Source: Microgenomates group bacterium | Lineage (GTDB): Bacteria > Patescibacteriota > Microgenomatia > Daviesbacterales > UBA10151 | DNA: 64,000 nt | Assembly (NCBI GenBank): GCA_041659805.1 | Contig: JBAZXP010000001.1 | Location: 384,589 to 448,588 of the forward strand | Direction of reading: 5' to 3' | Shown: positions 1 through 64,000 of the stretch, in pieces | How positions within the stretch are numbered: position 1 is the first letter of the stretch | Layout: the number at the start of each line of letters is the position of its first letter | Notes under the pieces: generated by a model | Seen by the model: the letters and a program-made list of their open reading frames with translations, nothing else | The model's database searches: none | Told to the model about the DNA's origin: nothing | Position numbers and translations under genes: made by a program

Positions 1-414
1 TTCATTAATATCATCCTCTCCGGCAAAGGGATCTATGATATTCCCGATCGCATCTAATGCCATTGCATTGATTGTGAAATCACGTCTGGCTAAATCTTCT
101 TCAATCTTATTTGTCCAGCCAACTTTAGTCGGATGACGTGAATCTTTATAAACCCCCTCTTTTCTCATTGTTGTGATCTCGAAGACCTCATTATCTATAG
201 GCAACCCGACTGTTCCGAATTTATTATCGTAAAAAGCGTCAGGGAAAATTTTTAACACATCTTCAGGTTGAGCGTCAGTTGTAAAATCCCAATCATGGAC
301 ATTTTTATTCATTATTAAATCGCGCACTGCGCCTCCAACTATATAGATTTCAAAGCCGGATAATTTAAATTTTTCTAAGACATCATTTACTTCTTTTGGT
401 AACAGATATGTCAT
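1..414 (-). CDS. cca: CCA-adding tRNA nucleotidyltransferase / poly(A) polymerase family, N-terminal head domain (3' part of gene lies outside window)
   Basis: Minus-strand translation from ATG at 414: MTYLLPKEVNDVLEKFKLSGFEIYIVGGAVRDLIM...RRDFTINAMALD. GGxVRD and RRDFTINA are hallmark motifs of the Pol-beta-type head domain of CCA/PAP enzymes. ORF runs off the window edge. Confidence 0.75.
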   Translation of the reverse strand, partial: MTYLLPKEVNDVLEKFKLSGFEIYIVGGAVRDLIMNKNVHDWDFTTDAQPEDVLKIFPDAFYDNKFGTVGLPIDNEVFEITTMRKEGVYKDSRHPTKVGWTNKIEEDLARRDFTINAMALDAIGNIIDPFAGEDDINE

Positions 415-520
415 TGACTTATTATAATCTATACCCAAAATACTGCAATTTGCAATTAATAATCAAAATTTTGGGTTCAAAATACTTAACGAGAGTTGTT
501 AACTCGAGTTAAATTAGTTT

Positions 521-2131
521 ATGATACAATCTTTTGATATGAAAACATGGAAAATATTCCCTCAAAAATTTGATGATCCGGTAAAACAATTGCTTTATAA
601 CCGTGGGCTAAAAACAGAAAAAGAAATTGAAGAATTTTTTCATCCAAAATTAGAAGATTTTGAAAAAGAATTAAATATTCCAGGGTTAGAGAAGGCAAAA
701 AAAAGAATTTTGCAGGCAATTAAAAATGAAGAGATAATTGTTGTTTTTGGTGATTACGATGCCGATGGAGTGTGTTCCTTAGCTGTAATGTATTATTCAA
801 TTTCAGAGTTAGGAGGAAAATTTTTGCCCTATATCCCCCATCGTGATAAAGAAGGGTATGGCTTATCAAAAGTAGGGTTGGACTATGCAAAGGAACAGGG
901 AGCGGGACTTGTAATCACTGTTGATAATGGGATTGTGGCGATAGATCAGTCAAAATATGCAAAAGAAATCGGTTTGGATTTAATTATTACTGATCATCAT
1001 TTACCGCTTGATATATTACCTGAAGCACATGCGATAGTCCATTCAACCAAACTTTGTGGAGCAGGTGTAGCTTGGAGTTTAGCAAGGGCTTTGGTTAACA
1101 CAAAAATAAGCAATGATTTATTGGATATAGTGGCGATCGCTACAGTATGCGACATGATGCCCCTAATTGGTGTGAATAGAGCTTTAGTAAGTGAGGGTCT
1201 TAAAAAATTAAATCATACAACTAAGGTTGGGTTAATTGCATTGATGGTTGAAGCTCGTTTAATAAAGGGAGAAATTACTACTTACCACATTGGTCATATC
1301 ATAGGTCCCAGAATTAACGCATTAGGGAGAATAGAGCATGCCATGGATTCCCTTCGCCTGCTTTGTACGAAAGATATTAAAAAAGCCAGAACAATTTCTA
1401 AGCATTTGTCTGATGTTAACGCACAAAAAAAACAGTTAACAGTTGACGCGATATTTGAAGCAAAAGAAATTATCAATCAAATCGAAATAAAGAAAAAAAT
1501 TATTATTGTTCGTTCAGATAAATGGATCCCCGGAATTATGGGACTCGTTGCAGGACGTTTAGTTGAAGAATATGGAATGCCGGCAATTGCTATATCTTGT
1601 GAGAATGGTTTTGCTAAGGGTTCTGCCAGATCAACTAATGAAGTAAATATCGTGGAGGTAATTAGAAAGTGCAGTGATTTATTAATTGGCGTCGGAGGAC
1701 ATCCGAAGGCTGCAGGTTTTTCTCTTGATGTAGAAAAAATTGAGCAGTTCAGGCAAAAAATGGAAAAGTTAATGGAAAGCGCTGAGGTTTTTGAGGGAGA
1801 AACTATTAATATAGAAACAACAATCAAAACAAAACAAATTACCAAAAAACTTGTGGAAGAGCTAGAGAATTTCGAACCAACTGGAGTGGAAAATCCTAAG
1901 CCTATTTTAGCTTCTATGCAAACACCTATTTTTGATATTCGAACAGTGGGAGAAGGGAAACACTTAAAGCTTAAAGTAGATGGATTAGATGCAATAGCTT
2001 TTGGCATGGGGGAGTTGGCAGAACAACTTAAAAATGGGCAGGATGTTAATTTAGCATATAATTTGGAGTTAAATACTTTCAATGGCGCGGAAAAAATTCA
2101 GCTGAAAATTGTAGATATTATTTCGTCTTAA
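521..2131 (+). CDS. recJ: single-stranded-DNA-specific exonuclease RecJ (DHH/DHHA1)
   Basis: 536 aa; VVFGDYDADGVCS, ITDHH (DHH motif), GGHPKAAG (DHHA1) in RecJ order. Confidence 0.8.
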   Translation: MIQSFDMKTWKIFPQKFDDPVKQLLYNRGLKTEKEIEEFFHPKLEDFEKELNIPGLEKAKKRILQAIKNEEIIVVFGDYDADGVCSLAVMYYSISELGGKFLPYIPHRDKEGYGLSKVGLDYAKEQGAGLVITVDNGIVAIDQSKYAKEIGLDLIITDHHLPLDILPEAHAIVHSTKLCGAGVAWSLARALVNTKISNDLLDIVAIATVCDMMPLIGVNRALVSEGLKKLNHTTKVGLIALMVEARLIKGEITTYHIGHIIGPRINALGRIEHAMDSLRLLCTKDIKKARTISKHLSDVNAQKKQLTVDAIFEAKEIINQIEIKKKIIIVRSDKWIPGIMGLVAGRLVEEYGMPAIAISCENGFAKGSARSTNEVNIVEVIRKCSDLLIGVGGHPKAAGFSLDVEKIEQFRQKMEKLMESAEVFEGETINIETTIKTKQITKKLVEELENFEPTGVENPKPILASMQTPIFDIRTVGEGKHLKLKVDGLDAIAFGMGELAEQLKNGQDVNLAYNLELNTFNGAEKIQLKIVDIISS

Positions 2132-2342
2132 AATAACCAATCCCCTCCCAGCCATTTATATCAAATCCAGTTACTCTAAATGTTCTTCCTTCAGGAACTG
2201 ATGCTTGTCCATTACCCATATAACAACCTTCCGGACTAACAGGTACTTTCATTACACCAACTTTATATCCTAATTTTTCTACTTCTTCCCGCGTGCTGAA
2301 TAATTCAGGTGCTGGTTTTGTTCTTTCTTTCACTTTTATCAC
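2118..2342 (-). CDS. small hypothetical protein (71-74 aa), GTG start
   Basis: ORF with AAGGAGGTG Shine-Dalgarno immediately upstream; likely start is the second GTG at 2333 (8 nt spacing). Lies downstream of leader repeat copy 1. No recognisable domain. Confidence 0.4.
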   Translation of the reverse strand: MIKVKERTKPAPELFSTREEVEKLGYKVGVMKVPVSPEGCYMGNGQASVPEGRTFRVTGFDINGWEGIGYFKTK

Positions 2343-2366
2343 CTCCTTTTAGGTAATTTTTTGAAT

Positions 2367-2468
2367 AAAAAAACCTCTCATTTCTGAGAGGCCTCCTTCT
2401 TCCTTAAGCTAATTTTTTTGCTTAAGTAAGACCTCCCATAGGTACTCCAATGAGTACCAAGAGAAGGC
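2367..2468 (-). repeat. ~100 bp structured leader repeat, copy 1 (three hairpins; AUG of a 10-codon uORF MRGFFIQKIT sequestered in hairpin CCUCUCAGAAAUGAGAGG)
   Basis: Near-identical to 3712-3814. Contains inverted repeats ggtactc/gagtacc, cttaagc/gcttaag and cctctca/tgagagg; GGAGG SD precedes the hairpin ATG. uORF stop TAA overlaps the SD of the downstream gene. Confidence 0.7.
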
Positions 2469-2597
2469 TGACGAGAATAATATTTAAAACTGAGATAGAT
2501 TTAATTTCCATTTGAGATATTTTATATCTAAATACTTATGTTTGTCAAAGACAGAATAAATTTGAAAAGCAAATAATTTTAATATATACTACAGGGT

Positions 2598-3014
2598 ATG
2601 CAAGAGACAGCCATAAGTTGTCCTTTTTGTAATATTCTTGAAGGAAAAATTCCAGGTTTTATAGTTGCGGAAAATAACCTTGCTACTTGTATACTTTCCC
2701 TGGAGGGGCATCCTTTAGTAATTCCTAAAAGGCACATCACTGATTATTTAGATCCCAGTTTGGATTCAAAAACGATTCAAGAACTAGCATTACTGGAGGC
2801 TAAGATAGTGCTATTAACTAGTAGGATATATGGTGTCAAAGATATAGCAATGCTTTCACTGAATGGAACCGGTGCCGGTCAGGAAGTGAGTCATTTGCAT
2901 AAACATATTATTCCGGTAATTAGCGGTCCAAGGATTATCAGCATTAGACGTACACCTAATCTGGATAATTCTAAGTTATCTGAAATAGCTGCTAAATTTA
3001 AAGAGATGGTGTAG
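2598..3014 (+). CDS. HIT-family (histidine triad) nucleotide hydrolase
   Basis: 138 aa; N-terminal CPFC zinc motif and HLHKHIIP histidine-triad (HxHxHxx) motif. Confidence 0.75.
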   Translation: MQETAISCPFCNILEGKIPGFIVAENNLATCILSLEGHPLVIPKRHITDYLDPSLDSKTIQELALLEAKIVLLTSRIYGVKDIAMLSLNGTGAGQEVSHLHKHIIPVISGPRIISIRRTPNLDNSKLSEIAAKFKEMV

Positions 3015-3726
3015 CACTTAAATGTTGATGTCGTCTGATTGCTGAACAAGCCCTTCGTGCTGCTGTCTGCAAAAACTTTTGTCTTGAGTATTCAATAGCA
3101 TCATGCTCGATTTTTTGCCAAATCCCGGAAGGATCGTGAAGAGGTCTGGCAAGCGATCCGATGTATGTTAATGCTTCGTTATAATTATTTCTGGTTAATT
3201 TTTCCAGATTTTGAATGTGAACTCCTATATTATTATGTATTCGTTCTCCTCCCTGAGCTCGGTAAGGTCTGATATAATCAAAAAGTTCGTTTCGGGTGTT
3301 TTCTGTAAAATCACCGATTACTGTCAGATCGACGTTGCTGGGATCGTCATGATATTTGTCCCGTGTTAATCCTTTGGCAACTGATCCAAAAAGCAGGACA
3401 GCAAAGTTGTTTAAGTCCAGTCTTTTTGCTTCGTCAACAATATGAGATGTCATTTTCTGTGCTTCTGCATATAAATATTGCCTCCAGTTTAAATCTACAG
3501 AATACATATATTGTCTGCCTGAATTAGGTGTAGGAAAACGTTTTTTCATATGGGGATCATCAACCAGAATCTTCAGTCTCTGACATTCCTCTTCCGGAAG
3601 AGAATTATTTTTTAAAATAGCCGAGGAAATAGCTTTTGTTGATTCACTGGGAAGCAGGACAATAAGTCCTAAAGTATGTGCCCAAAACATTTGTTCGCCT
3701 TTTTCTTTCATAAAAAAACCTCTCAT
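2998..3726 (-). CDS. Pol-beta superfamily nucleotidyltransferase-domain protein (paralog A)
   Basis: 242 aa; LLFGSVAKGLTRDKYHDDPSNVDLTVIGDF matches hG[GS]...D.D NTase motif. Start ATG (MRGFF...) sits inside the leader hairpin, with GGAGG SD 10 nt upstream. Tail-to-tail overlap with the HIT gene. Confidence 0.6.
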   Translation of the reverse strand: MRGFFMKEKGEQMFWAHTLGLIVLLPSESTKAISSAILKNNSLPEEECQRLKILVDDPHMKKRFPTPNSGRQYMYSVDLNWRQYLYAEAQKMTSHIVDEAKRLDLNNFAVLLFGSVAKGLTRDKYHDDPSNVDLTVIGDFTENTRNELFDYIRPYRAQGGERIHNNIGVHIQNLEKLTRNNYNEALTYIGSLARPLHDPSGIWQKIEHDAIEYSRQKFLQTAARRACSAIRRHQHLSATPSL

Positions 3727-3814
3727 TTCTGAGAGGCCTCCTTCTTCCTTAAGCTAATTTTTTTGCTTAAGTAAGACCTCTCATAGGTACTCTAATGAGG
3801 ACCAAAGAGTGGCC
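3712..3814 (-). repeat. ~100 bp structured leader repeat, copy 2 (includes SD and MRGFF start of NTase paralog A)
   Basis: Aligns with 2367-2468 at >90% identity over ~85 bp, then decays. Confidence 0.7.
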
Positions 3815-3970
3815 AATAAATTTAATATTTGTGATAGTTGTATTTAAATAATTCATACCAAAGAGTATTTTAGATCTTTAAGTTTACTCTTGTCAACAAC
3901 AAAAGTGTTTGTTAAAATATTTTTTATGTTCAACAAGCATAGCAACTTTAGATTTTTCTTTACCTTCGCT

Positions 3971-4040
3971 AATTCGCGGAGGTAATTTTGCAACCTTAAG
4001 AAAGCAGCAAAAGAAGCCTCCGGTAAGCGGAGGTTTTTTT
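3971..4040 (+). promoter_or_regulatory. attenuator-like leader: intrinsic terminator hairpin (GCCUCCG-guaag-CGGAGG + U7) with upstream competing CGCGGAGG segment, just 5' of NTase paralog B
   Basis: Stem 4017-4022/4028-4033 followed by ttttttt at 4034-4040, ending 12 nt before the ATG at 4052. cgcggagg at 3975-3982 could pair with cctccg instead. Confidence 0.4.
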
Positions 4041-4051
4041 GTGGAGAAAAT

Positions 4052-4843
4052 ATGAAAACAGAAATAAACAAATACATTATTCATGAACGGTCAGGATTGC
4101 CGATAAGAATTCCGCCGTATCTAAGAAAAGAACTTGCGCACGGCACGGAAATTGGAGAGATACAAAAAGAAATGATTAGAAAAAGTCCGGTTATTGGATG
4201 CAGAGGTGAACAGGATTGTCTGCCGGGTAATTTACTTGAAAATATCCGTTTAAGGAAGATAGCCAAATTGGTATCAAATAGATTGGTGGAAATTGCAGAA
4301 GACAGGCAGATCAGTCGGTATTGTACTGTTGTGCATGGATCACTTGCCAGAGGATTGGTTCGTTGTCCGGAAAGTTCGGATCCCAGCGACATAGACATTG
4401 ATTTAGTAATTGGAGGTAAGAAAGACTGCAGTGATTTGAGGAAACAAGTCCGCGAACAAATGCATGGCTTAAAAGATTCTCTTGGAGCTCGGATTGATAC
4501 TTATGTTTGGAATATTGAAGAAATGAGAAGGAATAAAGGTGACTATGCCAGGTTAAGTTTAAGTGCCGGTGCTTACGTACTTGTGAGTAAAGGAAGCTTA
4601 TGGGAAGAGATTTTCGAGGTAGGCATAGAGAGCCAAAAATTTATTAATTTAGAGAGAAATATCAAAGATCAATTAGCTAAACGCCTTGATCATATTTTAA
4701 TAAAAAATAATATCACTGAAGCATTAACAGATTTTAAAAGCGATAGAATGCAATTAGTCGTGGGTTCTTATTTTAACGGAACATCAGAACCTTGGGAAAT
4801 AAGATTAAAAGCACAAGCTTTAAAAAGACTGATTATGTCTTAA
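4052..4843 (+). CDS. Pol-beta superfamily nucleotidyltransferase-domain protein (paralog B)
   Basis: 263 aa; VVHGSLARGLVRCPESSDPSDIDIDLVIGG (GS...DxD). Same architecture as paralog A: ~100 aa N-extension, NTase core, ~130 aa C-region. Confidence 0.6.
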   Translation: MKTEINKYIIHERSGLPIRIPPYLRKELAHGTEIGEIQKEMIRKSPVIGCRGEQDCLPGNLLENIRLRKIAKLVSNRLVEIAEDRQISRYCTVVHGSLARGLVRCPESSDPSDIDIDLVIGGKKDCSDLRKQVREQMHGLKDSLGARIDTYVWNIEEMRRNKGDYARLSLSAGAYVLVSKGSLWEEIFEVGIESQKFINLERNIKDQLAKRLDHILIKNNITEALTDFKSDRMQLVVGSYFNGTSEPWEIRLKAQALKRLIMS

Positions 4844-5052
4844 ATCAAAAAAACAAAAGGAGGTGATAATTACAGCAGCAGCGTGTAATAAGCTAATTGA
4901 AGCGAAAAAGATGGGTGCCGGCGATAATATTATTAATTCGGCACTGGAAAACTTAGTAAATGTGGTTGCAAACACTAAAGGTAGTGCAGAAGCTCTTAGA
5001 CAACTCCAACCTGATTGATATTGTTAATCTAGCCTCAAACTGATATGATCTA

Positions 5053-6384
5053 TTGGTTATGCAAAGAACATTAATTATTGATTGTAATAAAAACATTGGA
5101 GAAACAGTGGAAATTTGTGGTTGGGTACAAACCAGGCGTGACCATGGGAAAATTGTGTTTTTAGATGTTTTGGATAGATCTGGAGTTATTCAGGTTGTGG
5201 TAATGGGAGATAAAGCAGGTGATTTAAGACCCCAGGATGTAGTTTGTATAGAAGGTAATGTGGCAAAACGCCCAGAACACATGATAAATAAAAATTTATC
5301 AACAGGTGAAATTGAACTTCAGGCAGAAAAAGTTGAAATATTGTCTAAAGCAGAAGAATTACCTTTTGATATGGGAGGTAAAGATTTAGATCTGCAGCTA
5401 CCTACTCTTTTAGATTTTAGAGGTTTAACTTTAAGACATCCAAAAGTTAAAGCAATTTTTAAAGTACAAGAAGCTGTGATAAATGCTTTTAGAGAAGGAC
5501 TTAAAAAACATAATTTTACAGAATTCCAGGCTCCTGTAATTATTCCTCAAACAGCAGAAGGTGGAGCAGAAGTTTTTGAAGTAAATTATTTTGGGAATAA
5601 AGCATTCTTAGCCCAGAGCCCACAATTTTATAAACAAATTTTAGTAGGAGTTTATGAAAGAGTTTTTACTGTAAATAAAACTTTAAGAGCAGAACCATCT
5701 GTTACTACCAGACATTTAGCAGAAGCAACAACGCTTGATGCAGAAATGGGTTTTATAAATAGCTGGGAAGATTTGATGGATGAAATAGAATATTTGATTA
5801 AATATATTTTTAAAAGTGTTGAGCAAGAATGTGCAGATGAATTAAAACTTTATGATGTTTCAGTTCCTCAAATTGAAAATAAAATTCCCCGAATAAAAAT
5901 GAGAGAAGCTCAGGAAATAATTTATAAAAGGACAGGAGTGGATCACAGAAATGAACCAGACCTGGCCCCAGAAGATGAAAGGGAGATTGGAAAATGGGCG
6001 ATTGAAGAGCATAAATCAGAAGTAATTTTTATAACCCATTACCCTACTTCCAAAAGACCTTTTTATACAATGCCAGACAAAGATGATCCAGAACATACTT
6101 TGAGTTTTGATTTAATTGGCAGGGGAGTGGAATGGTTAACTGGTGGACAAAGAATTAATAATTTAGAAACTCTGATAGAAAAAGCCAAAGCAAAAGGGGT
6201 AGATTTACACAAAAGTGAACTTTATATTCAGGCTTTTAAATATGGTATGCCTCCAGAAGGTGGTTGGTCTTTTGGTTCAGAAAGAATTACTCAGGGAATT
6301 CTAGGACTCTCAAATATTCGTGAGGCATCTTTATTTCCAAGAGATATGGAGAGGGTTGATGTCCGATTATCCACTATAAAATGA
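5053..6384 (+). CDS. aspS: aspartyl-tRNA synthetase, archaeal/eukaryotic-type class IIb (AsnRS not fully excluded)
   Basis: 443 aa; N-terminal OB fold, QSPQFYKQ, RAEPSVTTRHLAEATTLDAEMGF motif 2-like, C-terminal GxGxERxxxxxxGxxNIRExxLFPRD. Confidence 0.7.
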   Translation: MVMQRTLIIDCNKNIGETVEICGWVQTRRDHGKIVFLDVLDRSGVIQVVVMGDKAGDLRPQDVVCIEGNVAKRPEHMINKNLSTGEIELQAEKVEILSKAEELPFDMGGKDLDLQLPTLLDFRGLTLRHPKVKAIFKVQEAVINAFREGLKKHNFTEFQAPVIIPQTAEGGAEVFEVNYFGNKAFLAQSPQFYKQILVGVYERVFTVNKTLRAEPSVTTRHLAEATTLDAEMGFINSWEDLMDEIEYLIKYIFKSVEQECADELKLYDVSVPQIENKIPRIKMREAQEIIYKRTGVDHRNEPDLAPEDEREIGKWAIEEHKSEVIFITHYPTSKRPFYTMPDKDDPEHTLSFDLIGRGVEWLTGGQRINNLETLIEKAKAKGVDLHKSELYIQAFKYGMPPEGGWSFGSERITQGILGLSNIREASLFPRDMERVDVRLSTIK

Positions 6385-7307
6385 GGCCCTTTTTATATGG
6401 TTTGGTTATAATCCTAGTTTCTATAAGTGTGCTTTTGAGTTTGCCTAAAGCAGTTAATTTAACCGCAAGTTTAGTGGAAGCCAAAAATATTCCGACCAAC
6501 AAAGTTTTGGAAAATACTGAAAAGGTTGCCGGAGTAAGTATTGTAATTCCAAAATTAAAATCCGATTTTACAAATGTTCCTTTTGTCAGTGCAACTGCAG
6601 TTATAATAAAAGACTTGTCTTCGGGGACTCTTTTATATGTTAAAGATCCTGATAAAAGGGTGCCGATTGCATCGACGACTAAAATTATGACTGCTTTAGT
6701 TGCCAGTGAATATTTTAGACCGGCAGATGTTTTAAAGGTTTATGAAACATCCTTAGTTAGTGGATCATCGATGGGATTAAAACTTGGAGAAGAGATGACT
6801 TTTAGGAGTTTGTTATACGGAATGCTTCTTAATTCCGGCAATGATGCGGCTTTTACTATTGCTGATAATTATCCAGGAGGTAAAGATGCTTTTGTTAAAG
6901 CCATGAATGTAAAAGCCCAAAATTTAGGACTGATTAATACCCATTTTGAAAATCCGGCCGGCTTTGATGATATTAACCATTATTCCTCAGCCAATGATTT
7001 GGCGAAAATTGCAGAAGCTGCTATTTCAAATTCTCAATTTGCCAGAATAGTTTCCACAAAAGACACGGTTGTTTTTTCTATTGATAAACAATCAGAACAT
7101 CAGCTAAAAAATTTAAATAAATTATTGAATTTACCCGGAGTATTGGGGATTAAAACCGGAACCACCCCGATTGCAAAAGAGAATTTAGTTGCTTTAGTAG
7201 ATCGTAATAATGAAAAAATATTAATTGTAGTGCTTGGAAGTGATGACCGTTTTGCGGAAACAGAAAAAATGCTTGATTGGGCATACGCAAATTTTACTTG
7301 GGAATAA
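6381..7307 (+). CDS. D-alanyl-D-alanine carboxypeptidase (peptidase S11, PBP5/DacA-like)
   Basis: SxxK (ASTTKIMT), SGND (LNSGNDAAF), KTG (GIKTGTT) motifs; N-terminal signal/TM. Confidence 0.8.
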   Translation: MRPFLYGLVIILVSISVLLSLPKAVNLTASLVEAKNIPTNKVLENTEKVAGVSIVIPKLKSDFTNVPFVSATAVIIKDLSSGTLLYVKDPDKRVPIASTTKIMTALVASEYFRPADVLKVYETSLVSGSSMGLKLGEEMTFRSLLYGMLLNSGNDAAFTIADNYPGGKDAFVKAMNVKAQNLGLINTHFENPAGFDDINHYSSANDLAKIAEAAISNSQFARIVSTKDTVVFSIDKQSEHQLKNLNKLLNLPGVLGIKTGTTPIAKENLVALVDRNNEKILIVVLGSDDRFAETEKMLDWAYANFTWE

Positions 7308-7308
7308 T

Positions 7309-8307
7309 TTATTCTGATTTTATTGCGGAGACTAAAGCTGTAAATTGAGGCCCTTCAAAAACATACACAGGTTGTAAATAAGGTGAATATTCTTCCGGCT
7401 CAAAGTAAGCCAAATATACATTAGAAATGGATACTTTGGCTTGTGATGGAATTTGTGAAATATAGCCCTGCCCTGATTGTAACTGTGCATAAGCATTCTC
7501 AATCGATTGTAACGGGTAGCTGGCGGAAGTTGTCTTATCGATTTGCCAATAAATATAATTTAATTTTGGGAAACGGTCAGTTTCATTAACGGAATTAATG
7601 GCTGTTGCTGATACTAACCCACTTGACGCAGAAGAAGTGACTATTTTTAATCCATCTAAATCAGAAGGCCATAAAGATATTAAGGCTGAAGTTGAGGTAG
7701 TGGGTGTACTCTTATTATATATAACTGCACTTTTGCCGTTTGATAAATCTTCGTTTAATAAACCGGTGCCTTGTAACAATCCTTTAAACGAAGCGAGAAG
7801 CTGATCCTGGTTTATAAAGGCAGTATCTAATTTGGCTGAAACTGAAGCTTGTTTTTGATAATTAAAGTTTCCGGTGATTAAGTCTACGGTAAAAAAGTTG
7901 TTGGAATTATCAGAATACCTATATGTTGTGGGATTTAAGACTTCTCTGGCGCCAAGAAACCCGAATTTTGCAGCCAGTTTCTGAGATTCATCTGGAGCTA
8001 AAAGAGAAACGATATTTGCTCTTGGTATAAAATAAACTTTTATAATTTTCGGTAATTGGGGCAGGTTTCCTGTTTCTGTTGCAATTGAATAGGAATAATT
8101 TGATGAAGAAACAGTCGCTTTCGGGAAAACAATTTTAGGTAAAATCCCGAATTTCATATCAGGCTTTTCAATAATTGGAGGAAGTGTAGATTGATAATAG
8201 TTATACCAGACTCGATAGCCGATTGCAGAAATCGTGCCCAGAATTAATAGGGCAACAAAAGCAATTACTCCTCTTCTTGTAATGGTCGCAACTTGAGTTA
8301 ATGTCAT
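7309..8307 (-). CDS. hypothetical membrane-anchored secreted protein
   Basis: 332 aa; single N-terminal TM (VIAFVALLILGTISAIGY), Ser/Thr-rich extracytoplasmic region; no motif recognised. Confidence 0.4.
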   Translation of the reverse strand: MTLTQVATITRRGVIAFVALLILGTISAIGYRVWYNYYQSTLPPIIEKPDMKFGILPKIVFPKATVSSSNYSYSIATETGNLPQLPKIIKVYFIPRANIVSLLAPDESQKLAAKFGFLGAREVLNPTTYRYSDNSNNFFTVDLITGNFNYQKQASVSAKLDTAFINQDQLLASFKGLLQGTGLLNEDLSNGKSAVIYNKSTPTTSTSALISLWPSDLDGLKIVTSSASSGLVSATAINSVNETDRFPKLNYIYWQIDKTTSASYPLQSIENAYAQLQSGQGYISQIPSQAKVSISNVYLAYFEPEEYSPYLQPVYVFEGPQFTALVSAIKSE

Positions 8308-8344
8308 GGCAGATTAGTATTATTATAACTTAAGTTGGTATAAT

Positions 8345-9637
8345 ATGAAGGCTATGAACATAAAAACAAGATTTGCTCCGTCTCCGACTGGAATAATGCA
8401 CATTGGTTCTGTCAGAACCGCGCTGTATGCATATCTCGTTGCCAGACATAATAAAGGAACGTTTACCCTAAGGATTGAAGATACAGATCAAAACAGATTA
8501 GTTGAAGGGTCAGTTAATGATATTATAGACTCATTAAAATGGCTAGGATTGCAGTTTGATGAAGGCCCGATTTATCAATCGGAACGAAAGGAAGTCTATG
8601 AAAAATACGCACGTGAATTGGTGAGTAGCGGGGCAGCTTATGAAAAAGATGGTGCGATTTGGTTTAAACTTCCGGAGGATGGAAAAGTAATTTTTACAGA
8701 TATAATTGGTTCAAGAAAAATTGAGTTTGAAAATAGCAGCCAAAAAGATTTTGTGCTTTTAAAATCCGATGGATTTCCAACTTATCATTTAGCTCATGTT
8801 GTTGACGATCATCTAATGGAGACAAATCCTGTGATAAGAGCAGAAGAATGGTTGCCTTCTACCCCAAAACATATTTTGCTATTTAAGGCTTTTGGTTGGG
8901 AAGCGCCTGATTACGCACACATACCTTTAATTCTTGGTACAGACCGTTCCAAACTTTCAAAAAGACATGGAGCAAAAGGGGCAACAGAGTTTCGAAAAGA
9001 CGGTTTTTTAGCAGAAGCGATTTTAAATTATATGGCACTTTTAGGATGGACTCCACCATCGGGCAAAGAAATACTAAGTTTAGATGAGATGATTGAAGAA
9101 TTTGATTTAAAAAATGTTCACATTGCTCCAGCAGTTTTTGATCTCACAAAGCTTGAATGGATGAACGGGGAATATATCAGGAAAATGAGTGATATGGAAT
9201 TAACCAAAAGACTTCAGGAATTCTTGGTAGATCATCCCGCTCCGGAAAAAATTGGGCCTTTGGTACCTTTGATAAAAGAAAGAATAAAAACATTAGCAGA
9301 TTTCGTTCTTTTAACAAACTTTATTACCGAAGAACCTGAATACGACTTGTCAGTTTTTGAGAAGATTAAGATTGTAAACCAAAAGCAGGTATTGGAAAAG
9401 ATCAATGAAGAAATGCAAAAGCTGGGGAAAGATTGGAAGTCAGATGTTTTTGAAAAAACATTTAAAGATTTGGCGACTGAATTAGATATTAAAGTAGGGG
9501 ATATGTTTCAATTAATTAGAATTGCTGTCTCAGGACAATCAGTTACTCCTCCGCTTTTTGAAAGTATTCAGATTTTAGGAGAAGACGAAGCATTAAAAAG
9601 AGTTATGAATGTCGCTAAAAAATTCCCTAATTTTTGA
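8345..9637 (+). CDS. gltX: glutamyl-tRNA synthetase
   Basis: RFAPSPTGIMHIGSVRTALY (HIGH region), KLSKRHG (KMSKS); 430 aa. Confidence 0.8.
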   Translation: MKAMNIKTRFAPSPTGIMHIGSVRTALYAYLVARHNKGTFTLRIEDTDQNRLVEGSVNDIIDSLKWLGLQFDEGPIYQSERKEVYEKYARELVSSGAAYEKDGAIWFKLPEDGKVIFTDIIGSRKIEFENSSQKDFVLLKSDGFPTYHLAHVVDDHLMETNPVIRAEEWLPSTPKHILLFKAFGWEAPDYAHIPLILGTDRSKLSKRHGAKGATEFRKDGFLAEAILNYMALLGWTPPSGKEILSLDEMIEEFDLKNVHIAPAVFDLTKLEWMNGEYIRKMSDMELTKRLQEFLVDHPAPEKIGPLVPLIKERIKTLADFVLLTNFITEEPEYDLSVFEKIKIVNQKQVLEKINEEMQKLGKDWKSDVFEKTFKDLATELDIKVGDMFQLIRIAVSGQSVTPPLFESIQILGEDEALKRVMNVAKKFPNF

Positions 9638-9668
9638 TAAGTTGTGCGTAAATTGATATAATTAACAA

Positions 9669-10928
9669 ATGGCACAATATATTATAGAAGGCGGTAATAA
9701 ACTTAGGGGTAAAGTTAAAATTTCCGGAAATAAAAACGAGGTTTTGCCTTGTTTGGCAGCGTGTCTTTTAACAGAGGAAGAAGTAACTTTAAAAAATGTT
9801 CCTCATACTGCTGATGTGGAGACGTCTCTGGCTATTTTCCGCGATCTTGGTGTTGAGATCTCAAGGGAAGACGGAATTGTTAAAGTAACCTGTAAAAATA
9901 TTAATAGAACAATCTTAAAAGAAGATTTGGCAAATAAATTAAGAGCGTCTGTTTTATTTGTCGGTCCGCTACTTGCCAGATTCGGAAAAGTGGAGTTTCC
10001 ACACCCAGGAGGTTGTGTAATTGGCAGAAGAAGTATTGATACACATCTTGATGGATTTAAACGTTTGGGTTTTAAATTTAGTATTCAGGGAAATAATAAC
10101 AAAGGCACACGAAGCAATGTTGATTTCAAAGACACTGAGATATTTCTAGAAGAACCTTCAGTTACAGCAACAGAAAATATTGTTTTGTCAGCTACCCTTA
10201 TTCCAGCCATAACTACTGTAAAAAATTGTGCTGTTGAACCACATGTGGTAGGACTTTGTAAGATGCTTAAAAAAATGGGAGCCGAGATCGAAGGAATCGG
10301 AACACAAACTCTTAAAATTGACGGTGGCAGTAAACTTCATGGAACAGACTATACGATCGGATCGGACAATGTTGAATTTGGTACTTATGCTGTGGCGGCT
10401 GCAGTTACGAATGGAGAAATTGAAATCGAAGGAGAAGATCTTGACGGACTTGAACCTATAACTAAACCTTTCGAAAAGATGGGTGTTAAATTCGAAAAAA
10501 CAGATTCCGGTATTAAAGTTTCTGTAGGAGCACTGAAGGCAACTCCCCAGCTTCGTGTGAATGTTTGGCCGGGTTTTCCGACAGATATGATGAGTGCAGC
10601 AATTGTTTTGGCAACTCAAGCTAGAGGAGTTACACTTTGTCATGACTGGATGTATGAATCAAGAATGTTTTTCGTTGATAAGTTGATTACAATGGGAGCA
10701 AACATTACTTTGGCAGATCCTCACCGGGCATTAGTTTCAGGACCAACAAAATTAAGGGGTAAAAATTTAGATACACCAGACCTTCGGGCGGGTATGGCTT
10801 TGGTAATCGCTGCTTTGAGTGCAAAAGGCACCAGTGTTATAAATAGGGCAGAGCTAATCGAACGGGGTTATGAAGATGTAGTTATGAAACTCACAAATCT
10901 GGGCGCATCAATTAAAAGAGTAGAATAA
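9669..10928 (+). CDS. murA: UDP-N-acetylglucosamine 1-carboxyvinyltransferase
   Basis: 419 aa EPSP-synthase fold; KISGNKNEVLP, catalytic Cys region GGCVIGRRSIDTH. Confidence 0.85.
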   Translation: MAQYIIEGGNKLRGKVKISGNKNEVLPCLAACLLTEEEVTLKNVPHTADVETSLAIFRDLGVEISREDGIVKVTCKNINRTILKEDLANKLRASVLFVGPLLARFGKVEFPHPGGCVIGRRSIDTHLDGFKRLGFKFSIQGNNNKGTRSNVDFKDTEIFLEEPSVTATENIVLSATLIPAITTVKNCAVEPHVVGLCKMLKKMGAEIEGIGTQTLKIDGGSKLHGTDYTIGSDNVEFGTYAVAAAVTNGEIEIEGEDLDGLEPITKPFEKMGVKFEKTDSGIKVSVGALKATPQLRVNVWPGFPTDMMSAAIVLATQARGVTLCHDWMYESRMFFVDKLITMGANITLADPHRALVSGPTKLRGKNLDTPDLRAGMALVIAALSAKGTSVINRAELIERGYEDVVMKLTNLGASIKRVE

Positions 10929-10929
10929 T

Positions 10930-11268
10930 TTAGCCTAATTTATTAATAAACCAATTCAATAGAGATAATACCATTCCGAAAATAACTGCCCACCAAAAAC
11001 TATCAACCCTGAATCCCGGTACAAAAACTGTAGCCAGCATTATTAAAGCAGCATTGATGATTAAAGTAAAAAGACCTAAGGATAAAACATTAATAGGTAG
11101 GGTGAGAAGCAGCAAGATAGGTTTTAAGATAGCATTAATAATTCCTAAAACAACAGCGAGTACCAAGGCAGTTAAGAAATTATCAACATGAACTCCTTTG
11201 TCTTGAAAAAGATAGGCAGCCAGAAAAATAACTAATCCACTTATAAACCAGTTAATTAAAATCTTCAT
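10930..11268 (-). CDS. DUF360 / phage-holin-4-like small membrane protein
   Basis: 112 aa, four predicted TM helices, typical YvlD/DUF360 layout. Confidence 0.5.
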   Translation of the reverse strand: MKILINWFISGLVIFLAAYLFQDKGVHVDNFLTALVLAVVLGIINAILKPILLLLTLPINVLSLGLFTLIINAALIMLATVFVPGFRVDSFWWAVIFGMVLSLLNWFINKLG

Positions 11269-11322
11269 AGATTAATCATATACATTAAAAATTTGAAAAT
11301 CAAGGAATCCTTGAAAAAGAAA

Positions 11323-11589
11323 TTATTTTGAGGCTAAAGCAATTAGTTTGTCTTCAGCAGTTTTTTCGAGTCTCTTTTGTCTGGCCATTTCCTGTTCGTT
11401 TTTAAGCTCAATGCGCTTAGAAGTTCTTTTATCAATTTCATCCTGGCAGGCTTTATTGGAACATCGGTAGGTATTTTGAGTCATTGGGGCAAAGCTTCGT
11501 TCTGATTTTAAAGTTGTAGTTTTTTGCAAGACTAAATCTTCCCCACACTGATTACATTTACGCTTAGTTTCTGAAGATGTATTATTCAC
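11323..11589 (-). CDS. small zinc-ribbon protein (hypothetical)
   Basis: 88 aa; CNQCGED...CSNKAC paired CxxC-like motifs, basic C-terminal tail. Confidence 0.4.
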   Translation of the reverse strand: MNNTSSETKRKCNQCGEDLVLQKTTTLKSERSFAPMTQNTYRCSNKACQDEIDKRTSKRIELKNEQEMARQKRLEKTAEDKLIALASK

Positions 11590-11619
11590 GTTTGTGTATT
11601 ATAACACATTCAAGCTACT

Positions 11620-11811
11620 TTAGTCAGAGGAAAGTTTGTACCCAACAATAATACCGATAATTGCTCCGATACTGCTGGTGATGACTGAAGTATAGGAAAT
11701 TGCATCTACTCCGAATAATGTTGGCAAATAACCTCCGATAATTGATCCTACGGTCATTCCCACAAAAATTAAGAATTTTGAAGGCATAATGAGATAAAAA
11801 TATTGTATCAC
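11620..11811 (-). CDS. small hydrophobic membrane protein (hypothetical)
   Basis: 63 aa, glycine-rich TM segment; start may be the internal MPSKF. Confidence 0.3.
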   Translation of the reverse strand: MIQYFYLIMPSKFLIFVGMTVGSIIGGYLPTLFGVDAISYTSVITSSIGAIIGIIVGYKLSSD

Positions 11812-12026
11812 AAAGGGTCTTTAGCGATGCTCTTACTGATACTGGATTTCTATTACCTAATCTGTTTAGATTTATATATTGTAATATTTTTGTTATTTAA
11901 AGGAGGTGAGGATAATGAGCTTTGATCCAGAGCCAACAGAAGAATAAATATAGATATCTCTAAATCTTCATTCAAGATTTACTCCATTGATAAATTTTTA
12001 TCCTTGGAGATAAATTTTTAATTGAC

Positions 12027-12482
12027 TTATTGTTTTCTAAGACCCAAAGATTCAGGGGAAATAGCTCTATTACTTTCGATCAATGTTTTAATTTGATCGC
12101 TGTATTTATTTAAATATTCCTTAAAATAATTAGAAAGGTTTAAGGATACTGTCTCATCTATACTAAAAAAATCCAACTTTTGTCCTTCTCTGCCTAGTTT
12201 TATATGTTTATGTTCTTCTTCAGTTATTTTTGCCAAATATCTTTCGACAACGCTTCCATCGTTGTAGGTTTGCGTGCCTAAATAAATTAGATTCTTAGGG
12301 ATAATATTTATTTCCTCTCGTAGTTCTCTTTTCGCCGCATTTTCAGTTGTCTCGTTTTCTTCTATGCCACCACCTGGTAGATTCCATGTATTTGGTGAAG
12401 GAATTTCAGAATCGTTGTCTCGTAAGATTAAAAGAATTTTTTTATCAAAAACCACAAATATTTTCACTCCAGGTTTTTTCAT
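12027..12482 (-). CDS. NUDIX hydrolase
   Basis: Nudix box GGGIEENETTENAAKRELREEINI. Confidence 0.75.
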   Translation of the reverse strand: MKKPGVKIFVVFDKKILLILRDNDSEIPSPNTWNLPGGGIEENETTENAAKRELREEINIIPKNLIYLGTQTYNDGSVVERYLAKITEEEHKHIKLGREGQKLDFFSIDETVSLNLSNYFKEYLNKYSDQIKTLIESNRAISPESLGLRKQ

Positions 12483-12486
12483 ATTT

Positions 12487-12996
12487 TTAAAAATGGATTT
12501 TTGAGATGCTAACTGATTTGATTTTTTCGTCTTTATTTAGTTTTGCAGTCATAAAGAAAAGATTTTTTTCTTCGATTACATCTTTAAAACAGTAATTTAA
12601 ATCATCCACGAGTTCAAAATTACTATCTAAAACTTTATTTTTATTAATCCAAACTAATTTTCCATCTTCCGTATTTTCTCCAAGGGGGATTTTTTTGGAA
12701 GATACTTTAATTTTGAAAAAACACATAACCCAATCTTCACTATAACCGCCTTCTAGTTTTACGATTCCGGAGAGTTTTATATCTTCCGGAGAAACTTTGT
12801 AGCCGGTTTCTTCCTCTGTTTCTCTAATTGCCGCGTCTAGATAATTTTCTCCAGGTTCAACTCTGCCTCCCACTCCATTAAGCCTATTAGGGTCCAGTCT
12901 TTTGTGTTTTCCTCTGTGCAAGAAAAGATAATCGTCATCACAATAAAGAAAATTTGTTACTGAACATTGTACTTTTCTAATATATTTTTCTTCCAT
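12487..12996 (-). CDS. NUDIX hydrolase
   Basis: Nudix box GVGGRVEPGENYLDAAIRETEEETGY; in tandem with the preceding NUDIX gene. Confidence 0.75.
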   Translation of the reverse strand: MEEKYIRKVQCSVTNFLYCDDDYLFLHRGKHKRLDPNRLNGVGGRVEPGENYLDAAIRETEEETGYKVSPEDIKLSGIVKLEGGYSEDWVMCFFKIKVSSKKIPLGENTEDGKLVWINKNKVLDSNFELVDDLNYCFKDVIEEKNLFFMTAKLNKDEKIKSVSISKIHF

Positions 12997-13030
12997 ACAC
13001 GAAGTATATCAAAAGTGCTAGGATAATTTA

Positions 13031-14482
13031 GTGAAGATTGTTAAAAAACATTATATTTTCTTAATCATTTTTTTTGTAACTGCTTTTTTGCGTCTTTACC
13101 GTCTGGATTATTTAACTACGTTTGGTCGGGATCAGGGAATAGACTTTTTAACAATCAGAGATATAATTGTTAATCATAAACTGACTTTAATAGGGATAAA
13201 GGTTTCTTTGGCTGATTTTTTTCAGGGTCCGGTTTATCTATATTTGTTAACTCCTCTATTTTATTCTTTCAAATTGAATCCTCTTGCAGGAGCAATAACT
13301 GCTGTCATCATTTCTTTACTAACGATAACAACTCTTTATTATATTGTTTTAAAAATATTTAACATGAGAGCAGCTAATTTAGCTGCCATTTTTTTTGCGG
13401 TTTCACCTCAGTTGGTTATGTTCGGTAACACACCTCTTTACCAAAATTTCACCCCTTTATTTATTTTGTTGGGAATTTGGTTTTTGTACAAAGCGTTGAT
13501 TGGAAAAATAAAAACTTCTAAGCAATATTTTTATATGTTTTTGACAGGATTTTTTATCGGAATAGGATTAGAACTTCACTTTTTGGTTATTTCGCTTGCA
13601 TTGGCATTAATTATTTATTTGATTCTTTTTACAAAAAATTTTTTAAAACTTTTAATTTTTTATTTTTTTGGATTAATAATTGCTGCAAGCCCCACAATTA
13701 TTTTTGAATTAAAGCATAATTTTTTAAATATTCATCTTCTGATAAACTATTTAAGCGGTAGGGAACAAAATCATTTATCATTCTTGTCTATTTGGTTAGA
13801 AAGATTAAATTTCTTTACTTTTAATGATTATAATTTTTTAATTATAGTTCCTTTACTATTCGGTATTTATCTCCTTTTAACAAAAGTTAAAAATCTATCT
13901 AATAATTTTTTATTTTTTAAAAAAATATCTTTAATTACTATGATAATTATTTTTATTTTTGCGATTAAATTAAGTGCTTTCGGAACTCATTATTTCTTAC
14001 CTCTTTTAATGTTGTTGCTAATTATTATTCCTGCAGTATTATCACTTATTAAATCGGAAAGATTCACAAATTTAATTTGTATTTTTTTTCTGGGAGCAAA
14101 TTTTGTAATCACTATTTTCCAGCTGAATAATAATCATGGATATTTTATGCCGGATGGATGGAGTCTGAATAAGATAGAACAAACCTCAAAGATTATTAGT
14201 GTAAGTGTGGGATCCCACCCTAACTTTAATGTGGCTTCGTTACTTGATGGAGATACCAGAACATATCCTGTAAGATACATGCTGACTGTTGCCGGAAGTC
14301 CGTCGGAGGATTTTACAACATATCCAAGTAATAATTATTTGTATGTTACAGGAAGAGATAAAAAACAAATTATTAATTCTGACGTATGGGAAATTTCATC
14401 CCTTCGCCCTTTTAAAGTAGAACAAGAATGGGATATGGGAGACGGAATTATCCTTTTTCTTTTAGCAAGGATCAGATCTTAA
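13031..14482 (+). CDS. glycosyltransferase family 39 / ArnT-PMT-like polyprenyl-phosphate-sugar transferase (multi-pass membrane)
   Basis: 483 aa, >10 TM helices, N-terminal YRLDYLTTFGRDQG motif region typical of ArnT/PMT_2 family; GTG start. Confidence 0.6.
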   Translation: MKIVKKHYIFLIIFFVTAFLRLYRLDYLTTFGRDQGIDFLTIRDIIVNHKLTLIGIKVSLADFFQGPVYLYLLTPLFYSFKLNPLAGAITAVIISLLTITTLYYIVLKIFNMRAANLAAIFFAVSPQLVMFGNTPLYQNFTPLFILLGIWFLYKALIGKIKTSKQYFYMFLTGFFIGIGLELHFLVISLALALIIYLILFTKNFLKLLIFYFFGLIIAASPTIIFELKHNFLNIHLLINYLSGREQNHLSFLSIWLERLNFFTFNDYNFLIIVPLLFGIYLLLTKVKNLSNNFLFFKKISLITMIIIFIFAIKLSAFGTHYFLPLLMLLLIIIPAVLSLIKSERFTNLICIFFLGANFVITIFQLNNNHGYFMPDGWSLNKIEQTSKIISVSVGSHPNFNVASLLDGDTRTYPVRYMLTVAGSPSEDFTTYPSNNYLYVTGRDKKQIINSDVWEISSLRPFKVEQEWDMGDGIILFLLARIRS

Positions 14483-14484
14483 CA

Positions 14485-14664
14485 TTACATCCCCAAAAGC
14501 TCTAAGACTTTATATAAAATTACTCCTGGCCAGAAGATTGCTTTTAAAATTCCTAAAACAAAAGCTACAGGAGTAGCAGCATGTTGAATAAAATAAACCA
14601 GAGCTCCCAAAACTCCAATTCCATAAATAGCGCCGCCACCTGCACCACAAATATTGCCTCTCAT
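14485..14664 (-). CDS. unannotated small glycine-zipper membrane protein (59 aa)
   Basis: Not in ORF track (<60 aa). ATG at 14664 preceded by TAAGGAGGTGAGGAA. MRGNICGAGGGAIYGIGVLGALVYF... hydrophobic. Confidence 0.45.
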   Translation of the reverse strand: MRGNICGAGGGAIYGIGVLGALVYFIQHAATPVAFVLGILKAIFWPGVILYKVLELLGM

Positions 14665-14756
14665 TTCCTCACCTCCTTATTTAAGTATTCTATTCTCTTG
14701 TTAACGTGTCAAGTTGGATTTCTTCATAAGATTATCGATTATGTTAAAGTTAAATA

Positions 14757-15332
14757 ATGGAAGCAGAGTTAGAGGTGGTTAGTACCAAATGGAAACATTG
14801 GCATTATAAAAACACTTTTCTTCTTATACTGAGTCTGATTATTTTCTTTTTGTTAGCAGATACCCCTTTTGTCAAAAATATTATCAGTTATATTGGGAAT
14901 TTTGGATATCTGGGGGCTTTTTTCGCAGGAATATTATTTGTATCTGTTTTTACAGTAGCCCCGGCATCAATAGTTTTATTTTATTTAGCAGAATCATTAA
15001 ATCCTCTCGGAATAGCTTTGGCAGCAGGTACAGGAGGAATGATAGGAGATTATTTGATATTTAAATATCTAAAAGATGAAGTCTTCGGTGAACTGAAACC
15101 TATACTTATACATCATGAAGGTAAACTTTTACAAAAAATATTTAGAACTCCTTATTTTGCTTGGATAGTTCCTATTATTGGGGCTGTAATAATTATGTCA
15201 CCTTTTCCTGATGAAGTAGGGATCGGATTAATGGGGGTCTCAAAAATGAAGACCTGGCAGTTGATGGGGCTTTTATATCTTCTGGATGTAGTAGGGATAT
15301 TTTTGATAGTAATAGCAGCCAGATCTTTTTGA
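14757..15332 (+). CDS. hypothetical integral membrane protein
   Basis: 191 aa with 4-5 TM helices. Confidence 0.45.
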   Translation: MEAELEVVSTKWKHWHYKNTFLLILSLIIFFLLADTPFVKNIISYIGNFGYLGAFFAGILFVSVFTVAPASIVLFYLAESLNPLGIALAAGTGGMIGDYLIFKYLKDEVFGELKPILIHHEGKLLQKIFRTPYFAWIVPIIGAVIIMSPFPDEVGIGLMGVSKMKTWQLMGLLYLLDVVGIFLIVIAARSF

Positions 15333-15396
15333 TATAACGTATGCCCACCCTTCTAGCTATGGCTATAGTAAGAGATGACGGACGAAGTTCTTGTAT

Positions 15397-16041
15397 TTAT
15401 TTCAGTATGCCTGCTTTATATAAATCCTCTACCAATTGTTCCTTGTCTTTGTTGAGGAGCAACATTTGCTCTCTTATTTCAGAATCAGTCAGAACTATTT
15501 TTTCACCTGAATTATATTTTTCCCGATGAAGGGCATCATAAACATCCGCTAAAGCCAACATTCTGCCATGTTCAAGTATTAAAGCTTGAGTATCTTGAGG
15601 GTATGAACGTAGATATGGTGGTAATTCTTTTGGGTATCCATTGGGTTGAAAATAATGATGCAAGACTATAATATCAGCAGTAAAACCAAATCTGTTTTTT
15701 ATTAAATTGTATCCATCCATAACATGAGACTGAATAATCTGGGCGTCTTGAGTACTCCAACCATATGTTTTACCCAAAACTTCAAGAGGTACCTGGTATT
15801 TTCCTATATCGTGGACTAGTCCTGCAAAAAGTGATGCTTTCTGGTCCATATGCAAAAATTCTCCAATTTCTCTTGTCTTTAATCCTACTCTGATTGAATG
15901 TTCTCCGTGAAGTTTGGTGATAGGACTTTTTGTCATTAATAAATCCAGATAAGATAAAAGAGTTGTCTGGTCTTCAGGTTTTACTTGGCATGTTTCAAAA
16001 GCATTTTGAAGTTGAATATCCAGCTCGTTTTGTTCAAGCAT
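15397..16041 (-). CDS. HD-domain phosphohydrolase
   Basis: HGEHSIRVG...GLVHDIGK (H..H...HD motif). Confidence 0.7.
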   Translation of the reverse strand: MLEQNELDIQLQNAFETCQVKPEDQTTLLSYLDLLMTKSPITKLHGEHSIRVGLKTREIGEFLHMDQKASLFAGLVHDIGKYQVPLEVLGKTYGWSTQDAQIIQSHVMDGYNLIKNRFGFTADIIVLHHYFQPNGYPKELPPYLRSYPQDTQALILEHGRMLALADVYDALHREKYNSGEKIVLTDSEIREQMLLLNKDKEQLVEDLYKAGILK

Positions 16042-16075
16042 AGCCAGATTATAACACTACCAAAAACATGAGATG

Positions 16076-16091
16076 AGCTGCGGGACTTGGA
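16076..16091. repeat. attL-like direct repeat (displaced tRNA-Gln 3'-end fragment)
   Basis: Identical to 33565-33580. Followed by a ~210 bp GC-richer non-coding stretch with hairpin CAGTCCACC-tttg-GGTGGACTG. Confidence 0.6.
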
Positions 16092-16305
16092 TAATACACC
16101 CAGTCCACCTTTGGTGGACTGTCGAACCCGCTTCACCACTGTGTGGAGCGCGTAATCCTCTGTCCAATAGTCCGTACCAAGTCCAAATGCCCCACAAAAG
16201 TGGGACTTTGTGCCTTTGCTGCCCGACGTATAAACAGTTCGTACTGCAATTAGCCTGGCTCGAACAATTAAGACAAGTATATCACCAAAGCGAGGAGGAA
16301 AAAGA

Positions 16306-16821
16306 ATGATATTTTCCTTCTGGAATTCTAAAGAATCTTCTGATTCATTGGTAAAATCTAAATTATTTGATGAAAACACTTTCTATGAAGCATTTATCAA
16401 AGACTTGAATAGATGCAAAGAAGAAGTAATTATTGAAAGTCCATATATTACTTGTAAACGGATGGATTTATTAGAATCCATATTTCAAAAACTGATGAAA
16501 CATGGAGTAAAAGTGTATATAATTACTCGTGACCCAAGAGAGCATGAGGAAAAGCTAGCAAGGCAAGCTGAGTTAGAGATTAGTATTTTTGAAGAGATGG
16601 GTGTACAAGTTTTACTATGTGCGGGGAATCATCATAGAAAATTAGCAATTCTGGATAGAAAAATATTGTGGGAAGGTAGCCTGAACATCTTGTCACAGAT
16701 GTACAGCCGTGAAATTATGCGAAGAATAGAAAGTGAAGCACTAACAAAGCAGATGTTTAATTTTTTGAATTTGGGTAAACTTACTAAGGAAAATTCTTTT
16801 ATAAAAAGGATGTTTTTATGA
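16306..16821 (+). CDS. phospholipase D-family (single HKD) nuclease, Nuc/BfiI-like
   Basis: 171 aa; HHRKLAILDRKILWEGSLN = HxK(x4)D(x6)GSxN PLD motif; GAGGAGG SD. Confidence 0.7.
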   Translation: MIFSFWNSKESSDSLVKSKLFDENTFYEAFIKDLNRCKEEVIIESPYITCKRMDLLESIFQKLMKHGVKVYIITRDPREHEEKLARQAELEISIFEEMGVQVLLCAGNHHRKLAILDRKILWEGSLNILSQMYSREIMRRIESEALTKQMFNFLNLGKLTKENSFIKRMFL

Positions 16822-17057
16822 GTGAAAGTAAAATACCTGAAGATTGGTTAAAGAAAAATGGCTATAAACTCAAAATAGTTTACAGCTACGCTGTCGTTAA
16901 TAAATTAAACATTAAATCAAAAGAGGAAGTATTAAAGATTCTCCAAGTAACTGATCCTGAAAACGCAAATGAAGAACAAGCTGAAATTTATTCAAAAATG
17001 TTGCAGTTATTTGGAAGTAGATTTAGAAAAACAATAGAAAAGAACTTAGTAGATTAA
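16818..17057 (+). CDS. hypothetical protein, translationally coupled to the PLD nuclease
   Basis: 79 aa; ATGA start/stop overlap with upstream gene. Confidence 0.4.
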   Translation: MSESKIPEDWLKKNGYKLKIVYSYAVVNKLNIKSKEEVLKILQVTDPENANEEQAEIYSKMLQLFGSRFRKTIEKNLVD

Positions 17058-17059
17058 AA

Positions 17060-17281
17060 TTATCCCTTTTTAGCCACGATTTTAAGACCAAGAACTTTAA
17101 GTATTCTTTCAAGGTTAGCAAAAGCTGGGTTAGATTCTCCTCTTTCTGTCATTGCATAAAAAGTTTCAGTGACTTTTGCTTCTTTTGCAACTTGAGCTTG
17201 AGTTAAGCCCTTCTTCTCTCGGGCTTCTTTTATCTGAGCTGCTAGCTTTGGATCTATCTTTTCTTTCTTATCAGTATTCAT
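17060..17281 (-). CDS. XRE-family helix-turn-helix transcriptional regulator
   Basis: 73 aa; KGLTQAQVAKEAKVTETFYAMTERGESNP Cro/C1-type HTH. Confidence 0.75.
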   Translation of the reverse strand: MNTDKKEKIDPKLAAQIKEAREKKGLTQAQVAKEAKVTETFYAMTERGESNPAFANLERILKVLGLKIVAKKG

Positions 17282-17384
17282 AAATATATTTATAGTATAG
17301 CACTTTCAGAACATAAAATAAACTATGGGTCAAACTTGAAAGAAGACTAGACAAAATTCTGCAAATTTTGATATATTATCAATA

Positions 17385-17528
17385 ATGAGTGACTTAAAAG
17401 AAGCAATCAAGCTTAAAGATCCTGAGAAGATAGCAGAAATAATCCTAGCTGGTTTTCAACAGCTTGATGAGGATCTAAAAGAACAAGCAAAGCTTAAGAA
17501 ATCATCAAAGTCAAAAAAGAAAAACTAA
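17385..17528 (+). CDS. small lysine-rich protein (47 aa), divergent from the XRE regulator
   Basis: ATG at 17385, MSDLKEAIKLKDPEK...KSKKKN; below ORF-track cut-off. Confidence 0.3.
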   Translation: MSDLKEAIKLKDPEKIAEIILAGFQQLDEDLKEQAKLKKSSKSKKKN

Positions 17529-19252
17529 AGCTCTATCTCATTCCCAAGAAGATCAGTAATAGTCCTTTTACGTTTTAATTTTCGTGGGTACTTTTCAAAA
17601 AATTCTTTGTTCTCTTCTACTAAATAAATCGTGCAATAACCTGTTCCATCTTCATATTTTAACTCTCTACCTTTCAAAATCCCTTGTCTTTCAAGTTTTC
17701 TAAGTGTGGAAGAATGCAAGCCGCACTCATCAGTTATTTTCCAACCTTGAAGCCAAATATCACTATTCTTTACAGCTTCATAAGGGATATTTCCTTTCTT
17801 TATGTTCATATGGCAATCAAAACAGGTAATCCCATCTAAAGTCCACCATATTTTCTTGCCAGGAGTAGATGATTTACAGATCATACAGGTATATGTTGCA
17901 TCTCCTTCGAGAAGAAATCCCTCTGGTTCATGTTCTAGCCTTTTTTTCCTTGTATTTTCAATTCCTTGCATTTCTCCAGAAAGCCTAACTAACTGAATTA
18001 AATGATAGTTTCCATACTTCATTCTTGCTTCATAGTCTATTTTTGAAGGCTTTTCTTCTTTTTTCTCACCTGTAAGCTCAAAAAAATCTTCCTCTCGTTC
18101 ATATCCTTTCAATCTTCCTGATAAATAACCAAGACGATAGAATACTCCCTCAGTCATCAAACGCCAGTTTGTTCCCTCAAGTCTATCCTTTATAAGTTTT
18201 TGAATCGTGGATACACTAATATTTTCACTGCGTGAAGAATCACTATCTTGAATACTAAAAGGGACAATGACATATTGTCCTATCTCTGGTTTATCAAACG
18301 ACAGCTTAACAAAATGTTCTTTTTCAAGCACCTCATTTAAAAGCTTTTCCAATTCTAAGATAGTAAGTTTTTTCAAACCAGCAACTTTTTGGTAAGCGAA
18401 ACTATCGTATTTTTGTAATTCTTCCTGGTATATTTGCGGGGCAATTTTAAAGGCCTCAATGTACTCAAAACTTTCTTTTCCTTCCTTATCAGAGCAAAAT
18501 TCTTCTCGATATTCCTCCAAAAGCTTTTTATCTTCTTCCTCCTGTTTTTTCCTCTCAGCTCTATGTTTTTCTAAATCATCTTCTGTAGTTTCTGTAAAAC
18601 CACATGATGCACAAGTTGTTTTCCATATAATTTTCTCCTTACTTTCCTTAACAACAGACATATCAATTTCAGCCTTACATTTAGGACATAACTGTGGTTT
18701 TGTTTCATATTCTTTTCCATCTTCATAAATCCATCGTTTCTTTTTACAGTTGGAACAATTAAACAGGAACATCATGTGTAATTGTTTGTCTAATGTATCA
18801 AGGTGTTTAATCGTGACTTTCATTAACTTTTTACAGTCAGGACAGATTATTTCTTGAGGTTCAGGGGTATTATCGTATTTATCTTGTTCTATACTGTCAG
18901 AATCCATCCATTCTTGTATTGCCTCTTCTTTATGACTATATCTTTGGCCTTTTATTTGATAAAGCTCTTGGTTGGTAATCCAACCAAACCATTTTGCCTT
19001 ATCTCCAGCAGAAAACTTTTTAGATTCTTCACTATTCAGGTGTTTTTCATAAGTTTTTGTCCATGACTCAATAGCCTCAAGACATCTTTTAATCGTAAAT
19101 AAGTCATATCGGTCTATATAATGCTGTTTATCTTTAAGGTATTCCATATATCTATCTTTGATTATAATATTCTTCCTCGTTATCTTCATCTGATCCGTCA
19201 AGAAAAGATAAAAATTCATAATCAGAACCGAACTCTTTCCATTTAATTCCAA
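17525..19252 (-). CDS. multi-zinc-ribbon protein with C-terminal MerR/excisionase-like HTH (hypothetical)
   Basis: At least four CxxC...CxxC pairs (CPDC..CSNC, CPKC..CASC, CMIC, CFDC). C-terminal ITDECGLHSSTLRKLERQGILKG HTH. Track start overlaps the upstream XRE gene, so true start is probably MEYLKDK near 19147. Confidence 0.5.
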   Translation of the reverse strand: MELNGKSSVLIMNFYLFLTDQMKITRKNIIIKDRYMEYLKDKQHYIDRYDLFTIKRCLEAIESWTKTYEKHLNSEESKKFSAGDKAKWFGWITNQELYQIKGQRYSHKEEAIQEWMDSDSIEQDKYDNTPEPQEIICPDCKKLMKVTIKHLDTLDKQLHMMFLFNCSNCKKKRWIYEDGKEYETKPQLCPKCKAEIDMSVVKESKEKIIWKTTCASCGFTETTEDDLEKHRAERKKQEEEDKKLLEEYREEFCSDKEGKESFEYIEAFKIAPQIYQEELQKYDSFAYQKVAGLKKLTILELEKLLNEVLEKEHFVKLSFDKPEIGQYVIVPFSIQDSDSSRSENISVSTIQKLIKDRLEGTNWRLMTEGVFYRLGYLSGRLKGYEREEDFFELTGEKKEEKPSKIDYEARMKYGNYHLIQLVRLSGEMQGIENTRKKRLEHEPEGFLLEGDATYTCMICKSSTPGKKIWWTLDGITCFDCHMNIKKGNIPYEAVKNSDIWLQGWKITDECGLHSSTLRKLERQGILKGRELKYEDGTGYCTIYLVEENKEFFEKYPRKLKRKRTITDLLGNEIEL

Positions 19253-19454
19253 GCGACTTTCTAATTTTATCTAATGTACGCATACCAATGCTACCAGTTT
19301 TTCCACGCTCGATTTTACCGTAATAATTGGGATTTAAATCAGCTCCTACAGCAACATCTACCCTTGTTCTCTTCTGTTCTAATCTTATTTGTATTATTCT
19401 TTGGCATAATAATTTTTGCCTTTTGAGTCCCTGTTCAGAAATTCTATGTTTCAT
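19152..19454 (-). CDS. XRE-family HTH transcriptional regulator
   Basis: 100 aa; RIIQIRLEQKRTRVDVAVGADLNPNYYGKIERGKTGSIGMRTLDKIRKSLGI. Confidence 0.65.
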   Translation of the reverse strand: MKHRISEQGLKRQKLLCQRIIQIRLEQKRTRVDVAVGADLNPNYYGKIERGKTGSIGMRTLDKIRKSLGIKWKEFGSDYEFLSFLDGSDEDNEEEYYNQR

Positions 19455-19510
19455 GAAGGGAATTATAAAAGAGTTTTCTAAAAAATGACGTACTTTTATG
19501 AATAGTTACT

Positions 19511-22045
19511 TTGGCTATCTTAAATATAGGAACTTTGCTAGAATTGAACCAGAATATGTCAAAAATACCATTTAGTGTATCAGCTAGAACCGCAAGATTA
19601 ATAGGAAGGGAAAATGTCAGTAATGCAGAAGGTGCAATAATTGAATTAGTTAAGAACGCTTATGATGCTGATGCAAGTACATGTATAGTTTTTTTTAAAA
19701 AGGATTTTAGCGGAATTCCTGAGCAACTATCTATACAAGAATATACTCAAATCTCTACAAAGCAAACTTTTAAGGAAATAAAAGATTGCTACGAAAAAAA
19801 TAATGAGGGATACCAACTTAAAACCCTAATTGGCGATAAAACAGAGGTTTTATCTTCTTTTTTTAATTCGTTGTGTGAAATTTATATCATAGACAATGGG
19901 ACGGGTATGACACGAAATGTGCTTGAAAATCAATGGATGATGATAGGAACAGACAATAAATTGGAGAACTATATATCAAAAAAGAAACGTATACAAACAG
20001 GAGCCAAGGGAATTGGAAGGTTTGCGCTCGATAGGCTTGGATCTTTTTGCGAGGTGCTTACTAAATCTGAAGATTCTTCAGAAGGGTATAAATGGGCTGT
20101 AAATTGGGAGAATTTTGAAAAGAAAAACACAGATATAGGTAAGATTTATGCGGAATTAGAAGTGGTTCAAAAATTTAGTAGCGACTCTTTGTCATTTTTC
20201 AAAAAAACAGAGAATGAAGTAATTATGCCTTTATTGGGAAAATTTGAGCATGGAACCATATTGAGAATTAAATCATTGAGCGATACATGGAATTCTGAAA
20301 GCATCACTAATATTTATCATGTTTTAGAATCATTAACTCCCCCTGGAACATTTCAGGAATTTAAAATGTTTGTTTTTAATTCTGAAGATTTAAATGCTTT
20401 TGGAGAAGTTAAAAACTTTATTAATGATGATTTTGATTACCAAGTTAATGCAACTTTTAATTCTGAAAAACAACTTAATATAAAGATCTCAAGACGTGAG
20501 TTTGATTACAAAAAAATTGATAAAAAGCTTTTCTTACAAAAAGAAATGCAAAAATCTCCTTATACCGAAGAGGATTTTAAAAAAGGCTATTTTTTAATAA
20601 AAATGGATATCCATAAATTATTACCTGGGGGACTAAACGAATATATACTTAATAATTTAGGGCCTTTTGAATTTAATTTCTACTTCATTAAGCGTCAAAC
20701 TACTAACGAAGATAGGGAGGTTTTTTCTTTTAGAGATTTCAACCAAGCGCGAAGAGCAGAATGGTTAGATAGATCAAGTGGAATTAAAATTTTTCGAGAC
20801 AATTTTAGAATTAGGCCCTACGGAGAGCCAAAAGGATCAACATATGATTGGTTGGGATTAGACATGCGGGCTGCTAAAAGCCCTGCTGGATTTGCTCAAA
20901 GAATTGGGCAATGGCATGTTAGATCATACCAAGTGGCCGGTGAAGTTAATATTTCTAGGATAACTAATATCTATTTTGATGATAAATCTAGTAGAGAAGG
21001 TTTACAAGAAAATGCCTACTTTAAAGTATTCAAAAATATTTTAAATGAAATAGTTGCACTTTTTGAAAGAGATCGAGAATACATAGGAATAAACATGAAA
21101 AGTTTTTCCAAGAAAAATAATGAAGAAGAAAAAACCAAAGAGGAAGCTCATGAAATTGCAGAAATGATAACCTCAACGCCCTCATCTCCACAACAGTCAT
21201 TGGATATTGATCCACAAAGTCTAAAGCAACAACTAGAAACTGTTTCTAAAGGATTTAAAATTAAGGAAAAAGAGCAAGAAGAATTATTGACTGAAGCAAA
21301 AATGCTTCGTACGTTAGCTAGTTCAGGTTTATTAGTAGCTACATTTGCTCATGAATTAAGACAGTTAGGAGGAACCTTATCCCGAAGAGTAGATTTACTC
21401 GAGCAATGCCTAGAAGGTGTTATAGATAAGAGTAAATTAGCTTCATTGCCAACCCATTTAGATCCATATAAAAGATTGCAAAGATTAAGAGATGATGACT
21501 TGAAACTTAAGAATTGGATAGACTTATCAGTAAACACATTACAAAGAAATAAAAGGGATCTAATTAAGATAAATCTAACTAAATATTTATCTGAATATAT
21601 CGAATATGTAAATAACATAGTAAAATTCAAAGAAGCACATATAGAATTTAAAAGTACATCTGATGACATAGAAATAAAAGTTTTTCCAATAGATATGGAC
21701 AGTATATTTAATAATTTGCTTGCAAATTCAATTGCAGGATTTCTTCGTAAAGATGCACCTAATGAAAGAAAAATTAGTATAAATATATCGGCTACAACTA
21801 ATAACGTTATCATCGAATATCTCGATAGCGGCCCAGGTTTAGATTCTTCAATTCCTTACCCAGAAAAAATTTATGATTTGTTTTTTACTACTAAAATAAA
21901 TGAGGTAGGAGAAAAAATAGGTACAGGTTTAGGTATGTGGATAGTAAAATCTATTATTGAAGAGTATGAAGGTAGTATAAATATAACAAAAGTACGCCCT
22001 GGATTCGGTATTAAAATGGAAATCCCTAAACATATAAGCAAATAG
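19511..22045 (+). CDS. GHKL-ATPase / sensor histidine kinase fusion protein (N-terminal MORC/HATPase_c_3-like ATPase + C-terminal HisKA H-box and HATPase_c)
   Basis: 844 aa. N-terminal Bergerat motifs ELVKNAYDADAS (N-box), IIDNGTGM (G1), GAKGIGRFALDRLG (G2). C-terminal ATFAHELRQ (H-box), FNNLLANSIAG (N), YLDSGPGLD (G1), GTGLGMWIVKS (G2). TTG start at 19511; alternative ATG at 19556. Confidence 0.7.
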   Translation: MAILNIGTLLELNQNMSKIPFSVSARTARLIGRENVSNAEGAIIELVKNAYDADASTCIVFFKKDFSGIPEQLSIQEYTQISTKQTFKEIKDCYEKNNEGYQLKTLIGDKTEVLSSFFNSLCEIYIIDNGTGMTRNVLENQWMMIGTDNKLENYISKKKRIQTGAKGIGRFALDRLGSFCEVLTKSEDSSEGYKWAVNWENFEKKNTDIGKIYAELEVVQKFSSDSLSFFKKTENEVIMPLLGKFEHGTILRIKSLSDTWNSESITNIYHVLESLTPPGTFQEFKMFVFNSEDLNAFGEVKNFINDDFDYQVNATFNSEKQLNIKISRREFDYKKIDKKLFLQKEMQKSPYTEEDFKKGYFLIKMDIHKLLPGGLNEYILNNLGPFEFNFYFIKRQTTNEDREVFSFRDFNQARRAEWLDRSSGIKIFRDNFRIRPYGEPKGSTYDWLGLDMRAAKSPAGFAQRIGQWHVRSYQVAGEVNISRITNIYFDDKSSREGLQENAYFKVFKNILNEIVALFERDREYIGINMKSFSKKNNEEEKTKEEAHEIAEMITSTPSSPQQSLDIDPQSLKQQLETVSKGFKIKEKEQEELLTEAKMLRTLASSGLLVATFAHELRQLGGTLSRRVDLLEQCLEGVIDKSKLASLPTHLDPYKRLQRLRDDDLKLKNWIDLSVNTLQRNKRDLIKINLTKYLSEYIEYVNNIVKFKEAHIEFKSTSDDIEIKVFPIDMDSIFNNLLANSIAGFLRKDAPNERKISINISATTNNVIIEYLDSGPGLDSSIPYPEKIYDLFFTTKINEVGEKIGTGLGMWIVKSIIEEYEGSINITKVRPGFGIKMEIPKHISK

Positions 22046-22047
22046 AT

Positions 22048-22683
22048 ATGAGTAATTATAATATTGCCTTTATAGATGACGATCAGGGTGTTATAGACGA
22101 TTTCCTTGTTACTGCTGGGAATAAATCGGTAGATGTTCAAACCTTTGAATTATCTCCTGATAAAGAAAGTTTGGTTGATGAAATCGCAAAATCTAATGTT
22201 GATGCGATAGTCATTGATTTTCATCTTGCCGATACTCGACCAAATATCAAATATGATGGCGCAGAGGTAATGAATCAATTGGAAGAGGTGACTTACAATA
22301 TCCCAAAGTTTATTTTTACTGCTTTTTCGTCTGCAGCTGAAGATAAAAGTAATGATATTAATATAGTTTATGAAAAAGAAGGAGATTTTGGGCCATTTAT
22401 TGATAAAGTAATAAAACAAATCGATAAATACAAACATCGATTGGAAGAGTATCAAGAGGAATTGATGAGTTTAATAGAGAAGAGTAAAACTACCAAATTA
22501 AATGTAGAAGAGGAAGAGCGCGCTTTAGAATTAGATAATATTATCGAGAAGTCTTTGAACAAAAGACTTTCCTTACCTGATAGCCTCAAAAAACCTTCAA
22601 CTATTTCAACGCTCGACAAACTTCTTTCAGAGGCAGAACAAATAGTAAAGGAGTTACAAAATCGTAACAATGCAAAATCTTAG
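22048..22683 (+). CDS. stand-alone response-regulator receiver (REC) domain protein with C-terminal coiled-coil
   Basis: 211 aa; acidic pair FIDDDQ, phospho-acceptor-like Asp in AIVIDFHLAD, T in FIFTAFS, conserved K near 109. Start 3 nt after upstream stop. Confidence 0.6.
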   Translation: MSNYNIAFIDDDQGVIDDFLVTAGNKSVDVQTFELSPDKESLVDEIAKSNVDAIVIDFHLADTRPNIKYDGAEVMNQLEEVTYNIPKFIFTAFSSAAEDKSNDINIVYEKEGDFGPFIDKVIKQIDKYKHRLEEYQEELMSLIEKSKTTKLNVEEEERALELDNIIEKSLNKRLSLPDSLKKPSTISTLDKLLSEAEQIVKELQNRNNAKS

Positions 22684-23260
22684 ATCTAAAATACCACAAC
22701 GAACTTGCACGAGAGAATACACAGATTACACTTCCTATAAAAGCTACTTAAAATCTGATTTTGACAGTAGGTGTGGTTATTGTGATGACCATGATCAATA
22801 TTATGGTGGTTCTGACTCATATCATATTGATCATTTCGCACCTAAAAAATTTGCGGATTTAATCTCTAAGTACAGCAATCTTGTATATTCGTGCCCATTT
22901 TGTAACAAGGCTAAGCGCAATAAATGGCCTTCAGATGATCAGAATGTGAATGTTGTAGGTGATGAAGGATTTATTGACCCCTGTAGTGAGAACTATGATA
23001 TTCATTTGAACCGTGATGAAAATGGTAGCATAATCTCTGTTACCCCAATTGGTGGTTATATGCATAAGCATTTAGAATTAAATTTGAATAGACATGCCAT
23101 AATCTGGAAATTAGATAGAATTAATGAAGCAATAACTAAAATTCAAGTACTGAGAGATAGCGATTCAGAACTAGGTGAAGATTTATCAAATAGACTAAAC
23201 CAACTATTGGCAGACTATAGAGAATATGACCAAAGATTAAAAGACACATATAACAAGTAA
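22670..23260 (+). CDS. HNH endonuclease
   Basis: 196 aa; CGYCDD...HIDHFAPKK...NLVYSCPFCNKAK = CxxC-HxxH-N-CxxCN beta-beta-alpha-Me motif. 14 nt overlap with REC gene; C-terminal helical tail. Confidence 0.75.
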   Translation: MQNLRSKIPQRTCTREYTDYTSYKSYLKSDFDSRCGYCDDHDQYYGGSDSYHIDHFAPKKFADLISKYSNLVYSCPFCNKAKRNKWPSDDQNVNVVGDEGFIDPCSENYDIHLNRDENGSIISVTPIGGYMHKHLELNLNRHAIIWKLDRINEAITKIQVLRDSDSELGEDLSNRLNQLLADYREYDQRLKDTYNK

Positions 23261-23383
23261 TATTTTCAAGTAAAAAGACTGCAGACTTTGTAGGAAAATT
23301 ATAGTATGATTAAAAAGTGCTGCCTAGTTTTATATTAAAAACCTGATTAATTAAAAGGGGTAAATGAGACTGCAGAGTTATTA

Positions 23384-24667
23384 ATGAAAAAAAATACTAC
23401 TCTTCTCAAAAAGGGTTGGGATGATAAAGTAGGATACTTTCCTACACCAGCTAATATTGTAGCGCAGTTTACTTGTCTTACTACTGATTTTATAAAACCA
23501 TATTTGCCTTCCCAAATTGATGTGTTAGATTTATTTGCTGGAGATGGAAGATTAGGCATAGAACTATCAAAATCTCTATACAATAATAACTATAAACCTC
23601 ATACAACTTTTGTTGAGATTCAGCAGGAAGAGATAGAGAAAATCAAAGCTAATACTAAAAATACTAAGGTTTTTAAACGCAATATATTTAAATGGTCAAC
23701 AAAAAAGAGGTTTGATTTAGTAATTTCTAATCCCCCATATTTAATACTAAATTCGCCTGATGCAGGAAAGCTTGGATTCAATTGGGAATATGCTAAAAAA
23801 CATGGAAGAAATTTATATACATTAGGAATTATCAAAGCTTTAGCTTTATGTAGAGAAGGAGGAATTGTCGCCGTAATCTCTCCATTTAGTTGGTTAAGAG
23901 GAGAATACAGTAAAGAATTTAGAGAGATAATAAATCAAAATTGTTCAAGAGTATTAATAAAGGCAAACGATCATAGAACAGTATTTAAAGGTGTTAATCA
24001 AGATATTGGTTTCCAATTTTTTATTAAAAGATACAGACATGAGACATCACTAACAAAATGGCAATTTGGGTATAATGGTAATAATCCTGAAGAGATTCTT
24101 TTTGAGAACTTAGAAAGAAAGAATAGCTATTATCAATTAAGCTCTAGAGTAATGGTTGGTACTATCGTATGGAATAGAAATAAAGAATATCTTACTTCAC
24201 AAAAACATAATAGTACCCTAGTAGTTTATGGTGGTAATATAGGCCATGATGGAAAACTTAATTGTAATATTTCAAAATATAAAGATAAACAATATATTCA
24301 AAACAAAGTTTTATCAAAAACAGATGTATTTGAATCTCCTCTAATATTAATACGGAGAATTATGAGAGGAATACCAGGCAACTGGATGATTGATTCCTGC
24401 TTAATCGAAAAACCCTTTAAGTGTGTTGTTGAAAATCATGTGATTGTTATTGAAATACCAAAGGGGAAAGTAGCCTCGTATAGAAGATTTTATGAAAACA
24501 TAATGGATAGAATAAAAGAATATTATTATTTCTCTGGAAGCCCATCAATAAGCGGAAGGGTTGTAAAACAAATAATAATGGATCTAGAGCTTTCTTTGAT
24601 TAAAGAAAAGGATGCGTCAAATTATCTTCCAACCAGTCAAGAAAACATACATCTATTATTTGATTAA
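23384..24667 (+). CDS. N6-adenine DNA methyltransferase (gamma-class, FxGxG...NPPY)
   Basis: 427 aa; GYFPTPANIV (motif X), DLFAGDGRLG (motif I), DLVISNPPY (motif IV); C-terminal ~200 aa putative TRD. Confidence 0.75.
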   Translation: MKKNTTLLKKGWDDKVGYFPTPANIVAQFTCLTTDFIKPYLPSQIDVLDLFAGDGRLGIELSKSLYNNNYKPHTTFVEIQQEEIEKIKANTKNTKVFKRNIFKWSTKKRFDLVISNPPYLILNSPDAGKLGFNWEYAKKHGRNLYTLGIIKALALCREGGIVAVISPFSWLRGEYSKEFREIINQNCSRVLIKANDHRTVFKGVNQDIGFQFFIKRYRHETSLTKWQFGYNGNNPEEILFENLERKNSYYQLSSRVMVGTIVWNRNKEYLTSQKHNSTLVVYGGNIGHDGKLNCNISKYKDKQYIQNKVLSKTDVFESPLILIRRIMRGIPGNWMIDSCLIEKPFKCVVENHVIVIEIPKGKVASYRRFYENIMDRIKEYYYFSGSPSISGRVVKQIIMDLELSLIKEKDASNYLPTSQENIHLLFD

Positions 24668-25240
24668 TAACTCACCCTTCTTCGACAGGTCGCTATTTGC
24701 AAATATTTTTAAATAGTCAAAGTTTTTTAGTTCATTATTCAATTCCTTAAGGGAAATGCTTCTTTCAGTTCCTAACATTTCCCATATCATCATGATTGTT
24801 TGTTCCCAATCATTACCAAGTTGACCAAGAATAAATCGTAGTACAAACTCTGATATTTCTTCAGCTGTACCTTCAAAGCTAATTTTTCTTTCTCCTAATT
24901 GATCAATAAAGTTAGACACAATTCTATCCTCTTCATAAGTAACCCAATCTGGTGTATCTTTACCAATATTTGTAGGAGGATATTTATCATTTAATACCGA
25001 AGTATCGATAGTTGAATTAAGCTTAATTTGTTCTATAGTATCTTCAAGAAGTTTTCTCCAGTCATGAAGTGCTTTTTGAGATCTAATCATAGTAGTTAAA
25101 AATTGATTTCTATCCCCTGATGTTCCAATTATTTTGGGATAATTTTTTGTCTTAGCTATTTCTTTTATTAACGCAAAAGTATCTTTATCCCATTGATCAA
25201 AAAGAGGATATCGATATTTAGGAGGGTTATTTATAGCCAT
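24656..25240 (-). CDS. hypothetical protein (last gene of 4-gene minus-strand operon)
   Basis: 194 aa, no motif recognised. Confidence 0.4.
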   Translation of the reverse strand: MAINNPPKYRYPLFDQWDKDTFALIKEIAKTKNYPKIIGTSGDRNQFLTTMIRSQKALHDWRKLLEDTIEQIKLNSTIDTSVLNDKYPPTNIGKDTPDWVTYEEDRIVSNFIDQLGERKISFEGTAEEISEFVLRFILGQLGNDWEQTIMMIWEMLGTERSISLKELNNELKNFDYLKIFANSDLSKKGELLIK

Positions 25241-25243
25241 AGT

Positions 25244-26011
25244 TTATTTAATAATTAAATCTCTAATAAAATTAACAAACTCAGCTGTTTTAGAGTAGGT
25301 TTCTTTACCGTCAATCTTTTTATTTTCTCTATTTTTATACCATTCTAAAGCTTCTTTAATTAAGGATGACCATTGAGGAAGTTGTTCTATAGTCCACTGA
25401 GCAGCTTGTTTTTTAGACACTTGTTCACCATTTTTGACCGCATAGTATGCTCTACATAGAGTAAGAATCGCATAGCCCTGGGCTCCTTTAGTATGCATAT
25501 CTTTTACCCATTCACTCCAAGAGGAAGTATGTGACTTTACTGCTTCAATAAATTCTTCTTTTGAGATTGGTTCAATTATTATTTTTGGATCAGCACCAAA
25601 TAGCGTTACACCATTTTCTCGAACTATGTACCAATTCATTAACCAATGCTTTCCAACTACTCTTTTATGAAATGGTTCACCTGGACTAATGACAGCAATT
25701 TCACTCTCTTCTGTTTTGAAGGTTTTTAGAGCAGATTTTGGCATATACTGAACTTCGATTCTGTCGTTCCATTCTGTATGTTCATTTGCAAAATCTTGAT
25801 GCATTTTTTCTAAAGCCTTAAATTCTTCATCTGTTAAATCAGATTCCAAAGCAGCTACTAAATCTATATCACTAATATTCTGATCAAAATCACCAGTAAC
25901 AAGAGAACCATATAGGTATAAACCAATTAGCTTTCCTCCTAAAACACTTTGAATTTTAGAAAGAATAATCTGGAGTAAATTATTAATATCCGGATATTGT
26001 GTAGGACTCAT
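25244..26011 (-). CDS. nucleotidyltransferase, AadA/ANT(3'')-like (Pol-beta NTase + C-terminal helical domain)
   Basis: 255 aa; LIGLYLYGSLVTGDFDQNISDIDLVAAL strongly resembles the aminoglycoside adenylyltransferase GS...SDIDL core. Confidence 0.6.
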   Translation of the reverse strand: MSPTQYPDINNLLQIILSKIQSVLGGKLIGLYLYGSLVTGDFDQNISDIDLVAALESDLTDEEFKALEKMHQDFANEHTEWNDRIEVQYMPKSALKTFKTEESEIAVISPGEPFHKRVVGKHWLMNWYIVRENGVTLFGADPKIIIEPISKEEFIEAVKSHTSSWSEWVKDMHTKGAQGYAILTLCRAYYAVKNGEQVSKKQAAQWTIEQLPQWSSLIKEALEWYKNRENKKIDGKETYSKTAEFVNFIRDLIIK

Positions 26012-26595
26012 ACTAACTCCAACACTCTAGTAAGAAGCGTATCCAAGGGCGAAGCTTTGATAGCTGTGTATCCACTTCTTTCTGCCTGTTTCTTAATTTC
26101 CTGTCCATAGGTATAAGTAAATTCTGAATATTTTTTAGCTTTTTCTGGATCAGGAGTGTTACCTCTGTTTCTTTGAATATCTCTTTGGTAAAGTTCCTCT
26201 TTATCATCATATAAAAAGACTGCTTTAATACTTTCTTGAGATCGGGTTGCTAATAACTGTGGAATAATACTATCTCCTTCAAAAATAACTGGCTCGTCAC
26301 AGACTATATGTTTATTTATCAAGTCATCTAACGCTGGCCATAATTCTTTTCCAACATCTAATAACTTTTGGCTCCAATATTCAGGAGTATTTTGTTCTAT
26401 AAAATTAGGATCAGCATCAAGAAAGGTAAAAAGATCAGGATGATCTTCTTTTTTGACCATTTTTTGTAAAGCAATTCGAATATCATCGACCTCTGTTAGA
26501 GGCACTTCAAACTGCTTTGCAAGTTGTCTTGCAAGATGGGATTTTCCAGTAGCACCAGAACCACCAATTAATAATATTTTCCATTCAGTTTTCAT
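26008..26595 (-). CDS. P-loop kinase (AAA_33-like)
   Basis: 195 aa; Walker A ILLIGGSGATGKSHLARQLA; ATGA overlap with downstream NTase. Confidence 0.6.
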   Translation of the reverse strand: MKTEWKILLIGGSGATGKSHLARQLAKQFEVPLTEVDDIRIALQKMVKKEDHPDLFTFLDADPNFIEQNTPEYWSQKLLDVGKELWPALDDLINKHIVCDEPVIFEGDSIIPQLLATRSQESIKAVFLYDDKEELYQRDIQRNRGNTPDPEKAKKYSEFTYTYGQEIKKQAERSGYTAIKASPLDTLLTRVLELV

Positions 26596-26619
26596 ATTTT
26601 TAGTATAGCAGAGGAGACA

Positions 26620-27132
26620 TTATTTCATCTCACTGGCGAGAACGTAATCTTCATTTTCAGTAGGAGGTTCCCAATTCTTTAAGTAATTGTCTAACATTTC
26701 TCTACTAATCTTAAAGGAGTCTTTCCCGAGATTATTGTTTCTTCCCATAACCCTCTCTCGTATCGCTTCGATTGGTGTATCAAGATAGTACATCACCAAT
26801 TTAGCACCAATTGCCTCTGTCCTTCTTCTCATTTCATCTCGTGTTTCTTTTTCCCAAAATCCCTCATCCATGATGACATCAATACCTTTCTCTGCGAGAT
26901 AAAATGCAACATCCCTTGATAAATCAATGATTTTACGATCCCACTGGGCATATCCTTCAATTGTAGGATCGTTTCCAATTAAACGAATTGACCATTCATC
27001 CTTCACGATTCTCACTGCACCAGTTTTTTCTTCTAGCTTCTTTGCAAAAGTAGTTTTACCAGCACCGATAAATCCACAAATTATATAAACGATAGGTTTT
27101 CTTTTCATAAAGGTATTGTACCAAAGATTCAT
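26620..27132 (-). CDS. P-loop kinase (AAA_33 / zeta-toxin-like fold)
   Basis: 170 aa; Walker A ICGFIGAGKTTFAKKL; start may be MKRKP at 27108. Confidence 0.6.
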   Translation of the reverse strand: MNLWYNTFMKRKPIVYIICGFIGAGKTTFAKKLEEKTGAVRIVKDEWSIRLIGNDPTIEGYAQWDRKIIDLSRDVAFYLAEKGIDVIMDEGFWEKETRDEMRRRTEAIGAKLVMYYLDTPIEAIRERVMGRNNNLGKDSFKISREMLDNYLKNWEPPTENEDYVLASEMK

Positions 27133-27364
27133 ATTTATTTTCCTTCTGAAAGTCGCTATTTTTAATATTTTATTCCTCTCTCTGTAAAATTTCTTTTCTC
27201 ATATAAAGGGGTTGCACCCCTCATTTTGCAAGGGTATATAAACGAGGTCGTTGCCTCGCCCTTGCAAAACTCACCCCGCTTAGCTTGCAGCATGTATCGG
27301 TAGCAGGCAGGCTGCTACCAGAAAAAATATTTTCTAGGAAAGGCCAGGAAGGAGGTGAAAATAT

Positions 27365-27772
27365 ATGAGTGCATTTTTAGTAGAGGATATAACAATTAAT
27401 AGAGTTGTTAACTGGATGATTCTGGAATTACCAAATAACTACTATCTTGCAGAAGAGTTAAAAAAGATGGGTTACACTGAAGGAGATCCGGAAAAATTGG
27501 CAAAAGATATGTTTCAGTTAAATATCGCATCTTTGAAGCAAAGATATGGCTCAGCAGAAGGATTTAGGGATTTCGATTTTACCTATAAGCTCACATATCC
27601 AGTGACCAAAATCCAAGTATTAAAATCCTTACAATGTTGGTTATATCAATGCTGCGAGGGTAATGTAGTAAGAAAAAAGTTTTATCGGCTCTTTGATGAA
27701 GTCGTAAAAGTTTGCTTAATGAAGAGCATAATTTATGACCTTCCAGAATACGACGAAGCCCGATGGGGTTAG
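27365..27772 (+). CDS. hypothetical protein
   Basis: 135 aa; GGAGGTGA SD 6 nt upstream. Confidence 0.4.
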   Translation: MSAFLVEDITINRVVNWMILELPNNYYLAEELKKMGYTEGDPEKLAKDMFQLNIASLKQRYGSAEGFRDFDFTYKLTYPVTKIQVLKSLQCWLYQCCEGNVVRKKFYRLFDEVVKVCLMKSIIYDLPEYDEARWG

Positions 27773-27779
27773 TTCAATA

Positions 27780-27817
27780 AACCTACCGTTTGTTGAAAAA
27801 CAGGCGGTAGGTTTTAC
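27780..27817. terminator. bidirectional intrinsic terminator between convergent genes
   Basis: ACCTACCGtttgttgaaaaacaggCGGTAGGTTTT; T-run on plus, A-run (T-run on minus) on the other side. Confidence 0.6.
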
Positions 27818-28620
27818 TCTGCCTCTTCCCAAATATCTGTGGTTACTCCTTGTTTCCTTACTTCATCTTCTAAAGCAAAACTAATATGTATATCTTCTAA
27901 ATCCTCATCGGCTAGTAATCTTTTAGTCATTCTCTTTGTGGAAATAAGTAACTCTTTTGTTTGGCAAATAAAAAGAATCCGTGGAGCTGATTTAAAATGT
28001 TCCATCCATTCATAATTTAATAAAAACGAAATATAATCTTTGACTCTTTTTAGGATCTGATACTTGGGAAGAGTTGTATTAAGTATCTCTAATAAATGAT
28101 AAGTTTTGGTTGTTTTCTTCTGCTTGGTAAATATGAGTTGAGTAGTAAGTTCACAAAGAAAATTATATGGAGAATCTGGACTTATATAGTCACTTGTCGT
28201 TACAAAATCATAGGATACACCATTCTTGCTTTGGTTCTTTAGATTAAGACACATATCGGCCAAGAATTGGCAATCTGCTATAAAAGCTTCTGACCTATTT
28301 TTCTCCTGGTAGATTTTTTGTAGTAGCTTTTTATCAAACCCCTCTTGGGCTTTTAGAAAATTGATACCATTTAGACTTAGGTAATAGATAGCGGGTATAG
28401 TATTTTTTCCAAATGTTTCACCATCGTAAATTCTTTTAAGATAGTCTTTTTGTGTTAGGTCTTTGAGCCAGAGGTTAATTGTTTTTTTGTCTTTATGATT
28501 GAGGAGTTTTTGGATTTGAATTCTATTGATGAATCTAAATTGATAGGTAAGTTTTATTGTTTCTTGTTGTTTGTTAGTTATTTTAGGTAGTGTCATTATT
28601 GTATATATTGCCAACCCCAC
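27814..28620 (-). CDS. replication-relaxation family protein (Replic_Relax, wHTH N-terminus)
   Basis: 268 aa; N-terminal LPKITNKQQETIKLTYQFRFINRIQIQKLL resembles the Replic_Relax wHTH; adjacent to coupling ATPase. Start probably MTLPK at ~28596. Confidence 0.55.
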   Translation of the reverse strand: MGLAIYTIMTLPKITNKQQETIKLTYQFRFINRIQIQKLLNHKDKKTINLWLKDLTQKDYLKRIYDGETFGKNTIPAIYYLSLNGINFLKAQEGFDKKLLQKIYQEKNRSEAFIADCQFLADMCLNLKNQSKNGVSYDFVTTSDYISPDSPYNFLCELTTQLIFTKQKKTTKTYHLLEILNTTLPKYQILKRVKDYISFLLNYEWMEHFKSAPRILFICQTKELLISTKRMTKRLLADEDLEDIHISFALEDEVRKQGVTTDIWEEAE

Positions 28621-28708
28621 CTACTCCGATATTTATAAAGGTAGGAGCAATAATAATTTAGAATTTAGGCTCAAAATGCAATATTTTTTGCCCTCGCTCT
28701 TGAGGGTA

Positions 28709-31588
28709 TTATATACCATGTGATTTAGCAGTTTTCTTAGCTGGCTTTTCTTTAGTTTCTCCTCCAAAAAGCTGCTTTAGCGTTTCTTCCACTTCAGCTT
28801 TTGGAGTACCATACTTTTTCCTCGTATTGGTAATAATTTCCTCTGCTGTTTTCTCACTGCCTTTAACATCTAGAGGTATTGTTTGTCCTGAAAATGCATC
28901 CTCACTATTGTCCGTTGAAACTTTCATATAGAAATGAAATGGTGGCAAGTTAACAATCTCGCCTTTTTCAACTTCTGGCTGCATAAAAGGTAAGATAAAC
29001 TGTTCGTCGTCTGGACTACCCTTTAAAGAAATAATTGTTCCAGCATTTCCAGCAATTATCTGAACCAATTTCAGGTCATCAATTTGAGCAATATTTTGAT
29101 GTGAAGGAATTAAAGAGATATGGAATTTTCTTCCTTCGCTCATAATCTCTGAAAACTGAGGAGTAGCAAAGTTTTGAAATTCATCAATATAGAGAAAGAA
29201 ATCACGTCTTTGTTTTTCTGGTATCTTTGTTCTTTGATAAGCTGCCATCCAAATGAGTGAAGTCACAAGAGTACCAAAGAAAGAACTTTGATCTTCTCCT
29301 AAATCACCTTTTGAAAGATTAATTAATAATATCTTTCCTTCATCCATAATCTGCTGGATACTGATAGTACTTTTTCCTTGTAACAAAATATGCCTGGACA
29401 TTTTGGTGGTAATAAAATGTCCTAACCGATGAGTTAACGGTGCAGTAACAGAAGATAATTGCATAGTTCCTAAAAGAGAAAATTCTTTTTGCCAAAACTG
29501 TTTTAAGACTGGGTCAGAAAGAGTTGAGGCAACTTGTTTCTGATATTTCTTTTCTGTTAATAACCGTTGCAAGGTAAAAAGGCTTGGGTTAGGGGTTTGT
29601 AATGCTGTAAGAATTGCATTTTGTAGAATATGCTCCATTCTTGGGCCCCAATATTCTTTTGCAGTTAATTTAGCAAATATTGCTATAACAGAACTCGTGA
29701 TCCATTCGTCTGCATCCTCTTTACTACTAAATGTAATGCCAGGAGACAAAATATTAAGTCCGAGAGGAAAGTCCCTGTCTGATGGATCAAAGTAAATAAC
29801 ATCTTTCCTTCGCTCTTTAGGTATAACTTGCAGAAGCTCTTTTACCATATCTCCATGTGGGTCAAGCACACAAAGACCTTTACCACTTGCCATATCCTGA
29901 TAGATAGCGTTTGTTAAAAGGGTTGTCTTACCCATACCAGTTTTACCAATAACATACATATGCTTTTGTCTTTGCGCCAAAGTTAAGCCAATCGGGCTTA
30001 CTTCTCCACCATACTCATTTGCACCGAGAATCACATCAAGGTTAGTGGTGCTTTTTTTCATAGATAAAGGAGATGGTAATTCTCGTGTTCTACTTTTTAC
30101 TAATCCTTCTGTCTTGGTAAGATCAGTGTAGGGGAAGTGGTAAATATCCGATATTTCGGACACGGAAAGAATTGGGTTTTGGTTAAATATAAAACTATTA
30201 GATAGTAACCTTCTTTTAAATTGATTTAGTCGTAGGTTCATAGTTAGTGATCTAGGAAGCAAACTACTCTTTGTAGTAATTAATTGATACGTGCTGTTCA
30301 TAGCGCCAAAAGAGGCAATTAGGCCGGATACTCTACTATCAAACTCTTCAGGTTCCTTTGTAATAACAAGCATCCTTATAGATGTTTCAAATAACGGTTG
30401 ATCTATTTTTTCTTTTACGATCTGTAATAACTCTTGTTCATAAGGGTTTAATAATTGCTGGTTAGCGGCTGCATTTTCTATTGCCTTTGAAGTCATTAAA
30501 AAAGGGATCACTTTGCTATTTGGATCCATAAAAGCTAAAAGCATGCTATATACAAACATCCATACAAACTTAACAACCGAAAATATTACTTTAAGGAAAA
30601 ATGTGATAACAAATACACCTGGTAAATCTGCAATCTTTTGCAAGATGTTTCCATTTAAGAGAGGAGTAAGTGGTTGTCTTTGATATATTATTTTTCTTAA
30701 CTCATTCATTTTATTAATTAGAGTTTTGTGAGTACCATTTAGAACTGGCGTAGTTATGATTTGAAATGAGATTAATTCATGATCGTTGAGTTTGGTCATA
30801 TTGCCAGTTAAATAAGAGATTGGATCATGTTCATCAAGCGTTTTTTGCCTAGAAAGTGGTAATGCAAAAGGTGCAGCAAGTTTAAACTCTACAACACCTT
30901 GGAACATTTCTCCTTCTGAATCTTCATTTAAATAATCATCTATTTCTTTAGTCTTTATTCCAGGCAAATAAGACAAAAGATTTCTTCTGATTGTATTAGC
31001 GTTTCTAGAAGAGGTAGAAAGAATATATCTGATGCCTTGGTCTTTAGTGGAAACAATTTCAAGACCAAAGATATTTTTTTGTCCTAATAATCGTTCTTTG
31101 AAATTATTTTGTTTGGCAAGTGTATGTAACAAGGTATAAAGCTGCTGGGTTGCGTAGGCTGATTTACTTGTATCTGAAGGGAAAGTTAATTCAAAAAAGG
31201 TTTTTGGTTGTACTGGTAAAAATCTTGCAAATATTAAAGGGAATATTACTTGTAAGAACGATATCGAAGCCTTTATAAGAAAATACAATAGCAGTAGGCT
31301 TAAAATAAGCCATAAAGGCCAAAACATAACAAAGATACTAGATAATAAGGGATGAGCATTAACAGAGTCACTTAGAGGAGAACTTGAGGCAGTAAGGGCA
31401 TAGTACATATCTAATCTTGATTGAACAGGAAACCATGATTCTGGTAAAGGAAATTTAAGAAGGACTAGCAGAACAATATCATTAAAAATAGGCATTTGGC
31501 CGTTCTGCACTTGATGAAGTAATTGTAACTGCTGAATTTCAGTTGCTGTTTTAGGAATAAATGATGGTATAGGACTACTCGTTTCCAT
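28709..31588 (-). CDS. TraG/TraD/VirD4-family type IV coupling protein-like ATPase (membrane-anchored)
   Basis: 959 aa; N-terminal TM helices; Walker A VIGKTGMGKTTLL followed by CVLDPHGD; Walker B-like LYIDEFQNF. Confidence 0.65.
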   Translation of the reverse strand: METSSPIPSFIPKTATEIQQLQLLHQVQNGQMPIFNDIVLLVLLKFPLPESWFPVQSRLDMYYALTASSSPLSDSVNAHPLLSSIFVMFWPLWLILSLLLLYFLIKASISFLQVIFPLIFARFLPVQPKTFFELTFPSDTSKSAYATQQLYTLLHTLAKQNNFKERLLGQKNIFGLEIVSTKDQGIRYILSTSSRNANTIRRNLLSYLPGIKTKEIDDYLNEDSEGEMFQGVVEFKLAAPFALPLSRQKTLDEHDPISYLTGNMTKLNDHELISFQIITTPVLNGTHKTLINKMNELRKIIYQRQPLTPLLNGNILQKIADLPGVFVITFFLKVIFSVVKFVWMFVYSMLLAFMDPNSKVIPFLMTSKAIENAAANQQLLNPYEQELLQIVKEKIDQPLFETSIRMLVITKEPEEFDSRVSGLIASFGAMNSTYQLITTKSSLLPRSLTMNLRLNQFKRRLLSNSFIFNQNPILSVSEISDIYHFPYTDLTKTEGLVKSRTRELPSPLSMKKSTTNLDVILGANEYGGEVSPIGLTLAQRQKHMYVIGKTGMGKTTLLTNAIYQDMASGKGLCVLDPHGDMVKELLQVIPKERRKDVIYFDPSDRDFPLGLNILSPGITFSSKEDADEWITSSVIAIFAKLTAKEYWGPRMEHILQNAILTALQTPNPSLFTLQRLLTEKKYQKQVASTLSDPVLKQFWQKEFSLLGTMQLSSVTAPLTHRLGHFITTKMSRHILLQGKSTISIQQIMDEGKILLINLSKGDLGEDQSSFFGTLVTSLIWMAAYQRTKIPEKQRRDFFLYIDEFQNFATPQFSEIMSEGRKFHISLIPSHQNIAQIDDLKLVQIIAGNAGTIISLKGSPDDEQFILPFMQPEVEKGEIVNLPPFHFYMKVSTDNSEDAFSGQTIPLDVKGSEKTAEEIITNTRKKYGTPKAEVEETLKQLFGGETKEKPAKKTAKSHGI

Positions 31589-31732
31589 AATATTTAGAGT
31601 ATAACTTTTGAGCAGTCTTCAGGACAAGTATATCATAAAGTTAGGCTCAGAACACCCTTTTTACCTCTTGACAACTGTAAATATATTTATATATACTGTA
31701 AATATAATTACAGTTGAGAATAAAAATTAAGT

Positions 31733-32062
31733 ATGGAAAAGAATGAGATACAAGTATTAAACAGTCCAATTATCTCAAATGAAGATGTGCTTAACTTACC
31801 TAATTTATCCTCCAACTCCCAATTTAATCCTCAAGGAACTTATGATCAAATAAATCAAATATTCATTGACCAAGACCAAAGAGAAAAGGCAATTTTAGAA
31901 GCAAGAGAAATTCTGGGAGATTCGGCCAAGGACTTAACAGATGAACAGGTTTTTGACTTAGTTAACGAAATGCAATATTTAGTAGACAGTTGGTTAGAAG
32001 AGTACGAGAGAAAAGTCTTTGACGGTAAAACATTAAATGAATTATTAAATCTTGAACCATGA
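31733..32062 (+). CDS. small acidic hypothetical protein immediately upstream of, and overlapping, the serine recombinase (candidate directionality/accessory factor)
   Basis: 109 aa; 4 nt overlap with recombinase start. Confidence 0.35.
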   Translation: MEKNEIQVLNSPIISNEDVLNLPNLSSNSQFNPQGTYDQINQIFIDQDQREKAILEAREILGDSAKDLTDEQVFDLVNEMQYLVDSWLEEYERKVFDGKTLNELLNLEP

Positions 32063-33675
32063 ACATACAAGATATTAAAATCAATCCACTTTTTAATACT
32101 ACTTTAGCATTACCTAAAAAAGCAGTTATTTATATAAGAGTGTCTTCAGAAGAACAAGTAGAAAATTTCTCATTAAAAACTCAGGAAGAAATTTGCAGGA
32201 GAGATGCAAAGTATAAAGGATATGAAGTAGCACAAGTTTTTAGAGAAGAGGGTAAATCTGCAAAAAATATTATAGGTAGACCAGAACTACTTAAGATGAT
32301 TGAATTTTGCAGAAAGAATAAAAAAGAGGTTAGAGGAGTATTTGTATATAGATTAGATAGAATATCAAGACAAACCTCGGATTATTTAGCTCTTAGAAAA
32401 AGATTCTATGACATGGGCATAGCCTTAATTTCAGCATCAGAACCTACAGGAAATTCACCTACGGAAAAGCTATTAGAGACAGTTTTAGCAAGTTTTGCTC
32501 AACATGATAACGATGTAAGGTCAGAAAGAACTAAAAATGGCATGCGGGCAAGATTTTTAATGGGTCTTGTGACAAACCATGTACCTTTGGGCTATATAAA
32601 TCAGTCAGGGCATGCAACGAAAGATCCTAAAACCTTTGACTTATATAAAAAAGCTTGGGATTTAATGACTACTGGAAATAAAAGTTTAAAAGAGATGCAA
32701 GTACTTATGCAAGAATGGGGTCTTCCTGTTGCTGGTCCGCAAACAGTTCACCATATGTTTAGAAACAAATTCTATATGGGCATATTAACCTCAAAAAGTT
32801 ATCCAGAAGAAGTAAGAGGCCAGCATACTCCAATGGTCACAAAAGAACAGTTCTACAAAGTACAAGCAATTTTGGACGGAAGAAACCTCAACCCCAATAA
32901 AATGCCTAAATATACTAGAGATAATCCAGATTTTCCTCTCAGAAGAATCATTTGTTGTGGTAAGTGTGGTACTCCCTTTACAGGGGGATGGAGCAAGTAT
33001 CATCAATTTGCCTATTACTTTTGTAGAAGGAGATGCATATACAAATCTATACCAGTTGGAGAACTACATAACGAATTATCAAAACTGCTAACAAAAGTCA
33101 GTCCTTCAGAACAAGGGATAGAGATGTACTGTAAATTGCTTCTAAAAACATACGGTCAGCAGTTTAAAAAGTTAAACAAGACAAAAAAAGCATCTGACGA
33201 GGAAATTAAAAAGCTACAAGCTTTAAGACAAACTTTAGTTGAGAAGAATCTGGCAGGAACCTATTCTGATGATATCTTCAAGGAACAAAACGCCATTATA
33301 GAGGAGAAACTAACAGCAGCTTTTGAGGCACAAAGTAACGAGTTAATTGATAAATATAATATTGATGCAATTACTAGCTTTATAGAAGATAAGCTCTCAA
33401 ATTTAGCACAAACATACTCAACATCAAGCCTAACTCAGCTTCGCTTCCTTCTCAGTACGATATTTCTGCCAGGATTCTCTTGGGGCTATCCAGGCATTTC
33501 GTACCAAGGGTTTAGCCCCGTATATCAAGCTATTCATGATGCTGGCGAACCAGACATCAAAGTCGGCTGCGGGACTTGGATTCGGACCAAGATAGACAAC
33601 TTCAGAGGCTGTCGTCCTACCATTAGACGATCCCGCATTACATTTACGGAATCCCGTAATGTTAACGTATTTTAG
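32059..33675 (+). CDS. large serine recombinase (resolvase catalytic domain + recombinase domain + zinc ribbon)
   Basis: AVIYIRVSSEEQ (catalytic Ser region), YRLDRISR, zinc ribbon CCGKCGTPFTG...CRRRC. ORF has no in-frame stop until 33675 and reads through the att repeat and tRNA-Gln, so its C-terminal ~35 codons are probably not genuine. Confidence 0.8.
   Translation: MNIQDIKINPLFNTTLALPKKAVIYIRVSSEEQVENFSLKTQEEICRRDAKYKGYEVAQVFREEGKSAKNIIGRPELLKMIEFCRKNKKEVRGVFVYRLDRISRQTSDYLALRKRFYDMGIALISASEPTGNSPTEKLLETVLASFAQHDNDVRSERTKNGMRARFLMGLVTNHVPLGYINQSGHATKDPKTFDLYKKAWDLMTTGNKSLKEMQVLMQEWGLPVAGPQTVHHMFRNKFYMGILTSKSYPEEVRGQHTPMVTKEQFYKVQAILDGRNLNPNKMPKYTRDNPDFPLRRIICCGKCGTPFTGGWSKYHQFAYYFCRRRCIYKSIPVGELHNELSKLLTKVSPSEQGIEMYCKLLLKTYGQQFKKLNKTKKASDEEIKKLQALRQTLVEKNLAGTYSDDIFKEQNAIIEEKLTAAFEAQSNELIDKYNIDAITSFIEDKLSNLAQTYSTSSLTQLRFLLSTIFLPGFSWGYPGISYQGFSPVYQAIHDAGEPDIKVGCGTWIRTKIDNFRGCRPTIRRSRITFTESRNVNVF
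33565..33580. repeat. attR-like direct repeat = 3' end of tRNA-Gln
   Basis: GCTGCGGGACTTGGAT identical to 16076-16091. Confidence 0.6.
33567..33637 (-). tRNA. tRNA-Gln (anticodon CUG)
   Basis: Manual fold of the minus strand: acceptor UGCGGGA/UCCCGCA, D-arm GUCU-AAUGGUA-GGAC, anticodon arm ACAGC-CUCUGAA-GUUGU, variable CUAU, T-arm CUUGG-UCCGAAU-CCAAG, discriminator G; CCA not encoded. Confidence 0.7.
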
Positions 33676-33701
33676 CATTTTAAGGTTGGAGATTAAAGTT
33701 T

Positions 33702-33965
33702 CTAATAAAGACTTCGTGGATATTTGGTTAAAAAATTGTTAGGATTTACTTCCCTTTCTTTGAAAGGCTCTGTTGATCTGGTTTTTCTTATTATCTCTTT
33801 TGGGCTATCTGGTCTGATTTTGTAGGATTTAGGATCCAAATAATCTGAGCTGCTAGTGGTTGGAGATGCTTCAATTTCTTTTTGAGTAAAGCCCGCGATA
33901 ATACCGAGGGAAATAACGATAAAACCAATTGTGCCAAGGCTTGCGAGTTTCTCACCCTCTTTCAT
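33702..33965 (-). CDS. small membrane-anchored hypothetical protein
   Basis: 87 aa, one TM helix. Confidence 0.35.
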   Translation of the reverse strand: MKEGEKLASLGTIGFIVISLGIIAGFTQKEIEASPTTSSSDYLDPKSYKIRPDSPKEIIRKTRSTEPFKEREVNPNNFLTKYPRSLY

Positions 33966-34009
33966 AACGTGATTATATGCTTAATATAAAATAGAGTAAA
34001 ATAGTAAAA

Positions 34010-34624
34010 ATGAAGATTAATACTTTGGTGGTGGGGAGTTTGAAGACAAATTGCTATTTGGTTACATCGGGTGGAGAGGTGGGGATTATTGATCCTGGGG
34101 ATGACGCTGATTATATAATTCGTGAAATCCAGAAAGAGAATTTCACTCCTGTCTGGATAGCCTTAACTCACGGACATTTTGATCATGTTTTAGCTGTTTC
34201 AGAGCTTTGTTTAGCTTTTAGTATTCCTTTTTATATGCACCCGGAAGATGAGTTTTTGCTGGATCGAGCTAAAGAAACTGCAGAACATTTTACAGGAGTT
34301 TATGCAGATCCTGTTTTAGTTAAATTTAAAGATTTAAAAGAAGGAATGAAATTAAAAGTAGGGAAAGAGGAATTGGTAGTAATTGAAACACCGGGGCATA
34401 CCCCGGGTGGAATCTGCCTTTATTCCAAATCTGAAAAAGCTCTATTTTGTGGTGATTTAATTTTTGACAGGGGTACAGTTGGCAGAACTGATTTTAAATA
34501 TGCGTCAGAGGAAAGTTTAGAAAAATCAATTAAAAAGGTAATGAAACTACCTAATGAAACAGTTGTTTACCCAGGACATAGCGATAAAACAACGGTTTTT
34601 TCCCACAAAAAAACCCGCACGTAG
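34010..34624 (+). CDS. MBL-fold metallo-hydrolase (glyoxalase II-like)
   Basis: THGHFDH (HxHxDH) motif, 204 aa. Confidence 0.75.
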   Translation: MKINTLVVGSLKTNCYLVTSGGEVGIIDPGDDADYIIREIQKENFTPVWIALTHGHFDHVLAVSELCLAFSIPFYMHPEDEFLLDRAKETAEHFTGVYADPVLVKFKDLKEGMKLKVGKEELVVIETPGHTPGGICLYSKSEKALFCGDLIFDRGTVGRTDFKYASEESLEKSIKKVMKLPNETVVYPGHSDKTTVFSHKKTRT

Positions 34625-34634
34625 CGGGTTTTCT
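34608..34634 (+). terminator. rho-independent terminator
   Basis: AAACCCGC-acgta-GCGGGTTTTCTT overlapping the stop of the MBL gene. Confidence 0.6.
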
Positions 34635-34715
34635 TGAAAAACCTATTAGTTAAAACAGGTAGAAAAAATATATCATCACTTGTGTAAATGGTCAACTGTG
34701 TCATAATATATCACT

Positions 34716-35279
34716 ATGAATATTAAACAAGATAAAAACCCATCTGAGATGCGGGACCGCCCATTAATCTTCCTGGATATTGAATCCACAGGCTTGGATA
34801 TTCAAAATCATGAGATTATTCAAATCGGGGCAATTAAAACAAGTAGCCAAAAACCTTTTAAAATGGTGGCTGAAATAAATTTAAAGGTAAAGCCTGAAAG
34901 AATTGAGGACGCGGATAAAGATGCTTTAAAACTAGTAGGCTACACTGAAGCTGGTTGGAAAGATGCAATAAGTTTGCAAGAAGCACTCACCATTTTGGAT
35001 GATTTTGCCAAAGGAGGAGTATTGGTTGGCTACAATGTTAATTTTGACTGGGCAATTTTATATAAAGCCTATCATGGTTTAGGCAGGATTGATCCTTTTT
35101 ACTATCATCGGGTGGATGTAATGTCGATGGCATATCTTACATTTTTTCCCAAAGAAGAAATAAAGCGTTTTTCTTTAGGGGAAATTTGCACTCATCTTAA
35201 AATAAACCGTGATGCAGCACATGACGCTTTGGATGACGCTAAAGTTACTTATCTTGTGTTCAAAAAATTAATGAAGTAA
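34716..35279 (+). CDS. DnaQ-like 3'-5' exonuclease (DEDDh family)
   Basis: IFLDIESTGLD exo I motif, later YNVNFDW and HDALDDA exo II/III; 187 aa. Confidence 0.7.
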   Translation: MNIKQDKNPSEMRDRPLIFLDIESTGLDIQNHEIIQIGAIKTSSQKPFKMVAEINLKVKPERIEDADKDALKLVGYTEAGWKDAISLQEALTILDDFAKGGVLVGYNVNFDWAILYKAYHGLGRIDPFYYHRVDVMSMAYLTFFPKEEIKRFSLGEICTHLKINRDAAHDALDDAKVTYLVFKKLMK

Positions 35280-35291
35280 GATATTTAAGTT

Positions 35292-35738
35292 ATGATTTAC
35301 TTAGCCTCTGATCATGGTGGATTCGAACTCAAAGAACAAATTAAAGATTGGTTAAAGGATAATAATTATCAATATGAAGATTTAGGGGCAAAAACTTTAG
35401 ATCCGGGTGATGATTATCCTGATTTTGTAATTCCACTTGCTCAAAAAATTTCAGCAGAGCCAGATAATTTCGGCATTATTCTTGGAAGATCAGGAAACGG
35501 GGAAGCGATTGTTGCCAATAAAGTAAAAGGTGTTAGAGCAGCACTTGCATTTAATGAAAAGATGGCTCAAATGGCAAGAGAACACAATGATGCAAATGTT
35601 TTATCAATTGGTGCAGATTACTTATCAGTAGAAGAGGTTGAAAAAATAGTAAAAACTTTTTTAGAGACTCCTTTTTCGGAAGTAGAACGCCATGTTAGAC
35701 GGTTAAAAAAAATTGAAGAATTAGAAAATGCAAACTAA
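35292..35738 (+). CDS. rpiB: ribose-5-phosphate isomerase B
   Basis: MIYLASDHGGFELK...GIILGRSGNGEAIVANK RpiB/LacAB signature. Confidence 0.8.
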   Translation: MIYLASDHGGFELKEQIKDWLKDNNYQYEDLGAKTLDPGDDYPDFVIPLAQKISAEPDNFGIILGRSGNGEAIVANKVKGVRAALAFNEKMAQMAREHNDANVLSIGADYLSVEEVEKIVKTFLETPFSEVERHVRRLKKIEELENAN

Positions 35739-36384
35739 CATCCAGATTATTCCTGCTATCTTAGCTTTTAACGAGGAAGATTATAAGAAAAAAGTGGATA
35801 TTATTAATAAGACAGCAGAATTTTCTTCCGGGTTTGTTCAAATAGATATTACAGATGGGGAATTTGTGACAAGTAAAAGCGTCGGCTTGGATATTATTGC
35901 CAAGTATCCTATTAAAGCAAAAATAGAAGCGCACTTAATGGTTAAAAATCCTCTTATTTGGATTGATAGTTTAAATAAATTGGGTGTAAAAAGAATTATT
36001 GTATCAGCTGAATCAGATACTGCTGAAAAATCATTTGACAAAATCCATGAACTTGGTTTAGAAGCCGGATTTGGTTTAAACCCTGAAACTTCTTTAGGTT
36101 CGGTTGCACCGCTTATGGATAAAGTTGATGTCCTACTCCTTTTATCTGTTCATCCGGGGCTTGGTGGTCAAAAATTTATTGAAGAAAGTATTGATAAAAT
36201 AAAGCAGGCAAGCGGGATGAGAAATCATTATATTTTCAAGATAGAGGCGGATGGGGGAATAAATTCTGAAAATATAGAGGCTGTTGTAGAAGCTGGAGCA
36301 GATGGTATAGTAATAGGAGAGCATTTAATTTATGGGAATATTCAAGAAAATCTGGAAAAGCTTAAACAAAGAATTCACTCCTGA
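35728..36384 (+). CDS. rpe: ribulose-phosphate 3-epimerase
   Basis: 218 aa TIM-barrel; IIPAILAF..., HLMV, VDVLLLLSVHPGLGGQKF. Confidence 0.8.
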   Translation: MQTNIQIIPAILAFNEEDYKKKVDIINKTAEFSSGFVQIDITDGEFVTSKSVGLDIIAKYPIKAKIEAHLMVKNPLIWIDSLNKLGVKRIIVSAESDTAEKSFDKIHELGLEAGFGLNPETSLGSVAPLMDKVDVLLLLSVHPGLGGQKFIEESIDKIKQASGMRNHYIFKIEADGGINSENIEAVVEAGADGIVIGEHLIYGNIQENLEKLKQRIHS

Positions 36385-37003
36385 AAAAGCACGGACTATT
36401 CAAAATGTAGCTATTTTTGGTTTTGCTGACGCTGAACCTGAGAGTAGATTATTCAAAGATACTTTTAAAGTTTGTAAAGCCTTGGCTGAGGCAGGATATA
36501 CTATTGTTGACGGAGGTGGACCGGGAGTAATGTTGGCTGCCAGCAAGGGAGCAAAAGCTGGTAACGGAAAAGTAATTGGGGTAACTCTATATCCGAGTGA
36601 TACATCTAATTTTGAGGGTAGATCTCCTGATAATATTGTTGACGAAGAAATAAAAACCACCACTTATGTAGAAAGAACACTGACTTTAATGCAGCAGGGT
36701 CAGGTTTATGTAATTTTTAATGGGGGAACAGGTACGATTTCAGAACTTGGAATGGCCTGGGGGCTTGCCCGGATGTATTTTGGCCATCATAAGCCGCTTA
36801 TTCTTTACGGAAATTTTTGGAAAAAAATCATGAAAGTTTTGGGTGATAATTTGATGTTAAGGCCGGAAGAAAAAGAAGTTTATAAGATCGTTGATAGCCC
36901 CAGAGAAGTACTAAAAGCAATTAAGGATTTTGAATTTGAAATTGAATCAGACAGAATTAAAGATTTAAAAATTAGCGGGGAAAAAGGCTATAGTTTTACC
37001 TAA
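36332..37003 (+). CDS. LOG-family protein (TIGR00730 Rossmann-fold nucleotide-binding / cytokinin riboside 5'-monophosphate phosphoribohydrolase-like)
   Basis: VAIFGFAD, DGGGPGVMLAASKGA, NGGTGTISEL; 5' end overlaps rpe by ~50 nt (start uncertain). Confidence 0.65.
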   Translation: MGIFKKIWKSLNKEFTPEKARTIQNVAIFGFADAEPESRLFKDTFKVCKALAEAGYTIVDGGGPGVMLAASKGAKAGNGKVIGVTLYPSDTSNFEGRSPDNIVDEEIKTTTYVERTLTLMQQGQVYVIFNGGTGTISELGMAWGLARMYFGHHKPLILYGNFWKKIMKVLGDNLMLRPEEKEVYKIVDSPREVLKAIKDFEFEIESDRIKDLKISGEKGYSFT

Positions 37004-37004
37004 T

Positions 37005-37829
37005 ATGTTATTTGCTACTGAATTTGCCGAACTTGAACAAAAAGCACTTCAAATAAGGCAGGATATTATTAAAATGCTGGTTAGCGCCGGTTCAGGCCAC
37101 AGCGCAGGACCGCTTGGTTTGTCAGATATTTTTGCTGCACTTTATTTTAAAATTCTGAAAGTTGATTCTAAAAAACCCGATTGGATAGATCGGGATAGAT
37201 TGGTTTTATCCTGTGGCCATTATTGTCCTGTTCTTTATGCAACCTTGGCGCGTGCGGGGTATTTCCCAGAATCTGAATTATTAACTTTGCGAAAATTTGG
37301 ATCAGGTCTTCAGGGTCATCCTCACAGAGAATCACTACCAGGTTTAGAAACTACATCCGGGCCTTTAGGTTCAGGGTTATCAGAAAGTTGTGGGATGGCG
37401 CTCGCCGGAAGGATGGATCATAAAGATTGGCGGGTAATTTGCATAATGTCTGATGGGGAACAAGATGAGGGGAATACCTGGGAGGGAGTTATGTTTGCCG
37501 CAAAATATAAACTGGATAATCTGGTAGCCTTAATTGACAGAAATCATATTCAAATTGATGGGATTACAGAAGACATAATGCCGATAGATCCTTTGACAGA
37601 AAAATATAAAAGTTTTGGATGGGAAGTAATTGAAATTGATGGACATGATTTTAATCAGATTATAGATGCTTTTGAGAAAGCTAAAACAATAAAAAATAAA
37701 CCTACTGTTATTATTGCCAAAACAATTCCCGGTAAAGGTGTTTCTTTTATGGAGGGTAAATTTGAGTGGCATGGTAAGGCACCAACAAAAGAGGAAGGAG
37801 AGAAAGCATTGCATGAACTTAAATCCTAA
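37005..37829 (+). CDS. transketolase, N-terminal (TPP-binding) subunit of split enzyme
   Basis: 274 aa; GHSAGPLG, GHPH, DGEQDEGNTWE. Confidence 0.8.
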   Translation: MLFATEFAELEQKALQIRQDIIKMLVSAGSGHSAGPLGLSDIFAALYFKILKVDSKKPDWIDRDRLVLSCGHYCPVLYATLARAGYFPESELLTLRKFGSGLQGHPHRESLPGLETTSGPLGSGLSESCGMALAGRMDHKDWRVICIMSDGEQDEGNTWEGVMFAAKYKLDNLVALIDRNHIQIDGITEDIMPIDPLTEKYKSFGWEVIEIDGHDFNQIIDAFEKAKTIKNKPTVIIAKTIPGKGVSFMEGKFEWHGKAPTKEEGEKALHELKS

Positions 37830-38781
37830 ATTATTTGATCTGAGTGTTGAAAAAGTTTCCTCCCGCGATGGATTTGGGGAAGGATTAATTTTAGCTGGAG
37901 AGAAGGATGAAAATGTAGTGGCTTTATCAGCAGACTTGGAAGAATCAACTAGGGTAGACGGATTTTTCAAAAAATACCCTGAAAGATCTTTTGAAGTTGG
38001 GGTAGCAGAACAATGTTTAGTGACAGTTGCGTCTGGCTTAGCCCATGAGGGGAAAATTCCATTTGCTACATCATACGCAGTTTTTTCACCAGGGAGAAAT
38101 TGGGAACAGATAAGGACAACTATCTGTTATAACAATGTTCCTGTTAAAATTATCGGTTCTCATACTGGAATAAGTGTTGGTGCAGATGGAGCTACGCATC
38201 AGGCTTTAGAAGATATTGCTATAATGCGAGTCTTACCAAATATGGTGGTAATTTCTCCTTGTGACGCGATTGAGGCAAAAAAAGCCACTCTGGCAATGGC
38301 TAAATTAAATAAACCATGTTACCTGAGACTTACCAGAAATAAAACCCCAATAATTACAACAGAGGAAACATCTTTTGAAATAGGAAAAGCAGAAATTTTC
38401 CGGGAAGGAAATCATGCAACAATTATTGCAACAGGTGAGATGGTATATTTTGCACTTTTGGCTGCAAAGAAATTAGAAGAGAGTCTGATTAGTACTCGAG
38501 TAATAAATGTGCACACAATAAAACCATTGGATACAAAAAGTGTTCTTTTGGCTGCAGAAGCAACAGGTGCAATAGTAACTGTTGAAGATCATCAAATTGC
38601 AGGAGGACTAGGATCTGCAGTTGCAGAAATAATTTCCCAACACTTCCCTGTTCCATTAAAAATAATTGGGATAGATGATAAATTTGGAGAATCAGGAGAG
38701 CCGGAGGAACTAATGAAGAAATATGGTTTAACAGTTGAAGAAATAGTAAAAGCAGTTGCTACTGTTATCAGAATGAAATAG
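37813..38781 (+). CDS. transketolase, C-terminal (pyrimidine-binding) subunit of split enzyme
   Basis: Start at internal MNLNPK (track ORF begins earlier at 37714 and overlaps); EQCLVTVASGLA, C-terminal domain present. Confidence 0.8.
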   Translation: MNLNPKLFDLSVEKVSSRDGFGEGLILAGEKDENVVALSADLEESTRVDGFFKKYPERSFEVGVAEQCLVTVASGLAHEGKIPFATSYAVFSPGRNWEQIRTTICYNNVPVKIIGSHTGISVGADGATHQALEDIAIMRVLPNMVVISPCDAIEAKKATLAMAKLNKPCYLRLTRNKTPIITTEETSFEIGKAEIFREGNHATIIATGEMVYFALLAAKKLEESLISTRVINVHTIKPLDTKSVLLAAEATGAIVTVEDHQIAGGLGSAVAEIISQHFPVPLKIIGIDDKFGESGEPEELMKKYGLTVEEIVKAVATVIRMK

Positions 38782-38822
38782 ATTTAGAATTTTGGGTATG
38801 AAAGTAATATAATTCCCAGAAT

Positions 38823-39401
38823 ATGAAAGAGTTTGTGTTTCTTTATCCTATACAGGAATATTTGGATGGGTGTGTTGGTAGCGAAGCTATTAGGAGAAGA
38901 GAAGGATGGGAGGTTTGTCAGAGGTTTAATGAGATAGTTGAAGCAAGATATAGACAAAGAGGTTTTGGTGTAAGTTGGGTTATGTTTAGTGATCCAAATG
39001 AACACCAACTACCAGATTTTTCAATAAAAGCAAAAGAAATAGAGATAAAGCCTGAGGATCATATTTTAGTGGCAGGTGTGTCGTTTTTGGTACATAAGAC
39101 CTTGAAGGAATATCCGGATCCATTAGGTATTTTATCGCAATTACCATCAAATCTTGAGCGACTGGTGATAGGAGGATTCCATCAAAATGACTGTGTTGAT
39201 AAATTGGGACAAGCTGTATATGAGAAAGGTATATCTACTGTTGTTGATGAGGACACGACAGATGTGTTTTTTATAAGTATGCGCTATAGTTTGACAATCC
39301 CATTGATACGAGATGAATTTCCTATAGAAGAGGAAGTTCCTCCGACAATGTTATATTTGCTTAAAGAAAGACTTTCTAAGCCTTGGTTTACCCAGTTTTA
39401 A
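38823..39401 (+). CDS. isochorismatase-family cysteine hydrolase-like protein
   Basis: LVIGGFHQNDCVDKLGQAVYEKGISTVVDEDTT resembles the isochorismatase catalytic Cys region. Confidence 0.45.
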   Translation: MKEFVFLYPIQEYLDGCVGSEAIRRREGWEVCQRFNEIVEARYRQRGFGVSWVMFSDPNEHQLPDFSIKAKEIEIKPEDHILVAGVSFLVHKTLKEYPDPLGILSQLPSNLERLVIGGFHQNDCVDKLGQAVYEKGISTVVDEDTTDVFFISMRYSLTIPLIRDEFPIEEEVPPTMLYLLKERLSKPWFTQF

Positions 39402-39449
39402 AAAACCTAGCTTTTCCCTACTAGACAAATGGTTTTTGTTTGCTGTATT

Positions 39450-39470
39450 ATATCCCCCATAGGGGGATTA
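39450..39470. promoter_or_regulatory. candidate CsoR operator (C5/G5 palindrome ATCCCCCATAGGGGGAT)
   Basis: Perfect 8-1-8 inverted repeat 8 nt upstream of the csoR start; CsoR operators are GC-tract pseudo-palindromes. Confidence 0.55.
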
Positions 39471-39477
39471 GAAAGAT

Positions 39478-39750
39478 ATGACATTTAGACCAAAAAATAC
39501 AGAAGAAAGAACTTTGCACCGGCTAAAAATTGCCCAGGGACATTTGAAAAAAGTTATTCAGATGGCGGAATCACATGAATATTGTATTGATATTATTCAC
39601 CAGTCTCAGGCTGTGCAAAAAGCTTTGAAAGAAGTGGACAATTTAATTTTAGAAAATCATTTGAAAACCTGTGTTGCAGATTCCATTAAAAAAGGTCGTG
39701 AAGAAGAAGCTATTGCCGAAGTAATGAATATTTTTAAGAAAAACGAATAA
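39478..39750 (+). CDS. csoR: CsoR/RcnR-family metal-sensing transcriptional repressor
   Basis: 90 aa; LHRLKIAQGHLKKVIQMAESHEYCIDIIHQSQAV (DUF156 with C-H-C metal ligands). Confidence 0.75.
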   Translation: MTFRPKNTEERTLHRLKIAQGHLKKVIQMAESHEYCIDIIHQSQAVQKALKEVDNLILENHLKTCVADSIKKGREEEAIAEVMNIFKKNE

Positions 39751-39752
39751 AT

Positions 39753-40262
39753 ATGAGTGGTGAAAAAAAGTTATTATTTGGAATTATTTTATCAACAGTT
39801 ATTATATTGGTTGGAGCAATTTTCTTTTTAACTAAATCAACACCTGCTAAAATTGTTTTAGAAAAAACTACCGGTGCAAAAAGCGAAAGTCTAGAAACTA
39901 ATTATGATTTTAAGAATATTGCTTTTTCAGGTGGTGACGCCATCCATGAATTTAAGATTAAAAATATTGGGGACAAAGACCTTCAGATTGCTAACTTAGC
40001 AACATCTTGTCATTGCACTAAGGTTTACTTTAAGTCAGCAAAAGAAGTGAGCCCTAGATTTGGAATGAAGGGTTCATCTTCTGCTTCAGATTGGGTAGGA
40101 ATATTATCTCCAGGAGAGGAGGGTCAGGTTGTTGCAGATTTTGATCCAACATATCATGGTCCACAAGGAGTGGGACCAATTTCCAGAATAGTAAGTATTG
40201 AAACAAATGATCCGGATAAACCATATATGGAATTTAATTTTTCCGGAAATGTTGTGAAATAA
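39753..40262 (+). CDS. DUF1573 domain membrane-anchored protein
   Basis: 169 aa, N-terminal TM, ATSCHCT motif region. Confidence 0.5.
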   Translation: MSGEKKLLFGIILSTVIILVGAIFFLTKSTPAKIVLEKTTGAKSESLETNYDFKNIAFSGGDAIHEFKIKNIGDKDLQIANLATSCHCTKVYFKSAKEVSPRFGMKGSSSASDWVGILSPGEEGQVVADFDPTYHGPQGVGPISRIVSIETNDPDKPYMEFNFSGNVVK

Positions 40263-40263
40263 A

Positions 40264-41166
40264 ATGACAAAAAATCAACTAACATTATTATGTGTTGCAC
40301 TTGTGGTGATATCTTTTGCGATCGGTAATCTTTCCCAGCCAATAATCAAAATTAAAAGTACAAGCAAAATAAAACCCTCTCCCACAGTACCAGCAGGGCC
40401 TGATTTGGCAAAATTGCAGGAAGAAGTAATCCCTCAAAAAGGATTTGTTTTTAATTTTAAATGGGGGGATATGGGCAAAAAATTGATTGATGATGGCGTA
40501 ATCGACGAAACTAAATTAGCTAAAGCCTTAACTGGTACAGAAAATATGCCACCGGAATTCAAAAAATATTTGGATGGTTCTGTTCAACAGATAGAACTTA
40601 ATTCTTCGAATTCTCAATTTTGGGTTGATGTTTTATGGGGATTAGGTCTTGCCAATAAAAATGAACTTTTGGAAAAAGGTCCAATGGTGGAAGAAGGACG
40701 AATAGCTAATTTTGCTTCTACAGGAGGTTTTACCATCGGCCCTAAAAATCCTATGAATGTTTATAGTAAGTTCTCTTATATAAAATTAACTCCTGATCAA
40801 CAGGCAAGAGTAGTTAAAGTTGCGGGAGGAATTTACCGTCCTTGTTGCGGTAACTCAACTGCATTTCCTGATTGCAATCACGGTATGGCAGCATTGGCTT
40901 TAGTTGAACTTATGGTTTCCCAAAACTTTTCTGATGAGGAAATTTATAAAACCGTTTTAAGGTTTAATTCTTTTTGGTTTCCTCAAACATATTTGGATGT
41001 TTCTTATCATTTTGCTAAAAATAACAGGGATTTTAAAGCAGTTCCTGCTTCAGAAATCTTATCAAAAACTTTTTCATCCTCCCAGGGTTATCAGGCAATT
41101 GCAAGTAAAATCGGAGTTGTGGATTGGCCAATCCTAAAAAACCGCGGAGGGAGTTGCGGAGCATAA
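40264..41166 (+). CDS. hypothetical secreted protein with CCGN/CNHG cysteine motifs
   Basis: 300 aa, N-terminal TM/signal. Confidence 0.4.
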   Translation: MTKNQLTLLCVALVVISFAIGNLSQPIIKIKSTSKIKPSPTVPAGPDLAKLQEEVIPQKGFVFNFKWGDMGKKLIDDGVIDETKLAKALTGTENMPPEFKKYLDGSVQQIELNSSNSQFWVDVLWGLGLANKNELLEKGPMVEEGRIANFASTGGFTIGPKNPMNVYSKFSYIKLTPDQQARVVKVAGGIYRPCCGNSTAFPDCNHGMAALALVELMVSQNFSDEEIYKTVLRFNSFWFPQTYLDVSYHFAKNNRDFKAVPASEILSKTFSSSQGYQAIASKIGVVDWPILKNRGGSCGA

Positions 41167-41167
41167 T

Positions 41168-42001
41168 ATGGAAACAATTTTATTTCAAACATCTCTTGTT
41201 GCTGCTTTTGTAGCTGGAATGGTGGCTTTGTTTGCCCCCTGTTGCATCACTTTTTTATTACCTGCATATTTAGGTAGCGTTTTTAAAGAAAAAGAAAAAG
41301 TGCTATTTATGACTTTGGTTTTTGGTTTGGGGATTTTTGTGGTACTTTTGCCAGCAGTATTAGGAGTAGCTTTTGTCTCCAAAGCTTTATTTCGTTATCA
41401 TGATACAATTTATTTTTTTGGAGGTATAGCTATGTTGCTAATCTCTGCAATTACTTTTTTAGGAATAAAGCTTCCGATGCCTCAAATAAGTGGCAATACA
41501 AGCAAAAAAACTGACATACTTTCTATTTTTACCATGGGAATATTTTCAGGTTTAACTTCTGCTTGTTGCGCCCCAGTTTTAATCGGAATTTTAACCTTGA
41601 CGTTTTTATCTCCCAGCTTCTTTGGAGGTATTTTAATCGGGATGATGTATGTTTTGGGAATGGTTACCCCACTTCTTCTTATTTCACTTTTTCTTTCAGG
41701 TAAGATGCCGAATACTTCCGTTTTAAGAAAACCTTTGGCTGATATAAAAATATTTGGAAAAACTTTTTCTTTAATATTAAGCAATATAATTGCCAGTGCA
41801 ATCTTTTTTGCAACGGGCACCTTAACCTTAGTTTTAAATGCTTCGGGAAGGTTATCTATGGCTAAATCAGAAGAGGTGACTAAATTTATTCAGAATGCAG
41901 GAGAATACGTTAATTCCTTGGTGGGAGGAAATATTTTGGTAAATATCTTTTTTTTAGTAGTTGTCGGGGTATTTATTTATATAATTTCAAAAAAGGTATA
42001 A
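41168..42001 (+). CDS. integral membrane protein with paired-Cys TM motifs (CcdA/DsbD- or MerT-like putative metal/thiol transporter)
   Basis: LFAPCCITF and LTSACCAPVL within TM helices. Confidence 0.45.
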   Translation: METILFQTSLVAAFVAGMVALFAPCCITFLLPAYLGSVFKEKEKVLFMTLVFGLGIFVVLLPAVLGVAFVSKALFRYHDTIYFFGGIAMLLISAITFLGIKLPMPQISGNTSKKTDILSIFTMGIFSGLTSACCAPVLIGILTLTFLSPSFFGGILIGMMYVLGMVTPLLLISLFLSGKMPNTSVLRKPLADIKIFGKTFSLILSNIIASAIFFATGTLTLVLNASGRLSMAKSEEVTKFIQNAGEYVNSLVGGNILVNIFFLVVVGVFIYIISKKV

Positions 42002-42010
42002 GATATAAAT

Positions 42011-42370
42011 ATGGATAATATTAAAAGTATCATAACTATTGCAGGATTATCATTTATAGCTTTTACCTATTGGTTTTTTTTGATGAAAAAAAGCAAAGAG
42101 GTGTCTGTTGCCAATTCAGTAGATATTGTAGTTAATGGTGGATATTCTCCTGAAGTAATCTCTATTCCTAAAGGTAAGACCACGGAAATTAATTTTATTA
42201 GGACAGACCCCACTGATTGTTTATCAGAGGTGGTTTTAGGAGATTTTAAAATCCGTAAAGAGCTACCTCTAAATCAAAAAGTGACAGTAAAAATTACTCC
42301 CACAAAAGCTGGGGAGTATGGTTATAGCTGTGCTATGAATATGTATCACGGAAAAATAATTGTTAAATAA
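42011..42370 (+). CDS. cupredoxin-like domain protein
   Basis: 119 aa; N-terminal TM, C-terminal [12 protein letters not shown] copper-site-like motif. Confidence 0.55.
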
Positions 42371-42372
42371 AT

Positions 42373-44607
42373 ATGTCTGAAATTAAGAAAATTTATTCAT
42401 TAAAAGGAATGCATTGCGCCTCTTGTGTGAGGGTAATTGAGCGAGCCTTGAGTGAAGTTGAAGGGGTGCAGGAAGCAAACGTAAATTTAGCTACTGAACA
42501 AGCAACTGTGACCTTTGATCCTGATAAAGTGACTGAAGATAAATTATCTTCCGCTGTATCTCAAGCAGGTTATCAGATTATTACAACTGAGGAAGTAAAA
42601 AGTGAGGAAGAAACCCAAAAAGAAAAACAGGTAGAGGTAAATAATTTAAGGAATAAATCTTTTTTCAGTTTATTTTTAGGATCTTTAATTGTTTGGGGAT
42701 CTTTTCCAGGACTTATGGATTTCTCTCCCCCATTTTTGCAAAACTTTTATGTTCAAATGGTTTTGGCTTTACCTGTTCAATTTTGGGCAGGTCTAGGTTT
42801 TTATAAAGCTACCATCCCTGCTTTGAAACACAGAACTGCCAATATGGATACTTTAATTACTATTGGTACTACTGCTGCTTTTGCCTTTTCAGTAGTGGTA
42901 ACTGTTTTTCCTGAACTTGTTGAAAGTGTTGGGATAGAGGCAATGCCTTATTTTGATGTGGCAGCGATAGTTATTGGCTTAATTTTACTGGGAAGATATT
43001 TTGAAGCTAGAGCTAAAGCAGGAACATCTGAGGCAATTAAGAAACTAATTGGGCTACAAGCAAAAACAGCCAGAGTTGTTAAGAATGGAAAAGATTTGGA
43101 TATCCCAATTGAACAAGTTGTTATTGGAAATATTATCAGGGTTAGGCCCGGTGAAAAAATTCCTGTTGACGGAGAAATTATAGAAGGCGACTCATCTGTT
43201 GATGAATCCATGATTTCCGGTGAAAGCATTCCTGTTGATAAGCAAAAGGGTAGTGTGGTAATTGGTGGAACTATTAATAAAGCAGGCAGCTTTTTATACA
43301 AGGCAACTAAAGTAGGTTCTGACACCATGTTATCCCAAATCATTAAATTGGTGGCAGAAGCACAAGGCAGTAAAGCCCCTATTCAAAGAATTGCGGATAT
43401 GATTTCTTCTTATTTTGTGCCGATTGTGATTATGCTGGCTTTAGCCACTTTTGTAGTTTGGTTTGATTTTGGTCCCCAACCCGCTTTTCTTTTTGCACTT
43501 CTCAATACTGTGGCAGTTTTAATTATTGCCTGTCCTTGTGCCATGGGATTGGCAACACCAACTGCCATTATGGTGGGAGTTGGCAAGGGAGCTGAGAATG
43601 GAATATTAATTAAAGACGCAGAAAGCTTGGAAACTGCCCATAAAATCCAAACCATTATTTTTGATAAAACAGGAACTCTCACAGAAGGTAAACCGGTTGT
43701 GACAGATGTAATTGTGAGTAAAGAGCAAAAAATTAATGACGCAGAATTATTGAGATTGGCTGCTTCAATTGAAAAAGGCTCTGAGCATTCTTTGGCAGAT
43801 GCAATTGTGCAAAAGGCTGATGAAGGAAAATTGAAACTGGATAAAGTGACCGGTTTTAAAGCAGTTCCGGGACATGGTGTGGAAGGTATGGTCGGTAAAG
43901 TACAGGTATTTTTAGGAAACCGAAAATTGATGGATCGGGAGAAAATAAATATTAAAGATTTTGAAAGTACTATCAGCAAACTGGAAACTGAGGGTAAAAC
44001 CGTGATGATGGTTGCTTTAGACGGAAAGTTTGCAGGATTTATTGGGGTTGCAGATACCTTGAAAGCAAGCTCTAAGGAAGCAATAGAAAGTTTAAAAAGG
44101 ATGGGAATTGAACCGATCATGATTACTGGTGATAATCAAAGAACAGCTGCTGCTATTGGTAAGCTTGCAGGAATTGAGAGAGTTTTAGCAGAAGTTTTGC
44201 CAGATGGGAAAGAAGCTGAGGTAAGAAAAATACAAAACGAAGGCAAAGTGGTTGCTATGGTGGGGGATGGCATTAATGATGCGCCAGCCTTGGCTGCTGC
44301 TGATGTAGGAATTGCCATGGGAAGTGGCACAGATGTAGCGATAGAAGCCGCAGACATTACCTTAATTAGCAAGGATTTAAAATCAGTGGCATCAGCCATT
44401 AATTTGTCTAAAAAAACCATGAGGACCATAAAGATGAATTTATTTTGGGCTTTTGGTTATAATGTTATCCTGATACCAGTTGCTATGGGTGTGTTATACC
44501 CTATGTGGGGAATATTACTTAACCCTGTTTTTGCATCAGCTGCTATGGCAATGAGTTCAGTTTCAGTTGTCAGTAATTCTTTATTACTTAAGAGGATCAA
44601 GATTTAA
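42373..44607 (+). CDS. copA: copper-translocating P1B-type ATPase
   Basis: N-terminal [14 protein letters not shown] motif [28 protein letters not shown]. Confidence 0.9.
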
Positions 44608-44640
44608 ATAAGCAGAGCTTGAAATTTTGAAGACAAAATT

Positions 44641-45627
44641 ATGGATTTATTTACAGTATTTTTTATTGGTTTAACAGCAGGAGGATTTGGTTGTGTTGCT
44701 TTACAAGGTGGCCTTTTAACATCGGCTATTGCTTCACGTAAGAAAAATGAGGGGTCAGACAAAAGCGATTTTATTCCCACGCTTTCTTTTTTAGTTGCCA
44801 AGTTAATAGCTTATGCTATCTTTGGTCTTATTTTAGGGTTTTTTGGAGCAGAGCTTTCAATTTCAGATTCATTGAGGATTACATTGCAAATCGTAGCTGG
44901 AATTTACATGATAATTATCGGTTTAAACCTTTTAAATGTGCATCCTTTATTGCGGTATTTTGTTCTTCAGCCACCTCGTTTTTTAACAAGACTGGTGAAA
45001 AATCAATCCAAAAGTGCTGATATTTTTGCGCCAGCCATCCTGGGTGCAATGACTATATTTGTGCCTTGTGGAACAACTTTGGCAATGGAGGCTTTAGCTA
45101 TTTCATCAGGTAGTGCAGTTAATGGATCGTTGATTTTAGTAGCTTTTGTATTAGGAACATCCCCAATTTTTTTCGGACTTGGTTTTATTACCTCAAAGCT
45201 TTCAGATTCTTTTAGAAATACATTTTTTAAACTGGCTGCAATTATTATTATCATTATTGGTCTTTCAACTGCTTATAATTCTTGGGCGCTTGCAGGAGGA
45301 CCAATAATAACTTGGGGATCAGAAGAAAACACCGCACAACAGACGATTGACCCAAATGTTAAACAAGATTATCAAATTAAAATTATAAATGGTGGTTATG
45401 AACCTGCTTATATTAAAGTTAAAAAAGGTTTGCCAGTTAAGCTTACTTTAGTTTCTAATAATGTTTATAGCTGTGCATTAGCTTTTAGAATCCCTTCACA
45501 AAATATTTCAATAAATCTTAAGCCGACGGATACTCAAATTATCGAGTTTACACCGACTGAAGTCGGGGCAATTCCCTTTAGCTGCTCGATGGGTATGTAC
45601 CGTGGTACTATCGATGTAGTAGAATAA
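44641..45627 (+). CDS. TauE/DsbD_2-like membrane permease fused to C-terminal cupredoxin-like domain
   Basis: N-terminal multi-TM; C-terminal YSCALAF...FSCSMGMYRGTI paralogous to the 119 aa cupredoxin protein. Confidence 0.5.
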   Translation: MDLFTVFFIGLTAGGFGCVALQGGLLTSAIASRKKNEGSDKSDFIPTLSFLVAKLIAYAIFGLILGFFGAELSISDSLRITLQIVAGIYMIIIGLNLLNVHPLLRYFVLQPPRFLTRLVKNQSKSADIFAPAILGAMTIFVPCGTTLAMEALAISSGSAVNGSLILVAFVLGTSPIFFGLGFITSKLSDSFRNTFFKLAAIIIIIIGLSTAYNSWALAGGPIITWGSEENTAQQTIDPNVKQDYQIKIINGGYEPAYIKVKKGLPVKLTLVSNNVYSCALAFRIPSQNISINLKPTDTQIIEFTPTEVGAIPFSCSMGMYRGTIDVVE

Positions 45628-45635
45628 TTATATAT

Positions 45636-45860
45636 ATGGGAACAATAAAAAAAGTATATAAGATTGATGGCATGCATTGCACTTCTTGTGCCATGACAAT
45701 AGAGATGGATTTGGAAGATTTGGAGGGGGTTATTAATGTTAAAACATCCTATGCTAAAGGGGAAACAGAGGTTGAATTTGATTCCAGTAAAGTTACAGAA
45801 GAAACAATACTCGAAACCATCAAAAAGGATGGATATGCTGCTTCCTCTGTTGTAAGTTAA
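45636..45860 (+). CDS. copZ: heavy-metal-associated copper chaperone
   Basis: 74 aa; GMHCTSCAMTIE MxCxxC motif. Confidence 0.8.
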   Translation: MGTIKKVYKIDGMHCTSCAMTIEMDLEDLEGVINVKTSYAKGETEVEFDSSKVTEETILETIKKDGYAASSVVS

Positions 45861-45886
45861 AGTATTTTAAGTATAAACTAGAGGTA

Positions 45887-46867
45887 ATGTTTGATTTAAT
45901 TTCCATTGGAGACGCTGCTGTTGATCATTTCTTCAAAATTTCTGATGCTCATGTTGAGTTGGATAAGGGGGAGGAGGAGTTGTGTTTGAGTTTAGGAAGT
46001 AAGCTTCCAGTTGAAACATACGAGCAAATTTTAGGTGGAAATAATGCAAATAATGCAGTTGGTGCCACTAGACTGGGTCTAAAAACAGCTATTTATCTTA
46101 ATGTAGGATCAGATCAAGCAGGGCAATTTACTCTATCAAAATTAAAAGAAGAAGGGGTTGATAGCAGATATGTGGTTAAAAACGAGGGAATGGATTCGAA
46201 CGTATCTGCCTTAATAAGTTTTAAAGGAGAAAGAACTATTTTGACTTACCATCAGGATTTTAAGTACCAGCTGCCTGATTTGGACAAAACCCGCTGGGTG
46301 TATCTTAGCTCGATGGGTAAACCTGCACAAACAAGTGAATTTATAGGCCAAGTTGAAAACTATCTTGAGCGAACATCTGCTCAATTATTTTATAATCCCG
46401 GAACTATGGAACTCGCCCGCGGTTTAACCAAATTCCCTAAATTATTATCTCTGGCCAAAGTTTTGATTTTGAATAAAGAAGAAGCAGGACATGTTTTAGG
46501 TATTAACCATGAGGGAAAAACTGACATTAAAAAAATGTTAAGCAGCCTTGTCAACCTGGGCCCCAGGATGGCAATTATTACTGACGCTATAAGAGGATCC
46601 TTTGGTTTTGATGGTGAAAATTTTTGGAAATTGGGAATTTTTTTTGCCAAAGTAGTTGATACAACCGGGGCAGGAGATGCGTATGCTACAGGGGTTTTAG
46701 CAGGCTTATTTCATGGTGAGGATCTACACGAGGCAATGAGGTGGGGGGCTGCTAACGGGGCATCTGTGGTTGAACAAATAGGTCCTCAAAAAGGGTTATT
46801 AACTAAAAAGGAGATGCAGAAAAAAATAGCAGAAAATATTAAAATAATTGCTCAAAAAGTAAGTTAG
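45887..46867 (+). CDS. PfkB-family carbohydrate kinase
   Basis: DTTGAGDAYATG ATP-binding signature, N-terminal GG motif. Confidence 0.7.
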   Translation: MFDLISIGDAAVDHFFKISDAHVELDKGEEELCLSLGSKLPVETYEQILGGNNANNAVGATRLGLKTAIYLNVGSDQAGQFTLSKLKEEGVDSRYVVKNEGMDSNVSALISFKGERTILTYHQDFKYQLPDLDKTRWVYLSSMGKPAQTSEFIGQVENYLERTSAQLFYNPGTMELARGLTKFPKLLSLAKVLILNKEEAGHVLGINHEGKTDIKKMLSSLVNLGPRMAIITDAIRGSFGFDGENFWKLGIFFAKVVDTTGAGDAYATGVLAGLFHGEDLHEAMRWGAANGASVVEQIGPQKGLLTKKEMQKKIAENIKIIAQKVS

Positions 46868-46906
46868 ATATCTTTTATTTTCTATTTAGCAGTAGTATAG
46901 TTCCTG

Positions 46907-48361
46907 TTGATGGATTCTTTTGATTTAGTAATTTTTGGCATTACAGGAAATTTAGCACAAATAAAATTAATTCCCGTTTTATATGACATGGTAGAGAAAA
47001 ACCTTTTACCGGAAAGTACTCAAATTATCGGTACTGCCAGGTCCCCTATGACTCAAGCTGAATTTGAAGACTATTTTAATAATGTATTACATTCAGTAAA
47101 TAGACATCATAAGCATGAAATTAATGATGTCGTTGTAAAAAAACTCTTTAAAAGACTGCATTATCTACCGGGTAATTTAGATGATCCAAAATTTTATCAG
47201 GATATCAAAGATTATTTACAAAAAGTTCACAAAGGAAACGTAGATCAAAATTTGGTTTTCTACTTGGCGACTTATCCTCAGCTTTATAAAAACATTTTTG
47301 ATAGTTTGAAAAAACTAGGATTAAGTGATCAACAAAAAAAATGGGTGAGACTTATTATTGAAAAACCGATCGGTTTGGACCTTCCTTCTGCTAAGAAATT
47401 AAATAAACTCTTGAGTAAATATTTCCATGAAAATCAAATTTTCAGATTAGACCATTATTTAGGTAAAGAAACTCTGCAAAATATTTTAACTTTTAGATTT
47501 GGGAACGGTATTTTCGAACCTTTAATAAATAAAAATTATATTGACCATATTCAGGTGTCTGCCTTAGAGGATTTTGGAATTGGCAAAAGAGGTGGTTATT
47601 ATGATTCGGTGGGTGCCTTAAAAGATGTTGGGCAAAATCATTTATTACAAATGTTAACAATTCCATGTATGGATGCGCCGAAGGAATTTAAACATACTGA
47701 AGTGATAAAACAACGCCAAAAAATAATTAAAAATTTAATTTGTTATCCTAAAAGTCTGGTTTTAGCTCAGTATGAGGGATATTTAAAAGAAGAAAACGTT
47801 GATCCAAGATCGCAAACAGACACTTATTTTGCTTTTAAAACAGAAATAAATAACATCAGGTTTAAGGGTGTTCCTATTTATGTAAGAGGAGGAAAAAAGT
47901 TAAAACAAACAGCTACAGAAATTTCAATAGTATTTAAAAATCCGGTTAACAGATTATTTAAACATTTAAGTGGTGGAGAAGTTCCGAATGTTTTGGTTTA
48001 CCGTATCCAGCCGAATGAGGGAATTATGTTGCAAATCTTAACTAAAAAACCGGATCATGGGACAGAGCTAAACAGCTCAATTATGCAATATTGTTATCCT
48101 CAAAATTATCCACAACATCCATTCCCCGACGCTTATGAAAAATTAATTGTTGATGCAATTCATGGTGACCAAACGTTCTTTAATAATGCTGCAGAGGTAG
48201 AGGCTGAATGGAAATATATTGATCAAATGAATAAAAAACTTCCAAAGTTAAATTCTTATAAGCCTGGATCTTGGGGACCCAAAGAAGCTGATGAATTAAT
48301 AGAGAAAGATGGAAGAAAATGGTTAGAGCCTTCTGACCAACTTTGTGTGATCAACAAATAA
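46907..48361 (+). CDS. zwf: glucose-6-phosphate 1-dehydrogenase
   Basis: IFGITGNLA, RLDHYLGKE active-site motif. Confidence 0.85.
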   Translation: MMDSFDLVIFGITGNLAQIKLIPVLYDMVEKNLLPESTQIIGTARSPMTQAEFEDYFNNVLHSVNRHHKHEINDVVVKKLFKRLHYLPGNLDDPKFYQDIKDYLQKVHKGNVDQNLVFYLATYPQLYKNIFDSLKKLGLSDQQKKWVRLIIEKPIGLDLPSAKKLNKLLSKYFHENQIFRLDHYLGKETLQNILTFRFGNGIFEPLINKNYIDHIQVSALEDFGIGKRGGYYDSVGALKDVGQNHLLQMLTIPCMDAPKEFKHTEVIKQRQKIIKNLICYPKSLVLAQYEGYLKEENVDPRSQTDTYFAFKTEINNIRFKGVPIYVRGGKKLKQTATEISIVFKNPVNRLFKHLSGGEVPNVLVYRIQPNEGIMLQILTKKPDHGTELNSSIMQYCYPQNYPQHPFPDAYEKLIVDAIHGDQTFFNNAAEVEAEWKYIDQMNKKLPKLNSYKPGSWGPKEADELIEKDGRKWLEPSDQLCVINK

Positions 48362-48363
48362 AA

Positions 48364-49350
48364 CTATTTTTTAACGTCGTGTTGACCGAATTGTCCCCTC
48401 ATAGCAGAGATAACTTTATTTCTGAAACCTTCAGGTGATTTTTCCGCGTCTTTGTGTGAATTTTCCCTGACTTTGATAGCTGATTTCATTGCAGGAACAT
48501 CGATTCCCATTTTGCGTGCTACATCAACTGTCCAGTCCGCTTCACCGGGGACTCTTTTGCCACTACCTCCCGAACCAATACTGGAGGAAATATTAGATAA
48601 ATTTGGATCTTCTTTAAAAGCGTCCCAAGCCCAATTAACCAGACGGGATTCAACAACAGAGCGGTGCATATAAATATCCAGAACTTTATTAAAGTCATAT
48701 TTAAAAGGGGAAAATTTTAATATGGAAAGTCCCTCACCAATTGATTCCATCATGCCGTATTCAATGGCATTATGAACCATTTTAGCAAAATGTCCTGATC
48801 CAATTGGTCCTAAGTATTGGTAAGCTGAAGGGGCTGCTGCAGCTTTGGCAAGTTTTTTAATTTTTTCAAAGTCTTCTTTCTCTCCCCCAATCATTAAACA
48901 AGCGCCTGCTCTTGCTCCACCCGGTCCACCAGATGTGCCAATATCCATAAAATGGATACCCTTTTTGGCTAAAACTTTATTTCTTTTTAAAGTATCCTTA
49001 TAAAAAGAATTTCCTCCATCAATTACTAAATCACCGGGGGAAAGTTTTTCTGCCAGAGTATTTACTATTTCATCAACCACCTCACCTGCTGTTACCATGA
49101 CCCAAATTATTCTGGGTGTTTTTAATTTTGAAATTAAATCATCAATACTTTTTGTGGGCACTGCACCTTTCTTTGCAACTTCTGCAACTGGTTCAGGGGA
49201 TCTGTTCCAGGCAACAATGTCTATACCTTGTTCCAAAAGGCGAAAAACCATATTTTTTCCCATCCGTCCAAGTCCGATATAACCAATCTTCATAATGGTT
49301 TTTAGTATAGCTTTTTTATTATTAAAATCAACTAGTTGGAAAATTGACAA
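48364..49350 (-). CDS. gnd: 6-phosphogluconate dehydrogenase (decarboxylating), short YqeC-type
   Basis: MKIGYIGLGRMGKNM Rossmann motif, 328 aa. Confidence 0.8.
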   Translation of the reverse strand: MSIFQLVDFNNKKAILKTIMKIGYIGLGRMGKNMVFRLLEQGIDIVAWNRSPEPVAEVAKKGAVPTKSIDDLISKLKTPRIIWVMVTAGEVVDEIVNTLAEKLSPGDLVIDGGNSFYKDTLKRNKVLAKKGIHFMDIGTSGGPGGARAGACLMIGGEKEDFEKIKKLAKAAAAPSAYQYLGPIGSGHFAKMVHNAIEYGMMESIGEGLSILKFSPFKYDFNKVLDIYMHRSVVESRLVNWAWDAFKEDPNLSNISSSIGSGGSGKRVPGEADWTVDVARKMGIDVPAMKSAIKVRENSHKDAEKSPEGFRNKVISAMRGQFGQHDVKK

Positions 49351-49382
49351 AGAAAGATGAGTGCTCTATCATCTTTGGCATG

Positions 49383-49916
49383 AAAGAGTTCTGTAAGCCA
49401 GAAGATATTTATACCGCATGTCGGAAGTCATTTGGAGATCATGTTAAATTAGCAGAGATTTTAATAGACACGTTCATTTCGAGTAGTGACGAAACAACTT
49501 TTTTAGCAAATAGAGAAGTGCAGAAGGTTGGGAATCACAAGCGCTATTCACATGAAAGAGTATGTGCGACTTTAAAGGAAAGCTTAAATATGGGCTGCTC
49601 AGTAGTATTAAAACATGAAGATAAACATATTGAATTAAGAGTGCAAAGTGGTCTTGCAGGATGGGAAGATCAAGCCCGTCCTTATGCTTTACTTCAAGCA
49701 GGACAATTACCAAATGGATACGGCAAACAAGTGATTACGTTAAAAGGATCAATTGAACCCAGAGATTTATTAAGTCCGGTGGGATATTGGATAGTAAATA
49801 TGATGAGGGAAGTGACAGAAGCAGCACATCAGCATGGAATAATTTCTTTGGAAGCTCCTAAATATGACGCAGACTATTGGAGAAAAGAATTAGGAGGTAA
49901 TAATCTTAAGTCTTAA
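49383..49916 (+). CDS. hypothetical protein
   Basis: Track ORF starts at 49344, overlapping the gnd start; internal MKEFCKP at 49383 is more plausible. Confidence 0.35.
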   Translation, partial: KEFCKPEDIYTACRKSFGDHVKLAEILIDTFISSSDETTFLANREVQKVGNHKRYSHERVCATLKESLNMGCSVVLKHEDKHIELRVQSGLAGWEDQARPYALLQAGQLPNGYGKQVITLKGSIEPRDLLSPVGYWIVNMMREVTEAAHQHGIISLEAPKYDADYWRKELGGNNLKS

Positions 49917-49919
49917 TAA

Positions 49920-50801
49920 TTGTGCTATTATGAGTTTATGACTGCAAGGGAATGGTTAGAAAAAGCAAAAAGAGAAAAATTTGCCATCGGTGCTTTTAAT
50001 GTTGGAAATTTAGAAACTTTTAAAGCAATCGCTCAAGCTGCAGCTGTTAAAAAATCTCCTGTAATTATTGAATCATCACCAGGTGAAACGGAATGGATGG
50101 AAGCTGATAATATTGTAGACTTGGCAAGGAATTATTCAAAAGAATTAGGCATTCCAATTTTAGTAAATTTAGATCACGCAGAAAATTTGGAACAGTGTCA
50201 GATTGGGATAGAAGCTGGCTATGATTTAATTCATTTCGATGGTTCAAAATTACCATATGAGCAAAATTTAGAAATTGCAAAACAGGTTGTAGAATTGGCT
50301 CATCAAAAAAATCTTGTTGTTGAGGGTGAATATGATCATATTCAGGGTTCTTCAGAGGTACATTCTGGCTCTGCCAAATCTGAAATAGAAAAAATCCCAA
50401 TGACTGATCCGGATAAAGCCTTAGATTTTGTTGAGTCGACAGGAGTAGATATTTTGGCAGCATTCTTTGGTAATGTTCATGGAGTTTTTAAGGAAGGTGG
50501 AGAAGATTTGGATCTAGAACGTTTGGATGAAATATCTCAAAAAATGCCTGATAAGTTTTTATCACTTCATGGTGGATCTGGAATAGCAGATGACCAGGTA
50601 AAAGAAGCAATAAAAAGAGGGATTGTAAAAGTAAATATAAATACAGAAATGCGTCAGGCATTCCGTGAGAATATGGAAAAAGTTTTAGATAAAAATCCCG
50701 ATGAAATAGCTATGTATAAAATAGAACAACCTGTTATTGATGAGATTCAAAAGATAGTTGAACAGAAAATAGAAATCTTCGGCTCTTTTAACAAAGTTTA
50801 G
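49920..50801 (+). CDS. fba: class II fructose-bisphosphate aldolase
   Basis: AIGAFNVGNLE, LDHAE, HGGSG; B. subtilis FbaA-like length; start may be MTAREW at 49938. Confidence 0.8.
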   Translation: MCYYEFMTAREWLEKAKREKFAIGAFNVGNLETFKAIAQAAAVKKSPVIIESSPGETEWMEADNIVDLARNYSKELGIPILVNLDHAENLEQCQIGIEAGYDLIHFDGSKLPYEQNLEIAKQVVELAHQKNLVVEGEYDHIQGSSEVHSGSAKSEIEKIPMTDPDKALDFVESTGVDILAAFFGNVHGVFKEGGEDLDLERLDEISQKMPDKFLSLHGGSGIADDQVKEAIKRGIVKVNINTEMRQAFRENMEKVLDKNPDEIAMYKIEQPVIDEIQKIVEQKIEIFGSFNKV

Positions 50802-50865
50802 CTCTTCGACTTTGCTCAGGATCTTTGACTTCAACATCACAAGGAAAACACACCCGTAGAGATAG

Positions 50866-51573
50866 TTAATGGACGACAACTTTGGTTCCCGGATTATCAG
50901 GAGTAGCTCTGACCGCATTAACATTTGAAGGAACAACAGGTCCTGCCCATTCAAAAATCTGGGCAGCTGAAGCAAGTGGCTCGTTAACGCAACCATGACT
51001 CATTGGATGTCCAAAATTATTGTGCCAGTAAGCTCCGTGGAGAGCATATCCCTGATAGAAAAACATATTGTTCGGAACATTGGGTAAATTATAGTAAGTA
51101 CCAAGTTCTTGTGACCCTCCACGCATCCTTTGGTATCTGGTTTTATACCAAATAGAAAATGTTCCTCTGGGAGTAGAATTCCATAGGCCGGATGAGATTA
51201 AATATTCATAAACCAACCTGTTTCCCTCATAGGCTCGGAGTTTTTGTTCTGCTAAAGACACATCAATCCATTTTTCTTCACCACTCGCGTTTGTTGTGCC
51301 CAAAACTTTTGTTTGTTGATCATCAACTGAATTTGTCATTGCCAATGAAGTTTTGGGGTAATCTACGATTTGACTGTTGAAAACCGCGATATTAGCCTCT
51401 TCTTCAAAGTCACCAGTGGATGATAATATATCAGCAACTTTACAGCAGGAAGTTTTAGCGTCATCTGTTAGGTTAAATTTATAAACAAGAAAACTTCTTG
51501 CCGGCGTATAAAAATAAACCACAGCTATGGCAATAATTGCAGTTAGTAGAAGAATGGACAGAATTCTATGCAC
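50866..51573 (-). CDS. L,D-transpeptidase (YkuD domain), membrane-anchored
   Basis: ALHGAYWHNNFGHPMSHGCVN catalytic His/Cys motif. Confidence 0.75.
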   Translation of the reverse strand: MHRILSILLLTAIIAIAVVYFYTPARSFLVYKFNLTDDAKTSCCKVADILSSTGDFEEEANIAVFNSQIVDYPKTSLAMTNSVDDQQTKVLGTTNASGEEKWIDVSLAEQKLRAYEGNRLVYEYLISSGLWNSTPRGTFSIWYKTRYQRMRGGSQELGTYYNLPNVPNNMFFYQGYALHGAYWHNNFGHPMSHGCVNEPLASAAQIFEWAGPVVPSNVNAVRATPDNPGTKVVVH

Positions 51574-51769
51574 TAATCTTATTTTCTACAGGCTGTACCT
51601 GAATGTCAATACTTCGGTTACACTCAGTATTGACCTCCTCGAGTCTGAGCGACCTCGGAGTCGATGACCTGAGCTTGTCGAATGGGTCAATGGGCATTAA
51701 GCATATTCTGAACAAAAAATGATTAAATTGTACATTCGATCATTTTTGGTATAAACTTGTTTTTGGAAA

Positions 51770-52897
51770 TTGATGAATTATCAAAAACTATACAAACACA
51801 GACATTGGTTTATTAACCTCTTTTTATTAGGTGCATTAATAGCATTTCTTTGTCTTTTTATATTTTTTATTATTCCGAGAATTCTTCCTGAGGCAGAATA
51901 CTCAAATACCAGTAGAAACGGCATTATATTCCGCAATGAAACATGGTCCGGTGTTATTACGGTCACAGGAGATATTTGGGCATTTCCAGGGGCAAAAGTT
52001 ACTATAATTCCAGGAACAAAAGTACTTATTTCCAGAAAAGATAGTTTTAATCTGGATTTTGCTCTTTGGGATTTGAGATCAGGCTTGAATATTAATGACG
52101 AAAGTTTTGGGGTAAAAAACGGGGAATTATTTCAGGATGAAGGACACAAAATCCGGCTCTATTTTGGAAAATTATATGCGTTTGGTTCAAAGGAACAACC
52201 GATAATTATTACTTCTATGGGTGACTATGATTTTAGCCCCTATGATTTTAATGGTATTTATATTCATGAAGGGATTCTAAGTTTTGTCAAAATATCAAAT
52301 TACAGAAAAATATCAGTTGGTGATAATGTGATTATCAGGGATAGTGAGCTGACTAATTCAGGTGAGTGTGCAATTTGTATTGAATACTCTAGTCCTACAA
52401 TCGTGAATAATGTTTTCAGCAAAAATCTTAGGAATTATATCTATATTTTAGGAGGTAGCCCCAAAATAAATGATAATTTATTTCAATCATCACAATCACA
52501 AAAAGGTGAAGGGGTTGTATTTGATCCGAAAAAGATTGCAATGCCAATTATTTATCACAACAGTTTTGAAATGCCTAATCAGGTGGCCTTGCATATTTTA
52601 TCAGGTGATGAAGAAGAGGGTGGGGTGGTTGCATTTAATGATTTTGCCGGAGAGAATAAGATTTTACTGCCATGTAATAGTAAAATGAAGTTTATCCAGA
52701 ATTTAATTAGGGGGAGAATTGAGTTTGCAAAAGCCAGTAATTGTGATGGGAGTATGATTATGGGGCCAAATTATTGGTTATCCAGAGATAGGAATGCAAT
52801 TATTAAAGAAAAGTTTATTAATAAAGCCCTAAATTTTCAAATTATTTTACCTTCCGTGTTAACTTCCACTCCCAGTACTATAGGTAGAAGAAAATAA
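51770..52897 (+). CDS. membrane-anchored hypothetical protein with parallel beta-helix-like repeats
   Basis: 375 aa, N-terminal TM, repetitive I/V-x-N/D segments. Confidence 0.35.
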   Translation: MMNYQKLYKHRHWFINLFLLGALIAFLCLFIFFIIPRILPEAEYSNTSRNGIIFRNETWSGVITVTGDIWAFPGAKVTIIPGTKVLISRKDSFNLDFALWDLRSGLNINDESFGVKNGELFQDEGHKIRLYFGKLYAFGSKEQPIIITSMGDYDFSPYDFNGIYIHEGILSFVKISNYRKISVGDNVIIRDSELTNSGECAICIEYSSPTIVNNVFSKNLRNYIYILGGSPKINDNLFQSSQSQKGEGVVFDPKKIAMPIIYHNSFEMPNQVALHILSGDEEEGGVVAFNDFAGENKILLPCNSKMKFIQNLIRGRIEFAKASNCDGSMIMGPNYWLSRDRNAIIKEKFINKALNFQIILPSVLTSTPSTIGRRK

Positions 52898-52948
52898 AAC
52901 TCTTGCATAGGGTGGCGCAAGGTGCTATATAAGATTTAATAATTTCTC

Positions 52949-53656
52949 ATGAAACAAATACATGTTGTGATTGTGTTTATAGTGTTGGTGCTGATTGGTT
53001 TAATTTCTGCCGGAGCAAATGCGTTAAAAGTTAACTTTTCAGGGGATAGTATAACTCCAACTCCCACTGAAGGTGTTTTATTTAATCAGAACGACAATAA
53101 ACTGGATAAAAATGTTTTAAGTTCAGAGAGTACTATAACCCCAACTACCCAGGCACAAATTACGAAGCAACCCTTAAAACAATATCGTCAATTTCCGGGA
53201 AGTTTATCTGAAAGTGAACTGATTAATAAAAAAGCTGTTATTCAAACTGATAAAGGATCAATTTCTTTAGAGATTAATCCTGAGGCAACAAAAGCAGCAT
53301 CTAATTTTATTTTCCTGGCAAAAGATGGTTTTTATGACGGATTAACATTTCATAGAGTAGAACCTGGGTTTGTGGTTCAGGGAGGAGATCCAGTAGGTAA
53401 TGGAACAGGTGGACCGGGGTATACTTTTACAGAAGATAAGGTGGTTGGAAAATATGACAGAGGAATTGTAGCCATGGCAAAAAAAGCTAATGAACTCGCA
53501 GGTACCGGTGGAAGCCAGTTCTTTATCATGTTGGAAGATAAACCGCTACCTCTGGAGTATGTAATCTTCGGAAAAGTTGTTTCTGGAATGGATATTGTAG
53601 ATCAAATTAAGGTGGGAGATGTGATGAGAAAAGTGACCATTGTCTCTTTACAGTAA
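52949..53656 (+). CDS. cyclophilin-type peptidyl-prolyl cis-trans isomerase, secreted/membrane-anchored
   Basis: FHRVEPGFVVQGGDPVGNGTGGPGYTF cyclophilin signature. Confidence 0.8.
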   Translation: MKQIHVVIVFIVLVLIGLISAGANALKVNFSGDSITPTPTEGVLFNQNDNKLDKNVLSSESTITPTTQAQITKQPLKQYRQFPGSLSESELINKKAVIQTDKGSISLEINPEATKAASNFIFLAKDGFYDGLTFHRVEPGFVVQGGDPVGNGTGGPGYTFTEDKVVGKYDRGIVAMAKKANELAGTGGSQFFIMLEDKPLPLEYVIFGKVVSGMDIVDQIKVGDVMRKVTIVSLQ

Positions 53657-53737
53657 AGCCGGAGATTGCTCTATATATTGTATATTGACAGCTCCTATAC
53701 CCGATATGTTAAGTTAGATAAGCAGTCGTTAAATATT

Positions 53738-53758
53738 AGGTTATACAACATATTGTAT
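53738..53758. promoter_or_regulatory. NrdR-box-like palindrome (TATACAACATATTGTATA)
   Basis: Palindrome 9 nt upstream of nrdR; second AT-rich partial box ctATATATTGTATATtg at 53674-53694 about 64 bp upstream. Confidence 0.5.
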
Positions 53759-53766
53759 AAAGAGAG

Positions 53767-54210
53767 ATGAGATGTCCTTTCTGTAGTGATCTTAGTAATC
53801 GGGTGTTAGATAAAAGAACAGTTTCCGGTACTGGGGAAATAAGAAGGCGTAGGGAATGTTTACACTGCCAAGGTCGGTTTACCACATACGAGAGGTTATC
53901 AAATTTGCAGTTTTTGGTTATTAAAAAAGACGGTCGGAAAGAACCATATAACAGGGATAAATTAAGAGGTGGAGTAACTAAGGCTTTAGAAAAACGTCCG
54001 GCATCAGAAATTTTAGATGATTTTATATCTAAAGTTGAACGAAAGATATGGAAAAAAGGAGTTTCAGAGATAAACTCTCAACAGATTGGGAAAGTGGTGC
54101 TATCAGAGTTAAGAAAAATTGATAGTGTGGCATATTTGCGATTTGCCAGTGTTTATCGTCACTTTCAGGATCCGAAAGACTTTGCAAAAGAATTAGAAAG
54201 TATGAATTAA
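53767..54210 (+). CDS. nrdR: transcriptional repressor NrdR
   Basis: MRCPFC...CLHCQGRF zinc ribbon plus ATP-cone. Confidence 0.85.
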   Translation: MRCPFCSDLSNRVLDKRTVSGTGEIRRRRECLHCQGRFTTYERLSNLQFLVIKKDGRKEPYNRDKLRGGVTKALEKRPASEILDDFISKVERKIWKKGVSEINSQQIGKVVLSELRKIDSVAYLRFASVYRHFQDPKDFAKELESMN

Positions 54211-54213
54211 AGA

Positions 54214-56661
54214 ATGAAAAAACATCAAAACACAACATCAGAAATTTTTGCTCAACAAATAAATGTTATTCCCAAAAGTGAAAGACACACATCTATTAAA
54301 TTAGATTTGGCTGATATCCCTGAAAAACCAACTGTGATTGAAGGTTTACAAAATAAAATTTTTTTAGACAGATATGCCTGGAAAGATGAACACGGTAATC
54401 CAATGGAAACTGTACCAGATCAAATGTGGAGACGTGTTTCAAAAGCAATTGCTCATGTTGAAAAAACTCCAAAACTACAAAAAGAATGGGAAGATAAATT
54501 CTTCTATGCTTTATCAGATTTTAAATTTTTACCTGGAGGTAGAATTTTATCAGCAGCTGGAACAGGTTATGAAGTAACTTATTTTAATTGTTTTGTGATT
54601 CCTTCTCCTCCTGATTCCAGGGGTGGAATTATTGATAATTTAAAAGTAATGACAGAAATGCTTTCCCGGGCAGGTGGAGTGGGAATAAATTTGTCCACAC
54701 TTCGTCCAAGTGGAGCAAGGGTACATAAAGTAAATGGTACTTCATCAGGCCCGGTAAATTGGGCAAATCTTTATTCTGTTGCCTGTCATGATGTTATTCA
54801 GCAGGGTGGTTCAAGAAGAGGAGCCTTAATGTTAATGCTGCATGATTGGCATCCTGATATTGAAGAATTTATTGAAGCAAAACAGGATTTAACAAAGCTA
54901 GCAGGAGCAAATTTATCAGTTTGTTTATCTGATGTTTTTATGGAAGCTGTGGAAAATGATGCAGATTGGATCTTGCGTTTTCCAGACCACAAGCATCCCC
55001 AATATGATTTAGAATGGGATGGAGACTTAGTTGGCTGGATTGAGAAAGGTTATCCAGTTGTTGATTATAAAACTGTTAAAGCTAAAGATATTTGGAATAA
55101 AATCTGTCAGTTGGCTTGGGCTTCAGCAGAACCTGGATTACATTTTTTAGAAAGAAGCAATAAACAATCAAACACCTGGTATTTTGAAAAATTGGTTTGT
55201 ACAAATCCTTGTGGGGAACAACCATTGGGTCCTTGGGCAGTTTGTAATTTAGGATCATTAAATTTATCTTCTTTTGTTAAAAATGGGGAAATGGATTACA
55301 AAAACTTAGCAGAACACGTGGCTATAGCAGTTAGATTTTTAGACAATGTGATTGATGATAATTATTATTTTTATCCTGAAAATGAAAATATTCAAAAAAG
55401 TGTTCGCCGTATAGGGCTTGGTACGATGGGACTTGGAGACTCTTTGATTAAAATGAAAGTTAGATATGGTTCGCCTGAGTCTTTGGAGATTATTGAAAAA
55501 ATCTATAAAACAGTCAGAGATAGCGCATATCAGGCGTCCTCTGATATAGCCGCAGAAAAAGGTGCCTTTCCTAAATTTAATAAAGAAAAATATTTGCAAG
55601 GGTTTTTTATTAAACAACTTCCGGAAAATATTCGTGAAAGTATTGCCAAAAAAGGAATCAGGAATGCAGTTTTACTTACTCAAGCTCCAACCGGTACTAC
55701 CAGTTTATTGGCTGGTGTGAGTTCCGGGATTGAACCTGTCTTTGATTTTGCCATGAAGAGAAGGGACAGGACCGGAGAAAGTATTATTTACCATCCTTTA
55801 TTTAAAGCCTGGAAAGATGAAAGTGATGAAAATGAAATTCCGCCTGAATATTTTGCAGGAGCTAATGATTTAACACCTGATGATCATATTTTGGTTCAGG
55901 CAACAGTTCAAAGATACACAGATGCTTCGATATCCAAAACAGTGAACGCTCATAAAGATCACACAGTAGAAGATGTCCAAAAACTTTATATGGATGCTTA
56001 TAAATTAGGCTGTAAGGGTATTACATATATGAGGGATGGTTCCAGAGAAGGAGTGTTAACTCATATTGAAGATAATCAAAAAGAAGAAGCTGTTTCTCAA
56101 TCTGTTGCTCACCGCCCGATGATCTTACCGGGTAATACTTATGAAATTTTAACTCCGGTTGGTAAAGCTTTCATTACTATCAATCATGATGAAAACGGTA
56201 TTCCGATGGAGATTTTTATTACAGTTGGTAAAACCGGTATGCATATTGGAGCAGACGCAGAAGCTCTGGGGAGACTTATTTCAATTGCCTTGAGAGTTGA
56301 GGCCAATAAAAGACAGGAGATTGCGGAAAAGATAGTAAATCAACTACGGGGAATCGGTGGGTCTTCCCACATCGGGTTTGGTAAAGAAAGAGTTATGAGT
56401 TTGGCTGATGCCGTTGCAAAAGTTATGGCAGAAGATTTATCCCGCCAAGCTTTGAATAAAACTGTTGCAACAATGCCTTTAGACCTGGGTACAAATGAAC
56501 AATCTAAAACTAATGGAGTAGATCATTCACAAATGTCTGCGCTTCCTTTTGAAGATCACGCACCAAAAAGCGGAGATCTTTGTCCTGAATGCGGACAAGC
56601 CACATTTGTTTTTGAAGAAGGTTGCAAGAAATGTCACAACTGCGGACATAGTATGTGCTGA
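54214..56661 (+). CDS. nrdJ: adenosylcobalamin-dependent (class II) ribonucleotide reductase
   Basis: 815 aa; NCFVIPSPPDSRGGIIDNL, catalytic NPCGEQPL, C-terminal CPECG...CKKCHNCGHSMC. Confidence 0.85.
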   Translation: MKKHQNTTSEIFAQQINVIPKSERHTSIKLDLADIPEKPTVIEGLQNKIFLDRYAWKDEHGNPMETVPDQMWRRVSKAIAHVEKTPKLQKEWEDKFFYALSDFKFLPGGRILSAAGTGYEVTYFNCFVIPSPPDSRGGIIDNLKVMTEMLSRAGGVGINLSTLRPSGARVHKVNGTSSGPVNWANLYSVACHDVIQQGGSRRGALMLMLHDWHPDIEEFIEAKQDLTKLAGANLSVCLSDVFMEAVENDADWILRFPDHKHPQYDLEWDGDLVGWIEKGYPVVDYKTVKAKDIWNKICQLAWASAEPGLHFLERSNKQSNTWYFEKLVCTNPCGEQPLGPWAVCNLGSLNLSSFVKNGEMDYKNLAEHVAIAVRFLDNVIDDNYYFYPENENIQKSVRRIGLGTMGLGDSLIKMKVRYGSPESLEIIEKIYKTVRDSAYQASSDIAAEKGAFPKFNKEKYLQGFFIKQLPENIRESIAKKGIRNAVLLTQAPTGTTSLLAGVSSGIEPVFDFAMKRRDRTGESIIYHPLFKAWKDESDENEIPPEYFAGANDLTPDDHILVQATVQRYTDASISKTVNAHKDHTVEDVQKLYMDAYKLGCKGITYMRDGSREGVLTHIEDNQKEEAVSQSVAHRPMILPGNTYEILTPVGKAFITINHDENGIPMEIFITVGKTGMHIGADAEALGRLISIALRVEANKRQEIAEKIVNQLRGIGGSSHIGFGKERVMSLADAVAKVMAEDLSRQALNKTVATMPLDLGTNEQSKTNGVDHSQMSALPFEDHAPKSGDLCPECGQATFVFEEGCKKCHNCGHSMC

Positions 56662-57194
56662 TGAAACCTCAAGATGGTTTGGTGATTATTTATACAGGTG
56701 AGGGAAAAGGAAAGACTACTGCAGCGATGGGTTTGGTTTTAAGATCCCTGGGTCATGGTAAAAAAGTTTTAATTATCCAATTTGGAAAAGCTACTTTTAG
56801 TGGTGAGATAAAAGCTTTAGAAAGATTTGGTGATTCTGTTAAATTAATTCAGGGGGGGGTTGGGTTTGTTGGAATCTTAGGGGATAAAAAACCTTTATCA
56901 GTTCACAAAGCAGCAGCAGAGGATATATATACTATATTAAATAATGAAGTAAAGTCTAACAAATGGGATTTAATTGTTGCAGATGAGATTATCGGGGCTG
57001 TTTCTGGTAAACTGTTAGATATCAAGGTGATTTTAGATTTAATTGAGACTAAACCAGAGACTCTGGATTTGATTTTAACCGGCCGGGGAGCATTCCCTGA
57101 AATGATAGAAAAAGCTGATTTGGTTTCTGAAATAAAATCTATTAAACATCCATATGATAAAGGAGCTAAGATCAAAAAGGGTATAGATTATTAA
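56655..57194 (+). CDS. cobO: cob(I)yrinic acid a,c-diamide (corrinoid) adenosyltransferase
   Basis: IIYTGEGKGKTTAAMG P-loop; overlaps nrdJ stop. Confidence 0.75.
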   Translation: MLMKPQDGLVIIYTGEGKGKTTAAMGLVLRSLGHGKKVLIIQFGKATFSGEIKALERFGDSVKLIQGGVGFVGILGDKKPLSVHKAAAEDIYTILNNEVKSNKWDLIVADEIIGAVSGKLLDIKVILDLIETKPETLDLILTGRGAFPEMIEKADLVSEIKSIKHPYDKGAKIKKGIDY

Positions 57195-57217
57195 AAAATT
57201 TACCCCCTTGCCAAGTT

Positions 57218-57244
57218 TTAGCACTCATGCTAGACTACTGCTAA
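57218..57244. promoter_or_regulatory. degenerate CIRCE-like inverted repeat (TTAGCACTC-N9-TACTGCTAA) in lon promoter region
   Basis: Left half-site perfect, right half 7/9 to GAGTGCTAA; overlaps putative -35 TTGCCA/-10 TAGACT. Confidence 0.45.
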
Positions 57245-57268
57245 TTCTAATTTAATTAGATAAAAATT

Positions 57269-59689
57269 ATGATTACTGATTATTCATCTTCACCACTAAA
57301 ACTGCCTGAAAGACTACCTGTCGGACCTCTAAGGGACACTGTTATGTTTCCTGAAACAACACTTCCTATTGTTTCCGGAAGGTCAAAATCAAAAGCTGCT
57401 TTGGATCAAGCCTGGTCAACAGATAGATTAGTTGTGTTTGTGACTCAGAAAAACAGCAAAATAGAAGATCCTGAAAGTAAAGACCTGTTTCAGGTGGGTA
57501 CTGTTTGTTTGCTTAAAAGGATGATCAAAAATCCTGAAGGGGATTATACAGTCTCTGCAGAAGGGTTAACCAGGGTTTTTCTTAAAAATATTTCTCAACA
57601 TGGTGATTATTTGGAAGCTGAAGTTGAAGAAATTCCTCAGCTTTTTGAAAAAAACGAGGAAACAGAAGCTTTAATTAGAACAGTCCGTGAACAATTTAAA
57701 AAATATATTGAACTTGGCGGTAACCCAATGTTTGATCCTTCAGCAATACCTACTTGGACTGCTAATTGGGCAGTAATTATTCAAAATGATGACCCTAATT
57801 TATTAGTAAACTCCATTGCTCAGGCAATTGATTTTAAAGTAATTGATAAGCAACAACTTTTGGAAATGGTTTCTGCAACAGATAGATTGCAAAGACTCTC
57901 AGAACTTTTGGCCAAAGAAGTTAAGATTTTAGAAATTTCTCAGAATATTTCATCTAAAACTCAGGAAAGAGTTTCCAAAATGACCAGGGAAGCAATTTTA
58001 CGGGAACAAATGAAAAGTATTGAGGAAGAGTTGGGTTCAAATGATGAAAATCAGGAAATCAGAGAATTTGAAATAAAGATTAAAAAATCAGGTATGCCGA
58101 AAGAGGTTAGGGAAAAGGCAATTAAAGAACTTTCAGGGTTGGCCAAAATGTCATCTTTAAATCCTGAAGCTTCCTATAAAAGAAATTATCTGGAATGGTT
58201 AACAGAACTTCCCTGGAAAGCGGTTGACGGTAAAAAAGTAGATATGAAAAAAGCGGAAGCCGTTTTGGAGGATGATCATTATGGATTAAATAAGGTTAAA
58301 GAAAGAATTCTGGAATTTTTAGCTGTTCACAAATTATCAGGAAAAGTTAAAGGTCCGATTCTTTGTTTTGCAGGTCCTCCTGGAACAGGTAAAACTTCAA
58401 TCGGTAAATCAATTGCCAAAGCCTTAGGCCGCAAATTTGTCAAAATTTCTCTCGGAGGAATCAGAGATGAGGCAGAAATCAGAGGGCACAGAAGAACCTA
58501 TGTCGGATCAATGCCGGGAAGGATTATTCAGGGAATTAAACAGGCAGGTACAACCAACCCGGTATTTATGTTGGATGAAATTGATAAAATCGGAGCAGAC
58601 TATAGAGGAGATCCGTCAGCTGCTTTGCTTGAAGCTTTAGATCCTGAACAAAATGATGCTTTTTCAGATCACTATTTAGAAGTGCCGTTTGATCTTTCTA
58701 ATGTCATGTTTATTACAACTGCAAATATGTTGGATACAATTCCACCAGCTCTTCGCGACAGACTAGAGATTATCAGATATCCGGGTTATACCACCGCAGA
58801 AAAATTTCATATTGCGACTAAATTTTTGATTCCAAAACAAATTGAAAATCATGGTTTAAAAAATAAACAAATCGTGTTTGATGATGAAGCTATTAATTCA
58901 ATTATTGAACAATATACCAGAGAAGCCGGAGTTAGAAGTTTGGAAAGGGAGATAGCGGCAGTAATCAGAAAGGTTACCCGCAGAATTGCAGAAGGAAGCA
59001 AAGAGAAAAAATTTATCATAACTGCGGAGGAAGTTAAAAAATTACTGGGTCCTGCTAAATTTACACCACAGCTCGCTGAGGTAGAAGACTCAATTGGTAC
59101 AAGTACGGGTATGGCATGGACAGAAGCAGGAGGAGACATATTATTTAATGAAGTTACCATAATGCCTGGAAAAGGACAGCTGATTTTAACAGGACAATTG
59201 GGAGATGTGATGAAGGAATCAGCTCAGGCTGCTATGTCATATGTTAGAACTCACTGGAAAGAATTAGGACTTTCAGATAAGTTTTATCAAAAGATAGATA
59301 TTCATGTTCATGTGCCAGAAGGAGCTGTTCCAAAAGATGGACCATCTGCAGGCATTGCTTTAACAACAGCAATTATTTCAGCATTAACCAAAATCCCAGT
59401 TCATAAGGATGTATCTATGACAGGTGAAGTAACACTAAGAGGTAGAGTCTTAGAAATTGGAGGATTGAAAGAAAAAGTATTAGCAGCACACAGAGCAGGA
59501 GTTAAGACTATTATTGCTCCTGAAAATAATAAAAAGGATTTGGAAGATATTCCTGAAAATGTTCAAAAAGATTTAAAATTTGTGTTTGTTAAAAATATTA
59601 ATGAAGTGTTGGAGATTGCTTTAACCAGAATGCCAACACCAGTTTCTTTTAAAATTACTCCACAACCAGTCTATCCAGCAGTAGCATAA
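57269..59689 (+). CDS. lon: ATP-dependent Lon protease
   Basis: GPPGTGKTS Walker A, catalytic DGPSAGIA...K dyad. Confidence 0.9.
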   Translation: MITDYSSSPLKLPERLPVGPLRDTVMFPETTLPIVSGRSKSKAALDQAWSTDRLVVFVTQKNSKIEDPESKDLFQVGTVCLLKRMIKNPEGDYTVSAEGLTRVFLKNISQHGDYLEAEVEEIPQLFEKNEETEALIRTVREQFKKYIELGGNPMFDPSAIPTWTANWAVIIQNDDPNLLVNSIAQAIDFKVIDKQQLLEMVSATDRLQRLSELLAKEVKILEISQNISSKTQERVSKMTREAILREQMKSIEEELGSNDENQEIREFEIKIKKSGMPKEVREKAIKELSGLAKMSSLNPEASYKRNYLEWLTELPWKAVDGKKVDMKKAEAVLEDDHYGLNKVKERILEFLAVHKLSGKVKGPILCFAGPPGTGKTSIGKSIAKALGRKFVKISLGGIRDEAEIRGHRRTYVGSMPGRIIQGIKQAGTTNPVFMLDEIDKIGADYRGDPSAALLEALDPEQNDAFSDHYLEVPFDLSNVMFITTANMLDTIPPALRDRLEIIRYPGYTTAEKFHIATKFLIPKQIENHGLKNKQIVFDDEAINSIIEQYTREAGVRSLEREIAAVIRKVTRRIAEGSKEKKFIITAEEVKKLLGPAKFTPQLAEVEDSIGTSTGMAWTEAGGDILFNEVTIMPGKGQLILTGQLGDVMKESAQAAMSYVRTHWKELGLSDKFYQKIDIHVHVPEGAVPKDGPSAGIALTTAIISALTKIPVHKDVSMTGEVTLRGRVLEIGGLKEKVLAAHRAGVKTIIAPENNKKDLEDIPENVQKDLKFVFVKNINEVLEIALTRMPTPVSFKITPQPVYPAVA

Positions 59690-59751
59690 TTTTTTCACAA
59701 ATTTAATTTCCTCCTTGACTAATTAGCCTCACCCATAGTAAATTAAGGGCT

Positions 59752-61755
59752 ATGGATCTGATTTTAAACAATATAAATTTACTTATTTGGGGCTCTGCTG
59801 GTGCAGCTTTGCTTTATGGAATGGTTTTAAGCTTCTGGATTTTGATGCTTCCATCTGGTGATGAAAAGATGAAAGAAATCGCTTCAGCCATTCAAGAAGG
59901 TGCTGCAGCATATTTAATGAAACAATACACCACTGTTTCTATGGTGGCTGTTGTTATTACCATAGCAATTTATATCTTTTTAGGAATGTCTTCCGCAGTA
60001 GGTTTTCTTATTGGGGCAGCATTTTCAGCACTCGCAGGATATATTGGAATGAATGTAGCAGTTAGGGCAAATATCAGATGTGCAGAGGCTGCAAAATCCG
60101 GTTTATCCCAAGCTTTTGATGTAGCTTATAAAGGTGGAGCAGTGACTGGATTTTTGGTAGTTGGGCTTGCTTTGGCTGCAGTCTATGGTTTTTATCAAAA
60201 CACTGGAGACTTAAAAGCTTTGATTTCACTCGGTTTTGGAGGATCTCTTATTTCTGTTTTTGCTAGACTCGGTGGAGGAATTTTTACCAAAGGGGCAGAT
60301 GTTGGAACAGACATGGTTGGTAAAATTGAGGCAGGAATTCCAGAAGATGATCCCAGAAATCCAGGTGTGATTGCTGATTTGGTGGGTGATAATGTTGGAG
60401 ATGATGCTGGAATGGCAGCAGATATTTTTGAAACATATGTTGTGACAGCTATTGCTGCTTTGCTTTTGGGTGATTTATTAATTCCAGGATTTAAAAATGC
60501 TATCTATTTCCCCCTAGCTATTTTATCTGTTGCTATCTTAACCTCAATTATAGGTAGTTTATTTGTAAGACTTCAGGGTAAAAGAATTATGGGAGCTTTG
60601 TATCAGGGTTTGATTGTGACAACTGTTCTTTCTGTTGTTGTATTTTATCCAATTACCACAGGTTTAATGGCAAACAATGGTTTATTTCCAACCTTAAATC
60701 TATATCTTGCTTCTTTGGTTGGAATTTTAGTTACAGCTGGGATGTTTGTAATTGTTGAATATTACACAGGAACTAAATATAGTCCTGTTAAACTTTTGGC
60801 AGCAGCTTCAGAAACTGGTCATGGCACCAATGTAATTGCTGGTTTAGCTTTATCTATGAAATCTACTTTTGCTCCAATATTATTAATTTCTGTCGCAATC
60901 TTCTTAAGTTATGGTTTGGCAGGTCTTTATGGAATTGCTTTGGCAGCAGTTGCCATGCTTTCTATGGCAGGGATTGTGGTAGCAATCGATGCTTTTGGTC
61001 CAATTACTGATAATGCTGGTGGAATTGCTGAGATGGCAGGTCTTCCTGAAAAAGTCAGAAATAATACAGATCCGCTGGACGCTGTTGGAAATACCACTAA
61101 AGCCGTAACTAAAGGTTATGCAATTGCCTCTGCAGGATTGGCAGCATTGGTTTTGTTTGCTTCATATGCACAGGAATTTGCCAATCTTGGAACAAGCTTA
61201 GTATTTGCTCTGGATGATCCTAGAGTTGTAATAGGATTATTTATTGGTGGAGCAATGCCTTATTTGTTTGGTTCACTCGCCATGGAAGCTGTTGGCGTTG
61301 CTGGTGGAGCAGTGGTTACAGAAGTTAGACGTCAATTTAAAACCATCAAAGGAATTATGGAAGGTAAAGCAAAACCAGATTATGCAGCTTGTGTCTCAAT
61401 TGTAACTGCCACAGCTCAAAGACAAATGATTATTCCAGCTTTAATTCCTGTTTTAGCACCATTTATAGTTGGAAAATTACTTGGGCCAGTAGCACTTGGA
61501 GGATTTTTGATGGGTACAATTATTACTGGTTTATTTGTGGCTCTTTCTATGACTACAGGAGGCGCAGCTTGGGATAATGCTAAAAAGTATATAGAATCAG
61601 GTGCTTTGGGTGGTAAAGGCTCTCCTGCTCATCAGGCAGCTGTTACAGGGGATACTGTGGGGGATCCATACAAAGATACAGCAGGACCTGCTATTAATCC
61701 TATGATTAAAGTTGCAAATATTGTAGCCCTGCTCCTCGTGCCCTTCTTAATGTAA
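59752..61755 (+). CDS. hppA: membrane-bound H+/Na+-translocating pyrophosphatase
   Basis: 667 aa multi-TM; [26 protein letters not shown] motifs. Confidence 0.85.
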
Positions 61756-61768
61756 ATTTTCCGATTTT

Positions 61769-62155
61769 TTAGGAAGCTTGGGGTTTACGTGAGAGAATAT
61801 TTTTAACTTCCTGTGCAATTTGATCAGGAGTATAGGAAGCCTTGATAAAATAGCCTTGTGCTCCTAATGTGAATGCTTCCTTGATGACTTCGTCTTGTCC
61901 TAAATTAGTAAGTAGAATAACCGGCACATCTTTAGTTGATGCATTTTGTTTAATTTGTTTGAGTATTTCAAGCCCGTTTAAGTCAGGCAACATGATATCA
62001 AGCAAGATAATATCGTATTTTGTTTGTTTAATTGACTGTAAGCCTTCTTTGCCGTTTCCGAATCCATCAACAGTAATACCATTTTTTTCCAACTGTCTTT
62101 TATATATGTCCCGGATGAATTGCTCATCCTCAATAATTAGTACTTTAGGCTGCAT
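61769..62155 (-). CDS. single-domain response regulator (CheY-like REC)
   Basis: VLIIEDEQ...DIILLDIMLPDLNG...LLTNL...K. Confidence 0.75.
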   Translation of the reverse strand: MQPKVLIIEDEQFIRDIYKRQLEKNGITVDGFGNGKEGLQSIKQTKYDIILLDIMLPDLNGLEILKQIKQNASTKDVPVILLTNLGQDEVIKEAFTLGAQGYFIKASYTPDQIAQEVKNILSRKPQAS

Positions 62156-62157
62156 AA

Positions 62158-62568
62158 TTAATCTAAGTCTAACTCTTTTAAGCTCATTTGAAAAGACGGA
62201 TTTTGTAAGAAAGGTTTAATTTTATCAGTCAGTTCATATGGAGTCACATTCATCTTTAATAAATAACCTTGAGCACCTATTTCAAAGGCAGATTTGACCA
62301 CACTTTCTTGACCTAGATTAGTAAGAAGCACAACAGGGACTCTTCTAGTTTCCGGATTTTCTTTGAGCTTTTTTAAAACGTTAATACCATCCATTCTGGG
62401 AAGCATTATATCCAACAAGATTAAATCAAAAGATTGATCAGCCACTTTGACTCCTTCCAGGCCATCTGTTGCCAAAATCATTTCAAATCCTGCTTGTTTG
62501 AGTACTCTCATATAGAGTTGATTAATGAAATGGTCATCTTCAACTAATAAAATTTTTTTAGGTTTCAT
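62158..62568 (-). CDS. single-domain response regulator (REC)
   Basis: MKPKKILLVEDD...DLILLDIMLPRMDG; track start (62781) overlaps upstream HK, so MKPKK chosen. Confidence 0.65.
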   Translation of the reverse strand: MKPKKILLVEDDHFINQLYMRVLKQAGFEMILATDGLEGVKVADQSFDLILLDIMLPRMDGINVLKKLKENPETRRVPVVLLTNLGQESVVKSAFEIGAQGYLLKMNVTPYELTDKIKPFLQNPSFQMSLKELDLD

Positions 62569-62572
62569 TATT

Positions 62573-63772
62573 TTAGTTTGATTTAATTGGGAGTGAAAAG
62601 CTGAATGTTGAACCTTTTCCAACTTCAGATTCAACCCAAATTTTACCATGATGCATTTCTGTAATCTCTCTTGAGATATATAAACCGAGTCCTGTTCCTT
62701 TTGAGCCCATTTCAAGTTTCCCTGAAACCCGGAAAAACTTTGTAAAAAGATGTGGTTGTGCTTCTTTAGGAATACCTTCACCTGTATCTGTAACGCTGGT
62801 TACAACGGAGTTTTTATCAGGTGATAATTTTATATTAATCTTGATCTTCCCTCCAGGAGCTGTGTAGTTAATGGCGTTAGAAAGCAGATTCGAGATAACT
62901 TCAACGATTCTTAACTTATCAACCATAAGTTTTGGTATTTTTTCTGTGGGTTTGGTGAATGTGTATTCAAGATTTTTTTCTTTGGCTCTTTCTGCGAACT
63001 GATCTACTGTTTGAGCAACTAATTCAACCCAATCAGCAGAAACAGTATTAACATTAAATATTCCTCTTTCGATTTTAGACACATTCAATAGATTCTCAAC
63101 AAGCGCCAAAAGTTGTTCGGTTGAAATACTGATTCGAGTTAGAAATGTATTTTGATCATCCGTAAACTTGCCTTTACTTTCACTCATAAAGACCGACAGG
63201 TAGCCTTTAATAGAGGTTAAAGGAGTGCGGAGCTCGTGTGCTGCCATAGAAACAAAATCTAATTTCATAGCTTCGAAACTTTTTGCTTCAGTTACATCAT
63301 GCATTGTCAAAATACACCCCAAGTCTGCCGTATCCCCTCCCTTAATTTGACTTGCGGTAAAGTTAACTACAGCCTGTTTATTTTTAAAAGAAATCAGTTT
63401 AAGTTCTTCTTTTTGGAAAAGAGCATTCGGTTGATTAATTCCGCAATATTGAGCCGGAGTCAGCTCTGTATTGCTTTGATAAATTTTTATGATTTGCGAT
63501 ATGGGTTTATTTTGTACTTCAGAAAAAGTAGCTCCTGTTAGTTTTTCAGCGGCCGGATTAAATAAAACAATATTACCTTTTGGATCTAAGGCAATGACGG
63601 CATCCTGGATGGCGGATAAGATCAATGCCAGCTTATTGCTGGTATCCCCCAAGTCTGTTGCATTAGATGTATTTGTGGAAGCTATAGCAACAGTAGTCTC
63701 CTTTTTGGCTGGTTCCTTTTTTTCAGCCCCAACAGTTGGTTTATTGAATAATATTTTGGCAAAATTAAACAT
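62573..63772 (-). CDS. PAS-domain sensor histidine kinase
   Basis: MAAHELRTPLTSIKGY H-box, GTGLGLYISREI G2 box, N-terminal PAS (AIQDAVIALDPKGNIV). Confidence 0.8.
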   Translation of the reverse strand: MFNFAKILFNKPTVGAEKKEPAKKETTVAIASTNTSNATDLGDTSNKLALILSAIQDAVIALDPKGNIVLFNPAAEKLTGATFSEVQNKPISQIIKIYQSNTELTPAQYCGINQPNALFQKEELKLISFKNKQAVVNFTASQIKGGDTADLGCILTMHDVTEAKSFEAMKLDFVSMAAHELRTPLTSIKGYLSVFMSESKGKFTDDQNTFLTRISISTEQLLALVENLLNVSKIERGIFNVNTVSADWVELVAQTVDQFAERAKEKNLEYTFTKPTEKIPKLMVDKLRIVEVISNLLSNAINYTAPGGKIKINIKLSPDKNSVVTSVTDTGEGIPKEAQPHLFTKFFRVSGKLEMGSKGTGLGLYISREITEMHHGKIWVESEVGKGSTFSFSLPIKSN

Positions 63773-63808
63773 AATTATAATTGTATTTATCTTAGCACAG
63801 AAGCGCTA

Positions 63809-64000
63809 TTTGTTAATATAGAGAGCTGCTTTTACACAATCCGCAACCTGTTCCGGTGTGTGAATTGCATGAATCAGATAACCTCTGACATTTAGATTAT
63901 ACGATTCCTGAATCAAATTATCCTCAGCATTTTCTGTAAGAATTACAAGCGGAGTGTTAAAACCAGGATTATTTTTATGTAAATTTTTAATTAAATTTAG
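63809..64000 (-). CDS. response regulator receiver, C-terminal part (5' end outside window)
   Basis: ...NTPLVILTENAEDNLIQESYNLNVRGYLIHAIHTPEQV matches REC alpha4-beta5-alpha5 region; stop at 63806-63808. Confidence 0.5.

What the first reader, a model, noticed from the sequence alone, without database searches (positions are those of the whole stretch)
19511..23260. Three-gene operon: GHKL-ATPase/histidine-kinase fusion, stand-alone receiver, HNH nuclease - candidate two-component-type (Detocs-like) defence system with a nuclease effector
Three tightly packed or overlapping plus-strand genes inside the mobile element.

(1) An 844 aa protein has two Bergerat-fold ATPase modules. The N-terminal one is MORC/MutL-type (ELVKNAYDADAS, IIDNGTGM, GAKGIGRFA). 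A ~350 aa middle region of unknown function follows, then a classical HisKA H-box (ATFAHELRQ) and HATPase_c.
(2) A 211 aa REC-only protein with a C-terminal coiled coil.
(3) A 196 aa HNH endonuclease with a C-terminal helical tail but no REC domain.

The only known antiphage system with this logic is Detocs (DtcA kinase, DtcB REC-only 'buffer', DtcC REC+effector). Its effector is usually a PNP nucleosidase fused to a REC domain. Here the effector is a free HNH nuclease, and the kinase carries an extra N-terminal GHKL ATPase that could be the infection sensor. I am not aware of this architecture having been described. Its position among a PLD nuclease, a methyltransferase and NTase/kinase genes on an integrative element fits a defence island.
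Basis: partly seen in the sequence, partly recalled or inferred. Interest (0 to 1): 0.85.

Follow-up and report, generated by a model that had tools for sequence, protein, structure and literature searches.

The report
Ambrosia-type kinase-gated restriction-modification defence operon
The three genes are real, but they are the core of a four- to five-gene, restriction-modification-like phage-defence operon (MORC-like ATPase/histidine kinase, receiver protein, HNH nuclease, adenine methyltransferase, plus a controller protein) that was named "Ambrosia" in a 2025 preprint, so this is a distant new member from a candidate-phyla-radiation bacterium and not a new kind of system.

Summary
The three ORFs and all cited motifs are present. 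The kinase probably starts at ATG 19556 (829 aa), not TTG 19511. The unit is larger than reported. In 80 genomes from many bacterial phyla and an archaeon, the kinase is followed by the REC protein (76/76) and the HNH (74/74), with an adjacent N6-adenine methyltransferase (73/74). In the window the methyltransferase is 23384-24667, and a divergent R-M controller-like XRE gene lies at 19152-19454.

The kinase, REC and HNH proteins are homologous to AbrB, AbrC and AbrD of Ambrosia (bioRxiv 10.1101/2025.09.30.679545). That P. aeruginosa defence system needs the N-terminal ATPase Asn, the REC Asp, the HNH His, the methyltransferase and the XRE protein. A sister family was described in 2021 (HEF_HK/Response_reg_2), and the paraMORC/R-M link dates from 2008. 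It is not Detocs: there is one REC protein and the effector has no REC domain.

New here:
- The "unknown" middle region is a MORC/MutL-type transducer plus a coiled-coil linker.
- The REC tail is a three-helix bundle, not the winged helix the preprint proposes, which favours direct licensing of the nuclease.
- The family is far wider than reported, and the host is a Microgenomates (CPR) bacterium.

The parts
19152..19454 (-). XRE-family HTH gene (100 aa), divergent from the kinase. Probable controller (C-protein/AbrR-like) regulator; an accessory rather than core component.
   Evidence: Pfam HTH_3 3.2e-7. PADLOC R-M 'Control_protein' 1.2e-7. Small HTH genes abut the kinase gene in at least 22 of 79 related loci but are absent in the two closest relatives.
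19556..20290 (+). Kinase fusion protein, N-terminal GHKL (Bergerat) ATPase domain, residues 16-260 of the 844-aa ORF numbering. The mechanical ORF starts at TTG 19511; the likely true start is ATG 19556.
20291..21010 (+). Kinase fusion protein, S5-type transducer (middle) domain, residues about 261-500, with invariant motifs RDxFRxRPYG (429-438), DWL (446-448) and SRxxN...DKSxREGxQE (482-500).
21011..21550 (+). Kinase fusion protein, long helical linker plus DHp domain with the phospho-acceptor H614 (H-box ATFAHELRQ), residues about 501-680.
   Evidence: Helices 502-555, 568-606, 608-635 and 652-678. H614 is invariant in 98 sequences. HK853/ZraS/LvrB alignments start at profile positions 575-600.
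21551..22045 (+). Kinase fusion protein, catalytic ATP-binding (CA) domain of a histidine kinase, residues about 681-844.
22048..22683 (+). Stand-alone receiver protein (211 aa): REC domain 1-114 (D10/D11, D57, T91, K110) plus a C-terminal three-helix bundle/coiled coil 115-209. AbrC homologue.
   Evidence: AlphaFold pLDDT 81, (beta-alpha)5 fold plus helices 115-148, 153-170 and 184-209, with no strands. Foldseek hits are receiver domains only. Present in 76/76 loci. AbrC scores 4e-22 against a clean family HMM and hhalign gives 92%. D57 aligns with AbrC D60.
22670..23260 (+). PtuB-like HNH endonuclease (196 aa), overlapping the REC gene by 14 bp. Zn-binding Cys C35/C38/C75/C78 (C35 and C75 are 100% conserved), catalytic D54-H55, N79, K82. 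AbrD homologue.
   Evidence: Pfam HNH 1.4e-7. PADLOC PtuB 4.9e-18 covering residues 11-192. TIGR02646. AbrD BLASTP 1e-17 and clean HMM 1e-30. Present in 74/74 loci, with REC-HNH overlap in 64/75. Conserved residues.
23276..23379 (+). HNH-methyltransferase spacer carrying two copies of AGACTGCAGA(C/G)TT (23276-23288 and 23367-23379, 91 bp apart), each with a palindromic core. Candidate operator or internal promoter region (inferred).
   Evidence: GACTGCAGA occurs only twice in the 64-kb window, both times here. Repeat and palindrome calls.
23384..24667 (+). N6-adenine DNA methyltransferase (427 aa, Eco57I-type, gamma-class order: motif I G53, motif IV NPPY 116-119). A short form of the family's methyltransferase and the functional counterpart of AbrA.
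   Evidence: Pfam Eco57I 2.3e-17. PADLOC MTase_II 3.2e-24. An adjacent methyltransferase is found in 73/74 loci. NPPY and C-terminal residues G259, N266, R324, W334 and Y382 are conserved in the family. The closest relatives have the same short form, 426-439 aa. AbrA scores 8e-22 against the clean family HMM although pairwise BLASTP is not significant.

Best explanation
The locus is a distant member (about 28-29% identity) of the Ambrosia family of restriction-modification-like anti-phage systems, carried on an integrative mobilisable element of a Microgenomates (CPR/Patescibacteria) bacterium.

The core is four co-transcribed genes:
- a soluble kinase whose N-terminal two-thirds is a MORC/MutL-type GHKL ATPase plus transducer and whose C-terminal third is a classical DHp+CA histidine kinase;
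- a REC protein with a helical tail;
- a PtuB-like HNH nuclease;
- an N6-adenine DNA methyltransferase.
A divergent controller-type XRE gene is a probable accessory.

Proposed mechanism:
1. [inferred] The XRE protein keeps the operon low or ordered, as R-M controller proteins do.
2. [inferred from MORC/MutL biology] The paraMORC module binds or clamps DNA in an ATP-dependent way and reports invading or replicating foreign DNA, possibly by reading the mark laid down by the methyltransferase.
3. [sequence shows all catalytic residues intact and invariant] This is transmitted through the long helical linker to the DHp domain. H614 is autophosphorylated and the phosphate passes to D57 of the REC protein.
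4. [inferred] Phospho-REC unleashes the HNH nuclease on the invader.

Shown experimentally for the P. aeruginosa homologue only: defence is lost in N40A (ATPase), D60A (REC), H60A (HNH), T72A (methyltransferase) and XRE mutants; expression rises on infection; infected cells survive.

For the link between phospho-REC and the nuclease I favour direct protein-protein licensing over transcriptional activation. The REC tail here is a long three-helix bundle with no DNA-binding fold. REC and HNH genes overlap in most loci. HK, REC and HNH co-diverge tightly.
For: - Homology to Ambrosia: kinase vs AbrB(1-399) E 2e-45, covering residues 10-500, and AbrB vs the family HMM 5.6e-68. HNH vs AbrD 1e-17 and 1e-30 against a clean HMM. 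REC vs AbrC 4e-22 over the full length against a clean HMM and hhalign 92%. AbrA 8e-22 against the clean methyltransferase HMM.
- Essential Ambrosia residues are conserved: N40->N49, D60->D57, H60->H55.
- Synteny: REC 76/76, HNH 74/74, methyltransferase 73/74, with median gaps of 1, -8 and -4 nt. The same operon is found in Bacillus, Pectobacterium and Methanolobus, in the closest relatives and on a conjugative Bacillus plasmid.
- Co-divergence: HK-REC r=0.92, REC-HNH r=0.85, and methyltransferase r=0.54-0.64 with a median identity of 20%.
- Controller-like XRE.
Against: - No experiment exists on this locus or on any long-form or non-proteobacterial member. Ambrosia itself is a non-peer-reviewed preprint.
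- Identity to Ambrosia is low. The pairwise REC match is weak (E 4e-4) and the methyltransferases are not detectably similar pairwise.
- The gene order differs: the methyltransferase comes last here and first in Ambrosia.
- The preprint reports infection-induced expression and a wHTH in AbrC, which supports a transcriptional route. My argument against it rests on a monomer AlphaFold model of the window protein, not of AbrC.
- No REC-HNH or HK-HNH fusion was found that would support direct contact.
- The role of the methyltransferase is unclear. In Ambrosia, phage grown on an AbrA-only host was still restricted.
- The XRE gene is not conserved in the closest relatives, so its membership is uncertain.
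Confidence: 0.75

Rival explanations
1. Transcriptional model (the Ambrosia preprint's own reading). The kinase senses infection and phosphorylates the REC protein, which acts as a DNA-binding response regulator and, together with the XRE repressor, switches on transcription of otherwise silent, potentially self-toxic methyltransferase and HNH genes.
For: The preprint reports that reporters replacing abrA or abrD are barely expressed without phage and strongly expressed during infection, and that D60A abolishes defence. An XRE/controller-type gene is present in the window. Two 13-nt repeats in the HNH-methyltransferase spacer could be an operator.
Against: The window REC protein has no recognisable DNA-binding domain. 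Its tail is three long helices (34, 18 and 26 residues) with no strand, and Foldseek finds only receiver domains. AbrC aligns with this tail. Kinase, REC, HNH and methyltransferase are in one tightly packed or overlapping operon, so a regulator encoded in the same transcript as its targets would have to be pre-made. Induction on infection could be due to the XRE protein alone.
Confidence: 0.3
2. Detocs-like system. A kinase senses infection, a REC-only protein buffers or relays phosphate, and a separate effector is activated, here a free HNH instead of a REC-PNP fusion.
For: There is shared two-component logic with a soluble kinase and a REC-only protein.
Against: Detocs is defined by two REC proteins: the DtcB buffer and DtcC, a REC fused to the effector. 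Here there is one REC protein, and the HNH has no REC domain, since the PtuB model covers residues 11-192 of 196. No PADLOC defence family other than a weak REase_II hit matched the kinase. A DNA methyltransferase is an integral part of the unit, which Detocs lacks. Direct homology is to Ambrosia.
Confidence: 0.03
3. An ordinary type II/IV restriction-modification pair (methyltransferase plus HNH) that merely sits next to, or is loosely regulated by, a housekeeping two-component system.
For: Methyltransferase plus HNH plus C-protein is a classical R-M gene set. The N-terminal GHKL resembles that of BbrUII/HgiDII-type restriction enzymes (NCBIfam 3.6e-10).
Against: Kinase, REC, HNH and methyltransferase are syntenic in 73-76 of 74-76 loci across phyla and an archaeon, usually with overlapping reading frames. 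Kinase, REC and HNH co-diverge. The kinase module is almost never found without the paraMORC module. In Ambrosia all parts are needed for defence, and methylation by AbrA alone does not protect phage.
Confidence: 0.03
4. Primarily a selfish addiction/stabilisation module of mobile elements (post-segregational killing by a methyltransferase/nuclease pair), with phage defence as a by-product.
For: In the window it lies on an integrative element, and it occurs on conjugative plasmids. The distribution is patchy and cross-phylum. In Pectobacterium it is flanked by transposase and integrase genes.
Against: Many copies are chromosomal without obvious mobility genes. No host toxicity was reported for Ambrosia. 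This reading is not mutually exclusive with defence.
Confidence: 0.1

Closest known systems
Ambrosia (AbrR-AbrA-AbrB-AbrC-AbrD), P. aeruginosa; bioRxiv 10.1101/2025.09.30.679545 (Sept 2025)
   Same: Same five gene types: XRE regulator, N6-adenine methyltransferase, HATPase_c_3+HATPase_c kinase, REC protein of about 210 aa, and a PtuB/TIGR02646-like HNH of about 200 aa. Kinase, REC and HNH are demonstrably homologous, and the experimentally essential residues are conserved.
   Different: - Only 28-29% identity.
- The window kinase belongs to the long class (829 aa, with a ~55-residue insertion in the GHKL domain) against 747 aa for AbrB.
- The methyltransferase is last in the operon, not first, and is a short Eco57I-type enzyme not pairwise-similar to AbrA.
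- The XRE gene is divergent.
- The host is a CPR bacterium, whereas the preprint found Ambrosia only in Gammaproteobacteria (537 instances).
- The REC tail is modelled as a helical bundle, not a wHTH.
HEF_HK (PF19191) / Response_reg_2 (PF19192) two-component-like pairs next to R-M systems (Bellieny-Rabelo et al. 2021, PMC8011034)
   Same: Identical kinase architecture (N-terminal HATPase_c_3, DHp, C-terminal HATPase_c; soluble). An adjacent REC-only protein. Tight linkage to methyltransferases and nucleases. Proposed descent from paraMORCs.
   Different: Neither the window proteins nor their Pectobacterium, Bacillus or Methanolobus homologues match PF19191 or PF19192. That family is mostly linked to C5-cytosine methylases, Vsr and HNH_2, whereas this one is linked to N6-adenine methylases and PtuB-like HNH. 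It is a sister family, not the same family.
MORC / paraMORC GHKL+S5 ATPases of R-M systems (Iyer, Abhiman & Aravind 2008, PMC2292703)
   Different: Here the C-terminal extension is a complete histidine kinase that pairs with a receiver protein. No SF2 helicase is present.
Septu (PtuA ATPase + PtuB HNH) and retron type I-A effectors
   Same: The nuclease is PtuB-like over nearly its whole length (PADLOC 4.9e-18, residues 11-192). As in Septu, an HNH is partnered with a large ATPase.
   Different: There is no PtuA-type ABC/AAA ATPase. The partner is a GHKL ATPase-kinase acting through a REC protein, and a methyltransferase is present.
Detocs (DtcA kinase, DtcB REC buffer, DtcC REC-effector)
   Same: Use of His-Asp phosphotransfer in anti-phage defence, with a soluble kinase.
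   Different: There is one REC protein, not two. The effector is not fused to REC. The effector is a DNA nuclease, not a nucleosidase. A methyltransferase is included. No sequence relationship was detected.
BREX / Pgl (methyltransferase-dependent defence with ATPase and, in Pgl, a protein kinase)
   Same: The methyltransferase is of the Eco57I/PglX-like N6-adenine type (PADLOC PglX 7.6e-8, NCBIfam BREX PglX 1.4e-8) and, in Ambrosia, is required for defence rather than only for self-protection. Phospho-signalling is combined with methylation.
   Different: There is no PglZ, BrxC or BrxL. A dedicated HNH nuclease is present, and the system is much smaller.

Membership tests
Ambrosia (bioRxiv 2025.09.30.679545) | AbrB-type kinase: N-terminal HATPase_c_3 ATPase with an essential Bergerat Asn, plus a C-terminal HATPase_c kinase | tested here: met
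   Pfam. BLASTP to AbrB(1-399) 2e-45. AbrB vs family HMM 5.6e-68. N49 is invariant and aligned to AbrB N40.
Ambrosia (bioRxiv 2025.09.30.679545) | AbrC-type REC protein (about 210 aa) with a phospho-acceptor Asp | tested here: met
   AbrC vs a clean family HMM 4e-22 over the full length. hhalign 92%. D57 aligns with D60. REC fold in the model. Pairwise BLASTP alone is weak (4e-4).
Ambrosia (bioRxiv 2025.09.30.679545) | AbrD-type HNH (PtuB/TIGR02646-like) with a catalytic His | tested here: met
   BLASTP 1e-17. Clean HMM 1e-30. PADLOC PtuB 4.9e-18 and TIGR02646. H55 aligns with H60.
Ambrosia (bioRxiv 2025.09.30.679545) | Adjacent N6-adenine DNA methyltransferase (AbrA) | tested here: met
   Eco57I-type N6A methyltransferase with NPPY at 23384-24667. 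AbrA matches the family methyltransferase HMM at 8e-22. However, pairwise BLASTP between the window methyltransferase and AbrA is not significant, and the gene position differs.
Ambrosia (bioRxiv 2025.09.30.679545) | XRE-type regulator (AbrR) in the cluster | tested here: inconclusive
   A divergent HTH_3 / R-M Control_protein-like ORF lies 101 bp upstream of ATG 19556. HTH genes accompany only about a quarter to a third of family loci and are absent in the closest relatives.
Ambrosia (bioRxiv 2025.09.30.679545) | Authors' HMM bit-score thresholds (AbrA 100, AbrB 500, AbrC 150, AbrD 200) | not testable with these tools
   The HMMs are not available here. Given about 28% identity and the authors' Gammaproteobacteria-only result, this locus would probably fall below their thresholds.
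Ambrosia (bioRxiv 2025.09.30.679545) | Anti-phage activity dependent on all components | not testable with these tools
   This needs experiment.
Detocs | Two receiver proteins: a REC-only buffer (DtcB) and a REC fused to the effector (DtcC) | tested here: not met
   There is only one REC gene in the operon. The HNH protein is PtuB-like over residues 11-192 of 196, with no REC.
Detocs | Sequence similarity of the kinase or REC to DtcA/DtcB/DtcC | tested here: not met
   The PADLOC scan gave only REase_II (3.1e-4) for the kinase and PDC-M60B (4.7e-4) for the REC. I did not verify that Detocs models are in that library copy.
HEF_HK / Response_reg_2 TCS-like pairs (PMC8011034) | Match to Pfam PF19191 (HEF_HK) in the kinase and PF19192 (Response_reg_2) in the REC protein | tested here: not met
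   There was no hit even at E<=10 for the window proteins or for the Pectobacterium, Bacillus or Methanolobus homologues. None of the 120 best kinase homologues carries PF19191 in the precomputed Pfam annotation.
HEF_HK / Response_reg_2 TCS-like pairs (PMC8011034) | Architecture of HATPase_c_3 + DHp + HATPase_c, soluble, with an adjacent REC-only gene, near R-M genes | tested here: met
MORC/paraMORC GHKL ATPases | GHKL domain with intact ATP-binding motifs followed by an S5-fold transducer domain | tested here: met
Septu | PtuA ABC-type ATPase partnered with a PtuB HNH | tested here: not met
   A PtuB-like HNH is present, but no PtuA-like ATPase is encoded in or next to the operon.
Classical histidine kinase / response regulator pair | H-box His; N, G1 and G2 boxes; REC acidic pocket D-D, phospho-Asp, T/S, K | tested here: met
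   H614, N735/N739, D772xGxG and G804xGxG are invariant. D10, D57, T91 and K110 are conserved. Phosphotransfer itself was not tested.

The most novel reading that the evidence does not exclude
The REC protein is not a transcription factor but an adaptor. Phosphorylation of D57 by the paraMORC-kinase remodels its three-helix tail, which directly binds and licenses the PtuB-like HNH. The MORC-like ATPase/transducer module is the DNA sensor that reads the state of the operon's own adenine methylation mark. This would be a post-translationally phosphorelay-gated restriction enzyme. It would be widespread across bacteria, archaea and even reduced-genome CPR bacteria, and mechanistically different from both classical R-M and from the transcriptional model proposed for Ambrosia.
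Probability: 0.35. Interest if true: 0.6.

Novelty: new member of a known kind. Interest (0 to 1): 0.38.

Why it matters
The finding is not a new kind of system, but the follow-up has three uses.

1. It shows that the recently named Ambrosia system is one small branch of a large, ancient family. The family is present in at least 504 of about 186,000 species genomes, including Bacteroidota, Bacillota, Nitrospinota, Proteobacteria, Campylobacterota, an archaeon and now a CPR bacterium. It has at least 288 clusters at 50% identity and occurs on plasmids and integrative elements. In public annotation it appears only as [quoted passage not shown].

2. It defines the conserved core as four genes (kinase, REC, HNH, methyltransferase), with the HTH regulator as an accessory.

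3. The structural models give a testable alternative to the published transcriptional model. The sensor is a MORC/MutL-type DNA ATPase wired through a coiled coil to a histidine kinase, and the receiver carries a helical adaptor tail, not a DNA-binding domain. If phospho-REC directly gates the nuclease, this would be a simple, portable example of signal-gated restriction, and a prokaryotic model for how MORC-type ATPases couple DNA state to an output.

Tried and rejected
- Detocs membership: rejected on composition and lack of PADLOC similarity.
- MADS: the window methyltransferase hits PADLOC mad2 (1.5e-18), but the 'histidine kinase' in the MADS paper is only a hotspot boundary gene, and no other mad model matched.
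- HEF_HK/Response_reg_2 membership: no Pfam hit, so this is a sister family only.
- Rosetta-stone fusions: none of the 250 HNH homologues (the best 120 were inspected) is fused to REC or to the kinase; all are 180-209 aa. None was found in the 80 loci either.
- Phage carriage: no full-length kinase homologue in 50,697 phage records.
- Conservation of the window's XRE gene: phmmer and iterated HMM searches found no homologue in the 87 loci. The divergent genes of the two closest relatives are unrelated.
- att-site search for the element: no convincing flanking direct repeats between 10.8 and 34.2 kb.
- Promoter/terminator scans: no enrichment over shuffles, so uninformative.
- PDB sequence search for the N-terminal 570 residues and for the REC tail: nothing beyond kinase cores and compositional coiled-coil hits.
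- DefensePredictor (Science 2026) and the BREX-diversity (NAR 2026) papers: neither describes this operon in the text available.
- The hmmsearch scores of AbrC, AbrD and AbrA were discarded as circular, because those proteins seeded the models. They were replaced by clean models.

Full report
**1. Observation**

They are separated by a 2-bp gap and a 14-bp overlap.

Pfam assigns HATPase_c_3 (3.4e-14) to the N-terminus of the large protein and HATPase_c (4.5e-12) to its C-terminus, and HNH (1.4e-7) to the third protein. The second protein matches Response_reg only weakly (6.6e-4, below the gathering score). NCBIfam histidine-kinase models align over residues about 529-840.

In a 98-sequence alignment the catalytic residues of both ATPase modules and the H-box His are invariant: N49, D128/G130/G132, G164-K166-G167-G169-R170, H614, N735/N739, D772/G774/G776 and G804/G806/G808.

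Homologues align only from M16, and the closest relatives are 829-830 aa. The true start is therefore most likely ATG 19556.

**2. The unit is bigger than three genes**

Neighbourhoods of homologues in Bacillus inaquosorum, Pectobacterium peruviense and the archaeon Methanolobus all show kinase, a ~200-aa protein, a ~195-aa HNH, and an Eco57I/N6_Mtase-type methyltransferase.

I then fetched 80 loci from species-representative genomes. At least 504 species carry a relative, which is a lower bound because only two exact peptide patterns were scanned. I scored the flanks with iterated HMMs. Where enough DNA is present:

| Gene | Frequency | Note |
|---|---|---|
| REC | 76/76 | follows the kinase |
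| HNH | 74/74 | follows REC |
| Adenine methyltransferase | 73/74 | 72 downstream, 1 upstream |

Median intergenic distances are 1, -8 and -4 nt, and REC and HNH overlap in 64 of 75 loci.

The window's gene at 23384-24667 is this methyltransferase. Its NPPY 116-119 and motif I G53 are conserved, and so are C-terminal positions.

A small HTH gene abuts the kinase gene in at least 22 of 79 loci (19 HTH_3/HTH_26 and 3 HTH_17). The window has a divergent HTH_3 ORF at 19152-19454, which also matches PADLOC's R-M "Control_protein" (1.2e-7). The two closest relatives (60-66% identity) have the same kinase-REC-HNH-short-methyltransferase operon but unrelated divergent genes. So the regulator is an accessory.

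**3. Literature**

Three papers bear directly on this.

- Iyer et al. 2008 defined paraMORC GHKL+S5 ATPases in R-M operons. They noted a paraMORC1 family with a conserved C-terminal extension that co-occurs with HNH nucleases.
- Bellieny-Rabelo et al. 2021 described soluble HATPase_c_3-DHp-HATPase_c kinases (HEF_HK, PF19191) linked 91.6% to REC-only proteins (Response_reg_2, PF19192) next to R-M genes, mainly C5 methylases and Vsr.
- A September 2025 bioRxiv preprint (10.1101/2025.09.30.679545) validated "Ambrosia" in P. aeruginosa. Its genes are AbrR (XRE), AbrA (N6-adenine methyltransferase), AbrB (histidine kinase/HATPase), AbrC (REC) and AbrD (HNH). Point mutations in each abolish defence. 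Reporters replacing abrA or abrD are induced on infection. Phage grown on an AbrA-only host stays sensitive. No host killing is seen. The authors found it only in Gammaproteobacteria (537 instances).

**4. Is the window locus homologous to these?**

The preprint's Table S1 gives the protein sequences, so I compared them directly.

- The window kinase aligns to the available 399 residues of AbrB at 28% identity, E 2e-45, across residues 10-500. AbrB scores 5.6e-68 against a family HMM that did not include it.
- The HNH aligns to AbrD at 29%, E 1e-17.
- The REC pairwise match is weak (E 4e-4) but centred on the phospho-acceptor, with D57 aligned to D60.
- With HMMs rebuilt only from the genome loci, AbrC scores 4e-22 over its full length, AbrD 1e-30 and AbrA 8e-22. 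hhalign of the REC alignment against AbrC gives 92% probability over AbrC 2-179.
- The window methyltransferase and AbrA are not pairwise-similar.

The experimentally essential residues N40 (AbrB), D60 (AbrC) and H60 (AbrD) correspond to the invariant N49, D57 and H55.

By contrast, neither the window proteins nor their homologues hit PF19191 or PF19192. The 2021 family is therefore a sister family. PADLOC gave no Detocs or other system hit for the kinase or REC. The HNH is PtuB-like over residues 11-192 (4.9e-18).

**5. Anatomy from structure prediction**

*Kinase.* The model (98-sequence alignment; pLDDT 81, pTM 0.75) shows four parts:
- a GHKL domain (about residues 16-260);
- a very confident alpha/beta domain (about 261-500);
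- long helices (502-678) containing the H-box;
- a CA domain.

An exhaustive search with that module finds 288 representatives (50% clusters) at E<=1e-30 and 2,238 at E<=1e-10. Nearly all full-length ones are 750-870 aa, so the module is almost always fused to the kinase. There are two size classes. The long class, which includes the window protein, has a ~55-residue insertion in the GHKL domain that AbrB (747 aa) lacks.

*REC.* The model (pLDDT 81) is a canonical (beta-alpha)5 receiver followed by three long helices (115-148, 153-170, 184-209) with no strand. Foldseek returns only receiver domains. The tail is conserved in the family and aligns with AbrC's C-terminal region. I therefore could not confirm the winged helix that the preprint ascribes to AbrC.

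**6. Evolutionary behaviour**

Across 69 complete loci the median pairwise identities are kinase 41%, HNH 37%, REC 31% and methyltransferase 20%. Pairwise identities of kinase, REC and HNH are tightly correlated (r = 0.79-0.92). The methyltransferase is less coupled (r = 0.54-0.64). This is what one expects if the first three form an interacting machine and the methyltransferase is a more exchangeable specificity module.

The operon is found on 15 plasmids at full length. One is a conjugative Bacillus plasmid, where it is annotated [quoted passage not shown]. It is not found in phage genomes.

**7. Host and context**

The REC and HNH proteins are 100% identical to entries from a "Microgenomates group bacterium" MAG on a 1.13-Mb contig. 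The host is thus a CPR/Patescibacteria bacterium.

The operon lies in a low-GC stretch carrying a serine recombinase, an FtsK/TraG-like ATPase and a Replic_Relax protein. The stretch also carries a PLD nuclease, an HD protein, two NUDIX proteins, an AadA-like nucleotidyltransferase and an AAA_33 kinase. None of these neighbours forms a recognisable complete defence system.

**8. Mechanism**

*Shown by sequence and structure here:* an intact paraMORC ATPase, an intact histidine kinase, an intact receiver, an intact HNH and an intact N6A methyltransferase, all in one operon.

*Shown experimentally for the homologue:* every activity is required for defence.

*Inferred:* the MORC-like module senses DNA state. 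The signal passes through the coiled-coil linker to H614. The phosphate goes to D57. Phospho-REC then releases HNH activity.

For that last step the preprint proposes transcriptional activation. I rate direct protein-level licensing as somewhat more likely for four reasons:
- the REC tail has no DNA-binding fold;
- REC and HNH are translationally coupled;
- the kinase/REC/HNH trio co-diverges;
- the regulator would be encoded on the same transcript as its targets.

Against this, no fusion proteins support direct contact. The induction data are real. My structural argument rests on a monomer model of the window protein, not of AbrC.

The methyltransferase's role is unresolved. It could provide a self mark read by the sensor, as in BREX or MADS, or it could create the nuclease's substrate.

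**9. Verdict**

This is a new, distant member of a known kind. The useful additions are:
- the four-gene core definition;
- the much wider phyletic range, including archaea and CPR;
- the MORC/MutL identity of the "unknown" region;
- a structural objection to the transcription-factor reading of the REC protein.

Noticed in passing
window 23276-23288 and 23367-23379: Two copies of AGACTGCAGA(C/G)TT, 91 bp apart, in the 123-bp HNH-methyltransferase spacer. GACTGCAGA occurs nowhere else in the 64-kb window (expected 0.27). Each copy has a palindromic CTGCAG core and lies within a longer imperfect inverted repeat. This is a candidate operator or internal promoter for the methyltransferase.
   Followed up: partly
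window, whole (e.g. 1710, 4426, ... 61130): CTGCAG (the PstI site) occurs 21 times against 8.3 +/- 2.9 expected from dinucleotide-preserving shuffles, and none of 100 shuffles reached 21. A palindrome over-represented rather than avoided is unusual. The relation to the methyltransferase, if any, is unknown.
   Followed up: no
window 33565-33637 (-) vs ORF 32059-33675 (+): A tRNA-Gln(CTG) gene on the minus strand lies inside the last ~110 nt of the mechanical serine-recombinase ORF. This suggests the element is integrated at or into the tRNA gene end, or that the recombinase ORF is shorter than listed. No flanking direct repeats were found.
   Followed up: partly
window 17525-19252 (-): A 575-aa protein rich in CxxC zinc-ribbon pairs with a Lys/Glu-rich coiled segment. 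It has no significant Pfam or PADLOC family. It lies just downstream of the XRE gene on the same strand, overlapping its 3' end by about 100 nt as called. Function unknown; it may be co-regulated with the XRE gene.
   Followed up: no
window 24656-26011 (-): An AadA-like/minimal nucleotidyltransferase (255 aa; NTP_transf_2 + AadA_C; PADLOC candidate PDC-S09 8.9e-8), followed 3 nt downstream on the minus strand by a 194-aa protein of no known family that converges on, and overlaps, the 3' end of the methyltransferase gene. Possibly a toxin-antitoxin or candidate defence pair.
   Followed up: no
window 12027-16821: A cluster of two tandem NUDIX hydrolases, a PMT_2 glycosyltransferase, an HD phosphohydrolase and a small PLD-family nuclease (PADLOC MkoC 2e-11, DrmC 1e-5) at the low-GC (29-30%) edge of the element. 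None forms a recognisable complete system.
   Followed up: partly
kinase family (P0040, P0170-P0283 vs P0001, P0024 etc.); window residues ~60-108: The kinase family has two length classes. The long class (825-870 aa) has a ~55-residue insertion inside the N-terminal GHKL domain. The window protein belongs to this class. The short class (750-790 aa), like the experimentally tested AbrB, lacks the insertion. The function of the insertion is unknown.
   Followed up: partly
L083 (Saprospiraceae MAG), L036, L056, L084: L083 is the only locus with kinase-REC-HNH but no adjacent methyltransferase, despite 5.8 kb of downstream sequence. L036 (kinase), L084 (HNH) and L056 (methyltransferase) show genes split into two ORFs, i.e. 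probable decay or sequencing frameshifts.
   Followed up: no
window 17060-17281 (-): A second XRE-family HTH gene (73 aa) lies 2 kb upstream of the operon, so the element carries at least two Cro/C1-type regulators. Which of them, if either, controls the operon is open.
   Followed up: no

Follow-up and report, generated by a model that had tools for sequence, protein, structure and literature searches.

A cargo cluster of predicted P-loop kinases and an AadA-like nucleotidyltransferase on an integrative mobilizable element of a Microgenomates bacterium

Within the window analysed here (a 64,000-nt stretch of contig JBAZXP010000001.1 from an uncultured Microgenomates group bacterium), four co-directional minus-strand ORFs at 24656-27132 make up a cluster that is neither a recognised resistance cassette nor a recognised defence system, and whose products are probably small-molecule-modifying enzymes. 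Our preferred explanation, to which we give about an even chance, is that the cargo represents a pool of reshuffled, autonomous, 'resistance-like' enzymes that modify small molecules and travel on an integrative mobilizable element. The original prediction had placed four genes at these positions, and all four ORFs were found there.

26620-27132, minus strand: kinase 1, a stand-alone AAA_33 P-loop kinase (170 aa ORF)
26008-26595, minus strand: kinase 2, a divergent P-loop kinase (195 aa ORF)
25244-26011, minus strand: NTase, a nucleotidyltransferase with a Pol-beta fold and an AadA_C (DUF4111) helical domain (255 aa ORF)
24656-25240, minus strand: 194-aa protein of a CPR-restricted family (194 aa ORF)

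The expected overlapping or abutting of these genes was confirmed, with an ATGA overlap of 4 nt (and a GGAG 7 nt upstream) coupling kinase 2 to the NTase, a gap of 24 nt between the two kinases (a junction read from the sequence), and just 3 nt between the NTase stop and the start of the 194-aa ORF. This last ORF also overlaps a convergent methyltransferase gene by 12 nt. Probably, the cluster is co-transcribed as a compact cargo operon.

Carriage on a mobile element, as had been proposed, was likewise confirmed, and the element could be delimited to about 17.5 kb (16077-33581), with the cluster inside and exact 16-bp repeats at both ends. Its other features are as follows.

16077-16092, plus strand: attL core, second copy of the 16-bp repeat, left end of the element (exact repeat)
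27133-27364, unstranded: intergenic region rich in hairpins, upstream of kinase 1 (core about 27207-27319)
27365-27772, plus strand: orf135, a backbone gene divergent from the cluster (96% identical in sister locus L083)
27814-28620, minus strand: Replic_Relax (relaxase-like) protein (Pfam PF13814, 29.3 bits against a cutoff of 25.3)
28709-31588, minus strand: type IV coupling protein (T4CP) of 959 aa (TrwB_AAD_bind, TraG-D_C)
32059-33675, plus strand: large serine recombinase (Resolvase, Recombinase and Zn_ribbon_recom)
33565-33637, minus strand: tRNA-Gln(CTG), the integration target (ARAGORN; Rfam RF00005, 56.3 bits)
33566-33581, plus strand: attR core, the 16-bp direct repeat GCTGCGGGACTTGGAT at the 3' end of tRNA-Gln (exact repeat)

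None of 100 shuffles yielded two matches to the 16-bp repeat, even with 2 mismatches allowed, and the sequences flanking attL and attR are unrelated. In this Microgenomates (CPR) bacterium, the integrative mobilizable element occupies the 3' end of tRNA-Gln. As in other such elements, the 17.5 kb contain no mating-pore genes, and insertion at a tRNA gene 3' end comes with a short direct repeat, although integration here relies on a large serine recombinase, with an ORF that crosses attR and extends over tRNA-Gln. Moreover, the relaxase-like gene adjoins the T4CP gene, as in the relaxase and T4CP loci that are rare in Patescibacteria (PMC12102498). The T4CP is 72% identical in L083 and 57% identical in the Saccharibacteria locus L075, and Replic_Relax homologs adjoin kinase-2 cargo in L082, L083, and L084-86. 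For orf135, there was no family match in Pfam or NCBIfam. Also on this element, beside the cluster, is a defence-like block comprising a GHKL ATPase, a REC-like protein, a PtuB-like HNH nuclease, and an Eco57I-type methyltransferase.

The NTase matches Pfam NTP_transf_2 (27.9 bits) and AadA_C (80.9 bits, cutoff 22.2), and so the C-terminal DUF4111 domain that the original prediction had singled out for checking is indeed present. Both domains, together with a length of ~255-263 aa, are shared with the AadA enzymes ANT(3'')(9) and ANT(9) (PDB 4CS6, 5G4A, 7UY4, 6SXJ), as are the Mg2+ site of the G-S...D-x-D motif (with which LYLYGSLVTGDFDQNISDIDL aligns), the catalytic Glu, the C-terminal ATP-phosphate-binding Arg/Lys, and the W173-equivalent Trp. 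Residue roles were taken from PMC6065190 and mapped across 22 family members. Here, the equivalents of S36, S46, D47, D49, R192, K205, and W173 are kept in 22/22 and that of E87 in 21/22, with W112, where the alignment is gappy, kept in 20/22. In contrast, the acceptor-binding positions are replaced, with D182 being A/G/S in 20/22, E183 being Q in 21/22, H/N185 being Y in 21/22, and D178 also substituted, while an insertion of 12 aa and a deletion of 19 aa reshape the central segment. The Mg/ATP/catalytic residue set is therefore intact, whereas the published drug-recognition residues are replaced. In that earlier work, D182 and H/N185 were proposed as determinants of spectinomycin activity, streptomycin activity needs these two plus Trp-173 and a 177-178 insertion, and a C. 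jejuni protein with the same NTP_transf_2 and AadA_C architecture confers no resistance (PMC6065190). Judged by its sequence, the NTase falls in the class that 'may perform a different function' (PMC6065190).

Profile scores point the same way, in that the curated NCBIfam ANT models gave 53-78 bits against cutoffs of 193-400, i.e., 3-8 fold under, with the best at 77.8 versus 193. Alignment with the solved AadA structures is limited to the N-terminal motif and the C-terminal domain, and no plasmid-borne aadA genes were retrieved with the NTase by tblastn at E<=1e-5. The description of this protein as strikingly close to ANT(3'')/ANT(9) thus holds for the motif and architecture but not for overall similarity. 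Its pI (5.49) compares with 4.6-5.3 in true ANTs, overall charge not being discriminating, and its family numbers >1600 proteins of 43-73% identity across phyla. A genuine streptomycin/spectinomycin cassette, with the NTase as a functional ANT(3'')(9) or ANT(9) and the kinases as accessories, would fit the AadA architecture and the conserved catalytic, ATP-binding, and tryptophan positions, as well as the ANT(6)-like and APH(6)-like sister cassettes, which belong to two further families of streptomycin-modifying enzymes. Streptomycin tolerance has also been mentioned for the Saccharibacteria phylotype TM7x (PMC8651080). Nevertheless, the replaced acceptor positions, the rearranged central segment, the C. 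jejuni precedent, the low model scores, and the tblastn result together make such a cassette very unlikely. What stands of the proposed antibiotic-modifying cassette is its status as cargo, the AadA architecture, and the resistance-like company (ANT(6)-like, APH(6)-like, GNAT, methyltransferase, and ABC exporter/MerR), but not streptomycin/spectinomycin resistance.

Both kinases had been called AAA_33-type, which is borne out for kinase 1 (82.8 bits over its full length, cutoff 27) but not for kinase 2 (19.8 bits, under threshold). Kinase 1 also matches Zeta_toxin (38.4 bits, cutoff 22.3) and shows a weak full-length likeness to APS kinase, adenylate kinase, and PSTK. Its relatives include 649 representatives at E<=1e-10 and 18 at E<=1e-30, with the sister-element homologs being 83% (L083) and 78% (L082) identical. 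Since most relatives align only from query residue 9-15, and the L082 homolog has 162 aa, the true start, as read from these alignments, is probably M9 (27108). In a sample of 10 fusions, the kinase-1-like domain was joined to GNAT (2/10), GrpB (1/10), a second AAA_33 (3/10), and once each to DJ-1, SnoaL, and SKI.

For kinase 2, every P-loop profile match in Pfam and NCBIfam was sub-threshold, and some of its 49 homologs are called '2-phosphoglycerate kinase' by JGI. Its AlphaFold model (pLDDT 93.6) returned adenylate, UMP/CMP, gluconate, shikimate, and dephospho-CoA kinases in Foldseek (TM 0.45-0.62). The family invariants (G11 G12 G17 K18, D37 D38 R40, E106 G107 D108, and R142) retain the Walker A, a candidate substrate-binding Asp, and lid Arg residues. 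From the model, kinase 2 appears to have a generic NMP-kinase-like fold and to belong to a small family outside Pfam coverage. Nor are two side-by-side kinases as unusual as was first thought, as two or three AAA_33 genes occur per sister element and tandem AAA_33-AAA_33 fusions are known.

A further possibility is nucleotide or nucleic-acid metabolism in a reduced-genome symbiont, either as nucleoside/nucleotide salvage kinases or in RNA repair, by a polynucleotide kinase together with a 3'-end NTase. Profiles for polynucleotide kinase, thymidylate kinase, PSTK, and KTI12 give weak matches to kinase 1, kinase 2 is structurally NMP-kinase-like in its model, an AAA_33::methyltransferase fusion in a sister locus recalls, by analogy, the Pnkp/Hen1 repair pair, and CPR are described as unable to make nucleotides in a preprint (bioRxiv 10.64898/2026.07.13.738296). 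However, we consider this role unlikely, given that the matches amount to generic P-loop similarity at low scores, none of the 10 sampled fusion relatives of kinase 1 carries a phosphatase or ligase domain, and AadA_C is otherwise known solely from small-molecule ANTs (PMC6065190). Moreover, the cluster occupies a variable accessory region rather than the conserved chromosomal context that would go with housekeeping-type matches.

The 194-aa protein has no match in Pfam, NCBIfam, PADLOC, PHROG, or PDB sequences, and its named homologs (121 homologs in all) come exclusively from CPR or 'Woesearchaeota' MAGs. Because these relatives have ~181 aa, we regard the final ~13 aa of the ORF, which are unconserved, as a low-confidence extension. 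Structure prediction gave a confident model (pLDDT 86, pTM 0.84) of four helix-strand-helix units, but Foldseek found no structural match for it (best E 0.93 in PDB and 0.46 in BFVD). In L200, the arrangement of NTase, 3 nt, and 194-aa homolog is repeated. This recurring pair, along with the mobile location, would suit a toxin-antitoxin system in which the toxin is the zeta-like kinase, the NTase, or both, neutralised by a small neighbour (e.g., the 194-aa protein), thereby stabilising the element. Kinase 1 does exceed the Zeta_toxin cutoff, a weak resemblance to MntA and PDC-S09 NTase domains is seen at the N-terminus of the NTase, and sister loci contain Fic genes, with a DUF433/PIN pair beside related genes. 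Zeta toxins, though, have ~270-290 aa against 162-170 aa for kinase 1, which fits AAA_33 much better, and upstream of it lies a 232-nt non-coding region with no epsilon-like gene. In addition, the NTase has AadA_C and no MenT/AbiEii or MNT-HEPN arrangement, and all four families are mostly solitary genes without a fixed partner, so that we find this reading quite improbable. An anti-phage defence or nucleotide-signalling module built on a kinase and NTase pair, the other option in the original prediction, seems extremely improbable. Despite the adjoining defence-like block, PADLOC gave only two weak generic PDC-S09 NTase-domain matches for the NTase (best 30.4 bits) and zero for kinase 1, kinase 2, and the 194-aa protein; there were no informative PHROG matches. 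The NTase is of the AadA rather than the CD-NTase type, and has neither an effector-like partner nor a conserved system architecture.

The reading of the cargo as a reshuffled enzyme pool draws on the sister elements, and earlier work had reported 'aad'-like matches to be frequent in Microgenomates (PMC8651080). Upstream of kinase 1, the hairpin region (RNA MFE -77 kcal/mol, z = -5.46; no Rfam match) has a core shared with L083 at 93% identity, where one stem change is compensatory, and in L012 a 55-nt part is 98% identical while the proteins are at just 50-55%. In all copies, similarity ends directly past the hairpin GGGGTGCAACCCC. This region thus marks the junction of conserved backbone and variable cargo, and is a candidate oriT, or an operator or leader. 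L083 has the arrangement seen in the window plus an additional two-gene insertion (AAA_33 and 131 aa) directly after the hairpin core. L082 has the order methyltransferase, ANT(6)-like, kinase 2, GNAT, and AAA_33; its kinase 1 is inverted, and its homology blocks match the ORFs in extent. L012 carries APH(6)-like, methyltransferase, kinase 2, and NTase genes, L200 the NTase and 194-aa homolog without kinases, and L197/198 an NTase, a small NTase, the AAA_33::methyltransferase fusion, and a hydrolase, while in L075 an NTase homolog adjoins a T4CP of the window type. Neighbour families show no conservation over either set of 80 loci, the best reaching 9/80 around the NTase and 10/80 around kinase 2, where an NTase was nearby in 1/80. 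Each cluster junction does recur once elsewhere (L083, L012, and L200). Kinase 2 is also translationally coupled to NTases with two distinct folds, and together these observations hint at a closer functional link than the term 'autonomous enzymes' suggests.

Gene clusters of modifying enzymes on mobile elements are familiar from aadE-sat4-aphA-3 in Gram-positive cocci and strA-strB of Tn5393. These have a similarly tight, co-directional NTase, acetyltransferase, and kinase cargo, which L082 mirrors (ANT(6)-like, kinase, GNAT, kinase). In contrast, the window kinases are of the P-loop type (AAA_33/NMP-kinase fold), not APH enzymes, which have a protein-kinase-like fold; aminoglycoside kinases are not usually P-loop enzymes. 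Against a resistance-like reading, moreover, the scores with curated resistance models, including those of the sister cassettes, are all far below cutoff, and zeta-like kinase, GNAT, Fic, and NTase families also supply toxin-antitoxin toxins. Eighteen plasmid records (16 from Legionella, 2 from Deinococcus) carry an NTase homolog, among them the conjugative Legionella plasmid pLPP (NC_006365.1), whose array (ABC ATPase-ABC exporter-NTase-GrpB::GNAT-GNAT-DUF1653-AAA_28-MerR) couples an NTase of the same subfamily (44% identity) tightly to GNATs and a ~190-aa P-loop protein. However, this P-loop protein (AAA_28) is an ortholog of neither kinase 1 nor kinase 2, the array lacks the 194-aa family, and both the host phylum and the carrier (a plasmid) differ.

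If the preferred reading is correct, each product would most likely act as an autonomous group-transfer enzyme on small molecules, with kinases 1 and 2 as predicted ATP-dependent P-loop kinases, the NTase as a Mg2+/ATP-dependent adenylyltransferase of AadA architecture that is predicted to be catalytically competent, with an acceptor pocket presumably unlike the streptomycin/spectinomycin-binding one, and the 194-aa protein as its putative CPR-specific partner. P-loop kinases, NTases of two folds, GNATs, and methyltransferases would then be swapped gene by gene beside a conserved hairpin-rich backbone site, and the likeliest gain would be the covalent inactivation of antibiotic-like or toxic metabolites, possibly aminocyclitol-like, that an epibiotic cell may meet.

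As the original prediction had it, the cluster comprises four minus-strand open reading frames (ORFs), with an ATGA overlap joining kinase 2 to the AadA-like nucleotidyltransferase (NTase):

26620-27132, minus strand: kinase 1, 170 aa
26008-26595, minus strand: kinase 2, 195 aa
25244-26011, minus strand: NTase, 255 aa
24656-25240, minus strand: 194-aa protein

Read from the sequence, the kinase 1/kinase 2 gap is 24 nt, the ATGA overlap of 4 nt has a GGAG upstream, and the NTase and the 194-aa ORF are 3 nt apart. The 3′ end of the latter overlaps a convergent methyltransferase gene by 12 nt. Database entries of 100% identity exist for all three cluster proteins searched, and a second, independent assembly of the locus comes from SRR18595301.

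Kinship of the NTase with ANT(3″)/ANT(9) enzymes, as originally proposed, is borne out in its architecture and not in its scores. The DUF4111 C-terminal domain, for which a check had been suggested, is present (PF13427, AadA_C/DUF4111; 80.9 bits versus a cutoff of 22.2) behind an N-terminal PF01909 domain (NTP_transf_2; 27.9 bits versus 21). Every curated cutoff of the NCBIfam/AMRFinder models is nonetheless missed, the best score being for PRK13746 (77.8 versus 193), followed by ANT_9 (71.3 versus 340), ANT_3pp_I (58.5 versus 375), and ANT_3pp_II (53.7 versus 400), and none of the lincosamide-NTase models matched at E<=0.01. Solved AadA/ANT(9) structures align to the NTase only in the G-S...D-x-D N-terminal segment and the C-terminal helical domain; relative to AadA, 12 aa are inserted and 19 aa deleted within the central segment.

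Here, we aligned 22 family members with full-length AadA1, S. enterica AadA, and E. faecalis ANT(9) taken from PDB alignments, using S. enterica AadA numbering and the experimentally defined residue roles of PMC6065190. The Mg2+/ATP set (S36, S46, D47, D49, R192, and K205) is kept in 22/22 members, and the catalytic base E87 is E in 21 and D in one; the window NTase equivalents of S36, S46, D47, D49, E87, R192, and K205 are S36, S47, D48, D50, E86, R187, and K200. In contrast, D182 and H/N185, the proposed determinants of spectinomycin activity (PMC6065190), are replaced by A177 (A in 9, G in 6, S in 5, D in 1, and F in 1 of the family) and Y180 (21 Y, 1 F), and E183 by Q in 21/22 members. Streptomycin activity needs both of these determinants plus Trp-173 and a 177-178 insertion with Asp-178 (PMC6065190). 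The W173 equivalent (W165) is invariant across the family, D178 aligns to H173 (H/K/R/Q/Y in the family) in a loop with a 3-residue indel and uncertain register, and the W112 equivalent (W123) falls in a gappy alignment region. With the catalytic set kept and the drug determinants replaced, these residues indicate that the NTase is very probably an active adenylyltransferase, yet not a recognisable streptomycin/spectinomycin enzyme. Canonical streptomycin/spectinomycin resistance is thus very improbable, the defining residues being absent, and annotation of the NTase as an aminoglycoside resistance enzyme is not warranted. PMC6065190 counts 122 proteins of this architecture that lack these residues and "may perform a different function"; a C. 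jejuni protein of this kind confers no resistance. The pI or overall charge does not discriminate as a sign of aminoglycoside binding. The NTase family is large (>1600 matches, 43-73% identity), occurring in Chloroflexota, Paenibacillus, CPR, Acidobacteriota, and Gammaproteobacteria MAGs. Its plasmid homologs, annotated "nucleotidyltransferase domain-containing protein", are confined to Legionella and Deinococcus (18 records), and the plasmid search with the NTase at E<=1e-5 retrieved zero aadA genes.

Kinase 1 matches AAA_33 over profile positions 2-143 of 143 (82.8 bits versus a cutoff of 27), has the Walker A motif GFIGAGKTT, and is weakly similar to APS kinase, adenylate kinase, PSTK, and phage polynucleotide/thymidylate kinases. 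Its representative relatives, of which an exhaustive search found 649 at E<=1e-10 and 18 at E<=1e-30, are mostly stand-alone, 155-170 aa long, with alignments beginning at query residue 9-15, and M9 is therefore its likely start. A promoter and terminator consensus scan was not enriched versus shuffles; the best promoter-like site lies within the annotated kinase 1 5′ end, which fits the M9 start and proves nothing. Kinase 1 also matches the Zeta_toxin profile above cutoff, though much more weakly (38.4 bits) than AAA_33, and so shares a profile match with the toxins of epsilon/zeta and PezAT, in which the kinase typically has ~270-290 aa and a UNAG-binding C-terminal part. However, at 162-170 aa it is too small, 232 nt of non-coding DNA stand upstream in place of an antitoxin-like epsilon/PezA gene, and fixed partners are absent, making a toxin-antitoxin role distinctly unlikely. 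Ten relatives are fused proteins, partnered with a GNAT (2), GrpB (1), a second AAA_33 (3), DJ-1, SnoaL, or SKI, and a phosphatase or ligase domain occurs in 0 of the 10. These partners disfavour nucleotide salvage or RNA repair, which we regard as unlikely.

For kinase 2, P-loop profile matches are only sub-threshold (AAA_33, 19.8 bits versus 27), and its family is small (49 matches); Walker A, the DD-x-R and EGD motifs, and lid arginines are invariant in it. The predicted fold (pLDDT 93.6) is NMP-kinase-like: at TM 0.45-0.62 it resembles adenylate, UMP/CMP, gluconate, shikimate, and dephospho-CoA kinases, none of which stands out as a specific best match, and a profile search of the PDB gave P-loop-level matches only. 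In the PDB sequence search, the top matches were spurious, namely designed helical repeats on the low-complexity C-terminal helix. The JGI name for its relatives, 2-phosphoglycerate kinase/mevalonate-3-phosphate 5-kinase, is rejected for kinase 2 by the NCBIfam equivalogs (33.1 versus 343 and 27.0 versus 250, respectively).

The 194-aa protein has no match in Pfam, NCBIfam, PADLOC, PHROGs, or PDB sequences, and its family consists of ~181-aa proteins in Woesebacteria, Roizmanbacteria, and other CPR. Structure prediction, as had been suggested for this partner, gave a confident model (pLDDT 86, pTM 0.84) of four helix-strand-helix units, for which Foldseek found no match in the PDB (best E 0.93, TM 0.22) and none in BFVD. 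Its halves are weakly similar (E 0.015), with the invariant G39 and G124 at equivalent positions, and fit an internal duplication of a helix-strand-helix-helix-strand-helix unit. Elsewhere, the family neighbours GNATs, a PNPOx-like gene, or Lon.

The four genes are not a conserved system. Among 80 genome loci with an NTase homolog, kinase 1 or the 194-aa protein was never adjacent to it, a kinase-2-like gene was adjacent in two (L012 and L002), and the commonest neighbour family was found in 9/80; among 80 metagenome loci carrying a homolog of kinase 2, one had an NTase nearby and the best neighbour family reached 10/80. Neither sample contained a conserved neighbourhood. Close relatives instead display gene-by-gene reshuffling inside one element lineage, as seen in the following related loci (the hairpin core is structured non-coding DNA upstream of kinase 1):

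L083: as the window, plus two extra genes directly after the hairpin core; T4CP 72%, orf135 96%, kinase 1 83%, and kinase 2 83% identical
L082: Replic_Relax, followed by MTase-ANT(6)-like-kinase 2-GNAT-AAA_33, whose stops and starts overlap; kinase 1 inverted
L012: APH(6)-like, MTase, kinase 2 (50%), NTase (55%)
L200: NTase (72%), 3 nt, 194-aa homolog (73%); without the kinases
L197/198: NTase, small NTase, AAA_33::MTase fusion, hydrolase
L075 (Saccharibacteria): NTase beside the same T4CP type
Plasmid pLPP (L201; Legionella pneumophila Paris, NC_006365.1 62005-70271): ABC ATPase-ABC exporter-NTase-GrpB::GNAT-GNAT-DUF1653-AAA_28-MerR

In L082, nucleotide homology blocks coincide with the ORFs. 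Every cluster junction is found once more elsewhere, and kinase 2 shows translational coupling to two kinds of NTase with unrelated folds, AadA-like (window and L012) and ANT(6)-like (L082). Carried by conjugative Legionella plasmids (16 records), the pLPP array is tightly coupled, contains a triple-GNAT protein, and resembles an operon for drug modification and efflux; orthology of its P-loop protein to kinase 1 or 2 was rejected. Kinase-1-like AAA_33 fusions to methyltransferase, GNAT, GrpB, or AAA_33 were observed in L197/L198 (2189-3334) and in the homologous proteins P0310, P0316, P0333, P0351, P0357, and P0386; these partners also occur as neighbouring genes, which suggests a functional guild. 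Contigs binned as 'Candidatus Woesearchaeota archaeon' (L012, CAYRCZ010000013.1; P0226) bear the pairing of kinase 2 with an NTase, the hairpin core, and a 194-aa family member, features otherwise typical of CPR bacteria, and reflect either mis-binning or gene/element sharing between CPR and DPANN.

Elsewhere, these genes are found with GNATs, with an exporter accompanied by a MerR regulator, and with three different streptomycin-modifying families, each of which scores below the curated cutoffs. Such neighbours typify drug or xenobiotic modification and favour modifying-enzyme cargo. The best-fitting reading, to which we give roughly an even chance, is a pool of group-transfer enzymes, each autonomous and acting on small molecules, that would co-travel as accessory cargo. 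From the original interpretation, mobile-element cargo in modification-type gene company has thus stood, and the NTase as a recognised ANT and the defence alternative have not. For anti-phage defence, scarcely probable at all, there is no positive evidence: PADLOC-DB 2.0 gave only PDC-S09 matches to the NTase N-terminal domain (30.4 and 19.4 bits) and none for kinase 1, kinase 2, or the 194-aa protein. The recurring junctions and the coupling of kinase 2 to two NTase folds are not explained by independent enzymes and leave a residual signal. Conceivably, though this is a long shot, kinase 2 and the NTase would form a two-step system in which an acceptor is adenylylated and the AMP adduct then phosphorylated (e.g. 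at the ribose 3′-OH), yielding a 3′-phospho-adenylylated compound, by analogy with APS kinase and dephospho-CoA kinase, which phosphorylate after an adenylyl-transfer step. This would explain the coupling of kinase 2 to NTases of two folds, the fusion of kinase-1-like domains to NTase-fold GrpB domains, and the small P-loop proteins beside the NTase subfamily on Legionella plasmids. In such a system, the orphan-fold 194-aa protein might act as the NTase's specificity or carrier subunit.

The cluster, then, is uncharacterised yet recognisable as modifying-enzyme cargo on an integrative mobilizable element, whose limits are set at a tRNA gene:

33565-33637, antisense to the serine recombinase ORF: tRNA-Gln (ARAGORN and Rfam)
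33566-33581 and 16077-16092: 16-bp att repeats, GCTGCGGGACTTGGAT, the 3′-terminal 16 nt of tRNA-Gln and its exact copy

The repeats came only from a targeted k-mer search from the tRNA, a generic finder (seed 12, minimum length 18) being unconvincing. As they are exact, have unrelated flanks, and no window shuffle yields two matches, they delimit a ~17.5-kb element at the tRNA 3′ end. Within it, the cluster adjoins orf135 and the genes for a Replic_Relax protein, a T4CP of 959 aa, and a large serine recombinase. Given a recombinase, a relaxase-like gene, and a T4CP between tRNA direct repeats, the sequence predicts an integrative mobilizable element, and mobilizable since mating-pore genes occur neither in the element nor in the rest of the window, which has no VirB4-like gene. 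It may use a chromosomal T4SS for transfer, which Patescibacteria commonly carry (PMC12102498). The serine recombinase ORF (32059-33675) extends through attR and the entire antisense tRNA, which puts its final ~36 codons beyond the element; excision would alter them. Right of the element are housekeeping genes, pentose-phosphate enzymes and then a copper ATPase; this 744-aa ORF (42373-44607), considered as VirB4, is a copper P-type ATPase with cupredoxin, DsbD, and pentose-phosphate genes as neighbours. Left of it are two adjacent NUDIX hydrolase genes, then a very AT-rich stretch (GC 0.258) coding for a PMT_2-type glycosyltransferase, at 12027-12996 and 13001-14000. The other element cargo is a defence-like block at 19511-24667:

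844-aa GHKL ATPase with HATPase_c_3 and HATPase_c domains
211-aa REC-like protein
196-aa HNH nuclease, PtuB-like (Septu PtuB models, 63.8 bits)
Eco57I-type methyltransferase, lacking an evident nuclease partner

Upstream of kinase 1, a 232-nt region (27133-27364) is strongly structured (z = -5.46), GC-rich, and multi-hairpin. Its ~113-nt hairpin core (about 27207-27319) is 93% identical in L083 (3174-3289), with one compensatory stem change. In L012 (5822-5876), it is 98% identical over 55 nt against only 50-55% for the proteins, so that it is conserved much more strongly than the genes flanking it. Similarity in each of the three copies stops directly after the third hairpin, at the cargo start. 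A riboswitch or known RNA in the kinase-1 leader is without an Rfam match, there being none at E<=1 in 24000-28800 except a chance-level sRNA elsewhere. A palindromic pattern scan of IMG/VR gave 24 matches, about chance level, and 0 share the hairpin core by BLAST. Lying ~450 nt from the relaxase-like gene, the core is a candidate oriT or recombination hotspot, beside which cassettes may exchange.

These results guard against over-called resistance, as pipelines and in-silico CPR 'resistome' surveys would call the NTase an aminoglycoside adenylyltransferase, when it lacks the residues defining aminoglycoside activity and belongs to a large cross-phylum mobile subfamily. Moreover, they provide a cleanly delimited Microgenomates integrative element, with att sites, a recombinase, a T4CP, a relaxase-like gene, and a conserved backbone/cargo hairpin site, which is useful because relaxase-bearing elements are reported to be rare in Patescibacteria (PMC12102498). 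They also define a guild in which small P-loop kinases, Pol-beta NTases, GNATs, and methyltransferases recur, reshuffled gene by gene, and which, together with the element and a CPR-specific family of confident, unmatched fold, offers concrete targets for biochemical screening.
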